Shown: positions 1 through 64,000 of the stretch, piece by piece
Numbering within the stretch: the first letter of the stretch is position 1
Layout: the number at the start of each line of letters is the position of its first letter
Assembly: GCA_036172245.1 (NCBI GenBank)
Contig: JAYWIR010000014.1
Span: forward strand, 3,782,001 to 3,846,000
Origin: Raillietiella orientalis
Taxonomy: Eukaryota
Length of the DNA: 64,000 bases
Direction: 5' to 3'
Made by a program: the position numbers and the translations under genes
The notes under the pieces: model-generated
Seen by the model: the letters and a program-made list of their open reading frames with translations, nothing else
What the model was told of the DNA's origin: nothing
Databases searched by the model: none

Positions 1-420
1 GACAGTTATGAAGAAGCTGCACTTTTTAAAATCCACATCGTAATGAATTAAAATATTATGAAAAAAGCAATTGAGAAACAGTTATACTGCAGTGTTGCTC
101 TAATTACATTTATTCTAATTGCAGATTTATTCATGCTTAAATGATTAATTGTAATAGTTGGAATAAAAAATAACTCAGATCATTTCCATGAAATTATTCT
201 TAAATTGAGCCTGGACAAATTGTGTGCTATCTGTGTCACAAGTCAGTTGATCACTTTTTACCACACTAGTGTTTGATGTTCCGGAAAAAATTTTCAGAAT
301 AAAAATTCGCTCTTTTGTGGAAGTTATAATAATTCGGCTGACTATGAAAGAATCAGATGATCCAAAAATGCGTGAAGAAGCCACCCATATGAGCTTTCAG
401 ATAGAGTCGGCATGAAAATA
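1..420 (+). pseudogene. Possible heavily decayed glycogenin-like fragment (third copy), truncated by the window edge
   Basis: Pieces in shifting frames read DSYEEAALFKIHI / ELKYYEK, then after a ttgcag acceptor IYSCLND...DHFHEIILKLSLDK. This echoes the TKLHCW-LTQYEK / xLxxIDDLF / DCFNSGVFVYQPS order seen in the two clearer copies, but with several stops and frameshifts. By-eye similarity only. Confidence 0.25.
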
Positions 421-1546
421 TGCAAATTTCTCCTGAATTACTCTCTTCTAAGAAATGTTCATGTTGCAATTAGGAAGTAGGTTGCATGATGATTAGTCTG
501 TTAGAAGACTTTGTGATGATGATTTTGTCTTGGAGCTGTATTTTTAAGGCTAGACACTACCAGAAGTGCAGTGCATACATCCATTGATTTGTTTTGTTTT
601 ATTTATTTATTTTTTAGCATTTCTGTTTCCTCTGATTGGTTTATAACTCCTTCAAAATTTTCATTCATAACTTTCTTCCTTTGCATCTGTATTTATGTAG
701 GTCTTGACTCATAATTACACTGATCAGAGGCATGTAAGAGCTTGAACCCCGATTCATTGGTTAAGAATAATTATTTATTTCTTAAATAAACCAAAGTACT
801 TGAATTTTAAGAACGCTTAGAAAGTACCAAAAAATTAAATGAATGTATAGTTGTTGATTTGTCCGCTTTTCTAGATTGATATAGAACTTTTTATGCATTG
901 TTTACAGTATTTAATTATGATTTGAAGACCAATTATGAACAAGGCTGCCATGAGGATCAACAGTGATGTTCAGCTTGAGTTTTTGGTGTGCCATAGGGAA
1001 CACCTGTGTTACTCAGTGTACATTTGATCCGAATGAGTCTATCATTATTTGACTCCACAGCAGTGTTGTAGTGAGAATCTCTGAGGAATATTTTGAAAGC
1101 ATATAATATTTTTTTTAAAAAAAAAGTATGGTCCCTGAGCAATCACTTGCTCCATATACAGTGACAGTCAATATTTAAATAAGTTTGTATGATTGATGCT
1201 CACAAATGTTGTCCAGTTATTTGTTAACATGATTGCGTAAGTAAGTTAATTAAATTTATTTTATATTTAATTGTTTAAGTATTTTAGTATTTTGTTAAAC
1301 ATGTTTTGAGAGAAAGTATTTGCTTAAAATGGATTTTTTTATGAGTGATTATTGCTTTCAGTTATTACTTCCAGAAATAAGCATGTAAAAATTTAATGAG
1401 TGATACTTCTCTTGACTGATTTAGATATTGAAGTTATATATTAAAAACATAGGAATTGAATTTTACTTTGTAATGTTTTACTTTATAGATGAATTTGAGG
1501 AACTAATTTGCCATCAATTATTATCATAGAATAAAATTTATTTTAG

Positions 1547-1747
1547 CCGGAAGATACTCTTGTATATGTAGCTGGCGCATTTGACTTATTCCATGTAGGA
1601 CATCTAAAGTTTCTTCAAAAAGCCAAATCCCATGGACAGTACTTGATTGTTGGTCTATACACAGATCATGAAATAAGCAGTTACAAAGGTTGTCATTATC
1701 CAATAATGAGTCTCCAAGAAAGATTAATGAGCCTGCTTGCATGCAAG
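1547..1747 (+). CDS. PCYT2: Ethanolamine-phosphate cytidylyltransferase, internal exon (second cytidylyltransferase domain); upstream exons lie outside the window or were not recognised
   Basis: ttttag|CCG...AAG|gtatac, 201 nt, phase 0/0. Translates PEDTLVYVAGAFDLFHVGHLKFLQKAKSHGQYLIVGLYTDHEISSYKGCHYPIMSLQERLMSLLACK, with the HxGH motif and YPIM..ER..S.LAC typical of the PCYT2 C-terminal domain. Confidence 0.93.
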
Positions 1748-1868
1748 GTATACTTATTATTTGGAATAACCTTTTATATACAATTCCTTTTTTTTTTAAT
1801 TACCAATTGGATTTGTGAATTCGAAACTTCCTTCAGACCATGCTGCAGTTATTTTGATAGCCAATCTG

Positions 1869-1892
1869 GTGTGTGTGTGTGTGTGTGTGTGT
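1869..1892. repeat. (GT)12 microsatellite
   Basis: Read directly from the sequence. Confidence 0.9.
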
Positions 1893-4800
1893 TTTTAAAA
1901 TAATGGATAGCATTGTAATTTTCTTGGACTGGAATCCAAGGATGGGTTGTTATTGCAATCTTTTTTGGATTCATTTAGAACGTTTGACAACTCCGTATAC
2001 ATGTATGTGCATTTATTTTGAGAAATAATTAAATTGAAATTAAGCAAAAGGCTTTTCAGTTATAAATAAAAAGTAACTTCTTTCTTTATGAGCTATGAAT
2101 TTGAAAATGAACACAAAAAGTAGTTTTTAAAATCCATTTGAATTTATTAAATTAGTAAGAGAGGTATGTGTTCTTGGAATGCCCAATAATGTATTGTGCA
2201 GTGATGTCTAACATTGTTTTGTGCAGAGTTGAAGAGGGTAGTTGTGTAAGAGTTCAGTTAATGTCTCTGGAGAGGGTTTGTAATCTTTCAAATAAAAAGT
2301 TCGAGAAAGTAAAAAGAATAAAATTGGTGTATCTCAATTTCGGAGCAAATAGGGGGAAAAATTCTGAAATTTCAGATCTAAAGTTTCTGTCAGAGATTTT
2401 GCGACAAATAAAGATATTAAAATTGCATCTGTTTCTTGGTACAAACGTGAAGAAACTGTTTTGGAAAGCTACATGAAATAATGAATTGAAGTAATTTATT
2501 TTGTTACACTTGAGAGTAATTGAAGCAAGCATTATTAAAAGGGTGCTATTTGTTTTTGGAATAATGGTATTGCAAACAGATTTTATAACTGTTGATTTAA
2601 CATTCTTAAGATATGTTTATAAAGAGTTCTGCAGGATTTTATGTTCAGCGATCATTTTTTGATTTTCTTTATTTCATGACGTCAAATAAAGAACAGGGAA
2701 TACCTTGAGAATAGAAGTGTAGGTTCGAGTAACATTACAACTATTCTTGTAATTTGATACTGATAGTGTCACTGTTGATGAAATGAAAGCAGCGCAAAAA
2801 GCATTTTTCATTACTTGGTAGATATGTGATGATATTTAGGTATGGTTGTTTTCTGCAGAGAAAATAATAGAATTCTACGGAAATCATGGTAAAAAATTCC
2901 AGAACCTGTGATATCTTTCTCATCATATTATAGTTGAAACAGCTATTGGCAACAAAACTCCATTGGATGCAAAATTAATGCTATCGTCAGTTGATACCAT
3001 TATTTTCGTTGCTATTTGAAATGCAGAATATGTAAGTTTCCTGTGTGATTGATACATCTATCCAGCTCTACAGAACAGTCATCTTGAAACTTGTTCAGAG
3101 CGGAGCATTTGCTTGGTTTATACAAAAATAGTCTGAAGTTCTGAATGCTATAAGGCCTCACATAAGTGCATGTCTCTTTACAATGTTTTGTATTCTCTAG
3201 ATCAAAAGCAGGTAGGGTATGATCGTGATTCCTTTCTTGTGATCCAAAAAGGGTTTGTTTTTTAACAGGAATTCTGAAAGCTCACTTACATGCATGCATG
3301 CATGCAGCTGCAAAAGTGAGCACTATAATGATTTTCTTGGAAGAGGAACGATATCTATTGAACTCTTATTGTACTGGAAAGACCTAAATAACGAAACCAA
3401 TGGTAGAATGAATGCATGAATACATTGTTACACTGCATATCTAAGTATTAATTTAACGATCGGTGGATTACAATGAATATTTAAATCAAATGCAACCTTG
3501 TAACATGGAATTGCTTATAAATCTGTAATACTAAAGGTTGAAAAGATGTACACATAATAGCGATAATAATTCGCATGTATACATCAGAAATTTCGTTTTT
3601 AAGAATGATAGTAGTATCAAATAGTCAGATTGTCTCTTAGAGAAGATACCGAAAGTCGATTTTGATCATGTGACGATGTACTCTGGAGGAACAACTGCTA
3701 TCAAAAAGCAGATTTAGTGGATGAGGAAAGTAGATGAGATCAGAGACTAATTTCCTGAATGGAATTCGATAAACTATGCAGTTAATTTCCGTTTCGGTAA
3801 TAAAAAAAAAAAAAGATTGAGTTTATGTGGGACTTGCATGCATATTTTAAAAAAGATTAAGTTTTAAATTGGTATCAAAAAGCATGTTCTTGTTCAAATA
3901 TCTCCATTCACGCAATGGCCAAAGTAGAATTTTAAAAACAAGATAATAGTGAATTTCATAGAAGAGAGTACAAGGGTGCTTATTTCCGGTTCCTCAGGTT
4001 CCATGTTTGTATGTTTTTGTAAGCCTGCAATTAAAATACCAAGTGTTCCAGCAGGCAGCAGATTAGTGGACGTAGCGATATTCCATTTTAGTAACGTAAG
4101 TTCTGCAGTATTGAAAGTGCAGGTATTCCTTGTTGTATATGTGCCAAGTTAACATAAGTAAATGGTAAGAGAGCATTCGGAACCATTGTGTTAATGACGG
4201 ATCGAAAGTGTGGTTTCTGAAAATACTTCAGCAGGATCTAACGCAAAGTGATGCTATTTGTATGAAATATAATTTGTTCCCCCCCCCCCCCCTTCTTAGT
4301 GTACAGTTGACCAAAGGCTATGACCAAAGAAGAAACGAAATGAACGGACTAACGTTCTCCGACGCTGTAATCGCGGAATTTGGATCTGTGAAACACTATA
4401 AAAGTTAATCACAAGTTTTCAAGAGTTCGGCGATTCAGAGTCTGATCCGTTTGTGATTTTTTTTTTGAAATCCAAAGATTTCAAAAAAAAAAAAAAATTG
4501 TGAGGGTACTTTTTTTTCTTTTTCTTTTTTTTTTTTTTTACGTCAATGAAGCCGTTTTTGCTTTAAGAAATGATTTGGACAAACATTATATATACAACAT
4601 TTGAGAGAGGTAAAGATCGCAGTAACATATCTTAGACATGAGGTTGGACGGATTCACTAGCTATGAAAATCTCGTACTGTTTTTTTTTGGATCAAAAGCA
4701 AAAGCAAAACACAGGCTCCATTTGCATTTTCAAATAGCAGCGAAAAAGTAGTTTTCCCTTTAAAAAGTGGTTCCTTGCACATTCCTCTTGCTAATGGTTT

Positions 4801-5972
4801 GCTACTGCCCTTTGTTATCTCGAACATATAGTTAGAAATTTGTCTTGAGCTTCTGTTTACCTTTCATTGATCAAATCGTTGATCCCATGTCAAGGATTTT
4901 TGAAAGTATTGCAAGTAATAGCTGATTATAACCAATTTTAGAATTTGCTTTCCTACCACGATATTCCAACTTGATGTTGAATCAATCAGCTGAATTCTGA
5001 TAGCTTGAATTTTATTTCTTCTCAAAATCATTTTTTGAAATCAATTGTCTGCAGTTAGCAAAACTGATGTCTTAATAAGTAGGTTTATTTGCTAATCATT
5101 GCATAAATACAATTATTGAAGAATTCAAAGCTCGAATTCAATTCACATGCCATTCAGATTCGCAGTGCGTAAATGTAAGCAAGTGGTGGTCTGCCCCCCA
5201 CCCCCCACCCCACTCCCCCCATGCCTAATATTCTAGCAAATTCAGCTTAAAGTGAAGATGGTCGTATTACCAAACTTAACATCCATTTGTTCCCTATGAC
5301 TACTAGGGCGCTTAAGGACAAGGATTCCCTCTTAATAATAATTCTGATTTTTATTATGAATTCCATCTTTATTCGAATGCCCGAAAGAAATGGTACTTTT
5401 TGTCACTTCACTGCAATGCTTGGGCAAAGTTTTGAATCGTGACTTGTTGCTAATGAGCACATCTTCTGATCAGCGATATCTGGGATGGGGCACACGAAAT
5501 GTTCTTGCGGAAAATTGTGCAAACTTCATAGGTGGGTCTTCTAAAAAGGGACGCCAAAATGGGAAAAATTGATGTGTCACGTATCTCCTCCCCAGAACAC
5601 GGGCTTCATGAGCTTCTTCTTTCAAAGATGTACCTGTACGAATGCGAAGATGCTACTCAATTGCCATGGTTGTTTCTGATGAAAAAGTAGATCTTTTCAT
5701 TAAGTGCTATTTCCTCGTGGTAATACTTCGAAACAGGAATACACAAAATTCCTGCTAATACAATTTCATGAATTTCTCGAACTTTTGTTGCATTTCCCAT
5801 TAGTTAATAGAAATACGTATTTAGTGTGCGTCAATATCCATTAAGTATATTGCTAAATAGGTTAAAAAAAATAAAGCTTTCTATAAAATATTCGAGTCGG
5901 ATTGAATGTTTTTGGGGAGTTCCTTGACTGCTGACTTTTTCTTGCCTTATACACTGGTGTGATCCAGGTTTG

Positions 5973-7722
5973 TTATATAATGGGTATATTAAATGTAATG
6001 GCAGGTTTTACAGTTTTGGGAAGAGAAATCCATTCTCTGAAGTGTTTCTTCAAAACAGAGTTTGCATTCAGTGTTTTCTGGAATTATCATTAATTATTCT
6101 GCGCTCGGATCACACGAGCAAGTTGTCTTACATTGTCTTCAAAGGTTTTTCGTAATTCTCGGTACGTATTAAGAGAAGGTGAGAACACGAACACTTGAAT
6201 CCCCAATTGTCTTTCTGCGAATGGATCGACAGTGCATGACAGTTCAGGAAGCAAAAATAAATCTTCGATCAATTCGTTCAAAACCTGGTTACTATTTACT
6301 ACTCTCATGGCACTATTTTGGTACTTACTGTGCAACTAGGATGTAAGTAGATGCATTTTTCAAAATCGGTAAGGGTCCACAAATGGATGATTGCCGAGGT
6401 GTCTTTCATTTTATCGTCCTTACAACCTTGAACATTAAAAGGAATGATCTTGTCGAAATACTTTTCTAGTCTAAGCCTGGGGAAAGGTTTGCTTGGCTCC
6501 GCCAGTTCGTTCACGTACCATACCTTGTATTTTTGCTGATATTGTTTCCTGTCAAAATATTCAGAGGTACTGTTGTTGGAGTATTTTCTATCAGTGATTT
6601 GGCCATCCTTTCCGCCTCCGTTGCCATGTCTTCATTTAACGCAATGCTTATAAAGCAAAATTTCTTGTTCTGTGCCGGGTCCTCAGACTGTGTGCAGCGT
6701 TGCTTAGCTGAGTTGTCGGCCGGTGTGCAGCCTTTTGCAGAGGTTGCAGAGGTTGCAGAGGGATTGCACTCGGAGTCTCCACAGCTACTTCGTGCAGGCG
6801 TCAAATCATTTTTGTCTGGAGTGGTGTCTTGCAATAACGGAGCTTTTTCTGTAATATTTAAACGTGATTTCATTTACTCATCTTGAAGGTTTTTTTTTTT
6901 TTTTTGGCTGCTGCTGCTGCTGCTGCTGTTAAAAGATTGGGAATACTTACCTCCTTGTGCTTTTTGGATATTTTCGCTGTACTGACATGAAGCGGGGCAC
7001 GTTTGTAAGCTTTCCACCTGGAGTAGAAACTTTGAAATCATTTTAAACTTTCTTTATTTCTAGGCTAGCAAGGCATTTAAGCGTTGCCTTTATTGTTATT
7101 GTGGACGAAATTTATTATAGGACATTCGGTAGTTATCGCACTTTTGATGATATTTGTGCTTATACATATTGATCAATTACTGGATTAGTTATTAAGAAAT
7201 TATTCCCTTTGGATTGTTACCCTTTAAATCCAAAATCGTTTTGGCAATATACGTGAAATGTAAGGCTGTTTGCTTTGAGGTGCTTTCTGTAATAAGTAAC
7301 TGTGGAGGGGGAGAGGGGGAGATTTCAACTGTCTACACATATTTCGCACTGTGCTTATGAACTATCATCAATACCTTATTCAGGAAAGAATTATCACTTT
7401 TACTCTTGCGCTCGGAAAATTTGGCTTCTGCTGCGTTTTCTGAATGCAACTTGCTGTGCATTTGCAATAATTTGTAACCACCAACGGTCACTGCTGCTAT
7501 TGTCCCTAAAGCTATGCCCATTGTAGATATCGAAGATTTTTGTAAACCGGAAACTTGAAACATACTGGTGTCATCCGCAATCTTGTTCGAACTTTCCATT
7601 GAACTATGTTTTCGAATTTTTTTTTGTTTTTCTTTTAATCTTTTCAAAGTGCACTTTTTCCACGCTATCGATGTTAGAACCGAACAAAAAGTGAGGAAAT
7701 TTTCCGTGCTGGTAACGCACAT
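5973..7722 (-). CDS. Glycogenin-like (GT8 family) protein lacking catalytic motifs, copy 1, nested antisense in the PCYT2 intron
   Basis: Exons (minus): 7722 or 7599..7375, 7017..6951, 6848..6524, 6476..6329, 6284..6132, 6077..5973; all GT-AG and phase-compatible (introns 357, 102, 47, 44, 54 nt). Spliced core FCFISIALNEDMATEAERMAKSL...KNTR|LRLEKYFDKIIPF...IIHLWTLTDFEKCIYLHPSCT|VLNELIEDLFLLPELSCTVDP...VFVFSPSLNTYREL...|...VLKKHFREW...ITFNI is colinear with glycogenin (AFVTLTTNDAY..., LHCWSLTQYSKCVFMDAD, IDDLFDREELSAAPDP...VFVYQPSVETY, ILNTFFSSW...FIYNL; recalled from memory). N-terminal hydrophobic segment MGIALGTIAAVTVGGYKLL. Confidence 0.8.
6908..6928. repeat. (CTG/CAG)7 microsatellite next to a poly-T run, inside intron 2 of the glycogenin-like gene
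   Basis: Read directly from the sequence. Confidence 0.85.
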
Positions 7723-9615
7723 TGTTGGCACGTTCGACCCGTTCCATATTTTCCGCCAGGACTTCCGAGATCGTGGGAGGACCGAGCATTTTCAACCGAA
7801 AAACATCCTCCTCCCTTTTTTCTAAATAAAAAAGTTCAAAGCTTTGCCACGTTTACCTTGTTTTAAAAAAAAATTTGTATCAAATCGGAAAAAATATGCA
7901 TTCGTTGAAAAAGCCCATTGAAGCTTTGGGGGGGGGAGAGCACGAAAGTAATAGTTTCGTGTTTTCGCTGTTCATGTATATCCTTTATTCTATTCTATTC
8001 TATCCTATTCTTCTTCTAAAGCAGAAATAATAAGTAAGGAGTGTACTGAAAATGTGCTGAACATTTCATCGAATGGAGCTGTTGATGAGCCATTGATGCG
8101 AAAGATCAGTTGTGCCCCACTCCCCTTTCTTCCCGAATTTACGATTTAAAATTGCAGGCATCTTAAAATGAAAAGGTGTGGTCTTGGTACCTGTTTAAGC
8201 CCAATAGGTTCCAGTCTTTTTTTTTTTTTTTTTTTTTTGAAGCTAAGTCCCAGGGAGAATTTACGAAAAAGGATTTTGTTTTCGTGGTGTTTCGAAACTG
8301 TTACCCATTTTTCGAAAAGCCTTTTCCATTCGTTCTGTATTATTAGGGGAAGGAGTATCCCGGTCCAGGTTTCCTGCTTTCCGTTATGGTTGTATCTGTT
8401 GACGACCCAACACCCCTTTTATATCTAATGTTCTGCATACTCCCGCATATAAATTGAGCCATACTTCTCTTGGGGATTGATGGGTAGGAGCTACACGGAG
8501 CTTTCGTATCGTTCCCTGTATGTGGAAGAGGGACAACCATTTTGTTATTTTGGTTAGACAGGACTTTGTAGTTGGTCTTGATATTCTTCAAATACTGTAC
8601 GATGTTTAAGTTTTGTTTTTCTCCTGGTTGTTGAGGTTTAGGTGTGAATGGTGTTGAGAGATGGGAATGTAAACGCCTCTCAGGATTGATGAAAATTCTA
8701 GTTAGATGGCGATAGAGGAATTCTCACGTCGACTTTCATGAAGTAATTAAACGAAGAATTGCTGAGCGAAACTTCGAGTGTTTTCCTCTAGAATGGAATG
8801 GGATGCATAAAGAAATAGAGAGTATGGTTGGCGAGGAGGGAAAAATTCCAGATTGTCCAAAGCACAGGTGCCTGGGGGCATCCATGCCTTGGAACCCACA
8901 TCTCTTTACGAGAACTTTTAATCTCGTTAAGTATTTGGGGGGCAGCTTTCTTATGATTCTATATGTATTTAGCATTAAGCAGAGGTGCTGATACAAAATT
9001 CGTGTTTCGTACGCAGCGTCTTGAAGTTTTACAAACCATTAACTTTTGCATGAAAGCAACTCTTTAGCCTTCGTTTTTCTGAGGAAGTTTCATCTCTTTT
9101 GGTAAATCCAAAGTAAAGAAGTCTGAAAGAGGCTACCGTTTTCCTTGCAATTCGGGGATCACAATTTTAAAAATATAGTACGTTGTGTTTCCTATATTTT
9201 AAAAACAATCCTTCTTCTATTAATCCTTTTAGATTGAGCGTCATTCACAAATTTTGATAAAAATGACTTTGAAAATTGTATGTATTTTTTTCCCCTTTCG
9301 GTGTCGTGCACCCCAATTATGAGCGAAAGAGCATTGATGAATTCATTACTAAAGGAAGTGATAAGAAGAAGAGAAGAGGAATTTTTCTTTATACGCGTTT
9401 AAGATTAGAATGCAAATGAAAGGAATGAATGGAAGAATTTGCTTTTCTGCTTGATCAATTTGTTGTTGTCCATTTTAAATCCATGTAGATTATGTACTGC
9501 TCACGTGCCTACTTTTTAAAGTAATTCTGTTGTATGCAAAACGCTCCCAAATATGCTAGAATGTATGTTTGTTTGTGTATTTATTTCATACTGAATTTTT
9601 ACTGTTGCATTGCAG

Positions 9616-9969
9616 TATGTCTCGGAGGTTGTTATTGGATCTCCGTACATCGTCACCGAAGAGCTCATAAACCACTTTAGAATTAATGTTGTTTGCCAAG
9701 GAAGCATTTCATACCCCACGAAGAAAGATGGACTGGATCCCTACAAAGTGCCTAAACATCTTGGAATTTTCAGGATTATTGATTCTGGCAGCCGTGTTAC
9801 GACCGACGAGATTGTGTGCCGTATTATCACACAAAAGTGAGGTTCCCCTTCAAATTTGAAGTGTCAATGTCTATCTTTTAGGGAAGCATTTGAACATCGA
9901 AATTACGCCAAAGAAGCAAAGGAATTGCAACTTTACCCGACTTTCAAATGTGCAACATCTTCTCTGTGA
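9616..9969 (+). CDS. PCYT2: Ethanolamine-phosphate cytidylyltransferase, last two exons (9616..9836 and 9882..9969)
   Basis: ttgcag|YVSEVVIGSPYIVTEELINHFRINVVCQG...DPYKVPKHLGIFRIIDSGSRVTTDEIVCRIITQ, then a 45-nt phase-2 intron (gtgagg...ttttag), then KEAFEHRNYAKEAKELQLYPTFKCATSSL-stop. Matches the PCYT2 C-terminus (YVSEVVIGAPY...DPY..PK..GIF..IDSGS..TT..IV.RII..R..Y..RN..KEAKE). Confidence 0.93.
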
Positions 9970-10153
9970 TAATTCAAGTTTTAGTATGGGTGTGTTTTGA
10001 CAAAAAAGTATCTTGGAAACTTCTGTATTCGTTGCACCAATGAGTCATTTTTCTCCTTATGTACATGTTGTATCGTTGGTCCTTTTGTAAAGATTTTATG
10101 ATACTATTTATGTAATCAAGGGGTTTTATAATCTTACATTTTTATCATTTCAT

Positions 10154-10159
10154 AATAAA
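10154..10159 (+). promoter_or_regulatory. Candidate polyadenylation signal of PCYT2
   Basis: AATAAA about 185 nt after the TGA stop. Confidence 0.5.
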
Positions 10160-13100
10160 TGCAAATGCTTTATGTAGAAATTATAATAGAAACCTCGAAG
10201 TCAGATATGCTACTTAGTGCACAGTTTTTCCTTAAATACTCGTTTTTGTTCACAAGAGGTGGACTGATTTTGGCAACCCAAAGTCAGGGTTAAATTTCTG
10301 TTTTATCCGGAAATTGAGGTAAAAAAAGGAAGAGATTCATCTTCCTTTGCTTTCACATCTGTGTTTTTCTTCCGAGCATCCGAAGGCTAGGCAACACTTC
10401 CTTCACGATGTCCTTGTGGATTTCGGAGCATGCTTGAAATCTCGGCCTCATATCTTTTACCAGTGAACCTTGCAAGATCGATTATCTACTCCTCCTTAGG
10501 GGTGCCATTCCCATCTTGTAAGTTGCTCTGCAGCCGCTCGTTTTCCTTTCAAAACCGCAACACACTGTTACTAGCATTGAAAGATAGTCTTTTCATCACC
10601 AAGTGATTGGGTAAGGTTTGCATTCGTGTTCGCTTCCATGATCCATCCGTTGAAGCGGCAGCTGCATTGCATTTATATACCTAGTTTTTACATAAAGAAA
10701 GTTGTCTGTACAGGAAAAAAAAATGCTTCCATGTTCTGTATCGAATTTGTGTTATTTTTCTCATACGGTCAAGACTCGTGCCACATTTAGTTTAAGGCAT
10801 TAAGGTATTTCACAGTGTTCCTGCCGTGTGACCCAACATGTGTGGATTCGAAATAACTCAGAAATAGTTCATTTTGTTTCTAAAGTATCACTATGTTTTC
10901 CTAAAACACAAAGGATGTATTTCGAAATAGCAGAATAAACGAGCTGCTCTTGAAATTCATTAATTCTAGGGACATATGTTGTAGATTCGAAAATTAGTTG
11001 AAAAATCTTCATTCGTTTAAAAGCCTGCATCATCCCTCTTACATTAATTATGGCGAATATCCAGCAAACCATTCATTTCTAATAACAGCTTAAAATTAAA
11101 ATTTAGTAAGGTGCAGCTTATCTTAATTTGAGTTACCTTTATTTTTTTGTTGTTTAATTAATCATTTTTTTTATTTATTGAGTGTGCGTGGGGGGGAGGA
11201 TATTTCATCCAAAGCATTATCCTAAACTGAGTTTTTGTCATTCATCTCTGACTTGATTTTATGAGTAAACTTGTCAGAATTGGCCTAGGTAGATTCATGG
11301 AGGCGGATTCGCAATGAGAATATCATCCATTGAGATTACAAAAATGATCTCTTGAATCACTTTTGAAGCATTAAATGAAGCAAAAAATTATCTGGAAAAC
11401 TGCTGAACATCTTGTGATGGTCATATACATTTTCACAACAATTTAGCATCAGATAGCTAGGTTATAATTAATCAGTGCTTAATTAAGGACCTTTCTAACT
11501 TCCAATTTCTCCTCGTCTGAACCCAGTGCATTATTCCTATGAGCTTACGTGAGGAACAAAGTCTGTTTTCAAGTGCAAAAAGATTGGAAGAACCACTAAA
11601 TTGTCCGAAAAATTCATTTTATTATAGAACTAGAATATGAAGGTAAGCCTGCTCGCAGACTTCATGCATGCATCATGTTGCTAGTGCTGCACAAAGTTCA
11701 AAAGTCCATCCTTCAACTTGCATGTGGAGCCATCTTTTATTGCCTATCTATCGAGCACGTAAACACACAAAAATACACAAATAGGGAAAAATAGACTTCG
11801 TCTTGGACAATCCCCATCATGCTTACTCTCCGAGTAGTCGTTTGACCTTTAAAGTCCCAAACCAAAACAAGATGATATTTTTTGTAACTGTGGCACTAGG
11901 TGCTATACTTTTTCTTGCAAGTGTTACTTGTGTCTTCCATATCACTTTGATAGATCTTCACGTGCATCTCTTGTTTTGACATTTCTTTCAGACGTATTTT
12001 TATGAAGGTGAATGCATTTCTTCAGGATTCAGTCAAATGTTTCAGGCCAGTCTGTGTTTCAGACACATTACGACTTTTATGTTAATGTGAATTAAGCATT
12101 TTAGACTGTTAGACTCCTGTAGAAATCTGAATTCTTCACTTCCATTTTAAAAAAAAATGCAAAGTTACTCAGTTAACTTGATTACCTTATTGCTTAAACT
12201 AGTAAAAAAAGAAAAAAAAGTAAAGAATTGACATCGAGTTTTTACTTTATTCATTTCCAAGCATTGCAGTTTAGCTTCATATAATTAACCCAAGATTTGG
12301 TTTGGGGATTTGCATAATTTTTGTCACTCATCCCAATATACCCGGATTTTTCCCATCGATAATGTATTCCATCACATTGGTAAAACTAGTTTTGTGACAG
12401 CTGAAAATTGTATTTCAGACATGTGATAGTGAATAAAATCAACAAAATATTCTTTTTTAGCCACACGATTGACCAAATTAGTCACTTGAGTGTCCAGAAC
12501 AGAATGTTTCTTAGTATAGAAAATCCACAGAGATGTATTTCAAAATCCTTTTTTTTTATATCCATATATTTTGCTTACCCAATGCATACAATTTATCCAG
12601 TCACTCAAAGTTTATTTCTATATTTAAATATGCCTAGGATTTCTTTGTGGGTATATTTCCAAAGTCTTTAAAACATGCATGAGTAAGCAAATGATTTATG
12701 CTGACTTATATTGTAACTTGTCAAATGATTGTGTTTTTTATCTATGCATGACTGTTTAGTCTCCGTTCCCCTCCCCCCCCCCCTCATATACTGATTTTGA
12801 TTGCATGATCCTACTACGATGCTGTTGGGTGTCTCGTATTTAAGACGTCTAGTGCTTTACAATAACAAGAATTACCAGGAATACGGATACTCGGAACTTT
12901 CTCAATGGTCTGCTTTCACATTCAATTACCTCTTTAAAGTTCAACAAACTATTTCCAATTACTTTTTGGGAGTGTTGGTTTTATAATGTTTAAGAATAAT
13001 TCAGAGAGGGATTCTAAATGAGCCACAGTTCTACAGTCAATTTGCTGATCCGTTTCTGAACTTGTTTTCATTTCATGAAAGAAGCATTTAGAAAATCACG

Positions 13101-13433
13101 GTATTGCATAAAGGAAGTTTGCAGCAATTAACTGAAAAGTTGACATGTAGAAATTTCTACACAATCTCTAGGATCTTTTTAAATTTAAATTTTGCTAATT
13201 TACATAATTGCTTTCTTCCTATTGTTACTAAGGTGATGGCTTTCTAAACAATGAAATACGCAAGAAAATTAATTCGTGAGATAAAGGCATCTTGCAAAAT
13301 AGAGGTTTTCGTAAATTGCAAAGATTTCTTCATTGTTTTTTGAAAAGTGTTTCTCGGATCATTTTGCTGGCCATATCAGCTGTCATGATTTCTTACAACT
13401 GAGTTATCCTTTGGAAGAAATGTAGAAAAGTCA

Positions 13434-16400
13434 ATGAGTAAGAATAATAATTCATGCCCAAATAGAACGAGAGAATTTGCGGATGATAGTTCACATGAGT
13501 GGATTACTTTACCTCTTCATAGTTCAACACCTAATCCTGCTGTCGAAAATACTTCCAGTAGTTCAGTCAAAAATGATGAGTTAAATAAACTATCCCATGC
13601 TTTTTCGAGAAAGGATGAGGATACAATAGACTATTTAAGGAGGAAACTTAACAAGCTTATTTCAAGCAGTCCGGAAAACCAATCTCCAGTATCATGTACT
13701 AAAGATTCTAAAGTTTTACGCTCAAAGACACAGCCATATCAAGCAGAAAGTCTGAACAGTAAAAAGGATCCAAACATGTGTAGGCTTTCGTTAGATTTTA
13801 GAAGGTTGGTGAAACTTTATGTTCTAGCATTTGTTGCCGCATTTTCTGTGACTGAATATGGTTTGCCTATAGTAATTTCCATATTATTAGTGATGTAAAA
13901 AACATTGTCCCTTTTTTGATGAGAGAACTGCCTGTAATACACTTGTGCAATTGGCTGCAATTCCAAACATATATGGTCCACAATCATTTTCAGCAATGAC
14001 GAGAATCATACCTCGAAAGAAGATCCTTTCCTCGCCATCTCTCGCTCATTAACTTCACGCACGGACAAACAGCACGAATCCTATCAAAAAGGTGAGACAA
14101 CCGAAATAAATAGACAGTAACTACTTTGAAAAGATTTTTAATTTTTAATTTTGGGAATCATTTCGATGATCAATTAGAAAACAAATCGTTCGGTTATTCC
14201 GAGGTATCAAATGTGACTCACCCATCTACTTCCACATCATATGCCGAGCTCCCGAATCCTTTCAAGAAAGAAAAATTAACACTTTCTAGTGAGTAATCTT
14301 ATAACTTTTTTTTTTTTTTTTTGGAGGGGGGGGGGGTAATTTCAAATTGTAGTAATTAGAATACCCAACTGAAATCAGTTTAAGGTATTGCAAAGTTGAT
14401 TTTTTCATTGAGAATTTGGAAAAAAATTATGTATATGGAATCAACTAGACTGGAAAACGAAAAAATAAGCAGTAAAACTAGAACTTTGAGTAAAGTTTAT
14501 GTGCAAGACTTTTATCTGCTCTTAGTCTAAGAAACCAAAATTCAAAATGCAAAGGAAAAGAAGTGCATTGAAGAAAGCAATTTTAGAGAGTCTTTGAGTA
14601 GTGTATGTAGGCACCTTTAATATTACAAACTAAAAATTACAATTCTAATATCCCTAACGGATATTAGAAACAGGTGTAGCATCGACTTCTTTCTGAAATT
14701 AATGCTTATTTATGATGCCAAAATCCCGAAAACTATCGTTTCTTGTACAATCCAAGAGGCATGGAAATTGATTTCTACTCTATTTTCTTTGTTAAAATTA
14801 TAGTGGATATCGTCAAAATTAACTCATCATGATGTTCCCCCCCCCCCATAGATTAAGTACAAATTAATGAAAGGAGAAGGATGATATTTTACGAAGGCAA
14901 AATTACATTTTAACGGAAATTTGTAGGAAAAAAATGAAACGGGAAATAGGATTTTGTCCTCTATATTTTTCGTACTGCTAGTGAGTTTAGGAAGTTTTGT
15001 ACTATGGGCTGCAACGGAAGCTTATTTTTCTCAGGGGATTGCTCAGATGTCCAGAAATGGTTCCCCCATACATGTCTCCACATGTCATCAGGAACGAATG
15101 GCATTGCTAATTTGCTTAGGCGTGCTTACAACTCGCAGCACGTCTACATGTATAACCCTTTAACATGATCGTTGTTAATCCTTTTCGGTAGGAAAGTTTT
15201 TGTAAAATTACTGGTGTAATGATGAGGAAATCAATCTGTTGCACAGGTTTCATCCACAACCAAAGTGAAACTAAAAATCGATTTCAAGATCCCTATGGCA
15301 AGTTGCACACAAAACATTTTTCCTTGATGCCCCAAAACGAAAATTCTTTCGATAGATTGAAAATCTCAACTCAAAAACAACAAAATAATTAGCATGGTAA
15401 TAGCAATTAGTGTTTCAAACATGTAATCTAATCTTCAGGGAACTGCGCGCACTAAATGCCAAAAGAAAGAAAAGAAATACAAATCATTTGATTCCAGATA
15501 ATAATTTTGAAAGCTCTTTATTTTTAAATATGTGATTAAAAATGAAAGCAATGGGAAACCCTGTACGAATGTCAGTATTTCTAAGCTTTTTCAAAGAACT
15601 AGGTTATCCGTGCTTTACTTTATGTATCCTTTTAATCATGACGATACGTAGTAATAATAATCACATTATTTCTTTTGATTTAGAGAGTTATGTACTGAGA
15701 AAATAGTAGATGATTATTCTAAATGCTTTTTCTCCCAAAATGCCAACTGCAGACCATGAAACCAAAATTAAAAAAGACAACCAACAACAACAACCAATGA
15801 ACGGTGTTAATCTGCAAGAGAAAAAGGCTATTCAGAAGACATTGATTGACATTTCCACACAAATTCGAATGATGGCAGATTTTGCTTTATCACGAAGTCC
15901 TCTGTCCTCAGTAAAAACTTTGATTGTTATTGAGGAACTGAAAAAAGGAATTCAAGATTTACAGTCACAGATGAAACGAATGAGTCAATCTTTCCTTACC
16001 TGTGAAGATCTATGCATTGCGAAACGAGTGGCTTGCACTCTTTCGGAGAAACTGGAATTATGTCGTCTCAGTCTTCTTTCTGAATTCGAAATTCTATCAA
16101 AAATCCATAATCATGAAACAGTAGATGAGAAAGATACATCTTCGATCAAAGAAACCACTCTGAAAAGCATAAAAGAGCTGGTAAGCATAGACAAAAATTT
16201 GGAAGATTTACAAAAGCGATTTAGCACTTTTGTTCAAACGGGAAACATGTCGACAAAGAGTCTTGAAGGACGAAATTCCACTAATGCTGCGAAACCCAAA
16301 GCCTCGAGAAGGCAAACCAAACCTAGTGCTGAATCAAATCCCGAACTGCGCTCTAACATGCATGAATACACAAAAATGAATAAAAGCAAACGATCTACTG

Positions 16401-19400
16401 GTAAAGCTGCGCCTCGTAAAAAATTATATTACTGTAAGGAGATAGATTACTTACATCCTGGATGTTTGAAACGAAAGAAAGCAAAGAGAAAATACCAGAG
16501 ATCCAGGAAAGCCTGCGAAAGCATCAATGATACCGCATCTCATTCTTTTACGTCATCTTGCAAACATTCTCAGCGAATAAAAGAAACCAATGGTAATTCC
16601 AACGCGCATTCTTCTGAGGATTCTCCCCCATCCCCAATTTTATCCAAAGATAAACCAAAATGGAATAAGAAAAAGGTTCCTCAATGTAGACGATCGTTGC
16701 GAAAGAAAAAGTCGGATAAGCAGTACCTCTTGTGTGAAAGAATAGAGATCCTCTCTGAAAATGAGAATAGCTCTGCTCATTCAGGACGTTGCAAACATTT
16801 CCATGAAAAGACAAAGCTGAAAAAAGTTCATTCTTTGCAAAAACTGGACGATGTAAACTCAGACACATCCTCTTCGATGTCTCATCACGAAAGGGGCATT
16901 TCGAAAAACAGTCAGAATAATGTGGAAGATAAGAAATCAGTATCTCAAGGTAACAAGCTCAACTGTTTCCTCTCTAAAAGTGATTCGTTTCTACTATTAA
17001 AAAGAAGTAATCGTAACAAAAAATGCCCATGCAATCTTTGCGATACTGAGCGAAAAAAATATTTCAAGTGCATCTATAAAGATCATTTGGGGACTAAGAA
17101 GAGGTGGCATGATTGCAGTTCGCCTCAGCGTTCTGCCGCTGCTAACAAGAATTCTCCTGCTGAAGGACAAAAGGAAGCACTCTGTGAAAGAACTAGCGAG
17201 AATTTGGATGCTGAATATTCTTTGTTATTAGGCGATCTTTCCTCAAACAGAATTGGCCTAAAGTGGGCTAACGGGGAAGAATACTCAGTAGAACTTCCTA
17301 TACCTCATACCTCTGGTAAACCTGAAGGATGCTTTTTAAATCTTCCATGGAAGTACCCCAGGAACACCCGTGTCCACATACGTGGTAGAGTGTTTCTAGT
17401 GAAATTCCCTTCCCGCAAAGCAGAAGTGCTTTCACAAAGAAAAAGTGACGGCGCACTTGAGAGAGCATTTTCAAACGAAGATGTGAATGCAAAAGGAAAT
17501 TGCACATTACATTGCCCATGTCTTTCCGTGTTGCATTGCTCGGGACAATCAAAATCTCAATGCCACTGCATTTTCCCATTTTCCTTGTGTGCTTTTCTAC
17601 ATGACTGGTATCGAAATTTTTGTACTACAGATGAGCCTCATGTTATGTTATGCAATCAAGGAAGACAGCATGAACATCTATGCCACCTTCGCAGTAAATC
17701 CCAGACTTCAGATATTCCTGAAGATAATTCTAATGAAAATGTGGAAAATTCAGTTCGAGCCAGGCCATTAGATTCTTCTCGTGGCAAAGAACAGTTTATA
17801 AATACGCTCTCATGTCCATCTAGAAAGAAGAGCGGAAAGCATCAAGAACTTACAACACCTGACTTGAAGCCAAATGAAAAAGGTGTCTCCAATCGACTCA
17901 TTAGCAACGATACAAACTTCCACTTGCAATCAAGGGATCGAAATGATGATCTACCAAATGCAGTAAGTATGGAATAACTTCAAATAATTATGAGGTGTTA
18001 CTCAAAGCTAAACTGGTGATTGCGACCGCTTCGTTTTCATTAAATTATTTCATCTATGAATTTTTTGTAAGTCTGAATGGCTGATTTTGACGATTTCTGT
18101 GCGACACTCGGCAGAAATTTTCCACATTCACATACTTATTGGGAACCGTTGAGTTTCGGGAACCAGAAAGTCAAGAACATAATGCTTTCGAAATCGTCAG
18201 GCACGATGAATTAGTGGGCATTTATGGATTGCGTGTTATTAATTTCCATGACTGTTTTGCATTTTGTAACCTAGTAGAAAAGCATTGCCTAAATTTGCGA
18301 TCGCTTGTTCAATGCAGAATTCGATATCGTCACACGTTTTCACGTTCAGTCCTGCCTCTTCAAAGTGAAGGAGATCCCTAATTCTTGCCAAATTGGGAAA
18401 TCATTTATAGCTCAGTGATTTATGCTCATCCTCATTTTGCGGATTAATTGCTGAGGAGGTTCCATTCCAAATGACAGATCATGAGGACATACAAGAGCTA
18501 AGTAATCTAGAGAAAGCATCAGCCATTGGCTGTTTTTTTAAAAGGATCAATCTTAGCTCTTCGATCTTCCCATGTTTCATTAGTCAGAGGAGAATGCATG
18601 CCAAGAAATTGCATTACCCCTCTGAATAATCGCTGTTTCTGAAGAAAAAGAAACTTTATAAATGGAGATAAATTGTCATAAATTCTTTCTCAACATTCAG
18701 CCTATTCAGTTCTCGAAAAATTGGAGTGGGAATTTTTTTTTTTCTAACCTTCGATGCCCTAGTTTAGCATGAATAATAACGACGTAAAGGAATTGACACT
18801 GAAAGCAAGCGTTGCTTTTCTTCATTAAATGTGTTCCTCAAAGTGGACACTGAGAGTTCCTTCGAACTTCCATTCTTTGCCTGCAAAAATTTCTTTCGGC
18901 TGCAGACCTATAGTGTTCTTTAGTTAAGGTTTGTAGTGGTATTTGGATTTTTAGAATTCCCTGAGATATAATGGTGCCATGAAACAATATGGATGATCTG
19001 CATCTTCTGAACGTAGTTACTGTAGCTCAATCAGCATGTTGACGAGGTATTCAGAGATTCCGTGACCTTTATACTTCATCCTTTGTAAAACGAGGCAGTC
19101 ACATTTATCTGATAGTTTTTTTTTTTTTTTGCATACATTTATCACAAATTCAATCTTGACTTTTGGTCTGCACAGTACGCTTCCAGTATGATGATAATTC
19201 TCAACCGTGACGTCATTATTCTCTTCAAAGATATAGCTGGATATAACTTGTAACATACTTATAGTCACATTTTTAATCAAAATGTGAGCAGTATTGGGTA
19301 GCAAGTATCTTCTGGAGTCAATTAAAAATATACTTCATAATCTGTTTGGTATAGTTTGGGTTAGTGTTGCAGCGGCAAGTCCAAATTACTCCAATTTTTC

Positions 19401-22400
19401 TGCCTAGCTTTCAACGAAAATACAGCCCAGATGAGGTTAGGAAAGATATCGCTTGAGAAACTATGTAACTGTCCTTGGCCTGTCATTTATACTGCCACTT
19501 TTGTTTCAGTTATTTTAGATCTGAGGTGAAATCTCTTCCATTCCAGGAGTTGAATCACAGTACTTTATTCATACCGTTACCATATCATGCTAACTATATC
19601 TAAAAATCTATTTTCAATGCTGGAGACAGAAAGTCAGAGAGAGAGACACCCCCCCCCCCCTTCTAGTATTTTCTGGTATTTCTGAAGTTGTATCAGGAGC
19701 ATGGATGATTTATTTGATGCACTAGAAATCGTCACAGACGTAATTTATTTTCATTCCGATTCCAGTCTGTGAGAACTAGACTTTTTAAAAGTCATGTATT
19801 ATTTTGGGTACGAATGCATGCGCTTAATGTGGAGAAAGAAGAACGAAAAGCAAAAAATTTTATGCCATCTGAGTGCTTTTTCATTGAATGCTCACCGACT
19901 TGCAAACAAACAAACCCGTTTCAATACATTTCTGAAAGAGCATTCCGAAACAGCCAAACAAAGCAGTTAAAAATGCGTAAGAAATGAAGTGTTCGGTCTT
20001 GTGCGATGGATGCTCCATGAAAACCTATCCAGGTCTTTCTTTCTTCTAGAAAGATAACTTTTATGCCTTCTGGGATTAGTAGGAATCCTTTTAAGTGACA
20101 GTTTCTCGACTTGATGATCGCAGAAAATGCCTGTGTTTATAATGATTTATTGCAGCCCTGAATTTCTCATTTCTTTTCGTATTTTAGTTTTCATTGCTTT
20201 CTTTTGAAGGCTATTTTGCAAAGCAGGAAATACTGGTTAACCAACGACACGCCAGCAATGTTTGACAGCCCGGCTATGCCTTGTGGCCTTGTGCATTTTT
20301 ATTATCTGTTTGTTGAATCTGCAAAGATCACATTGGGGGTATTTGAAGTAGAAAATAGCAATAAGATTGTAATTTTCTAATTTTTGTACCTTTTTTCCAA
20401 TTTTGTATCGCAGATGCGAGAGCAAACTAGCACCTCGTAACTAAATGGAAATATTGACAAGCGTTGGCAGAAAAGAAAAGAAAAAATTCAAGGGCAGTAC
20501 GGACATGGGTTGTTATTTTATAAATTAAGGGTCCAGAACGGGATTTTTTTTTTTTTTTTTATTTTTTTTTTTTTTTTTTTTTTTAGAAAAAAGCGATGCA
20601 TATGTTCATCTGATCTCTTAATTCTTGAAAGTTTAGACTGCAAACAAAAACTAAAAACGTCTTCCAAATGGTCTAGTTTTCCCAGAGTTCTTCGAATACT
20701 CTGTCAAAAATTATGCAAGCCTACTTTTATGTTACTCTTTGCATTTATTGTGATAGTAAGGCAAATGTATTTAGGCTTGTAAAAATGAAAAACGTACAGT
20801 AGTATAGGAATGATAAGATGGCTGTTGCATTTTTCATCTGCCCTATCTCCTTGCATTCACGAGTGCAGAATATTCAGAGGTGGTTGGCTGGCACTTGTGC
20901 TTTTGTTTTGTTTTTCGCTTTTCCCAATAACTTTGCATGATTCAGGGTCAATGCAATAGTTGTTGCTGATTTCACAAATTATTTTAAATCGGTAAAGAGT
21001 CGATAAGAACGTAGAAGAATATTGTCTTTCCTAAACCATGCATGATTGCGAATAGCATCATTCCATTCGAATATGTGATATGTGTTTTCAATTCTCATCA
21101 GTCATCTTTGGAAATGTATTTTCTATGTAGGTTGAATTGTTCAGATAAGGGTAGATCACCCCGAAACGACTTTTCGTCTTAAAGAACCCCAGAGTGTTCA
21201 GGTAGGGATTCGGAACGAGTCTCCATGAATGCTTCTTGCTAATCACGGGTTGCCGAAAGCACGAACAAAGTAAAACTAAAAAAATGAAATTTCGAAAATT
21301 TTATCGATAAAATTTGAATAAAAACCGAAAAAATTCAGATATGCTAAGATTTACTCGCGCTAGAATTTTAATAGCGGCCATACTATATCAAAAGTGGATT
21401 CTTCATCCATGCACTGTTTGTGAAATAATTATGTTTCAGTTTGTATTTGCTTAACTTCCATATTTTAAATTTGGTATTTACATCGATAGCAGTTATGATT
21501 TCAGAACCAAGAAAAGCGGATCAAAAACGATATTTATGGTGATCGTTGGGGTTTTTCTCACAAAATAGATGCAATATTGCAAAATACAGAGGAAATAAAG
21601 AGAAACAGGTTTGAAAGCAACAGGAGTTGCTCGGAACAGCTCAATCCAAGTGACGGGAATTCCATTCCGAATGTCCCGCATCACAAGAGTGACCAAAAGC
21701 AGCCGAGATCAAGTGGTGTAAAGAGCAAATGCAAGCATTCAGCGTTTTCGAAACATCCATATAGCGCTTGCATTAACAGTTGTGTTTCTGGAAGCAAAAA
21801 ATTCAAATCAGTTGGGACAAACACCACATCTCACTTTAGTTACATAGAACAGTTGCTTTCTAGCGGTTCGAAGCAATCGGTTGACAGCTTTGAAAGTCAC
21901 CGCATCTTGTCTCAAAAATTGCTACAAAATAGATCGAAATGGAATCACGCGGGGTCCTTGCTGAAGCAGTCCCCGGGCCCTCGAGAAAACAACGTGAGAA
22001 TCAGATCAGGCGCTTCGGCAAACAGGAAAGTGGTTGAAGAAGCGGAAGGATGCAAAGTGAAGGCAGAGAAATTGGGAACCACAAGCTTGGAGAATGATTG
22101 GAATCATTCAGGAGATGAAGGGGTTTTCACGGGCATCCCATCAGGAAACAGGATTTCGAGACGTGCTGCAGGTCCAACCGTAAACTTTGAAAGCACTACT
22201 CGAAAGACGTCGTTTAGCAAAGTTCTAGCAGCCAAGTCTACAGTGAAAGGTACGTGAGTGACCATTTGAATCTCCGAATAATGCTGGAAGCAAAATTTCA
22301 ATCAAAGACTTGAAATAGCTTTCCGATGATATCCTAGACGGAATAAATTATTCGGTTCAGATAAAAAGATGGAATTTAAAGATCTATTTCAAGGGGAAAA

Positions 22401-24157
22401 AAAACAAAAAAAAACTGAATCGGTCGGAGTTTGATGTTTTACGCTCGAAGCCAAATTCTATCGAAAGTCTTGTCATCAATCTTGCGTGCGAAAGAAATCC
22501 CTTCATGAGTGTAAAAAAAAAAAAAAAATTGTTTAGAGTTCCAACAAATTTACACGTGTCAGTTTAAATAAGTTTCTTATAATCCTTGCGATTCAACATC
22601 TGTGTTAAAGTATGTTTAAATGTTATGATTACTCAACATCCACAGTAATGCAAGAGACAAGACGGTGTCTGCTATGAGCACCTAGCCTATGGAATGTACC
22701 GTGCACGAAACTTGAAATCGTAACCATGGTTACCATAGTTGTGTTGCATAACTAATGCCCTCGTATGGTTGTAATGACGTAGCATTGTATAATTTTTCTA
22801 TTAGCTTCAATTATCTGGATCATTTGAAATAACGAAAACTGAATCTGAGCATCTAGTCCTTATTTGGATTTCCTATTTCTGTTTTTACCCAGTTTCTGAG
22901 TCTCCGTAGGGGCACGCTATTGAAACAGGAAGTTACCACCATGTTTATTAATTTCTTATCATGGGATTTTTCTCAATTCTTTCAAATACAAGAACACTAC
23001 ATGAGGAGCTCATCACTTCTTAAATAGATCTGCAGCTTATTAAAAAGAAGAAGAAGGATGCCTTGTACTTCGAAAACATCCATTTCGAAAGTAGTTCAAA
23101 ATAACTGGAATTCCAGGCGTTTAGAATTAGGTTTAGAATAAACTCTTGGAAGATTTCCTGCGAATAACGAAAGTAACCAGTCAATCTGGAAAAATTACGA
23201 ACCTTTTTTTTTTTTTTATCGCAGCGTGTAGGATTATAAGAATGCATTATGTGCATTGTGTACACTCATGTAATTCATCCACCCATCATCCAAGGGAATA
23301 ATGATTTTCCAAACACGGACGAGGATACGAGAACGTTAAAGATCCGATGTATATACTAGGAAATTAAGGAAGCATCACATCCTAGCCTTCTTTCTTTTCT
23401 TTCTTTCTTTTTTTTGTTTTTCAGTTTTACAATACTATATATGCCAAATTTCACAGCAAGATAGATAAAATACAGGCGTAAATATAAATAACATGAAGGC
23501 TCTATAAGTTATGGGACAAGTATAGAATTTGCTTTTTTGAAAAGAAAAAAAAAATGTATCAAAAACCTTGATAGGTAAGAAAATAAACAGGAAAAGTTAC
23601 TGTCCCGATTTCATGCCATCCCTTTCATTACTAACAAACATCTTTGAATGATTTCAAAAATTTGAAAATCAATCAGTCCCACTGGAGATGAATGAGTCTT
23701 CTCTTTACATGAATTTTAAGCACTCACTATTCTGATCAATAATTTAATATCAAGTTGGTCTTGATTCGCAATTACTGTCTGAAAATTCACTTGAAATTGT
23801 AGGAAAGTTTTCTCTTTATAAGGTTTATTCGTGGTTTTGGGTGCAGCTTCTCGTTTAATCCATGGTTATAAGAATCCTCCATTGCAGCAACATGCTTGCT
23901 TTAATTGACCTCGTGGATCCATATTCAGTTTGTCATAGCGAGAAAAGTAGTTTCCCATGTGGTGTTCACTTCTTTCACTTTTCTATAAAAGCGTATTTCT
24001 GTGCTGAAAGATGATCCCGTTCCAGTTGTCCACCGATTTCCGAGTCTTTACATCTTCAGATCTGAATCGAAATACGCCTGCAGAAAATACAACCGCGTAC
24101 AGTTGCGATAAAGATGTGGCATGTACACATTTATGCATTACAAGCAAGATCATGTAA
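13434..24157 (+). CDS. Uncharacterised large multi-exon protein (~1,170-1,190 aa), Ser/Lys/Arg-rich with a helical/coiled-coil region and Cys/His-rich patches
   Basis: Phase-consistent model: 13434..13804 (ph2), 13994..14091 (ph1), optional 15247..15297 (51 nt, G|GCAAGT GC donor), 15753..17962 (2,210 nt open, ph0), 21505..22249 (745 nt open, ph1), tentative last exon 24060..24157. A 2.2 kb open frame in AT-rich DNA is very unlikely by chance. No family recognised; the last exon is uncertain. Confidence 0.7.
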
Positions 24158-26211
24158 CTTGAAGATTAATAGGAAACACACGTGTCACGAGCAAGTGGTT
24201 GGACCATACTGGATCCACACTGAAACAAAATGAATTGGTAGCCCAAAGACGTGTGAACTAAAATGTGGCAGAATTCGGTGAGAGAAAACAAAAGTAGAAT
24301 ACAAAATATGCTTTTGGGGAAAAGATGGGAAATGCATGCGCTAGGGTGGGAACCATGGATGTTTCCATAGTAAATTTTCCTAGGTACTGAACGCAGGTTT
24401 ATTAGGCAAACTGACAAGTAAGCCATAGAAGCTGTAGTAAGGAGAAAAATGGTGCTGCTAACAAAATATGTACTATGGATTTCAATTTGTCCAGAGACAA
24501 TTGTTAATTCCTTAAGAATTTCTGGAAGGGAATGCATTTATTTGTGAAATACCTGTTTGTACTCCTGCCTTTTTCTGATGATGCTTTACTGAGGCAGCCA
24601 GGGTCAATAAATGATTCTGTGAGAATGTGACTGCAATCCACCCGAAAAAAGAATCAGTTTGAACAGTCATGAACAGTTTATTTTTGCTGCGTGCCTTATT
24701 TAGTTGGAAAATAGCAAATTATCTCGAAATTTACCTGCATTTGACGTGGATTGATCTTCAGAACCCAACTTTTCTGTTTCATGTTGGCATGCATTAACGC
24801 AAAATCAGATAGATGTATTTAATTTTCATGACATGCCTTAGTTTTATTTATTTATTTATTTTAGTTCATCACTGGCAACGTTAATAATTCTAGATTGTAT
24901 CGCCTTTCATTTTTAAAAGTTTCCGTACTTGCCTGATGAACTCCTAGAAGATTAGATTCGGAGAAGAGTAGTTTATTTTGATAAGTGTCTGCGACGACGG
25001 CAAGAAAACGATCTTCGAGTATCAAACTAAAAGGACTTCTTTTGTGTGGGATTTGGTTGTCATTGAACAACCGTACGTGCTTTTTGAATTTCACTGACAG
25101 AGAGAATGATATAGATAATCCTTTATTATATACCTCGACAGTAATGTACTGTATCAGGTTATGACAATTGATTTCTCTCTCTTCTGAATAAGTAAATAGT
25201 TTTCCTCTCGGCGAATTTCAAATGCTCATTTTGAAATGAATGGTACCAGTTTCTATTCCCGGAATCGGGATTCTGATTTGCAGAGGTATTTAAGGTACGT
25301 GATTCGCGATTGCATGCATACACACATGTATACGGTTCATGTACCTATCTATGTGCACATATACAGAGGTAAGGAAACGTACTGATTTAAGAAACCTTCA
25401 GTTGGATGCTTGTTTCGTCTTCCGAGGAAACAAGCATCTACAAAACACACGTACGCGTGCTTTAATCGAGTCCCATTCCAATACGTTCGATGCGTGCATT
25501 CCACAGGTTGCCATTTCTTGTGCGTCACTTTGGCTCTGCCTCTTCCTCCGAGATTGATTAGCTCCTTTTTGTGTGCGTGCTTTTTTTCTTCCTTTCTTCC
25601 CTTCACTAATGAGAAGTTTTCAAATGACAAAATGCGATGCCTGAATTTTCGTGCTGTTTGATTTTTTTTTTTTTTTCCCCTCTCTCTCTCTCTCTCCTCC
25701 TTTTTCTTCTTGCTTTTTAATGCTGACTGTCCTGTTGAAATGAAATCTCAGTGTGTTGAAAAAGGAAAAGAGAAAAGCATGGTACCAGAATAAGAACCTT
25801 GGAACCATCACGCAAACTATTCGTTATTGATCTTGAAACAACTCTCTCGAAGCTCTCATTGTGACAAAAAGATGCCACATGGTCCAAATTATAACCCTTT
25901 ACTTACTGAACATTTTATCATCGGGCATCAGCGGTCGATTGATCCGACGTCTGAAATCTGTCGCCGGTTACCAACTTCTAGTTTACCTTTCCGACCGAGA
26001 GACATGGTACATCTTGAAGTATACCACACATGGTGATGAAATGGGCTAATTTCTTGAAAAGTCCGTTCGTTCATGCACGAATAAAGAGCTACACCAAGAA
26101 GCCAATACTTTGTGCAAGTTTTTATACATTTTGTGCTTAGTTGATGACTTTCCAACAACGTCACATATACATAGTGAAGTGATTCGTTGCAGCATTTTTC
26201 TTTTCTTCCAG

Positions 26212-27011
26212 ACACATGGTCAGTGAATCAGCGCTTTCACACTTATTCCGGTGGCTTCAATATGGAACGTACGTGTAATTTGCTTGTGGTTAGTAGCACG
26301 TCTGATTTCATGAATGCAGATATCAAACTGAAAAAAAGACGCATGGCTTTTGTAACGATGGCCATATCGAAAGAAATGAGTCGAAAAGCGAAAATACTGG
26401 GGAAGTCGATTCTACAAAATACAAAAAAGAGCTCGGTCATTTTAGTTGGTCCTCTCATACGAAGGAAGCAAAGGTTTGTTCTTCTATTCTAGAGAATCCT
26501 CCTTTCCATTCCACCAGAGAACTTCTCGACGGCGTATATACACGATGCATTCCGATTGAAAGCTGTTGTGCGAAAGATGAAGCTTTCATTTTATCTTTCG
26601 CATGGGATTTGGAAGAATACGAGAAATGCGTATTTTTATCAGCAAACTGTGCGGTCAGTAAGATATCTGAGCGATGTAATTATTATAACAGGATTCATTT
26701 TTTAGATCTTGCACGAATGCGATAAACTATTTAGAGAAAGAGAGCTCACCGTTTTTACCGATAATTTGGAAGCCGACCAGTGGAAAAATTACGTTCTCGT
26801 TTTAAAACCCTGCCATGCCACGGCGAACAGAATCCGCCACTTTCTTGAAATTTCACAGGTCTGTACCTTCCATGACAAACAAGGTGCAGCACAATTTGAA
26901 AATAAGGGGAAGAATGGATCCATCGTTTCCGTTCCAAGGATGCTGCGGAGCTGCTTCAGTAACCTCTATCAGACTTCTGATACATTGGCTGAGTACTGCA
27001 AGTCATCGTGA
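26212..27011 (+). CDS. Glycogenin-like (GT8 family) protein lacking catalytic motifs, copy 2 (5' end uncertain; possibly frameshifted near the 3' end)
   Basis: Exons 26212..26268 (tentative), 26320..26473, 26518..26653, 26706..26858, 26907..27011; introns 51, 44, 52, 48 nt. Spliced: MAFVTMAISKEMSRKAKILGKSILQNTKKSSVILVGPLIRRKQR|ELLDGVYTRCIPI...SFAWDLEEYEKCVFLSANCA|ILHECDKLFRERELTVFTD...YVLVLKPCHATANRI...|GKNGSIVSVPRMLRSCFSNL. Same intron positions and phases as copy 1; the central exon is 153 nt in both. Confidence 0.78.
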
Positions 27012-28891
27012 AGCACAGTTTGGTGGAAGAAGCTGTGGAAAGAAAGCACCTGAAAAAAATTGCCATTTTTGAGATTTTTGGGCGTGGCAGTACTAAGAAC
27101 GTGCATGTGATTGCGTGTGTTTTGGGTAATAAAACCATCTTGAGGGTTTTCATGAGGGCGTTCGTTGTTTTCCCTAGCACACACCGAAAACAGATAGAGA
27201 AACAGCACGTCCCTATCAAATTTCCTCTTTTCTTGCGCCCGTCGACGCTCTGAGTACTTTTTTTCTCCCCCTCTCTCTCTCTTTCAAAGCAACCTTACTA
27301 TTAGCAACATTAACGTAATCAGTATCTAACTAAGCCTCGTTATTGCAAACATCCGGGCTGATTAAACATGCTACTGTTACGACGACATCATTTTCTATTT
27401 TCCAGCTTTTCGTGGTACATAAATCTATTTGCTTATTCTTTTGTATTACGCAAAAACGACAGACTTCTTTTTTTCTCTTTTTTGAAAACTGAAGCTATTT
27501 GGGGGCATCAACCAAATGCTTTGGATTGATGGAATATTTGATCAAATTCCTGTGGTAGAAGAGGAGCCAGAACTTTTCTAATCGTTTTGCTCCAAAAAAG
27601 GAGAAAAAAACATCCCCGTATTTTAACATAATTTGAAGTCATCTTGTGATGATGATCGTTCGATCAGCTTGAAAATCCTAAGCATTTAAAGAGTCAGTTG
27701 AAGAGCAGCAACGAAACTGTTTTTTTTTTTTTTATTTTAAAATCTCTAAACATAGTTGGGCAGTTGAGCTGTTTCTAATCAAAAGGCAACAAAATCTTTT
27801 CTATGCATTGCGGATACAAATTCTTTACACAGCCAAGAAAAAAAGAGCATTGACTTACAACAAATTGAGTCATCCAGCAAAAATTGTGAACGTCATGAAA
27901 AATCTTTTAGATCTGTATGTTGAATTTGATGACATGTTAAAGGAGTCTGTGAGGAAGAATGGAAAAAGGCAAGCGAAATGGCGGGAGGGGGGGGGGGGGG
28001 AACAAAAACTCTGCAGATTTATACTGCTTGTGTTTTTATCTTAGGCCCGGGAAGCTGCATTCGTATGTAGTGTTTGCTGACGATCATCTCCTTTGTTCAG
28101 CCAGCGAATGCTCCTAGTTTTCTGCACAAATGTGGTATAAACTCTCAATTTAAGATTTTAATTTGGAATGGTGCCTTCTATTTTTATTATTTTTATTTTT
28201 ATTTTTGAGGGGGGGGAGGGAGGACGAGGGGAGGGAACAAAATAAAGTGATCCCTAAAACGAATCAAATTTCGGATTTTCATCTGTGGAAGAGAACCAAT
28301 CGGCGAACTGGAATTATGCTAACGTGTAATGGCCGAAGGCTAATTTGGGAAGTCATCCCCCTCCTCCCTCTCCAAAAAAAAAAAAAATAAATACTTTTAC
28401 TCTTATCGTTTCCTCAATCGCGTCTTAGCCGGAAATGATGTCAAAGACTGACAGCGCTTTGTCGATCGAATTTCCCATTCTGAACTGTGCTCAGTGTTTT
28501 GTCAGTCCGGATGAATCCCACAAACCGTTCACGCCTTTTGTATTAAGTTTCGAATATCTGTAGCGGAAGTCGAGATGCCGAGTTTTTCACGAGTTCATGA
28601 ATGCTGTGGGCATGGAGTGATGGAGCATTTGCATTCCGGCAATGTGGTAAAAGAATTCATTTTGGAATGTTTCCGTGTGCAATTTGAGATGGCCATTCTT
28701 TACTTTTTAATTGAGCCGTTATTCAGTGAGGCCTCTTCAGAGTGGTTCTCGTTCCTGTGAAACCAGAAAATAGCAAACACAAACGAAGATGCATTCATTA
28801 GATCGATGATAATAATCAATCGACGATGCTATAAAGGCTGCGCCCAACGAATCCTTAATTGCATGAAACATTGGTATGCCTCATGTGACGT

Positions 28892-28970
28892 ATTCATGGT
28901 GGGGGGCATACATCCCCCCACCATGAATGGCATCCTGCAGGCGCAGGTGCCCGATGCGCCTGCAGGATGC
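28892..28970. repeat. Two back-to-back perfect inverted repeats (15-bp stem/7-nt loop and 16-bp stem/9-nt loop)
   Basis: ATTCATGGTGGGGGG-CATACAT-CCCCCCACCATGAAT (28892..28928), then 1 nt, then GCATCCTGCAGGCGCA-GGTGCCCGA-TGCGCCTGCAGGATGC (28930..28970). Confidence 0.92.
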
Positions 28971-29151
28971 AAAGAAAAAGTGCACCGCTTCTACACGCTC
29001 CCGCAGAACATGCCCCCCGCGGCACAAAAAGAAAAAAATGATGTAAAATTTTCCGTTTCAAAAGCAGATCGAAAATGCTGATCGAATTTCCGAACGTTCC
29101 GCCATACGGACCCGTGAAGGCCCGGGTGGTAGTCCTTCTCTGCAATCTCCT

Positions 29152-29230
29152 GGAGTGGTGGCTCAGTTGGGAGGGCCGCCGCCGCTCTTCACGACAGGGA
29201 ATCCGATTTCAAGTTCGGTGTCGGGTCGGA
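29152..29230 (+). mobile_element. Degenerate tRNA-like sequence, probably a tRNA-derived SINE head or tRNA pseudogene
   Basis: A-box-like TGGCTCAGTTGG (29159..29170) followed by GAGGGC and a damaged T-arm CCGAT-TTCAAGT-TCGG; no intact acceptor stem. Confidence 0.4.
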
Positions 29231-30280
29231 ATGCTCAAGGAGGCATTTCTACTCACGTTCGATGAACCGATTTCAATGCCCCGACTCGCACGGTGTAGCG
29301 GTGCGCATGTATATGGTGGTAATTCTTGAGAAGGGGGGGAAATGACGTCGTCATCATCATCATCATCATCATCCATTCATCCCACGTTGTTCTTGCTCCT
29401 CTCATTTTTAGAGTAGAAAGCCACACGGGATTTTGTTGTTGCTGCTGCTGCTTGCTTGTTTTCCTCTCCCGTCTCTGCACTCTTAATGACATAGCTGCAG
29501 CAAAAAAAAAAAAAATTACACGTGTAAATTACAAGGAATTCAGAGTAAAGTAAATCTCCACTTATCAAGATGGAAGCCGAACGTATTTTCAAGCGATGGT
29601 CCAGTCACTGGTGAGGAGAATGGTTCAAGGAATTCCAAACGTATGGAAACTCGAAATGAATACGAAAATCCTGCATGTTAAACCTAGTAACTCGTATTTG
29701 TGACATGGCCCCTTGAGGAAATCACAGGGCAAACCCACCCACAAAGGGAGTGACGGCGCCCGTGTTTCCAACACACACAAAAACACCTCTGACTACCGGA
29801 TGACGAAGTTTCGAGAAACCCGTTCATCAGACTAACATCCGGCAAGTTGATAAGAGGCGTGCAACAGCGTGGTTCTTACTGACAACTTCGGGCGTTTCGA
29901 GTACCCCTTTTGCCCCCCGCACAAACCAAACGAAGGCGGCGAAAGTCGATCCCGGGAAATAACACGTTGAGCAAGCGGCCGAATCGCGGAATCTGAGGTC
30001 AGATGGCCAAACGGTTTCGTTCTGATCTTGTGGATGGATGGATCGTGGCCACAATAAAACACGAGGCATTCGTTCGTGGGATTTTACGCATTGCACTCGG
30101 CATCGAGCTGAGTTGGAAAATGCAGATATTCATTTTTTCTTGACTTCTGTCGTGGTTACCAATCTTTCGTAGTCGATGGTTGCTGCCATTTTGCAACACG
30201 AAAATTTGTTACAGCAGATTCGATTTAGCTCAGTAAATTGCTGATCAGTTTTCCGTGCTTGGGGCAATTTCCAAGCATCG

Positions 30281-33200
30281 ATGGGTTTTTTGTTGATGTA
30301 CCTGTTGCTGGTAGAGTATGCTTTTTGCCAGCATTCCGAGGCTGAAAGTAAAAAACCCAGGTGCAGATGTATGGAGTATTGGGCATGCATCAGAAGGTAA
30401 GTAACCACCACTTCTATGGACATCCCAAAGCTTGCTTTGCTTGCAGGGGAGGCCAACCCTACAGCTACTGTGGCCTCTACGCCACGAAAGTATGCTGCTA
30501 CATCCCTTCAAACTCGAAACCTGTGGGAATTCTGCCCCTCAAAAGGAAAGAGAAAATGTGCGGGAAGAAAGAAACAGACAACAACAAGGATGGCTTCGCT
30601 GAAATCGGGGAGTATCCTTGGCACGTATGTCAAAGTGAAGCTTTTCAAGCCGTCCTTGACCTTGACCATCACAGGTAGCCATCCTGGAAAGGGCCAACGA
30701 TATTTATGTATGCGGAGCCTCTCTCCTCGATGAGTCTTGGGTTCTCACTGCTGCGCACTGCATCAACAAATAGTAAGCACTTTCTTGTTGGATTCGGAAA
30801 TCTCACTGCTCTCCTTGCTGACCGATGAGCGTGGGCACTGGGGAAGGTCAGATTTGACATTATCAGCATTGTAGCTTAGTGTTTCTAAAAGTTTGTGCGC
30901 GAATTGCTCCGGAGATAGATGCATGAAAAGAGGGGGTGGCTGGAATTTCAGAGGTTGGAAACAAACTTGGAATATTTACGCCGCAAGGTGCACCCATTCC
31001 GAAACAGGGATCTTGAAAATGATAATAATAATAATAATAATAATAGCGATAATGGTGAAACAGTGATGGTAAGCGATCATCCTTCTGCAGTGACGATCGC
31101 TTCGAAATATTCCAGCAGCCTTGACCTTTTCAACTTTTGCTCCTTAAATTCTTACAGCTCGTTTCGCTACTCCCCCCTTATCCACAGAGGATCGACGCGT
31201 ACCTCATGGTACTTCTCTTACTTTCACTTTCGTGAGAAAGGGTCGTTAAGGGGCTCGTGCATATTTCATGAGTGTACTGCCGCAGTTGGTTGTTGCCGCC
31301 TCCAGCAGAAAGGCCGCCCACTAATCGTGAAGTTTCAGGGCATCGGAACTCATCAAATGAAATCGGATCACTGCATTTGCATTTTGGAAGTGGGTAACCG
31401 AAATTTCGAAGAGGGAAAGTGTGGTCTCTCTGCCAAGTATCACCGGACTGTCTGTCCCCTTTCCAAAGGGATAGGGTATACTCACATCACAAAAGATTCA
31501 AAGATAACTACCGAGCTTACAGCTTGTCGAGAGACTTTCGAGTCACATGAGTGAGAGTGTGTGTGTGTGTGTGTTTGACTTTTATCTATTTACCAAGTGC
31601 CAAAGGAGCCATCTGGCGATCCATTCTTATCTATCGCTGTATTGGAAACCGTGCGAATGTCCTTTGTACGAATATTGTCCTTTTTCCTGCTGTCAGATTC
31701 TGGAAACCAAGGATTGACTCCCTGGTACCACTGCTTTGTGAGTTTTCTTTTGAAGACTCCATGTTCTCGTGCATGGGCAAAACTGTTGCTTTCCATCATT
31801 CCCTGCGTGGACATACCTGAATACGTAAAGAGTGAGAGCAAAGGGGGAAAAATCCGTCTTCGCGAAGCTGTGGATCATCCCCACAGCTTCCTGAATATGA
31901 AACCGGAAAATTAGATAAGGTACATCAGGAAGGAACATACTCCTGGATGTTTATTTCATTCGTTTTCAGGAAGCTTCGTTATTAAAGTTTGCTGTGTTTA
32001 TTGCAGATGAAACGACTTTTGAGATTTCCTCTTTTGATATGCCGTTATTAATACAGAAGTACCACATTCGATTCGTACTATAAGGAAAAAAACAGTTTAA
32101 GGTTGTCAAAGCTTACTCTCATGGAAGACAAGAATGCTTTCATTTTTTTTTTTCTTTGCACGTGAACACATTGTACATGTACACCGCATGTGTCCCTTGC
32201 GAAGAACTCTTTTATGCCTTCGGAGATGGACCTAGAAGTGAACAACAAAATAAATCTCAAATCATGGTTCGTTGTGTACTTTCCCGATGCTCGTAGCCAG
32301 AATGGACAGTTTGCTGATCAAAGAATGGCAAATACAAAACGTAACAGGAATGTATTATAGAAAAGAAAATCTTCATGGGATGGTCTCGTGTCTTTCGTAA
32401 TTCTTTCGCCCTGCCAAAGTCTTCTGAAAATCACTCGTTTCCTTTTTCTATTACAATTCCAAGTTTGTTCCACTTCATTCTGATAGTATATCACTGACGG
32501 ATTAGAGCTGAAGATTTACCTCCCAAAATTTAATGGAGAATCCATTGATGAATTCTACCTTTAGTGGTGATTCGCGCCTTCCTGAGAATCTATTCGAGAA
32601 ACGATAGTGTAATATTGTGTTTGAAAAGAGGAGAGAACACCGATCTGAGATGTGCCGATATTTAGTAGGGTGAACCAGAAACAGGTCACACAGGTTTTTC
32701 CCTTCCATTTTGCCAAGGGGCCATTTCAATGAAGTATCAACCATAACACATTCGATACATACCAAAAAAGACGCACAAGCGATAAAGGATAGCAGATTTT
32801 GGAAGTTCGAAAAGGAGAGTGATCACGTCTGAAAGATGATGTGTGATCTCGAATTTTTTTTTCTAAAAAAAAAAAAAAAAAAAAAACCTACGCTAATTTC
32901 CATCATAGATGATTAGAGATCATTGCGAGTTTCGATCGTTGGTACTTTCCTCCTCCTGTCTTATCCCCCATTCTATGCCACTCCCGTGCGAATCTCGACG
33001 CATGGTGGGCCATTAAGTGTTTCGCAAGCCACCAAGTGTCAATGAAATTTGTACACTGTAACAAGGAAGACAGTGAAAAATGAGCCACGCGCATGTATCC
33101 CTCCGCGCCCATTAATTTATGAGTTCCATCCAGAAAGGAAAAAAAAAAGGAGGAAACCTGAGATTCAGAGTGTAAATGGTGCTAGTTTTCCAGAAAAGCA

Positions 33201-34277
33201 AAAGTTGTTGAAAGTTCGACTGGGAGAATACGACGTCACTTCGACCTCCGAGCCTTTGCCACACAGCGAAGTAGACGTTAGTCGATTGATCGTTCATCCT
33301 CATTTCGATAACTTTTCTCTAGAAAATGATATAGCTTTGATGAAACTTGCAGTGAAAGCAAAAAGGAAACCTAACATTGGAGCCATCTGCATAACCCAAC
33401 GCAACTTTCACGTCAATGATACAGACAAATGCTATATTACTGGCTGGGGAAAACTGAACGAAAGTAAGGCAGCATAAATCTTGACAGTTTTTTTCCTTCT
33501 ATAAAGCATGTATTGTAAAGCAATGGAAAGTTCTCTTACGTTAAAAGAAGTTCGTGTGCCTTTGTGGGAGAATGCAGAATGCGAACAAACTTTGCAGCGC
33601 TTCTTCGGCCAGAATTTCACTCTTCCTCCAACCGTCATCTGTGCAGGGACAGAAGGGAAAGACTCCTGCGAAGTAAGATTTGGATTTCTTGTACTTTTTG
33701 GAGGGGGGTTGTCTGTTTCCTTTTCGAAACTACGGCGTGCGTGCTTCCAGCGTCTTCACCTATGCAGTGGTTCGATCACTTGGAAACCAAACTTGCCCCA
33801 CAAGTTCACATAAATCCGTTCGTTTCCGCTTTGCTCCCATCCCAATCCATCCTGCATGCAGCGCACGAATAAAGAAAAAAAAAAGATCCCCTTTCAGGGG
33901 AAAACGACAACCTGAAAATTAGAAAATTTTCTGTTGCCTTTTTTCCTCGTCCTCCTCCTCCTACTCCTTACATGTGCACGGCTCGGGAAGCTATCCCGAG
34001 TGGGATGGTACACTCCATTCATGCACATATCCCAGAGCCGATTCTGCTGTCGTTGTGGCAACCTTCCGTCCGAGTGATTCTAATGAAACCAATTTTTTCG
34101 ATCCAGGGTGATGGAGGAGGTCCTTTGGTATGCGAAGAAAATGGAAAATGGTTCCAAGTGGGAATCGTGTCGTACGGGGTGGGATGCGGTAGAAACAACA
34201 CTCCAGGAGTATACACGCGTGTAGCGGAATACGCAAAGTGGATACTGGAAATAACCCACCATTTCAAAGTGTTATAA
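30281..34277 (+). CDS. Clip-domain serine protease homologue (non-catalytic; PPAF2/masquerade-like)
   Basis: Exons 30281..30396, 30447..30624, 30675..30772, 33186..33463, 33521..33672, 34107..34277, phase-compatible. Signal peptide [16 protein letters not shown]; six-Cys clip-like domain CRC..C..C..CC; trypsin fold with [12 protein letters not shown] (His), ENDIAL (Asp), but DSCEGDGGGPL (Ser replaced by Gly), then PGVYTRV..Y..WI. The acceptor at 33185 has a weak pyrimidine tract. Confidence 0.9.
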
Positions 34278-34393
34278 CATCTCAAAGTAAAATGGAAACC
34301 TCGATGAAGGTTGCTGTCGAATTTCGTGAGGGACAGCTTCCAGTGATTGCAAGAAAGGAGGGGAAAAAATGAAGTGTGAAACCTTTCTAACTC

Positions 34394-34399
34394 AATAAA
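34394..34399 (+). promoter_or_regulatory. Candidate polyadenylation signal of the clip-SPH gene
   Basis: AATAAA about 115 nt after the TAA stop. Confidence 0.45.
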
Positions 34400-37300
34400 A
34401 AAAAAAAAATCACAAATGAGTTGGCATCACCGACAAAGATCCAAAATGGCTTTCATCTCTCTGAATTCTCACGTAACAGGGACTCAGCATTACTTTTCCT
34501 CTAGGCACTCTAAGTGACTCACATCTCTGATTTTTGTTTATTACGGGTTGGTTTTCAACCGGGTTTGCACTCGCTGAAGAATACGAAAAAATGACTTACT
34601 CCCTTCAAGTTTCGGTCCTTGTTCAACCACCCGCAGAATTTCTACACTTCTACAAGCAATGCATAAGCATTGAACGTTTTCCGGATCTCTCAAAATACGC
34701 TTACATTTCAAAGCTGAAAAAAACACGGAAACATCGGTATGGTAACTCAAATCTTCACAAATTTAATAGGTTCAAAACTTAGCCTTCAGCTACCTCGTCA
34801 GCAAACAACAGACCCTCTCTCTCCTGTACGTTTATTCAGTTTGCTCCTAGCAGGAAGTTCCGTTATTAATACTTGATTAATAATGATCTGGGAGCATCTG
34901 TAGTTCGTGAAACTACATTTGAAACTAATGATGAAATAGACGTTTGCATAGAAGGAAGCACTTGGGTTTGCTTCAGGAGTCGAGCGTGGAGGAGGGGGGG
35001 AAGGCTTCAGAATACATGGATAGCTTGTTTACCTTGGTAGCAAGCTGATGAAACTCGATCCGATATTTAAATGCACGGGTCATCCACTTCGACTCGAACT
35101 TTCCTACGGAGTATCTGCTAATAGAATCGTCTTGGATGAAAAAAACAGTCGAGAATCGTATTACCTTAAAATGAACTAATAGCCCAAAAGTATAATTGAA
35201 CTGATAAGCTTTGATTTAATTTTCGGACTTTGATTCAAAATAGTTATCTTGGAGAAGGAAAGAACCGAACGCTTCCACTAAAGACCTATTCTCACGTAAC
35301 GGTGAACCCACAAATAGGTGGTGCACTTACTGCAGGAGTACACTAGGCACAAGTATTTCAGCAATGGGCAACCTGCTGCCCTCAGAGTTGTATGTGTCAG
35401 AGTTACTCCCTTTGGTACGAGGCTGGCCAGCACTTGAAAAAAAAAAACGTTGAAAAAAAAAATTCATCATCAAGAATCAATTACTGATTACTTCCTGCTG
35501 CTATACAAGAAACGTCCATTGTGCAAAGAGATCTGCCGATGAACAGGATGCCAGGTTGGTCAGCAACCACAAGTGTAAAAGTACGTGCAGGTCGGGTCAA
35601 AATGTTTCGCTTCAGATCTCTAATATGATATACGAAATCTTTATTTTTGTAAATGATGAATTGCTAAAATGTCAAATACCAGTAAAGAAAAGGAGGCCTT
35701 GCAGCTGAGCTCCGACAGTCTCAGTCTGCTCGATGGACTTCTTCTATCCCACGGAGCCGTCCCTGAGGGGATTGACGAGATAGCCACTAGTCTGAACGAC
35801 TCTGTATTTGCGGGATGCAAAAAATGTTCTCCCTTTATTCGGACTTAACCGGACAAGTGATGAAAACACAGCTCAGTTGTCACCTCTTATTAGAGCAGAT
35901 GGACAGATACATATCTTCGAGGATTTACTTCGAGAAATTGCAGTTCCACGAGAAAAGGTTTGGTCGAGGAAGTGTCATTAAATTGAAATCCTGCCGTATA
36001 AAGAACTTGTGGTGTGGCTACAGAGCCTTGACCTCTGTCAGCGGCTGGGGAAAACGATGGTCTCCTAGCCTTACCGAACGAGGATTAGCGTTTGGTGTCC
36101 TGACTCGGGAGAGTTTCGTGTTCTGCCAGTGAGTCAAGAGCATCTTTGTGACCGGAGCTCGACCAAGAATCCAGTAAAGTCTGTGGTGACCACGTGCGTG
36201 AATATCATTAGGACTCGTGGTCTTAGCTGTCACCAGTTTCAGCGATTTTTAAATAAGCGATTCATACCTGATTTAGATACAAGATACCTATGCATGTCTT
36301 CTGCATCACTCCCATGTTAGATAGCTCCCTAAAGGTCAAGTGCTAGAGCGTTTCTGGGAATTCAAAGGGATTACTTAGTTTAAAGGGCAATGCAGTATAT
36401 GAAATGAGGGAGAACGATTGGCTTGGTGGTATCCCATTTCTCGTAGCATCGATGCCCTTATGAATATCAAATTTCAAGGTCCCATTTCACATGAACTGCC
36501 TTCCAAAGAGAACCTCCCTTGTGGGAGAAGCAGGTTCCTAGCAACGACTTTGCACGTCTCGTCGCACTGCTATCAACGAATCTGGTATCGAACGTGAACC
36601 ATGGGAAAGAATGTGAAAAACTTGAAGAAGAATTCGGAAATAGGCGCTCGCCATATTTAGCCAAATGAACAGGGAAGAGTTCCGTGCCTGCTTCGTTCTC
36701 GGTACGACCTTGCACAGGTCCTTCAAATTTCCATCCGGACTGAATTCACATGCAGGCTCGGGATTCCCTCAGTTCACTCGACCTTCATCGGCTGGATTTT
36801 CCAAGACCTGTGCTCCTGTAGAGAAGTGTCCATTTGTGGAACGACATGCCGTAGAAAGGCGTGTTCTGTGTGGAACGGTGCAAACGACTCTTCTCGAGAA
36901 TGACCACTGAGGAATGTAAACACTGGAGCAGGCTTGCAGATGAAAATCTTCACAACCAGCCCCGCGCTGCTGTTTGCAGCCCCCTGCTGACAGAGGAAAA
37001 CAGAAAAAAGAGGAAACGTTCACGCGAGGAAATTTTGCTAAGATGCATTGCTAATCAGCCACAATGGTAAACTATCAATAAAAATTAATACTTCATATCA
37101 TTTTGGTTAGTTGGTGTTTTTTTGCAGTATGCCTTACGAAAAAAGTTCACTAATTCCATACAAATATCCAATAATTTAAACTATTTCTTTGCTCGTTCCA
37201 TGAAACAACCATGAAAAAAAAAAAAAAAAGAACTTTTCACGCCTAGAAATAACCAGTCTATTTTATCTACCGAGGAAACAGATTGAGAAGACTTTAACGA

Positions 37301-38169
37301 ATTTGAAAATTCAGTCTAGAAACGTCTGAGGTTTTCTCTAGAATTGCAATCTTTTTGCGCCCCATCTATAAGTGTTTCGTTCCATATTCCATGGATGTAA
37401 CTGCTCTTTCACCATAGAAACTCCTTTTTCTATCTCTTTCATTCCTTTTCCGTTGCGGCCGCCTTCAGCATCGACAAACTCAACGCAAACTGACTGTTGG
37501 ATCGTCGCAATTAAAGAGCATTCACATATCGTAGAGGAAGCAAAAACTAAATAGAAAATTCAAACTCTTGTCTTCGCTGTTTTCCTTCCAGTTTTTTTAA
37601 AAAAAGAAGAAAAAGAACCCAAGGATTTCCATCGTCAACGCTGTTACCACCTTCCGTTCCCAGATTCGTAAACAAAACAAAAAACCCACGGGACACTCGA
37701 AAATATTCCTGGAGCGTTTATAAAAAATTTACCTACTGACCGACGAACTGCTGCAGGGAAAGACGAAAAGAAAAACAATTAGCAAAAAAAGAGGGAAACA
37801 GTCAGTGTCACTAAGCATGAGAGTGTGAGGAGGAGAGAAAGAAAAGGTTATTTCAATGTGTACGAATCGATCAGTCCAGCATCCGAAGCAAGAAAATCGG
37901 GACATTTGAATCACCATGGCAATGGTAAACCACCTGTTTCGAATTACTGTTCTTTTCTGTCTTCGCTGTTTTTTCCCTTCCAGTATTTTTTTGCAGGTTT
38001 TTGGTACGCTAAGTACCTCAAGAGCCGGTCGCGTGCCTCGCGGCGCACGTGGTTCTTTAACATTGTTCCACGCCACCCGCGGAGGGTGCGCCCTATTCTT
38101 CAAGTTAGAGAAGCACCCCGGAAAGGGGGTTCGCCCTATGAATCCAGGAAGGCTCAGAGTCCGTTCCTC

Positions 38170-38660
38170 TCACGCTTGGGGAGGGGGATCACCCCGCAGG
38201 GGAGGGGATCGCACCTCCCACCCTATTTGTCTCTGAAGGAGAATCCCGAAGAGAATCTCCTTCCTCATTCTCTCCGGAGGGACACCTCCCCCCAATGGAG
38301 AGGGGCTGTCCTCCATTTCAACTTCTCCGAAGGGAACCCGGAAAGGTTTCGCTTGTAGGAATTTCTTCTCCGGAGGGAACCCACAAGGGAACCACTCCTG
38401 TTCACTCCTCTGAAGAGAACCCCGAAGGGACGCTTCCGAAATTCAGAAGGGGCGCTGCAGCTTCCCGCAGAGAATCGCTCTCGCTTGCTTCCTTGCACTC
38501 TGTGAAGAGGCGACGACTCGGAGGGTCCCCCCCGTAACTGGGAGGGTCCGCTCCTTTGAACAACTGGAGAGGTACCCGTGAGGGCTCCTGCTCCATCTTG
38601 CAACCGGAGGAGTCCCCCGGTGAGGGGGATCCGCTCTCCGTTGTACGACCGGTGGGGGAA
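38170..38660. repeat. Degenerate GC-rich tandem repeat array immediately 5' of the retrotransposon RT
   Basis: Recurring motifs GGGGAGGGG(G)ATC, CTCCGGAGGGA(A)C, CTCTGAAG(G)AGAA(T/C)CCCGAAG and GAGGG.TCC.GCTCC at irregular ~20-45 nt spacing. Confidence 0.5.
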
Positions 38661-38799
38661 CTCCCTACACCTCGATTCCTGGAAGGTCCCGAAGGTCGAC
38701 TCCCATTAATCCGGCCTTCATGGGGGGCTTCCGGCTTAAACCACCAGCGGTGCCATGCCCGAATGTCTCGGCCAACCAGCGCCATTGCAGGAGAAACTC

Positions 38800-41123
38800 G
38801 GAACCCGCGACGCATGGTGCCACGCGCGGAAGCCTTAACCACAAAGCCTCCGACGCGGGCAAAGGCCTGTAGGCGCGGAGGCCAATATCCATTGGCAACA
38901 GCGCCTACAGGCTGTATGCCAAATACTTGGCCTCCCGACTCAGAAGATGGATTCTGGAAAATGAAGTCATCGGCACTCAGCAGAAGGGATTTCTGTCCTT
39001 CGATAGAGTGCTGGAGCAAAACTTCATCCTGCAAGCAAGGTTAGATGCTACACGTCGTCTGTCGAAGGACTTCTGCGCGGTCTTCATCGACTTCGCGAAA
39101 GCCTTCGGCACAGTTTCCCACGACGCTATCATGGGAACACTGAAGGAAGCAGGTGCTGGAGACGGCATAAGAAATATTGTCACCGACATATATACAAGGT
39201 TCCTTTGTCCTATGCAAGGTTCCACCTCCTTTCAACTGGAAAATGCTGAAACCAGGACCTTCTCAGTACAGCGCGTAGTGAAGCAGAGATGTCCCTTAAG
39301 CTCACTCCTTTTTACCATATCGATCGAACCGATTCTACGCTCGATGAGGCAAATCTACCGGGACGAGGCAACATTAGTCTATGCCGATGACATCGTCATA
39401 CCGGGGAAGCAGGAAAAGAAAGTCCAGGAAATGATGGCACATTTCCAGAGGTTAGTCGACCAGGCCCGCCATCCATCAACCTGGCAAAATGCGCATTGAT
39501 ATACTACAGCGGCCGAACCCCCAAAGGCATAAGGGATGTGGATATCCAGGTTAAGGAAGGGAAAATCCCTTGTATTGCCTTATCACAGGCATACAAATAC
39601 CTGGGAAAACCCTTTGGTATGAAGGTCATCAACAGACAACCGACTATGGAAGACATCTGCCAGAAGGAGAGTGCCATACTTGAGAGTGAACTCTCAGGAT
39701 GGCAGAAAATGGACGCAATGAAAACCTTCTTCTATCCCAGCCTCGTTCATTACGAGAGGCTGGGAACTCACCGGAAGGAGGAATGGCAGTGTGTCGACGA
39801 GCAAGTAAGAAAGAAGTTAAAGAAGGCTCTTCACCTACCATCCTGGGCAGCTAACGAGTATCTGTACGGAGAGAGAACGAAAGGCTGCCTGGGACTAATG
39901 AAGCTGGCTCAAGAGTCCATTACCTTCATTGTGGACAGCTGCTTCAAACTGCTTATGTCGGCAGACAAAGCAGTAAGCAAAATTGCAAGAACAACCCTGG
40001 ATTGAAATCGTCCAAACACGGATCCAAGAAGCTCCGACAGATGAAAATCTCGGGGAATTCATGACGGGCAAGAAGATCACAAAGCCCGGATGGGATATTG
40101 AAAGCCTCTGGTCGAAAGGCAGGGAGGCCTCTAGAAGAATAGAAGCCCACTGGGAGTTTCGACAAGGAGAACCCAGTATCACGGTGATAGGGCGTGGATA
40201 CTCTTCACCAACAGTGCAAGAAGACGGCTCGCCTCCAGCGTAAGAGCATTGCAGCGAGAACACGCATGGCAATCCCTCATTGAAAACCACGTTAGTCAAG
40301 GGAAGGCCATGCAGTGTGTGGAAGGTCATGCATCACTCTTCAAGCTTCTTCCAGACAAACGGAATCCACCTAAGATACCAAGACTACAGGTTCATCCATG
40401 CGGCAAGACCTTCAGCCACTAAACGCTGGACCAACAAAGAAGGTTTCATGAAAGGATATGTCGTCGTTGCGGAACAGAGGACGAGACTTTATCACACGTG
40501 CTCAACAGATGTAAAAAGCACGTGCCTCTGACGATGCAACGCCATGATTCTATCCTGGAAATTGTCAAGAAGGCCGCAATGGATGAAGCCAATTGGACTC
40601 TGGTATCAAGTAATCGCAGAGTGCCAGGAACCACCTCCACCCTAAAACTAGATCTGGTTTCAGAAAAAAGCGATCGAATAGGTGTGCCGGACATCGCCTG
40701 CCCTTTTGAAAACGGAAAGGAGGCGTTCACCACATCTAGGAAAATAAAGGAGGCCAGATACCATGATGTCGCCATGCAACTCGGAAACACTGGGAAAATA
40801 ACCAAAGTGCAGGCGATCCTTGTCGGCCCACTTGGAGCATGGGATCCTGAAAACGACAACGTTCTACAATACATAGGAATTCCGAAAAAGAAGCTGATAA
40901 GGCTACGACAGCGGATGGTGACCACCTGCGTCCACTTCTCAAGTAGCATCTATGCATCACATGTAAGAAGAAAAAATGCAGCCCAACCAGATGATCTGGA
41001 CAATGCTCTCACCCCGGAAGAGAGCACCGAGGAACCGTGAAGAACGGAGGAAACATCATTCGCGAAGGATTCTCCAGAGTCATTCCAGCAACAGTTTTTG
41101 TATTGATCCAAATGCTAAATAAA
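38800..41123 (+). mobile_element. Decayed non-LTR retrotransposon with RT, CCHC zinc knuckle and restriction-like endonuclease (R2 superfamily, NeSL/Utopia-like)
   Basis: RT motifs RRPISIGNSAYRLYAKYLASRL, QKGF, FIDFAKAFGTVSH, VVKQRCPLS (degenerate GVKQGCPLS), YADD, YKYLG; thumb region SELSGWQKMDAMKTFFYP...LHLPSWAANEYLYG...GCLGL; CRRCGTEDETLSHVLNRC (40459..40512), RHD; REL-like KLDLV...PDIACPFEN...AF...RKIKEARY; VGPLGAW. Split across four or five frames; AATAAA near 41118. 5' boundary uncertain. Confidence 0.9.
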
Positions 41124-43702
41124 GTTTCAGCTCAGTTATTCAGTTTCATCCATGCGACATAGGCGGGTCAGACAACCATTGCGATGAAAGGAAAAGATTG
41201 TTAATTAGGAGTGGCGATTCCAAGAAACGGTTTTCGAAAACTCTTTAAGAGAATAGACAATCAGAAAGACTGGCAAAGTCCCGAAGGTCCACAAACGAAT
41301 TCTACGATCCCTGTGGAGAGTAAAACAAACCCAATTTGGTGAAAACTATTTTTCAGTGACAGCGGATTTGAGTTCACTCTGTTGAGGGTGTTCTCCACAA
41401 GTTCTCAGTCTCTTGTCTGCATTTGCACCTTAAAGCGTTGAACTCGGCAGCATTCATTATCTTTCCACGACTGATATCGACTTGGTTCCGTGTGCCTCAA
41501 CGACGTCTTATTCTGCGTCATACCTGATTTGAATGCCTTGCCAGGGTAAGTCACAAATATAAAGTTTTCAAAAAGATTGTCTCGACAGTTAACCTTCAGT
41601 TTCTCTTCTTCACCTTTGACTGAAAAAAAATTCCATTCCACCAATTAGTACGTCACTTTCTGAAACACCTCAGTCTGCTGGATGGCCTCTACAGAAGTTT
41701 CCTATGACCTTACCTTCAGTTTTACTGCTCCGTGTCTGCTGGAGACTGTCTTTACATCATTCATTGGTTATTATCAACTAGCAGGTATTTCTGGAAAAAA
41801 AAAAAAAAAGTATTTCTGCAGGTCAGTTTTGATGAGGCAAAAACCGCTTCTTCTGGTTTCAACGCTCGAGTCTCGAGAACATTATCCACAGCTTCAAAGC
41901 CGTTCTGAGTCTCCTGAAAATTATTGCCCTCGTCTTTTTGAATAATTATGAAATCGAAACTCTTGTTCATTAACTAAATTGGATTATTGGTGAAGGAAGC
42001 TGCACTCAGCGGCGATGGTGATGAGATGAGCTCCGCTTCGATTGTGCGGCTTCAGCGCTCTAAAGATTCTAATCATCTGTGGTAAACCATGGAAACAGAA
42101 CAGAGCATTGAAAAGAGCAGACGGGAAGTAAAAACACTCTATTTTGATGAGTACATAAGGTTTGCATCTTTACGATCCGATTAAAGAATTACGACTTGTT
42201 TTAATCAAATCACAATATCCTGTTTGCTTAGAAAAGAGGATGAATGTTGATTCTTGTGACCTCTTTAGAGAAAATTGAACCAAAGAAAGATTTTCGTAAG
42301 CTTCACTCGATACTATACTGAAAACGAATAATCCAGTTCATGGAAACACCTGGAATGCTTAGTGGAAGTTTTGCTAATTTCCAGCTTTGGAGAGTATGGA
42401 TGAAACTTGCATTACGGTTGGTTGCTTCCTCCTTGGACCAGTATGAATGCATTTTACTAATATCGACTCAAATAATTTAAAGGGTTAAGTAGTCTGCTGC
42501 TATTTTTAGAACGAAGGTTTTTTTGGTTTTTTTTTAATAAAAATGTTATTTCCTTATGGAAATCAGACAGATTACCAATCGAAAACAGCTTTTGCCTTTG
42601 ATTTTTCAAACCGTTCGATAATGAGTGTTCTATCCAAAGGTTAACTTTGTTCTCAGTTTTGTCAACAGATATGTATATATACATGTATGAATTTACAAAT
42701 GCATGCAATGTTTGTTTGTTTTTCCCTACTTCATGAATTTCGATCACAATGCTTTTCCCAGGGTTATCCATAACTTGGAGTTTAATAGTTCCTTGGTACT
42801 GTAAAATGGATGTAAATAAACAGTCCCTTAAGAGATTGGAAGAACCTTTTTCTGAATTTTGCTCCTGGGAACTTGGTGTTTTGCCAAGATTTCATGGTAG
42901 CAAATTGAGGATCCAGCTTCCCTTATGGATGCATCTTCGAATATTTGATCGGCATGTCATTTGCTACGTAGGGCGCAAAACCATTTGACAATTTTTTCAA
43001 CACGGGCGAACTCCAGAATTGGAGAATTTCGTTGGAACCGGCTGCATTCATAAGTTGAAATCGTAAATTTTCACTAACAGATGTGTTTTGTGCAGAAAGA
43101 AAGAAAAGAGGGAAGGAAGAACTATAATGAACAGAATCATTTTCGAATCAAAATGCCATTCATCGTACTGAAAGAGTTCTTTGTTTTATTTGTGCAACTG
43201 TAGAAGTTAAGTAAGTTTGGGAAAACATGAAATACGAACCCACTCGTGGATATAGGAAATAAAACTATACGTAAAAGCATCATACTCTAGCTTGAGAATA
43301 ATCAAATGCTTCAAGTGCCTTGGAAGTACATTCCATTCCAAGTTCATAGATAAAAGCGAATGCTGACTGTGACTTCCCTTATCCTCACATACGACAACTG
43401 GGTAGGATATTTCCCTCATATTTTCTGAAGAGCAATTAGTGACAGGACTGAGACCCCCGGGAACAAGGACCGTCACATCAACCTGAGATCTCATCTGCTG
43501 GTCACCTTTGAGGATCCTGAAACCTCTTGCTTAGCACGAAAAAACCGATTGTGTAAGGTTTAGGAAAGGAAACGATGCTGCTGTCATCTTTACATCCTTG
43601 TCCAAGATATAAGAATAGCTGCTGCATCTCTGAACAGAAGGCAGCGTATGACCGTGTTCGTTGTGGTTTTAGGTTTCTATCATTTTGTTCATAAAACCCC
43701 CT

Positions 43703-43836
43703 ACGCAACAACAACTTCAACCCATCAATCACCGGCTGCAACACCCCCACTCCCATCTTATTTGGCCCTTCTCGCCACTGCACTCCCCCCAAAAAATTTC
43801 ACGTTCAACCAACGTTGCAAATGCAACACTTAACAA
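43703..43836 (-). pseudogene. ND1: NUMT: nuclear copy of the 5' part of mitochondrial nad1 (ND1)
   Basis: Minus strand reads LLSVAFATLVEREI[frameshift in T run]LGGVQWREGPNKMGVGVLQPVIDGLKLLLR, matching the ND1 motif VAF.TL.ERK.LG..Q.RKGPNK.G..G.LQP..DG.KL. The strongly G+T-skewed coding strand is as expected for an arthropod minority-strand mitochondrial gene. Confidence 0.85.
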
Positions 43837-46800
43837 TTTCGTAAACACTTCAGATCTTCCATGAATCACTTCATTGAGCATTGAGAATTCTGCTGTTTCA
43901 TAAACAACGTTCCAAATCTCCAAAGGAAATTGAAAGCTCGGAAGTGAAAACAAATTTTCAGAATCAGATTTCCACTTTTACAGAAACTGCCACCGAACGT
44001 CTGGCAGGCCTGATCGCGGAAAATGCTTGCCAGGTTGGCACCACGACTCGTGTTGCTCAAGAAAAGTGTTGCTCTATCACGAAGGAACTAAAAGCACCAG
44101 AAATTGATGCTTACTGTTTTGAGTCGCTTAAGTACATTCACAGCAATTTCAGGGGACCCTGGATGCTGTTAACGAAGGATCCCTTGCATCCAGACATCCG
44201 CTGCATGTCTCATGGTCGCAGCTCACCGAGTAGGAATGAACACAAATTGAATTTACATACGGTGATGCAATTACAAAGTTCCACATCACAACGTCGGTAA
44301 CAGGAAATGAGCAAAAAAAAAAACCATTTCCGATTGAAAATTTTGGCGACATTGTGGTTCCTCACGATTAGTACGCAACAGTTTGATAATTGCCATACGA
44401 ATGAACATCATATCTACTTTACACCCGTTTTCTGTAAAAAAAAAAATCTATAAAACGATAAAGGGGGAATATCCCTCCGATCCCAATCATACGATGGAGA
44501 AGCACGCTTGGCACATTCATGCATGAAAAGTTCGTCAACATCCGTATCAAGGATGCTGATCTTCTTTCAAGAACACTGCACTGCCACACGGCAAACACGT
44601 ATTCATCCGATTGGCCTCCAGTCGATGATTTAGCAAGAATTCTAACAAAGTTATGGCACTGCAAACTTGGCAAACGCTCGTTCTGAAGATTTTTCCGATT
44701 TGCTCCAGCATGACCTCTGCCGATCGAAAACCGATATTCCCGAGCTGAACAAAAGAGTAGACCGGGTTAAACAGAATAACAGAATTTAAATAACAGAATT
44801 TTTTCTTTTTTGAAGGTGGAAAAAGAGAAATCTGCGTCTCCATTTTTCTATGGAGAGCAGAACCGTTAAGAACAAGACGCTGGTGACTCAAAGACCACAG
44901 ATGGGCAGACTCGGACCTTAAACCCTATCCCCCCATTCACAGAGGTCCAAATCTCATGAGCACCGCTTTTGGACCCTTTTGCGTTTGCAGCACTCTGCAG
45001 ATCACACTGGTGATGATGACACTGGAAACTTGTGTGTGCACTTTCACACATAACTTGTGTATTAGGCGAGCGCACTCGCTGTTTTGGGTGTACGGGAATT
45101 CTGTAGCAAACGCTCGTAAAAGTGATGTTGGTACAATTAATAAGTGATTTCGAAGAATCATAGTTTTAGCCCATAAATTCGTGAAAAGTGTGTATGGCAC
45201 TCACACGTACACGGATTTGTATAACGCTTGCTTTCATAATAATTTTTCAAAGTGGCTGCCATAGATGTTAAACAATACGGGAACGACACTGAAGGTGTTC
45301 AGCTCTTTCACTGATTAGTAAGCCACATATTGAGCACAAATTCTTCTGAACAGTCATTTTTTTCCGTGTCTTTATACGTGTAAATCATGTTTTCATGCCA
45401 AGACCGTCTGTTCCTCTTTGATGATCGATGACTTTCTTCCTTCTGCGACGCCCTCCTTGTTTCCATACATACAAATTCACAAAATTTTTGGCTCTAGAGA
45501 ATTACCTACGAAAAGAAACACTTGGACGCGACTCCGGTAAAAAAAACAATTGCTTTGGACACAACCAATGCAATTTTCTAAGTGAGGTAGAAAACGCAGC
45601 ACCGTTCCAAGTTGCATGCAAGGAGTGTGATCACCAGCCATCCTCGCCACGGTGTTTTCGAACTTTGCAACTTCCGGTCAAATAGTTTGCGAATGCGGTT
45701 ACTCCTGGCAACGAACCGAAAGACCGAAAAATCGATGTTTGGGCTTATCCCGCAAGCTGCCATTGAGACACCCAAAAGATTTCTGAAAGAAGCTCAGTGA
45801 GGAAGAACACAAAAAGGACCTGCCAAGGAATACCTGCTAAAGCAGAACCAGCCACGATTTTCAGTAAAAACGAAGCAAATGAAACATCTGCATTTGCGGC
45901 TGCGGCACCTGGTTAGTTTGGAGGAGGGGGTGGGGTGGGGGGGATTCTGAAGGAAACAGGGGCGCAAGGGCAGGATGAAGTCAAGAGGCGCTAAAGTGCG
46001 AGACTTGAAAATCAGAGCTGCAAACTATAGCTGACACATCAAACACGAATCCTTGAGACTTTCACTGTGGGAAAACATCCGCTTCAGTTGCAATTTCTTG
46101 TTCATATTCAACTTAACAAAGTCCGAAAGGTCAGCTTGCAAAAGCAAGAGATAGGTATGATGCTCAGCTGCTGTCACAAGTTGAGATTCAGCAAACCAAG
46201 AATCAAGAGGTAGTTGACTCGGATTACGCATTTTTCAAGTTTTTTTTGTTAGAAATGATGCAACTCCTGGGAGTACAATTAATTATTTGCGGAGAAAGGG
46301 GCGTTTATACCACCCATTTGAGAACCAGCAAAATCTCGATACCTCGCGGCACGGGTAAGCTCTCACGAAATAATCAGTTATTTAGCATAGAACGTGCAAG
46401 AGTATATATTAAAAGATTATGTCAGGTTGCCATCTGCACCCAGCTGCCTATATGGGGAATTACGAATCCACCAGTGACCGGGCTTAATGAGGGTTGGGAA
46501 TGGGTTAACGTAGAAATTCCATAAAACTCGCTTCAATTTTAAACAGGGCTCAGGAATTCAAATTGCCTCCAAATGACCGACGTGTAATTTTACCAAATTT
46601 GAAATGTACCTGATATCACATATATTGGGAAACAATATGTGGCCATAAACATAATCAGGATTGGCCTGGTTATTTTCATGGCAATGTATGTAAAAGCACG
46701 GATGTAACATGTAAGATTGGCTAATTCTATTAGGAAGATTGATCAGTTTCATTTTGTGCATTTTTAGTTCTATGAATGGAAAACTATGAAACACTGACCA

Positions 46801-47333
46801 TGAAATACCAGAAATACCAACTCTTGAAAGTTTTTTAACAAGAAAATTCTTTACTTGGAATACATGTTAAAAGAAAAAGGGAATATAACTGTTGTAAAAT
46901 GTGGCATGAGGATACATCCGCCTACATTTGTTTATTGTTTTAAAGCTGAAAGCAATAAATACTACCAAAGAATGATACCTCTGCAAAATTTCACCTCTAA
47001 TTCCGATATAAATGAGCATGCTGAAATGCTGCTTCTGAATCATGACCAGTTGAAGGTGCCTACCTCTCGTTCTCCTTCTTTTATAACTAATTACATTATT
47101 CGCAGGGTGTTCCACAGGCTAAAATAATTAGAATACTGCAAATACTACAGAAGTGTCTAACTGGTTGTACAGTGTTGGAAGCCCTCGGGAAAAATGTGGA
47201 CAATCACTCAAACAGCTCACTTTCTGAAAATGTAAGAATACGATATTATTTCCAACCAAAAATTCAAGTGTCCAAAAATCCTTAGGAAAATGTCAACAAC
47301 AAAAGCAGTCTCTCTGATGATTTTTGGTAACAT

Positions 47334-47339
47334 TTTATT
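47334..47339 (-). promoter_or_regulatory. Candidate polyadenylation signal of the TNF-ligand gene
   Basis: TTTATT on plus (AATAAA on minus), about 100 nt past the stop at 47439. Confidence 0.4.
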
Positions 47340-47438
47340 ATCACCAATGAAATAAAAACTGTTTCCTTATGAAAGACACACAGTAACCTGTCTCAAGTGA
47401 CTAGGTCTCTCAGGTACTGTACCCTATGTACCATCAGT

Positions 47439-48514
47439 CTAATTACTAGACCGATCTCGCACATTTAAAGAACGCATTTTAATCACACCAAAAAAAGACT
47501 GTCCTTGGCTACAAAGAATGCTACTGTTCAATTCCCGTTGCTGCAAATAGACAATCTCTCCTCGCAACAGTGGCCACATAGCTGCTGTAAAGCAAGAATT
47601 CTCACTTCGACCTTGCCCATAAGCAGTAGTAATGCTGCAATGTGCTAATAATTCTCTTTTTTGCCCCATTCCTTGCACAAAAATCTCAAATCCAGTAGGA
47701 GACTTGGAGTTTACATAATACAACTAATGTTGTGTTCACACAAGCTTGAAAATCAATATTTTTTACCTGGGCATACAGTAAATAAATACCATTGGTTTGG
47801 ATTTTCAAGTAGTTGTTTTTCTCCATGTTAAAATGTGATCCTATATTCCAGTCAGATTTCCAGTATGGTACTAGCCCATCTAAAATAAAAATAACCATTT
47901 AAGGGGAAGTACATCAGTTGGTGACATGCACTACTTGCAAATAACTCACCACTTTTGAAAGTAAAGGCTGGAACATCAGGTCTGAATTGAACAGCTGCAA
48001 AACCTGAAAGTTTGGTCCACTGAAGAATAGCATGTTTACATCATGAGTAATTAGATTTATGCAATTTCAAAATATTCTGTAAATTACCTGAACAACTTAA
48101 AAAATGTTGACTTTTTCTACCAGAATTTCTAAATTTATATATCACTGCTAAATTTAAAAACATACCTTTGCTCTTATCTCTCTTGATTCTTTGATGAAGT
48201 GTTTCATTTTTGAATGGCAATTTATCCGTATGATTCATAGATGCACTTTCCGAGACATCACTGTGAACAGCAATTCCTTTCTTTAAATGCACAAGCTCTT
48301 TTTTCAATGCACTTAATTCCACTTGCATAAACTGAATTTGTACTGTTGTAAAGATAACCCACCATGTTATGACAAGAGTGAGCAAAAAGTGGATCATTTT
48401 AATTATGGCTATAAATTTCGATTCAACACCCTTCTGAAGTTCTAAAGAGTTCAAAAATACAACTATTCTTCTGAAATACCAATACTTACTTACCATGTTT
48501 TGGAGAAGTCTCAT
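47439..48514 (-). CDS. TNF superfamily ligand (eiger/EDA-like type II membrane protein)
   Basis: Exons (minus): 48514 or 48397..48166, 48003..47950, 47879..47767, 47723..47439; introns 162, 70, 43 nt, phase-compatible. TM segment IHFLLTLVITWWVIFTTV, coiled stalk, furin site RIKR, TNF homology domain AAVQF...W...YLKIQTNGIYLLYAQ|LYY...NSCFTAAMWPLLRGEIVYL...SFFGVIKM. True start uncertain. Confidence 0.85.
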
Positions 48515-50297
48515 GCTCTGTCAACATAAGTACAAATGTTTTTCCTTAACAATTATTCACAATTGATAATTCTTATTCTCGCATTTTGTACTGGTGTTTT
48601 CTTTTTTTTATTCTGAGTGAATGCAGTCCTCTAAGATGTATTCAAAATAAATTACATCCATTATTCAAAATAGATTGGGTCTTTACAAATCTACAAGGAC
48701 CTGACATGTTACTTACATCAACTTACAAGGAAAAATTACATGAACTGTAAAAAATATAAACAAATGCAAACAAAGTGTGAAATCGGATTCACTTTCGCAG
48801 ATTCACTTGCACACAATCATGCATTCTAACAAGAAAAATTCGATCATCGGCTGAATCTTTCAAATTCAATTGTATTAGAAATTCCATTGCGCTGCCTGTC
48901 GTTCATGAGAACGTAAACATTGAAAACCAGAATTCAAACAAGGAATGAAGAAAGTTGGTTTAATAACCTGTTAACCACAACACGGACACTAACGAGCTAT
49001 GCAATAAACACAGAGCAAGCCATGTCCACAACTCACTTTTAAAACTTCAGTGACTTTACCAGATACCGTTTGAAGCGGGCAACACATTTGACTTTGATCA
49101 ACAAATAAAGGTCTGAGCAAGAAAAAAAAAACCTTTCTTCGTGTGCTACAGGGCGGCCTGGAAACAATTTCCATCCATTTGCGCAGTACTCGAACTTAGC
49201 GCCTTGAGAAACGTCTCGGTGTCCCGATCGCGTCATCTGCGAGAAGCTTCAGGAGAGCCAACAACACCCGGCCAAATCAATCCAGAATATCCTGATGAAC
49301 AACGCCCGGAACCAAGGCCGGTCATCATTTGGTGTTGAGGCAGCTGGCAATCCGTTTCCGATTCTTTTTTTTATGGGGACGAACGGATGTTTGAATGAAT
49401 CGAAACGTTGGCTTGAGATTCCGCTGCTATTCACCATGCTGAAGTGCTCAAGCGCCCGCGCCATCACAGCTAGACTACGGATTTTGTGGTTGGTAATGGC
49501 AGCATCCTTCAGACGAGGACGTGTGAGTTGAGTATCTGCCAGAACGGAAGAAAGAAAAATCTACCTCGCCATTTCACTCTTGCTTGGTATGAGCGAAAGG
49601 AACTTCGGGTTCTGCCCAGAATTGAAGACCTAAGCACCATTCTCCAGTGGTTGCTCTGCTATGGGTCCACTACCGCCGACCACCAGAGCCGATAATGTCG
49701 GAAAAACTGCTCAATGAACTTGGTAGACGCATCCTTGATGAAGTTCTTCTATTCTGCAGCGGTGACGAAAACAGTGAACTTGTTACTCCTTCCGGTCGGT
49801 TGAAACCATCGAATGTAACCCATAATTTGTACCTTAAATTTACTTCCGATTTCGAGGACGCAGCAAATCAAGTCATCAGGGAACTAGGAATTATGGGGAT
49901 CATCTGGATCATCAAAGGACTCATTCCCCGAGAAAACGGCTATCTTGATTTTCGGAGGTTTTTGAGCTTGCCTGCCTCCCCAAGAGCGTTCGAACACCAA
50001 GAGGGCTGAGCACGGGCTCAGCAGAACTTGATGTCTCTGGCACGATGTGGCTCCTTGAAGAACAGTGGCAGAGATGAGAGGCACACAAGAGCTACTGTTC
50101 ACCGTGTTCCTTCCGCACGGTCATGTAGCTTAGGTGTTTCGTGAATGTCTTCCGAAAAAGAAACTTCATGTCCTTTGGTAACTGTCCCTAGAGGACATTC
50201 GGAAGTCGAAGGTACACAACAAGGAGATTCCATCTCCATTCCCCTTTAGGAGTTGCTCTTTAGATGCGTTTAGGAGTAAGTCAAAGGAAGAATCCTC

Positions 50298-50358
50298 TCC
50301 GGAAATCTAGCCACTGTGAAGGTGAGCTCGCTCCCTTCCCAGTGGCTAGATTTCCGGA
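50298..50358. repeat. 61-nt foldback: 19-bp perfect stem plus inner 5-bp stem (pre-miRNA-sized hairpin or tiny MITE relic)
   Basis: TCCGGAAATCTAGCCACTG (50298..50316) and CAGTGGCTAGATTTCCGGA (50340..50358) are exact reverse complements; after one mismatch GAAGG pairs with CCTTC. Confidence 0.85.
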
Positions 50359-51779
50359 ATGCAGAAGGTAATTTCCCCTCGTGTATGTACATGCCTTTGG
50401 ATGGTGCGGCAAGAGAAAACGCGTGCTCGGTGGTCCGAAGATGACATGGTGGACCGGAGACAAACTTGAGGATCGTTGTCACAGAAACTCGAAACAGCTT
50501 GCGGCAAGACGGAAGCAGCTTGGGACTCGCCTCCGCGATGGTGTTGAGAAGAGAGAAATGGTAGCAAGCACATAATGGGGGAAGAGACAGAAGAGAGTGG
50601 ACGCCTTACTCCCTTGGAAACGGGTGGATGCCTCAAGGATGAAAACGCAAATTAAAGAAAGGAAACGTGGGCAAGCACGAGCACGAGTCGCGCAAATTAC
50701 GGCTGATACAATAGAAGTACTACGACTCTGAATCCTTTCGTTGCGAATCAAGGAAGAACGTATACATATTCCGGAGCACAATACCCGCACAATTTCGGGG
50801 TGCCAAGGCTTCCGGGGCGGAAGCAGCGGCATCGGGCTATATTCGCTGAAGAGAGGCTTACAGCGACGACGGCACTTCCTGAGCGGGTGCCGGCAAAAGT
50901 TGTGCAGCCCGCGTCCAGATTGCAGAGCCGGGAGGAACACTTCGGCGCACAAGTGCCTTCGCTGCTAGGTTGTGGTCCACTGGTGCCTCTGCCTGTGGAC
51001 CGTCCGGGACTTTTCGTCCAGGAACTTGAGGATACCGAGAGAAGCGCAGCCTAGGGAAGCAGCAGCGTCTGCTACCGCTTCCAAGGAGTGTTTCCTGTAG
51101 TCCTCTGGCCGGCGGGGAGCGCGAGCCCCTAGGGGGGAAGGTGCGGACATCGGCCATCTCCGCGAAAAGATGTCTCAGTACGGGGATCCAGTGCTCGGGA
51201 GGCGCGGGGGGACCGGAAAGAAAGTGCGACTGGCATGAGAAACGTGGAAAGGACAAGAAAGGGGTGAGTCCCCCTTCTTCGGATGCTGCAAACCTTGTGG
51301 AGATGGGGAAAAAAAATTTGAAACAAAAAAACAAACAAACAGGAACGACACAAAACGGAAGCGAGCGTGTTGCCACAGGGAATCCGTCTCGAACGCGCAA
51401 ACAGCCCGCAGGAAGGGAAAGCGGAGGCGGAAGCGATTAAGCGAGGTAGCGCCACCGCTGTTCGGAGGGCGCGAAGCGAGCGAGCGGAAAAAAAAAAAAA
51501 AAAAGCCCGCGCATTCCAGCCGCATCCGAATTTTCGCGAACCACGCTGCGCACTTGCTTTTATCCTTCATCTAAATACGAACGAGGAGCACGCTGCCACG
51601 GCGACGGCGACGGCCACGACGTACGGTGGTTGTCCACGTTGCGGCGGCGGCTCCCGCGTGCCCGTGAACGAAACGGACGTATCCAAGGGAAAATGGAATC
51701 TTGTCGTCGTAGAAAATTTCGTAGCTCGAGGGAGTTAAGTAACCGTAGGTACGTTCTTGCCGAAAGGGCAGTTTGCGTT

Positions 51780-52161
51780 ATGAGACCCAAGCTCGCTTTC
51801 TTACTGCTGTGCGGTGCCTGTTGGAAGCTTGCTGTGACGATCCGTTCTGGCATTTATGTGGATAATGGAGTTGACCAAACCCTGGTGGAGAGGAATTTCG
51901 ATCGTGAAGAAAGCGGAGCCATCCAGAATGAAATTCTGCACCTGATGGGTTTACACCATGAACCGAGAGTAGTGAACCAGCTCGGGAATAACGAATCAGC
52001 TCCGAAATTCTTATTAGATGTATATAAAAGTTTAGTCGAAAACGAAAACTTGGGAGAAATGAAAGATACATCTTTTGTGCCTTTCACTTCGAAATTTATT
52101 ACCCAAGCAGGTGCTTCGGCCATAGATGATAGCGATATCATAATGACATTTAAAAGCCACA
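51780..52161 (+). CDS. gbb: BMP5-8/60A-class ligand (glass bottom boat), exon 1: signal peptide and prodomain start
   Basis: MRPKLAFLLLCGACWKLAVTIRSGIYVDNGVDQT...EILHLMGL...P...SAPKFLLDVYKSL...AIDDSDIIMTF, closely matching the Gbb prodomain (SGIYIDNG.DQT, SAPKFLLDVY, AIDESDIIMTF); donor A|gtaagt, phase 1. Confidence 0.92.
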
Positions 52162-55100
52162 GTAAGTTGTTATATGTATTAGCGCATGGTAGCAGCTAGT
52201 CTATACGCATTAAGGTATTCGATTCATTTGTAAGCACAATCTGAGAGAGGGAGGGGAAAAAAGCCTTTATTGTTCTTCCGTCTCGAGTAATGATTGCCAG
52301 ACGCTTCCCGTAACGAAATCTTTCTGTTTCAAGTTGACACGGAAATCTTCCGAATTTTCCTTTGGATTTTAAAGTTGCTGTTTTTCATCACCGTTGTTGC
52401 ATACCAAGTGCTGCTCTTGTCACGTCACGATTCCTTTTTGCCGATTTCGAAAAAAAAAAAAAAACGAAAACTGAGAATGCTATGAACGGTGTGCGGGGGA
52501 CCATGATTGACAGAAAAGTGGGAGAAATGAAAACACTTAGTAGAGATTAATGTATCTTCCCGCCGTGTGTTTTCCATTTCATCTCATTTCGTTTTTTTCC
52601 TTCTTCCGAGCGATGAAAACCAACAACGAAAAAAAAGGAAAAAAGGAAAATAAAAGAGAGCCCCAACGTGGTGGTGTTGCTGGTGGTGGGCAGGCTAAGA
52701 AGTCTTTTTGACGTAGCTTACTGGGAATCCTCCAATGGCCTGAAATACACGGCAAGGTTGGGCGCATGTCGCAAAGCGTTGGTTACGGGAGAGTTTTCAT
52801 CTGGTGAAGAGGACGGTGAAAGAAACTGTGCAGAAGCCTCTCCGAAGTGCATTTTCAATGGGATTGCAAAACGACGGCTGCCACAACGTTTCGGGCGTGC
52901 AGACAAGAAGAAGAAAGGGGCACGAGGCAGGCGCATTCGTGCCAACGCGTTGCGCTCATACAAAGTGCGCTAATGGACTCCAGCGGAAAAGAATTCGTCA
53001 TGGAGCAGAAGGAGGGCACGCGGGGAAGTGATTGGGTGCGTGGTTGTTTACCCGCGTGATGAAACGAAAAGAAAAAGGAAAAAAGTGCACCACACGTTCG
53101 TGCTTTCCACCCCCCTCCCCCTCTCACTTTTCCTCGAAACGTTCAGCGCTCTTAACCGAACCCGTGCAGGATTTTCTGCACTGCTATCGCTTGCTTGCGC
53201 TGAACGTCGACACCTCATGGGAAAATGCAGGGGTGTCAAATTCAGCCTGAGGAATGGTTTCCATCCCGAGACTTCCATGCACTTCCCCGTCGTGCACGGT
53301 GTTATCCTCCGATGAGTAAAGAGGAACCTCGTGCGGATTATCATTTCTTGAGCCGTGTTAATTGTCAGTTCTCACAAAAAAAAAAAAAAAAGCATTATAA
53401 ACAAGTCAGGAGGATGAAAAACTTGAGATTCGGGTGCTGATGAAACGGTCCGTTGCCAGGGGATGAGTGGCTGCTGTCTTGTGGTCTGCGCTTTCAGGAA
53501 GCGGCCGCAAACTCGCTCAGCTTCGTGTTCAGTTCGATGGCTCCTTCATTCTGAATTCGGGAGTCTCCTCTCCGGTTCACGCGAGGAAGCGGGACGCTTC
53601 GCTTTGTTTCCTGTTCTTGGAGTGCTTGCCGGACACTTTCATCCGTTCCGACTCCCGGGAGCGTTCGCACGCTTCCGGGTGTGATCGGCAAAATTCTGCG
53701 TGTGCACACGGTGCGCTCTGCCTCAGGAAACAAGGAGTTTCCATTTCGGTTCCTTCGTACTTACGTGCCCCTCCGTCGGGCGGAAGGACCCCCTGCAAGT
53801 GTTCCACGACCGGTTACCGTCAGCAGATCCGAAAACAAGCCCGGCCCTTGCGTTTCTGTTTCACGAATCATAAAAAAGCCACAGGCAGAAGGTCGCCCGG
53901 GTGTGGACACTTGAGGCAGTGTGCCCTGAGAAGCGAGGAAAACAGGAAAGCCGCAGATAAGACGTGAAGCGCGCTGTTGTTGGTTTCTGAGATCCACAGA
54001 CTGGCTGGCTTTGATGCTTGTGATGGATGCCCCCGTTCGAGTGCTGAGAAAGAACCCTCACCATCTTCTCACGCATCCCCACCGGTGCATGTTGAGGACC
54101 CTCTTTTGCAGATGCCGGGAAAGCAAACGCGAGGAGCGTTCGCATCCAGGCACGGAAGAGCCCATCGCGTAACGCTGATGAATTGGCAGGCGGAGAAATT
54201 GGTTCTCCCCGGAAGGTTTCGGGGTTCGGGTCAGCAGCGCTACCCCTCGCAGAGCAGAAATTCTGCTGTCCGCGACCCCTTCCCTTGGCTTCTTCAGAGC
54301 GACGAGCGGAGGCTGGCAGCCAACACTTGAGCCAGTCTTCATTTCGTTCGCAGCCACCGCGGACTCGGTCCTTCGCCTGGGGGGGGGGGGCAGCGATATC
54401 GGCAACCCGCCTTCAAAGACGCCCCTGGGCTTGCCTCGCCCGGAAGGCAAGCAACGAGGATGATCTTCTAGCTGTCCGTGCCGGTGTCTCCTACGGTCGT
54501 TCGCATTCTTTCGTGTTCCGTAAATGTGCACTCAGCCCTGTGGTAAAAAAGCGGCAGCGGCCGCACATCCGAGCTCCGAGAGCAGCTGCCCTGGTCGTTC
54601 ATTTTCTACACTCGCACTGCACCGGCGGCCTTTCTCCGAGAGGTGCTCGGAAGGACTTGAGGCACGCTGTACGAATGGACCCCCCCTTTCGGGGTCTTCT
54701 CCCTACTTGTGCGCCATTAGGACCCCTCTGCCCCTCCCACTATTTCCGACCCCCTCCACGCCGCTCATGAGCTTCTCCCTTTTCTCGCTCCTGGAAAATG
54801 GGATATCCCTTCTCGAATTCGACCCTGCGGGAGTGTTCCATCCGGATTCGAACGCTATTCGCGGGATGCTGCGTTCCAGGGTCACCCCCCGCATTCTCCC
54901 TCCCCCTTCTTCCCTTCTTGCGCGTTCCGTTCACCGCGCCGGCGCTGGGTCGTTGCTTGGTCTGCGGCTTCGGCATCGCCAAACATCTGCGTCCTCGTGC
55001 TTTTTCGTCCGCCACGCCTCAGCAGATCCCGATCCAGCTGCTCCCGACACTCTTGGAGCCGCCGTCTCCGAGCGAATCCTGGCGCTGTGGTCATGCCGCC

Positions 55101-58100
55101 GTAGACGCGCAGAGCCTCGAGACACGCTGAAGAAGAGAAAGGAGAGCTGCAACCGCTTCTTCTACTTTTCGCCTTTGCCCGACTTTGCCGCCGCGGCAGC
55201 AGCAGCACGACACACGTTGCGGGCGGACACCGCCTCGATGCGCGCCGTGGTTATCCGGGTTTCACGGCCCCCTTCCGCTCTTCTTCCCGGAGCTCGTCCG
55301 GGTGCCCCGTGGATCAGGTAAACTTCGCCTTGCGAGCCCTGAAGCCTCCGCGCTCCACACGCAGAGCTGCACTGCTGTTGCTGAGCCTTCGAGGCCCGCT
55401 CTTCACAAGCGCCGCCCCCAAGGCACGCGGTGGCGCGCACGAAAGGAGGTTCCTACCGCGAGACGAATGGGTGCTGCGGATACACTGGGATTCCTATCGA
55501 GGTGTTTTCCCTCCTTCCCTCCCGTTTGCTGCTCGCTGGTGGTGCTTGGGGAAGTGGCGGCTGCCTGGTGAAGTCTGCCTGACGCGACCACCCCCACTCG
55601 CGGCCAGTCCCAGGGTCCATCAGCTGCCGCGGTTTGCCAAGGATGCAACCTGTGGATGCAACCATTCGCTCATCCTTGCTTTGCGAGAGGGTTTCTCGGG
55701 CTTGCCGTTGCGGGCACTCCCTTCCTCCACATCCCACTGATACGACGTCGTCCGGACCAGGCTTGTAGCAGGAGAGGTAACGGCAACAGAATTTTCGAGA
55801 CCGAGAGAGCGATTTCCGGCATCCGGTGCTGGTGCTGGAGACTCCGATTCACGTGCTGTCGGCACGTGCATAGGAGTGTGTGCAAAGATTCGTGGGATGT
55901 CAGAGCATCGGCGGCAAACACCCAAATGTCCGTCATCATCGTCGCTATCATCTTGTCTAGGAAAAGGACTATTCGCAAGTGAAGCTCTCCCTGAAGGTGC
56001 GTTTGTTTATTCGTTTCGCGTCAGGAGCCGTCGCTGCTTTGCCAAACGAATGTGCTCCTCGTTTCTTTCTTCACTCAGCTTACTGACGAGGCGATCCACG
56101 AGGAGTAAAATATCTCCTGCTCATGAGAAACTGGGAGCTTTTAGCGACCTCAGGCGTCACTTTCACCGGAAAGCTTTTGAAATAATCTGAAGGCGTTGAT
56201 GCCAGGATAACATGGTGGTGGAGTACGTGTATCACTGCTGCATACTCGAGTTCACTTTGGCTGGACAAGTTCACCATGCTTAGCCAAACTATGTGAGCTC
56301 AGCGGACCCGATTCCATCTCAAGTGTCCGCGCGCTTTCCTTCAAGGGAAAGCCGGCACTTCTCTGGCATCCTCTTTTGAGGAAGCATCTTAGCTTTGACG
56401 CGTTCGTAAAGCAGAGAATGCAGAGGCTGTTCACTGCTCCGGTAAAGCAAGATGTTTATTTGTACGTCTCGAGAGTGATTTTCAAACACACGCACGCTCA
56501 TGTGTGAGCTTGTGCGGGAAGACTTTCAACGAACGAGCTGCAAGTGGTGCGGATGAGTGATCGTTAGATGCTGCCTGCTGACATATCAAAGCTGCAGCCA
56601 AAGCCTAGTACCAATTGGGCAGGAAGCCCAATTCTGAACCAACATCAAGCTGGATTCGCTGGAACCGGTTGTGTTTTCCTATAAATCCTTCGCGGGATGT
56701 TGCGACCGTTCCGCATACAATAAAAGTCAGAATGTGGCTGTTCACAGCAATTCACGGTCACAGAGGCCGATGGAGAAGTCACAAATTTTTCCCGTCGTCG
56801 CTCAGTTAGCTGCAACGCAAACACGCATTTGGTAAAACTTTCGCGTGCTCTGCTTATATTATGGTTGTGGCAAGCGGACGCGTTCTCAACCTGCGTTCTT
56901 GCGAAAACCTGAGAATTTCTTCTGTGCGACTCGTGATCATTCGGAATGCGGAAGGCGTGCAGGAGATTAAATTCATGCATGTTTTCTGTAAACACTGTAA
57001 AAGTTGTTGAATCGCGTCTGGCTAGGGCAAACCGTTGCCCTCGCACGTCGCCCTCGGATCCGTTTTCGGAGTCACCAAGGGGTCATGCTCCACTCTAGGC
57101 TTCGAAACGGGAGTGCAACATTAGTTAAAGGTGGAATCCACAGATGGCTTCGTGGAGACCGGATGCTGCAGATCCTTCCCGTTCGTGCGAATTTCATGCT
57201 TGACCGAAAGTGACAGGAAAAATTGGTACAGCGCCGAAGAGTACGCCATTGAAAACCATTGAAGAGTACCAACAAACCATTGAAAAAAACTTCCGCTTTG
57301 CTGAAGTGTCTTTTCGAGGGAAGGCAGCATCACGTAATCGTGGCGCGGCTGCGGATTGAGGAAATAAGCAGTGATGCTCTGCAGAATGAGGAAAGCTGAA
57401 CGCGTGTGCTTGTGATGTATGATCCTCAGAGTGTGATGATGCTTCGTTTTGAACTTTGTACACGTGCAGTTTTAGTGTCACTTCTGCCTGTCTGTGTGTA
57501 TAGTGTGCACACAACACATGAAATACTGATTCTTGCGGCATTCTTCTCCCAGCACACATGCTCATTTTCAATTTCACTGATGGCTTCAGTACCTTGTTCT
57601 TCATCCGCAAGGGAATGCTTAAGAATCTTGATCCTTGCACCGCATGATGTAGCATACCTTTCCAGTCTTCTTTTGAGGTCAGAGCGGCGTTTTTCCAGTA
57701 AATTGCAAGATTTAGTTCAAAGCTCTTTATGTTATGCAAGCCCGTCTTGTCTCTTTAAATCCGGTGTGGTCATTGTAGCTTCATTGATAAATTCGGTAAT
57801 TCAATGCCCATTGTTCTTGCAGTCACTCTCAGTGTTTTTTTTTTCTTTGTGTTTTTGTCATCATGAGCGTTTTTTAATGCAGTCTTTTTTAACCAATAAT
57901 AAAATATGATCTTGAAAATAAATTCTTCGGTGGTTCTTGTTGGACCTCGGATTGTGTTGATATCCGTCCGGCGCAGACGAATTCAATGACGGCCTTCGAG
58001 CAGTCGTAAATCAAAGATGCAACAATGGACCAAGCAGCTGAGAATTTTCCTGTACAAACAGAAACCATTTGTTATAGAACAGGTGGTGTCGGGATGGGCA

Positions 58101-58528
58101 GAGGACAGTAAAAGTGCACTTTCACTGCTTTTGATTAATGCAAAATCATTTAATTCAAAAGGGAAAAGAAAAAAAATTGTTCAAGAAAATTTTCGCGTCT
58201 GGCTTCAAGGAGAGATATGAGAGACCGAACGGTTTTCATCTTGATATTTGCCAAGTGGAACTCTGGCGCGCCAATTTCTTACAACCCTGCCTGCAAGAGA
58301 TAATCTCCACGGAAGAAAGCTTGTTTTTCGATACAATCTTGACTTTATCTGGACAAACAAGTTCACTTGCTGTTCGAGACCCATTGAGCAGTGAAGCTTG
58401 GTGTTATATTCCACTGAAGTAGCGTCGATCGTGTGACTGGAAGCCAAAGTAGAATCAGCTGCTGTTATCAATTCCATTGGTTTAATAGAATGGCCAACTT
58501 ACATGGGTTTAAAGGGTGCTTCAGATTC

Positions 58529-58670
58529 TAATGACAGTAATTGATTGACAGTAATGATCAGTAATTGATTCTAGTGTTCCTAATTATCGTAATTGGTGAA
58601 ATAACTTTGTGACAACAAGGATCTTTAGTCATTAATAATCCCCGAGGTTCCTTTCATTTTCCAATTAGAT
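58529..58670. promoter_or_regulatory. Cluster of homeodomain and TALE sites in gbb intron 1 (candidate enhancer)
   Basis: TGACAG (58532), TGATTGACAG (58542..58551, PBX-MEIS/PKNOX decamer), and several TAAT cores (TAATTG, TAATGA, TAATTA, TAATTGG, CAATTA) within ~140 bp of an AT-rich island. Confidence 0.45.
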
Positions 58671-59843
58671 ATTTTTCCCATCTCGACACTTCTTCAACGA
58701 CTTGCTCAGCTCGGTACTCAAAACAGAAAGATTCAGATGTCGTTGGTAGGCTCTCTTGAAACGTGGAAATCTCGACTCTTGTAGTTAGCATCTGCGTGTT
58801 TAGATGGCGGTGTGTATAAATGTTGGTTGCTCAGCACAGAAATCCGACTTGTATATAGCAAATACTCGAAAAACCTATCTGTTGCAGTGAAACACAGAAA
58901 TGTGGGTTCAAGACGCAGCAACTCGCGAGCACCGATGAGGATCCTGTTGGCAGGTTTCGTAACCCAGGAGCCTCTCCTGTCTGCCTGAAGTCGTTGCAAC
59001 GTTCGACCGGTCTTTTTTCGATACGAAAAGAACAGCTGGCGGGTCAGCGACTTGTTCGGCGAGGTCATTCTTTCGTGTCGTGCTCACTGCGGCGTGACCC
59101 GCTTACGCGAGGCGGTGACCTTCCCGGAAGTTTCGGGGGTGGGAACCCTCGCGCGTCTTTCCGTCGACCAGACCTTGGCCAGTCCTGGATGCCTCAACGG
59201 CCAACGCGTGCCAGCGCCGCCCACGGCGGTGAGCGGAACCTAGCGGTTTCCCCTTTGCGAGCGGAAGCCCTGTGGCAACTCTCTGGGTTTCCGCCCTACA
59301 ATTTCAAGAAACCGACCCGGAGGCACTCAAGGGGGGAAAAGGAGGGAGAGGCAGGAAGAGGTTTCGTCCGAGACTCGCGCTTGTCCTGCGTGTGTGCGAT
59401 GCTGGCGTGGACGTCGGTCTCCCAGGCGCGCACCCGGGGATTTTGCCTCCTAGCTCGATCTTCGGGATAGTTCTGGACCGGGAAAAAAGGGGGAAGGATC
59501 AAGGGGGAATAGAGTGATCTGAGGCGTGGGTTGTGCGCCCGAGGGCTGCTGCTGCTGCTTCATGGGAGGAAAGGGAGAGGAAGGGAGGGCTACTCTCGGA
59601 TTCCCACCGCCGCCGTTTTTGTTCCAGAGCGAAGGAGTCCTTCGCATGGGAGGCGGCATGTCCCGCCGCGTCGTGAGCCTTTCGCTCTCTTTCCGCGCGC
59701 CCTCCCCCCCCCCTTTTCCCTTCCCCATCGTCACGTCGGCAGCTGCCCGCTGAAGAGCGGAAACATCGGGCAAAGGCGTAGCGGCGCAGCACTTCCGCCT
59801 CCATGTCGCCCGCCTCACCGTGCCACTTCCTTGCTGCTTCCAG

Positions 59844-61065
59844 GTGTGGATGGAAACGTCTGGTTCGACGTGTCCGAGCTTTCCCGCAGGAGCCTCCTGC
59901 AGGCGGAGCTGAGGGTCTTTAAGCATCGGAAGACCTCCGAGGGCGAGCCGGACTGCGACGTCACCGTGAGCATCTTCCAGGTCACTCGTGCGGGAACGGA
60001 TCCCAGGTAACCAGCCCCCCTCCCTCCCGCGCGGGCTGCGATCCCGGACGTTTCCAGCGACGGCCTGCGGCTCCTGTCGGAGGCGGACTCGCGGCTGTCC
60101 TTCGAGGGCTGGCTGCTGGCCAATGTGACCTCGGCGGTGCTGCGGTGGATGGAGTCTCCTTCGGACAACCTCGGCCTGAGGGTCACGGCACGCCTGGACG
60201 GACGCGGTGAGGAACGTCCCTCTGCCCAGGACCTGGGAGGAGGGGGGTCTCCCCACAGAGGACCGGACTTCCCGCACGGAGAAGGGAAATGTCCGAGGGC
60301 CTCCGGCGGGGCGTACTTCGAGCGGGTCCTCTCCAGCTTCTCTCCCCCTCTTCCAGCCTCTCTCGCGGCGACGGGACCCCGGGGGGACTGTCCTGACTTC
60401 GCCGCGCGCGCCCCCTGCTAGGGCGTCTCCCGCATTACCCGCCGTTCTCTTTGCAGAGGCGGACGTGAGTGCCGCGGGGCTGAGTCCCGGGAAAGAGCGC
60501 CTGGAAGACAGGCCCTTCTTGGTAGCCTACATCTCCTCTCCCGACGAGGGCGTCTCCACTGCCGGCAGGCTGAGTAGGCCCTCCAGGAGCGCGAAGAAGT
60601 TCGGCCAGAGGTACGCCGGCAGCTCCAAGGGCAGGAGGAACCCCTACTCGGGAGGTGAGTCCGGCTCGCCCCCCCCTGGGGGGTCTGCCCCTCCCTTTTC
60701 CGCCTCCGCTCGGGAAGTCATTCTCCTCCTCCACAGAGCACCGCCGCGGGCACGGCTGCCAGAGGAAGACGCTCTTTATCAGTTTCAAGGACCTCGGCTG
60801 GCAGGAATGGGTCATCGCACCCGACGGGTTCGCGGCGTTCTACTGCGACGGCGTGTGTTCGTTCCCGCTGAACGCCCATATGAACGCCACCAACCATGCC
60901 ATCGTGCAGACGCTCGTGCACATCATGAACCCCCACCTCATCCCCAAGGCGCGCTGCGCCCCCAAGGCACTCAGCCCCATCTCCGTCCTCTACTACGACG
61001 ACGACAACAACGTCATCCTGAAGAAGTTCCCCAACATGATGATCAAGAGCTGCGGCTGCCACTGA
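59844..61065 (+). CDS. gbb: BMP5-8/60A-class ligand (glass bottom boat), exons 2-5: rest of prodomain and mature TGF-beta domain
   Basis: Exons 59844..60006, 60058..60206, 60457..60654, 60737..61065, phase-compatible with exon 1. WFDVS...AELRVF, EGWL..NVT.A...W.....NLGL, PFLVAY, RPSR furin-type site, mature [55 protein letters not shown]...[35 protein letters not shown] small exon between exons 1 and 2 may be missed. Confidence 0.93.
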
Positions 61066-61111
61066 GGGCGCGCCCCTCGCCCACCCCACCCCACCTCCCC
61101 CGCACTTCCCG

Positions 61112-61117
61112 AATAAA
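61112..61117 (+). promoter_or_regulatory. Candidate polyadenylation signal of gbb
   Basis: An isolated AATAAA in very GC-rich DNA, 46 nt after the TGA stop. Confidence 0.6.
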
Positions 61118-64000
61118 CGCCCCCCACCTCTCCCGCCCCTCGTGTTTCGCTTTTGTCTCACCTCTCCCTCGGCCCCGCGCACGCCTCGGGAGGGGAAGGA
61201 GAAAGGAGGACGCCCGGGGCGGGTTCCTCTCCTGGAGGGAGACGCGCTTCGGGCGTCCGGCTTTTGAGGGGTCGGGAGGGAGGGAGTCTCGGGGGTCCCC
61301 AGGGTGGGGCAGGACGCGGCGGTTTGAGTGGTCGGCAGGGGACCGGTAGGGGGAAGGGAACCCTGGTCGCCCTTGCTTGTCCACCCTGCCGCTGGGACGC
61401 ACCCTCTTCCACTTCCTCCCTCGACGACTTCTCCCCAAGCGACCCCACAGGGCTGTGGGACCCCGCTGGAGGCTTTGGAAAGCCGTTGCTCCTGGAGTCC
61501 CCCTCCTCCTGGACCCGGGACAGCAGTCTGGTGAGGAGGGAAGAGGGAGGGGAGGTGCGTCCAGTTCCCTGCTCGTTTCCCCTCCCTCTCTCCATTAGGA
61601 GACCAGCAGGGGAGGGGGAAAGGGTCGTCGCAGTGGACTCAGAAGAAGAACGGAGCTTTATGGGGACGTCGTGGGTATTCCGCCCGCACCGATGACGCGC
61701 GCCCACTGTCTCAGAGCCTGCGTAGGCGTAGCGTTCAGCGAGTGTGGAAGGGAAGCGAAGGGGGGAGGGGAGGAGGTTTGGGTGGCGACGCCCTGCCGCG
61801 GCCAGACCTCGCCCCTTCGAGGCAGCGGTTCCTCCACGAGGAGCGAAGGGCCGGCCGCGCGTCCCGGAGGACGAACGTTCCTTCCCCCCTTCGCGCGGCG
61901 GACCAAGGGGGGTGCCACTGCCTGGAGATGCGCCTCCGCGGCGGGCGGCGCGCGCGCGTTCTTGGCACACGTCCACGGGGAGGGCACCAAAAATAGCTGC
62001 CCGAGGAGGCGGGGCGCGAGGGGACGCGTCGGCTGCATGCGCCTGCCTGCTGGCCAGGCATCCCGTCGGGAAGCGACGGCGTCTGCTTCCCGACGGAAGA
62101 AACTGGGAGGAGAGGGCGTTTCCGGTCGAGGAGACGCCGGTCCCGATTGGGAACGGCGGCGGCTGCGGGGGGAAGATGAAGGGAGGAGGAACGACCCCTG
62201 GATCAGGGAAAGCTGCGCCGCCGCCGCTGCGCTGCTGGCCGCTTGCCAGCGGCGCGTCCTCCGCTGCCCTCCGGCGTCCTCGCAGCCGCCGTCCGTGCCT
62301 CCTTGGGGGGAAGAGGGGGGGGGAACCCATCCGTGCGGCGCGGCGCCCTGTTGGGTTCTTTGCATGTTTCCTCGCGCTCCCTAGCAGCGGAGGAAAGGGT
62401 GAGCGGACGGGAGCAGCTTCCGGGAAGTGGGGGGCGAGTGAGGGTGGGGTCGGCGACAGAGAGCGGCTGGTCCCCGAGAGAGGGGGGGGAGAGAGGAAGG
62501 GGCCCATCTCGTTCCCTTTTCCAGAGGAGTGGGAGTGTCCGGTGCGCCGGAGAGGGACATCCACCCTCCCCGCCCCTGCAGTGATGGCGGAAACGGGCGT
62601 GTGGCGTGGCCTGCCCTCCGCCGGGATGCTCGCCGCGCTCAGGGGCTTCCCGGAGTGGTGGTCGATCGCGCCTGGAAATCCGCGGAAGCGCGAGGCGGGA
62701 GTGTCGCGGGAGTTGAAGAAGGAGGGGGTGGACAGGATCAGCGAGGACAGGAGGGAGGTAGAACGGGAGGGGAGAGTCTCCTGTTGGGGGAGCATCCCAG
62801 AGGCAGGAGCATCGTCATCGTACCCCTCCCACCCCTAGTGTCTCCCCTGCGCTGCCTTTCCTTCCCCCCCCCAACGATGCATGGGAGAGAAGCTACGTCT
62901 CCTGGAGACGCAGCAGCATTTCCCGTGGCGGACTCCGGACCACCACTGCCGCAATCCTCTTTTTGCCTTTCCGGCGGCGCTGCCACTGCTTCCCTTCCTC
63001 TCCGCTGGAGGGGGGGCTCGTCGCCAGCGGAGCGCTTGCGCTGCTCCTGCGACGTGGCGGCGTGTCCGTTTTGAGTCCTCCCTCCCTCCCGCGAGGGACG
63101 GAGGGAGGAAGAGGGGGATGGCTCACCCGGCAGCATCCGAACCTCTCCGCGAGAGGGGCCTCGTTCGCTTACCAGGCCCTCCGGAGAAAGGCGGCGGTGG
63201 GAGGGAGGGGCGGGGTGAAAGAGGAGGCGAGTGAAAGCAAAGAAATTTGGGCGCAGATCTTCCGCCGCCGGATGCAGAGCGCTGCGCGGAGGCTGCGCAG
63301 GGACTTTTTCAAACCGTCCAGGGCCACCTCGCGAGCCAACTCCTCCCGCCGAGGGTCTTTCCACCGTCCCTCGGGAACGCCGATCAGCTCTTCTTTCCCC
63401 TCGGCCAGAAGGCTGGCGGACGACCGGCGCATGTCCTCACCCCCCCCCCCCCCCCACGGCACTCCATGTTTCCCTGGCAACCTGTCGAGCTGGCAGAGAG
63501 CGACGAGACGACCCCTCGCTGGCCGGGAAGCGAAACTCAGGCCTCCTGGTGTTCTCCAGGGAGTGTGTCCTCCCCGAGAGACCCTCAGGACTCTCTCCCA
63601 GGGTCGGAGCGAGAGCCACCTCGGCCCCCTTTCTCCCCGGGGGAGAGCCCCGACGGTCCGGAATGCGCTTCCCCCGGGCGAGAAAAGAGACGAAGAACTG
63701 CTTTGGGAGGGCAACGGGCGTGCGTGGGGAAGCCCTGGCGAGCGGGAGCGGTCCAGAGGTCATCCGAGCGGCCAGCGAGGGAGATCCTTTTTCTCCTTCC
63801 TCCCTCAGTGGAGCCTGTCGACTCTCTGCAGGGCCGACGGACGGAAGGGTCAGGCGCCCCTTCCCAGAGCGTCCTACCTCTCCTTGTCCGCGCTGGCGCC
63901 TCAGCTTCCCCTGCTCCTTCATCGCGTGGCAGGGGAGGGGGAGGCAACTCTTTCTCTCCCTTCCCCTCCCCATGGCACCCCACACCCCCGCGGTTTCTCC

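Follow-up and report, generated by a model that had tools for sequence, protein, structure and literature searches.

Two opposite-strand loci in a 64,000-nt stretch of Raillietiella orientalis DNA (the window) raise the question of whether glycogenin, the enzyme that starts glycogen, has given rise to proteins that work outside glycogen priming. A preliminary description of the window had assigned glycogenin homology to both loci, which was confirmed by open four-exon models with profile scores of 80 and 68 bits.

Gene models and descent from glycogenin

Copy 1 (minus strand) and copy 2 (plus strand) are separated by 18.5 kb and are located on a different contig from the parent glycogenin (Table 1). 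The host gene of copy 1 showed a Pfam match to PF01467 and, from its translation, was taken by us to be PCYT2-like. The introns of copy 1 (47, 44, and 54 nt; all GT-AG) have phases 2/0/0, exon A ending in the ancestral phase-2 intron and exon B being followed by the ancestral phase-0 intron. Of the extent first proposed for copy 1 (5973..7722), position 5973 was retained as the end of the stop codon, but 7722 is only one among several possible starts. The candidate first coding exon, with a Kyte-Doolittle value of 1.47 over 19 aa in its hydrophobic segment, probably belongs to copy 1, and the frame is broken if both linker exons are used together. The introns of copy 2 (44, 52, and 48 nt; GT-AG) have phases 2/0/0. 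The third is uncertain because it is in frame, stop-free, and has a weak acceptor; it may be retained or may end 6 nt further on.

Table 1. Positions of the modelled and candidate features within the window.
Feature	Position	Strand	Remarks
Exons of the presumed PCYT2-like host gene bordering the intron	1547-1747 and 9616-9837	+	
Intron of the presumed PCYT2-like host gene	1748..9615	+	GT-AG, 7868 nt; encloses copy 1 in antisense
Nine codons past copy 1 stop	5946..5972	-	last four encode PVYK, which aligns with parental PAYK
Copy 1 exon D	5973..6077	-	105 nt, to TAA; GGDQG gone
Copy 1 exon C	6132..6284	-	153 nt; VFVFxPS strand retained, GWPDxFN motif gone
Copy 1 exon B	6329..6476	-	9-residue lid deletion; HPS at DxD site (6343-6335)
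Copy 1 exon A	6524..6848	-	~60 low-complexity codons, then beta1-alpha1-beta2 of glycogenin fold
Candidate linker exon, copy 1	6951..7017	-	phase 0 to 1; 340-aa open model
Candidate alternative linker exon, copy 1	7221..7299	-	phase 0 to 1; 344-aa open model
Candidate first coding exon, copy 1	7375..7599	-	Met at 7599; moderately hydrophobic segment
Candidate upstream exon, copy 2	26212..26268	+	ATG in frame at 26262
Copy 2 exon A	26320..26473	+	strongly basic; then ancestral phase-2 intron
Copy 2 exon B	26518..26653	+	13-residue lid deletion; SAN at DxD site (26639-26647)
Copy 2 exon C	26706..26858	+	153 nt
Copy 2 exon D	26907..27011	+	105 nt, to TGA
Possible polyadenylation signal AATAAA	27128..27133	+	117 nt past copy 2 stop

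A glycogenin HMM (205 profile positions) was built from 25 fetched glycogenins, namely those of the 38 matches that aligned over more than 180 aa. It scored copy 1 at 80.3 bits (residues ~3-188) and copy 2 at 67.9 bits (~3-156), and the maxima of 1000 shuffles per copy were 6.4 and 8.0 bits, respectively. The hhalign probability reached 87.6 with exon C alone. In the PDB search, glycogenins ranked first for exons B and C of copy 1 (E 0.03-0.2), and none was found with the exon C-D stretch of copy 2. The Pfam and profile check that had been proposed gave a divided result: our glycogenin HMM matched both copies, but PF01501 was matched by none of the eight single-exon Pfam queries, because each exon is too diverged. 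For both copies the glycogenin locus of this genome outranked three other GT8 loci, presumably LARGE, GXYLT, and UGGT from their translations, and an origin from any of these was rejected.

Introns 1 and 2 of both copies agree in position and phase with those of the normal glycogenin gene of this genome, and are thus evidence of glycogenin descent, not of a derived state common to the pair. Intron 3 alone is derived, being in phase 0 in the copies versus phase 1 in the normal gene (163-nt exon). Of the three common introns earlier taken as a family mark, the third therefore stands, but the first two are ancestral. The central exon is of equal length in the two copies, as described, but the 153 nt of copy 1 contain a one-residue insertion. 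The retained ancestral introns rule out a retrocopy origin. Together with profile scores far above those of the shuffles, the two ancestral introns bear out the glycogenin origin, and both loci are, as judged from their sequences, DNA-level duplicates of glycogenin.

The canonical glycogenin, for which a search had been advised, was found on another contig with DxD, GGDQG, and the acceptor Tyr all present, and a glycogen synthase locus is also in the genome. The supposed family comprises two genes so far, and no further member was detected in the ~0.66 Mb scanned with exon profiles (464 kb round the window and 200 kb round the parent); in L046, two weak colinear matches were rejected on reading. 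Own-genome searches with six copy exons returned only the copies and one weak place, L005, which was rejected as being without glycogenin sequence. Both a true glycogenin query and PF01501 miss the two copies themselves, so further copies elsewhere in the genome are possible. Exon C of copy 1 gave 18 candidate homologues, none at E<=10, and two of two ESM Atlas queries gave no usable match. The sole match of a profile of copy 2 exon C-D and copy 1 exon C among 1.84 billion representatives, a 2976-aa repeat protein, was rejected because it falls on the putative intron stretch. No close relative of this organism was present in the protein collections searched, where the conserved exon of the parent had a best match of 80% and a host-gene exon none, so that these blanks say little.

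Retained core and lost active site

The hydrophobic core is largely kept, since 29 (copy 1) and 26 (copy 2) of 32 near-invariant hydrophobic positions are still hydrophobic. When mapped on the predicted structure of a true glycogenin, not of the copies, gaps fell on 1 and 0 of 97 secondary-structure positions and on 10 and 23 of 91 loop positions. The predicted domain spans ~185 residues, versus ~260 plus the tail in glycogenin: both proteins end near residue 190, ahead of the acceptor Tyr, the metal His, KPW, and the synthase-binding tail. The acceptor Tyr is missing, as had been noted, but not by substitution, since both stops precede its position (by two codons in copy 1).

The profile alignment upheld the replacement of DxD, by HPS (copy 1) or SAN (copy 2), and the loss of GGDQG (G-loop and xED position), where neither copy has a recognisable G-G-D-Q. 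All four GT-A active-site elements (DxD, G-loop, DQ at the xED position, and C-His) are lost, as are T12, Y16, R78, K87, N134, and KPW (G000 numbering); the lid is partly deleted in both, with its Arg/Lys lost. Copy 1 carries His at the site of human Asp102, and the available text of one report states that human Asp102His abolishes autoglucosylation (PMC5203857).

Within ~4 kb downstream of the copies no exon-5-like sequence was present (profile best 4.2 and 1.9 bits, in a scan whose positive controls were themselves part of the profile), and neither the C-terminal metal His nor KPW was matched. A hidden downstream His/KPW exon was thus rejected, and resemblances to NKP and FLG in downstream frames are chance, with profile scores of at most 4.2 bits. 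A profile of 11 synthase-binding tails scored 10.6 bits in the parent but did not exceed -1.3 and 2.2 bits around the copies. The missing C-terminal part comprises strand 7 and the C-terminal helix (model residues 210-256), the loss of which could destabilise the fold. Both proteins are predicted to lack the residues needed for sugar transfer.

We consider it slightly better than even (about 55%) that the copies are old glycogenin duplicates that no longer act in glycogen priming but, without enzymatic activity, provide binding or structural functions, possibly in the male germline.

Selection on the frames and competing explanations

As the preliminary description had supposed, the copies have diverged fast: they are mutually 24% identical, and at 24-28% identity their own parent is no closer than foreign glycogenins. 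Codon-position identities (positions 1/2/3) were 0.42/0.50/0.30 between the copies and 0.41/0.54/0.27 and 0.39/0.46/0.28 between each copy and the parent, with chance near 0.26. In neutral simulations at 27% or 23% protein identity, none of 20,000 frames stayed open, even without indels. Over ~180 codons per copy there is no internal stop or frameshift, and each of the six modelled introns has GT-AG ends. The saturated third positions and the simulations show that the coding frames were long kept by selection, which is past selection and no proof of present function.

One or both copies might have been functional for long and recently have become pseudogenes; the copy 1 TAA would then have arisen by a recent nonsense mutation, or the protein is slightly longer and the TAA an assembly error. 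The very fast divergence, the weak third acceptor of copy 2, and the in-register PVYK past the copy 1 stop, which differs from the parent by changes of silent type, favour this reading. The score of this post-stop 9-mer is matched by 2.9% of 59,942 background 9-mers (p about 0.03-0.04), and the TAA may indeed be recent or erroneous. The reading is nevertheless unlikely: the intact codons and introns speak against it, the stops of the two copies lie within a few codons of each other's position, exon-5 and tail sequences are missing downstream of both, and read-through of copy 1 would still place Thr at the acceptor Tyr position.

Less probable still is a retained ligand function, whether binding of UDP, a nucleotide sugar, or a glycan, or metal-free transfer like that of GT14 or bacterial GT6. 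The retained part is the N-terminal nucleotide-binding half, and the predicted copy 2 protein is basic (pI 9.2, 30 K+R). According to the accessible portions of the sources, GT-A enzymes sometimes survive loss of DxD alone (PMC7185993) and inactive GALNTL5 still binds GalNAc (PMC12443989). In the copies, however, all four active-site elements are lost together with the further residues named above, and the old pocket has hardly any polar residue common to both. The glycan binding suggested earlier is doubtful because the copies lack the donor/acceptor pocket and the entire C-terminal part, and their lid is incomplete.

It is very improbable that the copies are GYG2-like decoy subunits that associate with glycogen synthase or true glycogenin and so regulate glycogen synthesis. 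Glycogenin is dimeric, both potential partners are encoded in the genome, and GYG2 is described as a suppressor in the available text of PMC12267440, which also gives W128, D160, Y195, and Y197 as cross-subunit contacts of human glycogenin. In the copies, W128 is replaced by A/E and D160 by N/V, and Y195 and Y197 lie past the stop. The earlier proposal of heterodimer regulation fails on these missing contacts and the missing synthase-binding tail, and the partial lid deletion likewise argues against it; moreover, an interface with a slowly evolving parent should be conserved, yet the parent is not favoured at 24-28% identity.

Modest evidence indicates that the copies are sisters. Nine of 65 derived positions are identical in both (permutation p 0.018-0.037), and the lid deletion common to both is absent from 25 of 26 glycogenins (exception P0021). 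The tree is uninformative, with both copies on branches at the length cap, so the sister relation would rest on the derived residues, lid deletion, and stop positions. Independent duplicates decayed in parallel, forming no family, would agree with the low mutual identity, the equally close parent, and a four-residue register difference in exon D, but are as improbable as decoys, given the proximity of the copies, the parent on another contig, and the shared phase-0 third intron, lid deletion, stop region, and derived residues.

Proposed role and known systems

For the preferred reading, non-enzymatic binding or structural proteins, an early glycogenin copy would have lost everything past about residue 190 before a local duplication gave rise to the pair. 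Both genes would be spliced and expressed as modelled, the shortened domain would fold with its N-terminal core kept, and a partner protein or membrane would be bound via parts of the surface away from the former active site. The male-germline tissue is a guess by analogy, held at somewhat below even chances. A narrower version is rather unlikely: half-glycogenins, that is, stand-alone dead GT8 domains cut before the acceptor arm, copy 1 being membrane-tethered by a new N-terminal anchor, would be structural or scaffold recruits, most plausibly for sperm, and would belong to a larger set of dead duplicates of metabolic enzymes across the genome.

The copies resemble glycogenin-1 (GYG1; CAZy GT8; PDB 3t7m, 1ll2) over residues ~4-188, in two ancestral introns, and in the hydrophobic core, but lack its DxD, GGDQG, C-His, KPW, acceptor Tyr, dimer contacts, and tail, and have a shortened lid. 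The following comparisons are limited to the available portions of the cited sources. Human GYG2 is likewise a glycogenin paralogue beside an active parent, with little or no priming activity, but its acceptor Tyr, dimer contacts, and synthase-binding domain, all missing from the copies, are present, and it acts via glycogen synthase (PMC12267440). COSMC/C1GALT1C1 (GT31; PMC7185993) is also a duplicated GT-A protein without DxD and xED that does non-catalytic work, but belongs to another family, is a secretory-pathway chaperone for its parent, and does not have a truncation of this kind. GALNTL5 (GT27-like; PMC12443989, PMC11655647), an inactive GT-A paralogue with a binding role, served as the model for the germline idea; it is of another family and occurs as a type II membrane or sperm-surface protein whose GalNAc binding has been demonstrated. 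Drosophila S-LAPs (PMC6388916) are dead housekeeping-enzyme duplicates of an arthropod retained as structural proteins, but their fold is unrelated and their eight members were shown to be testis-specific, so they are an analogy only.

Dead GT-A paralogues are thus a known kind, and a glycogenin-derived one was not found described in the literature. If expressed, the two copies would be the first stand-alone glycogenin-derived pseudo-enzymes, as far as the literature found shows, and would indicate that the first ~190 residues of a GT-A domain can persist by themselves as a stable module.

Glycogenin homology and gene models

Exon models for copy 1 and copy 2 were assembled by coordinates after each locus was read. 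The spliced models were scored against a profile of 25 glycogenins drawn from 38 homologue matches, giving 80.3 bits for copy 1 and 67.9 bits for copy 2 against maxima of 6.4 and 8.0 bits, respectively, in 1000 shuffles per copy. These scores indicate that the homology is real and bear out the glycogenin kinship of the preliminary description. Pfam gave no GT8 match: none of eight single-exon queries matched PF01501, the exons being too diverged, and the relationship emerged with the spliced models against the glycogenin profile. In the PDB search, glycogenins ranked top for two copy 1 exons with weak E-values, but not for the copy 2 exon C-D stretch.

Features of the window (coordinate-built exon models for the copies)
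Feature	Position (nt)	Strand	Remarks
PCYT2-like C-terminal domain	1547-1747, 9616-9837	plus	exons flanking 7868-nt intron
Copy 1, four exons	6848-6524, 6476-6329, 6284-6132, 6077-5973	minus	
Copy 1, candidate linker exons	7221-7299, 6951-7017	minus	identical phases, 0 to 1
Long Lys/Ser-rich ORFs between copies	15710-17977, 13389-13898, 21499-22257	plus	755, 169, 252 aa; no Pfam match
Copy 2, four exons	26320-26473, 26518-26653, 26706-26858, 26907-27011	plus	
Trypsin-family serine protease exons	33046-34277	plus	PF00089
Broken non-LTR retroelement	38873-41040	plus	reverse transcriptase PF00078; endonuclease-like frame downstream
BMP/TGF-beta gene	51450-52196, 60574-61065	plus	propeptide PF00688, mature domain PF00019

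The introns of both models, six in total, have GT-AG borders and measure 44-54 nt (43-65 nt in the parent, the genome's normal glycogenin gene), with phases 2/0/0 in each copy, and both spliced models read open to the terminal stop. The least certain is intron 3 of copy 2, because its sequence continues the frame without a stop and its acceptor is weak. The probable start of copy 2 is at 26262; its predicted protein is basic (pI 9.2) without a hydrophobic segment, and AATAAA lies 117 nt 3' of its stop. For copy 1, a start at the Met at 7599 allows two different open models, of 340 or 344 aa, either of which would contribute a moderately hydrophobic stretch and, after it, basic residues; translation might also begin in frame at the Met at 6873. 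Its candidate linker exons are usable singly but not jointly, as expected of mutually exclusive exons.

The canonical glycogenin sought in the genome was found by motif search on contig C13, with DSD, GGDQG, Tyr195, VHF and KPW intact and a degenerate synthase-binding tail. In the 210-Mb assembly, where the window lies on contig C14, a PF01501 search gave three other GT8 loci, presumably LARGE, GXYLT and UGGT from their translations; the parent outranked all three for both copies. Glycogen synthase is a single locus on contig C21. The parent (G000:C13, about 2133740-2136011, minus; L007/L008) is unusual in length: read-through of the last modelled exon would make a protein of 670 aa, in which the degenerate synthase-binding motif falls at residue 442 and is followed by ~220 residues, and it could be shorter through unseen introns. 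Trp175, conserved in glycogenins, is absent from the parent and kept by copy 1.

Descent and maintenance of the copies

Introns 1 and 2 of both copies match the parent in position and phase and are thus ancestral, and the copies were made by DNA duplication. Intron 3 departs from this pattern: in the parent it follows an exon of 163 nt and has phase 1, and in the copies it follows one of 153 nt and has phase 0; of the three intron positions previously described as shared, therefore, all are common to the copies but only this one is derived. The tree did not place the copies, both on branches at the length cap. Identical derived residues at 9/65 positions (permutation p 0.018; 0.037 within hydrophobicity classes), a lid deletion common to both (also in 1/26 glycogenins), the derived state of intron 3, stops at similar places and the short distance between the loci lend modest support to a common origin. 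Exon profiles that pick up the two copies themselves with 10-24 bits for each exon revealed no third copy in the 464 kb surrounding the window or the 200 kb surrounding the parent; the proposed local family comprises two loci so far. Two is a lower bound, since genome-wide searches are blind to such divergence and missed both copies. Orthologues were not found in protein collections, which contain no close relative of this animal.

Protein identity was 39/165 between the copies, and 50/181 and 40/170 between the copies and the parent. Identity at codon positions 1/2/3 was 0.42/0.50/0.30 between copies, 0.41/0.54/0.27 for copy 1 against the parent and 0.39/0.46/0.28 for copy 2 (chance ~0.26), positions 1 and 2 being somewhat inflated by protein-guided alignment, yet the alignment is intron-anchored with few gaps. 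Silent sites are saturated and replacement sites are not. Neutral simulations that started from the parent and ran until protein identity had fallen to 27% or 23% produced a mean of 9-10 stops and no open frame in 20,000 each, and the gaps of the copies lie in loops, outside secondary structure. These results indicate that both frames were long maintained as proteins. Recent pseudogenisation, chiefly of copy 1, is rather unlikely. In its favour, the nine codons past the copy 1 TAA end in PVYK, in register with PAYK of the parent, which counts against function today; its score is reached by 2.9% of background 9-mers, or by 4.1% if those containing stops are set aside. The match may be fortuitous, or may stem from misassembly or from a nonsense mutation in the recent past. 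Read-through would bring back no catalytic residue.

Loss of catalytic and binding features

Residue loss was assessed at 66 positions at least 90% invariant across 26 glycogenins. Hydrophobic positions were still hydrophobic in 29/32 (copy 1) and 26/32 cases (copy 2), whereas identity was kept at 1/8 and 2/8 Gly/Pro and at 10/26 and 9/26 polar positions, respectively. The reported replacement of DxD by HPS in copy 1 and SAN in copy 2 was confirmed, as was the loss of GGDQG (G-loop and xED position); the acceptor Tyr position, earlier described as no longer Tyr, lies beyond both stops, which fall near residue 190. T12, Y16, R78, K87, W129, N134, D161, D164 and Q165 (parent numbering) are altered or deleted in each copy, and the lid has lost 9 and 13 residues, respectively. 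Mapped on a model of true glycogenin, the missing part comprises the acceptor-arm helix, the metal-His strand and the long C-terminal helix. A profile scan of up to ~4 kb downstream found neither exon-5-like sequence, with top scores of 4.2 and 1.9 bits against 75.1 for the parent, whose own sequence formed part of the profile, nor a synthase-binding tail, with top scores of -1.3 and 2.2 bits against 10.6 for the parent.

The copy 1 substitution at DxD equals human Asp102His, which abolishes autoglucosylation (PMC5203857). Loss of DxD alone does not prove a dead enzyme, since GT14 and bacterial GT6 are described as active without it (PMC7185993), but the copies have lost the G-loop, the xED position and C-His as well. 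The metal site is given as DxD plus His (10.1101/764241). Residual ligand binding or metal-free activity is improbable, as the two copies do not share a conserved pocket.

Genomic surroundings and predicted role

Copy 1 lies antisense inside an intron (1748-9615) of a cytidylyltransferase gene, which we take by recognition to be PCYT2-like; it is the sole such locus found in the genome, and its N-terminal domain lies immediately upstream of the window (L017). In flies, fast-evolving intron-nested antisense genes are often testis-biased, which offers one analogy for a germline role. The Lys/Ser-rich ORFs are possibly orphan genes. Sequence resembling the retroelement occurs also at L046, another locus of this genome. 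One of the paired cysteines of the BMP/TGF-beta gene, usually a CC motif, apparently reads RC by eye. GC climbs from ~30% at the start of the window to 68% in its final 5 kb.

The copies would act as non-enzymatic binding or structural proteins on a glycogenin-fold N-terminal core, a role predicted from sequence with a probability of roughly 0.55. That they serve as decoys in glycogen synthesis, as in GYG2 (PMC12267440), is unlikely, because neither copy has the contacts made across subunits or a tail for binding the synthase; the heterodimer regulation of true glycogenin proposed earlier is unlikely on the same grounds. A germline role is suggested by analogy only: GALNTL5 (PMC12443989) and the S-LAPs (PMC6388916) are likewise dead paralogues of enzymes, and both belong to sperm.

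In agreement with the preliminary description, no account of a dead stand-alone glycogenin paralogue was found in the literature searched, which covered only a minority of subscription journals. Dead GT-A paralogues are already known as a kind, and the copies resemble COSMC and GALNTL5 in this respect but derive from glycogenin. The observation of two glycogenin-derived copies, dead as judged from their predicted proteins, is real, and what would be new is a dead stand-alone glycogenin derivative within that known kind.
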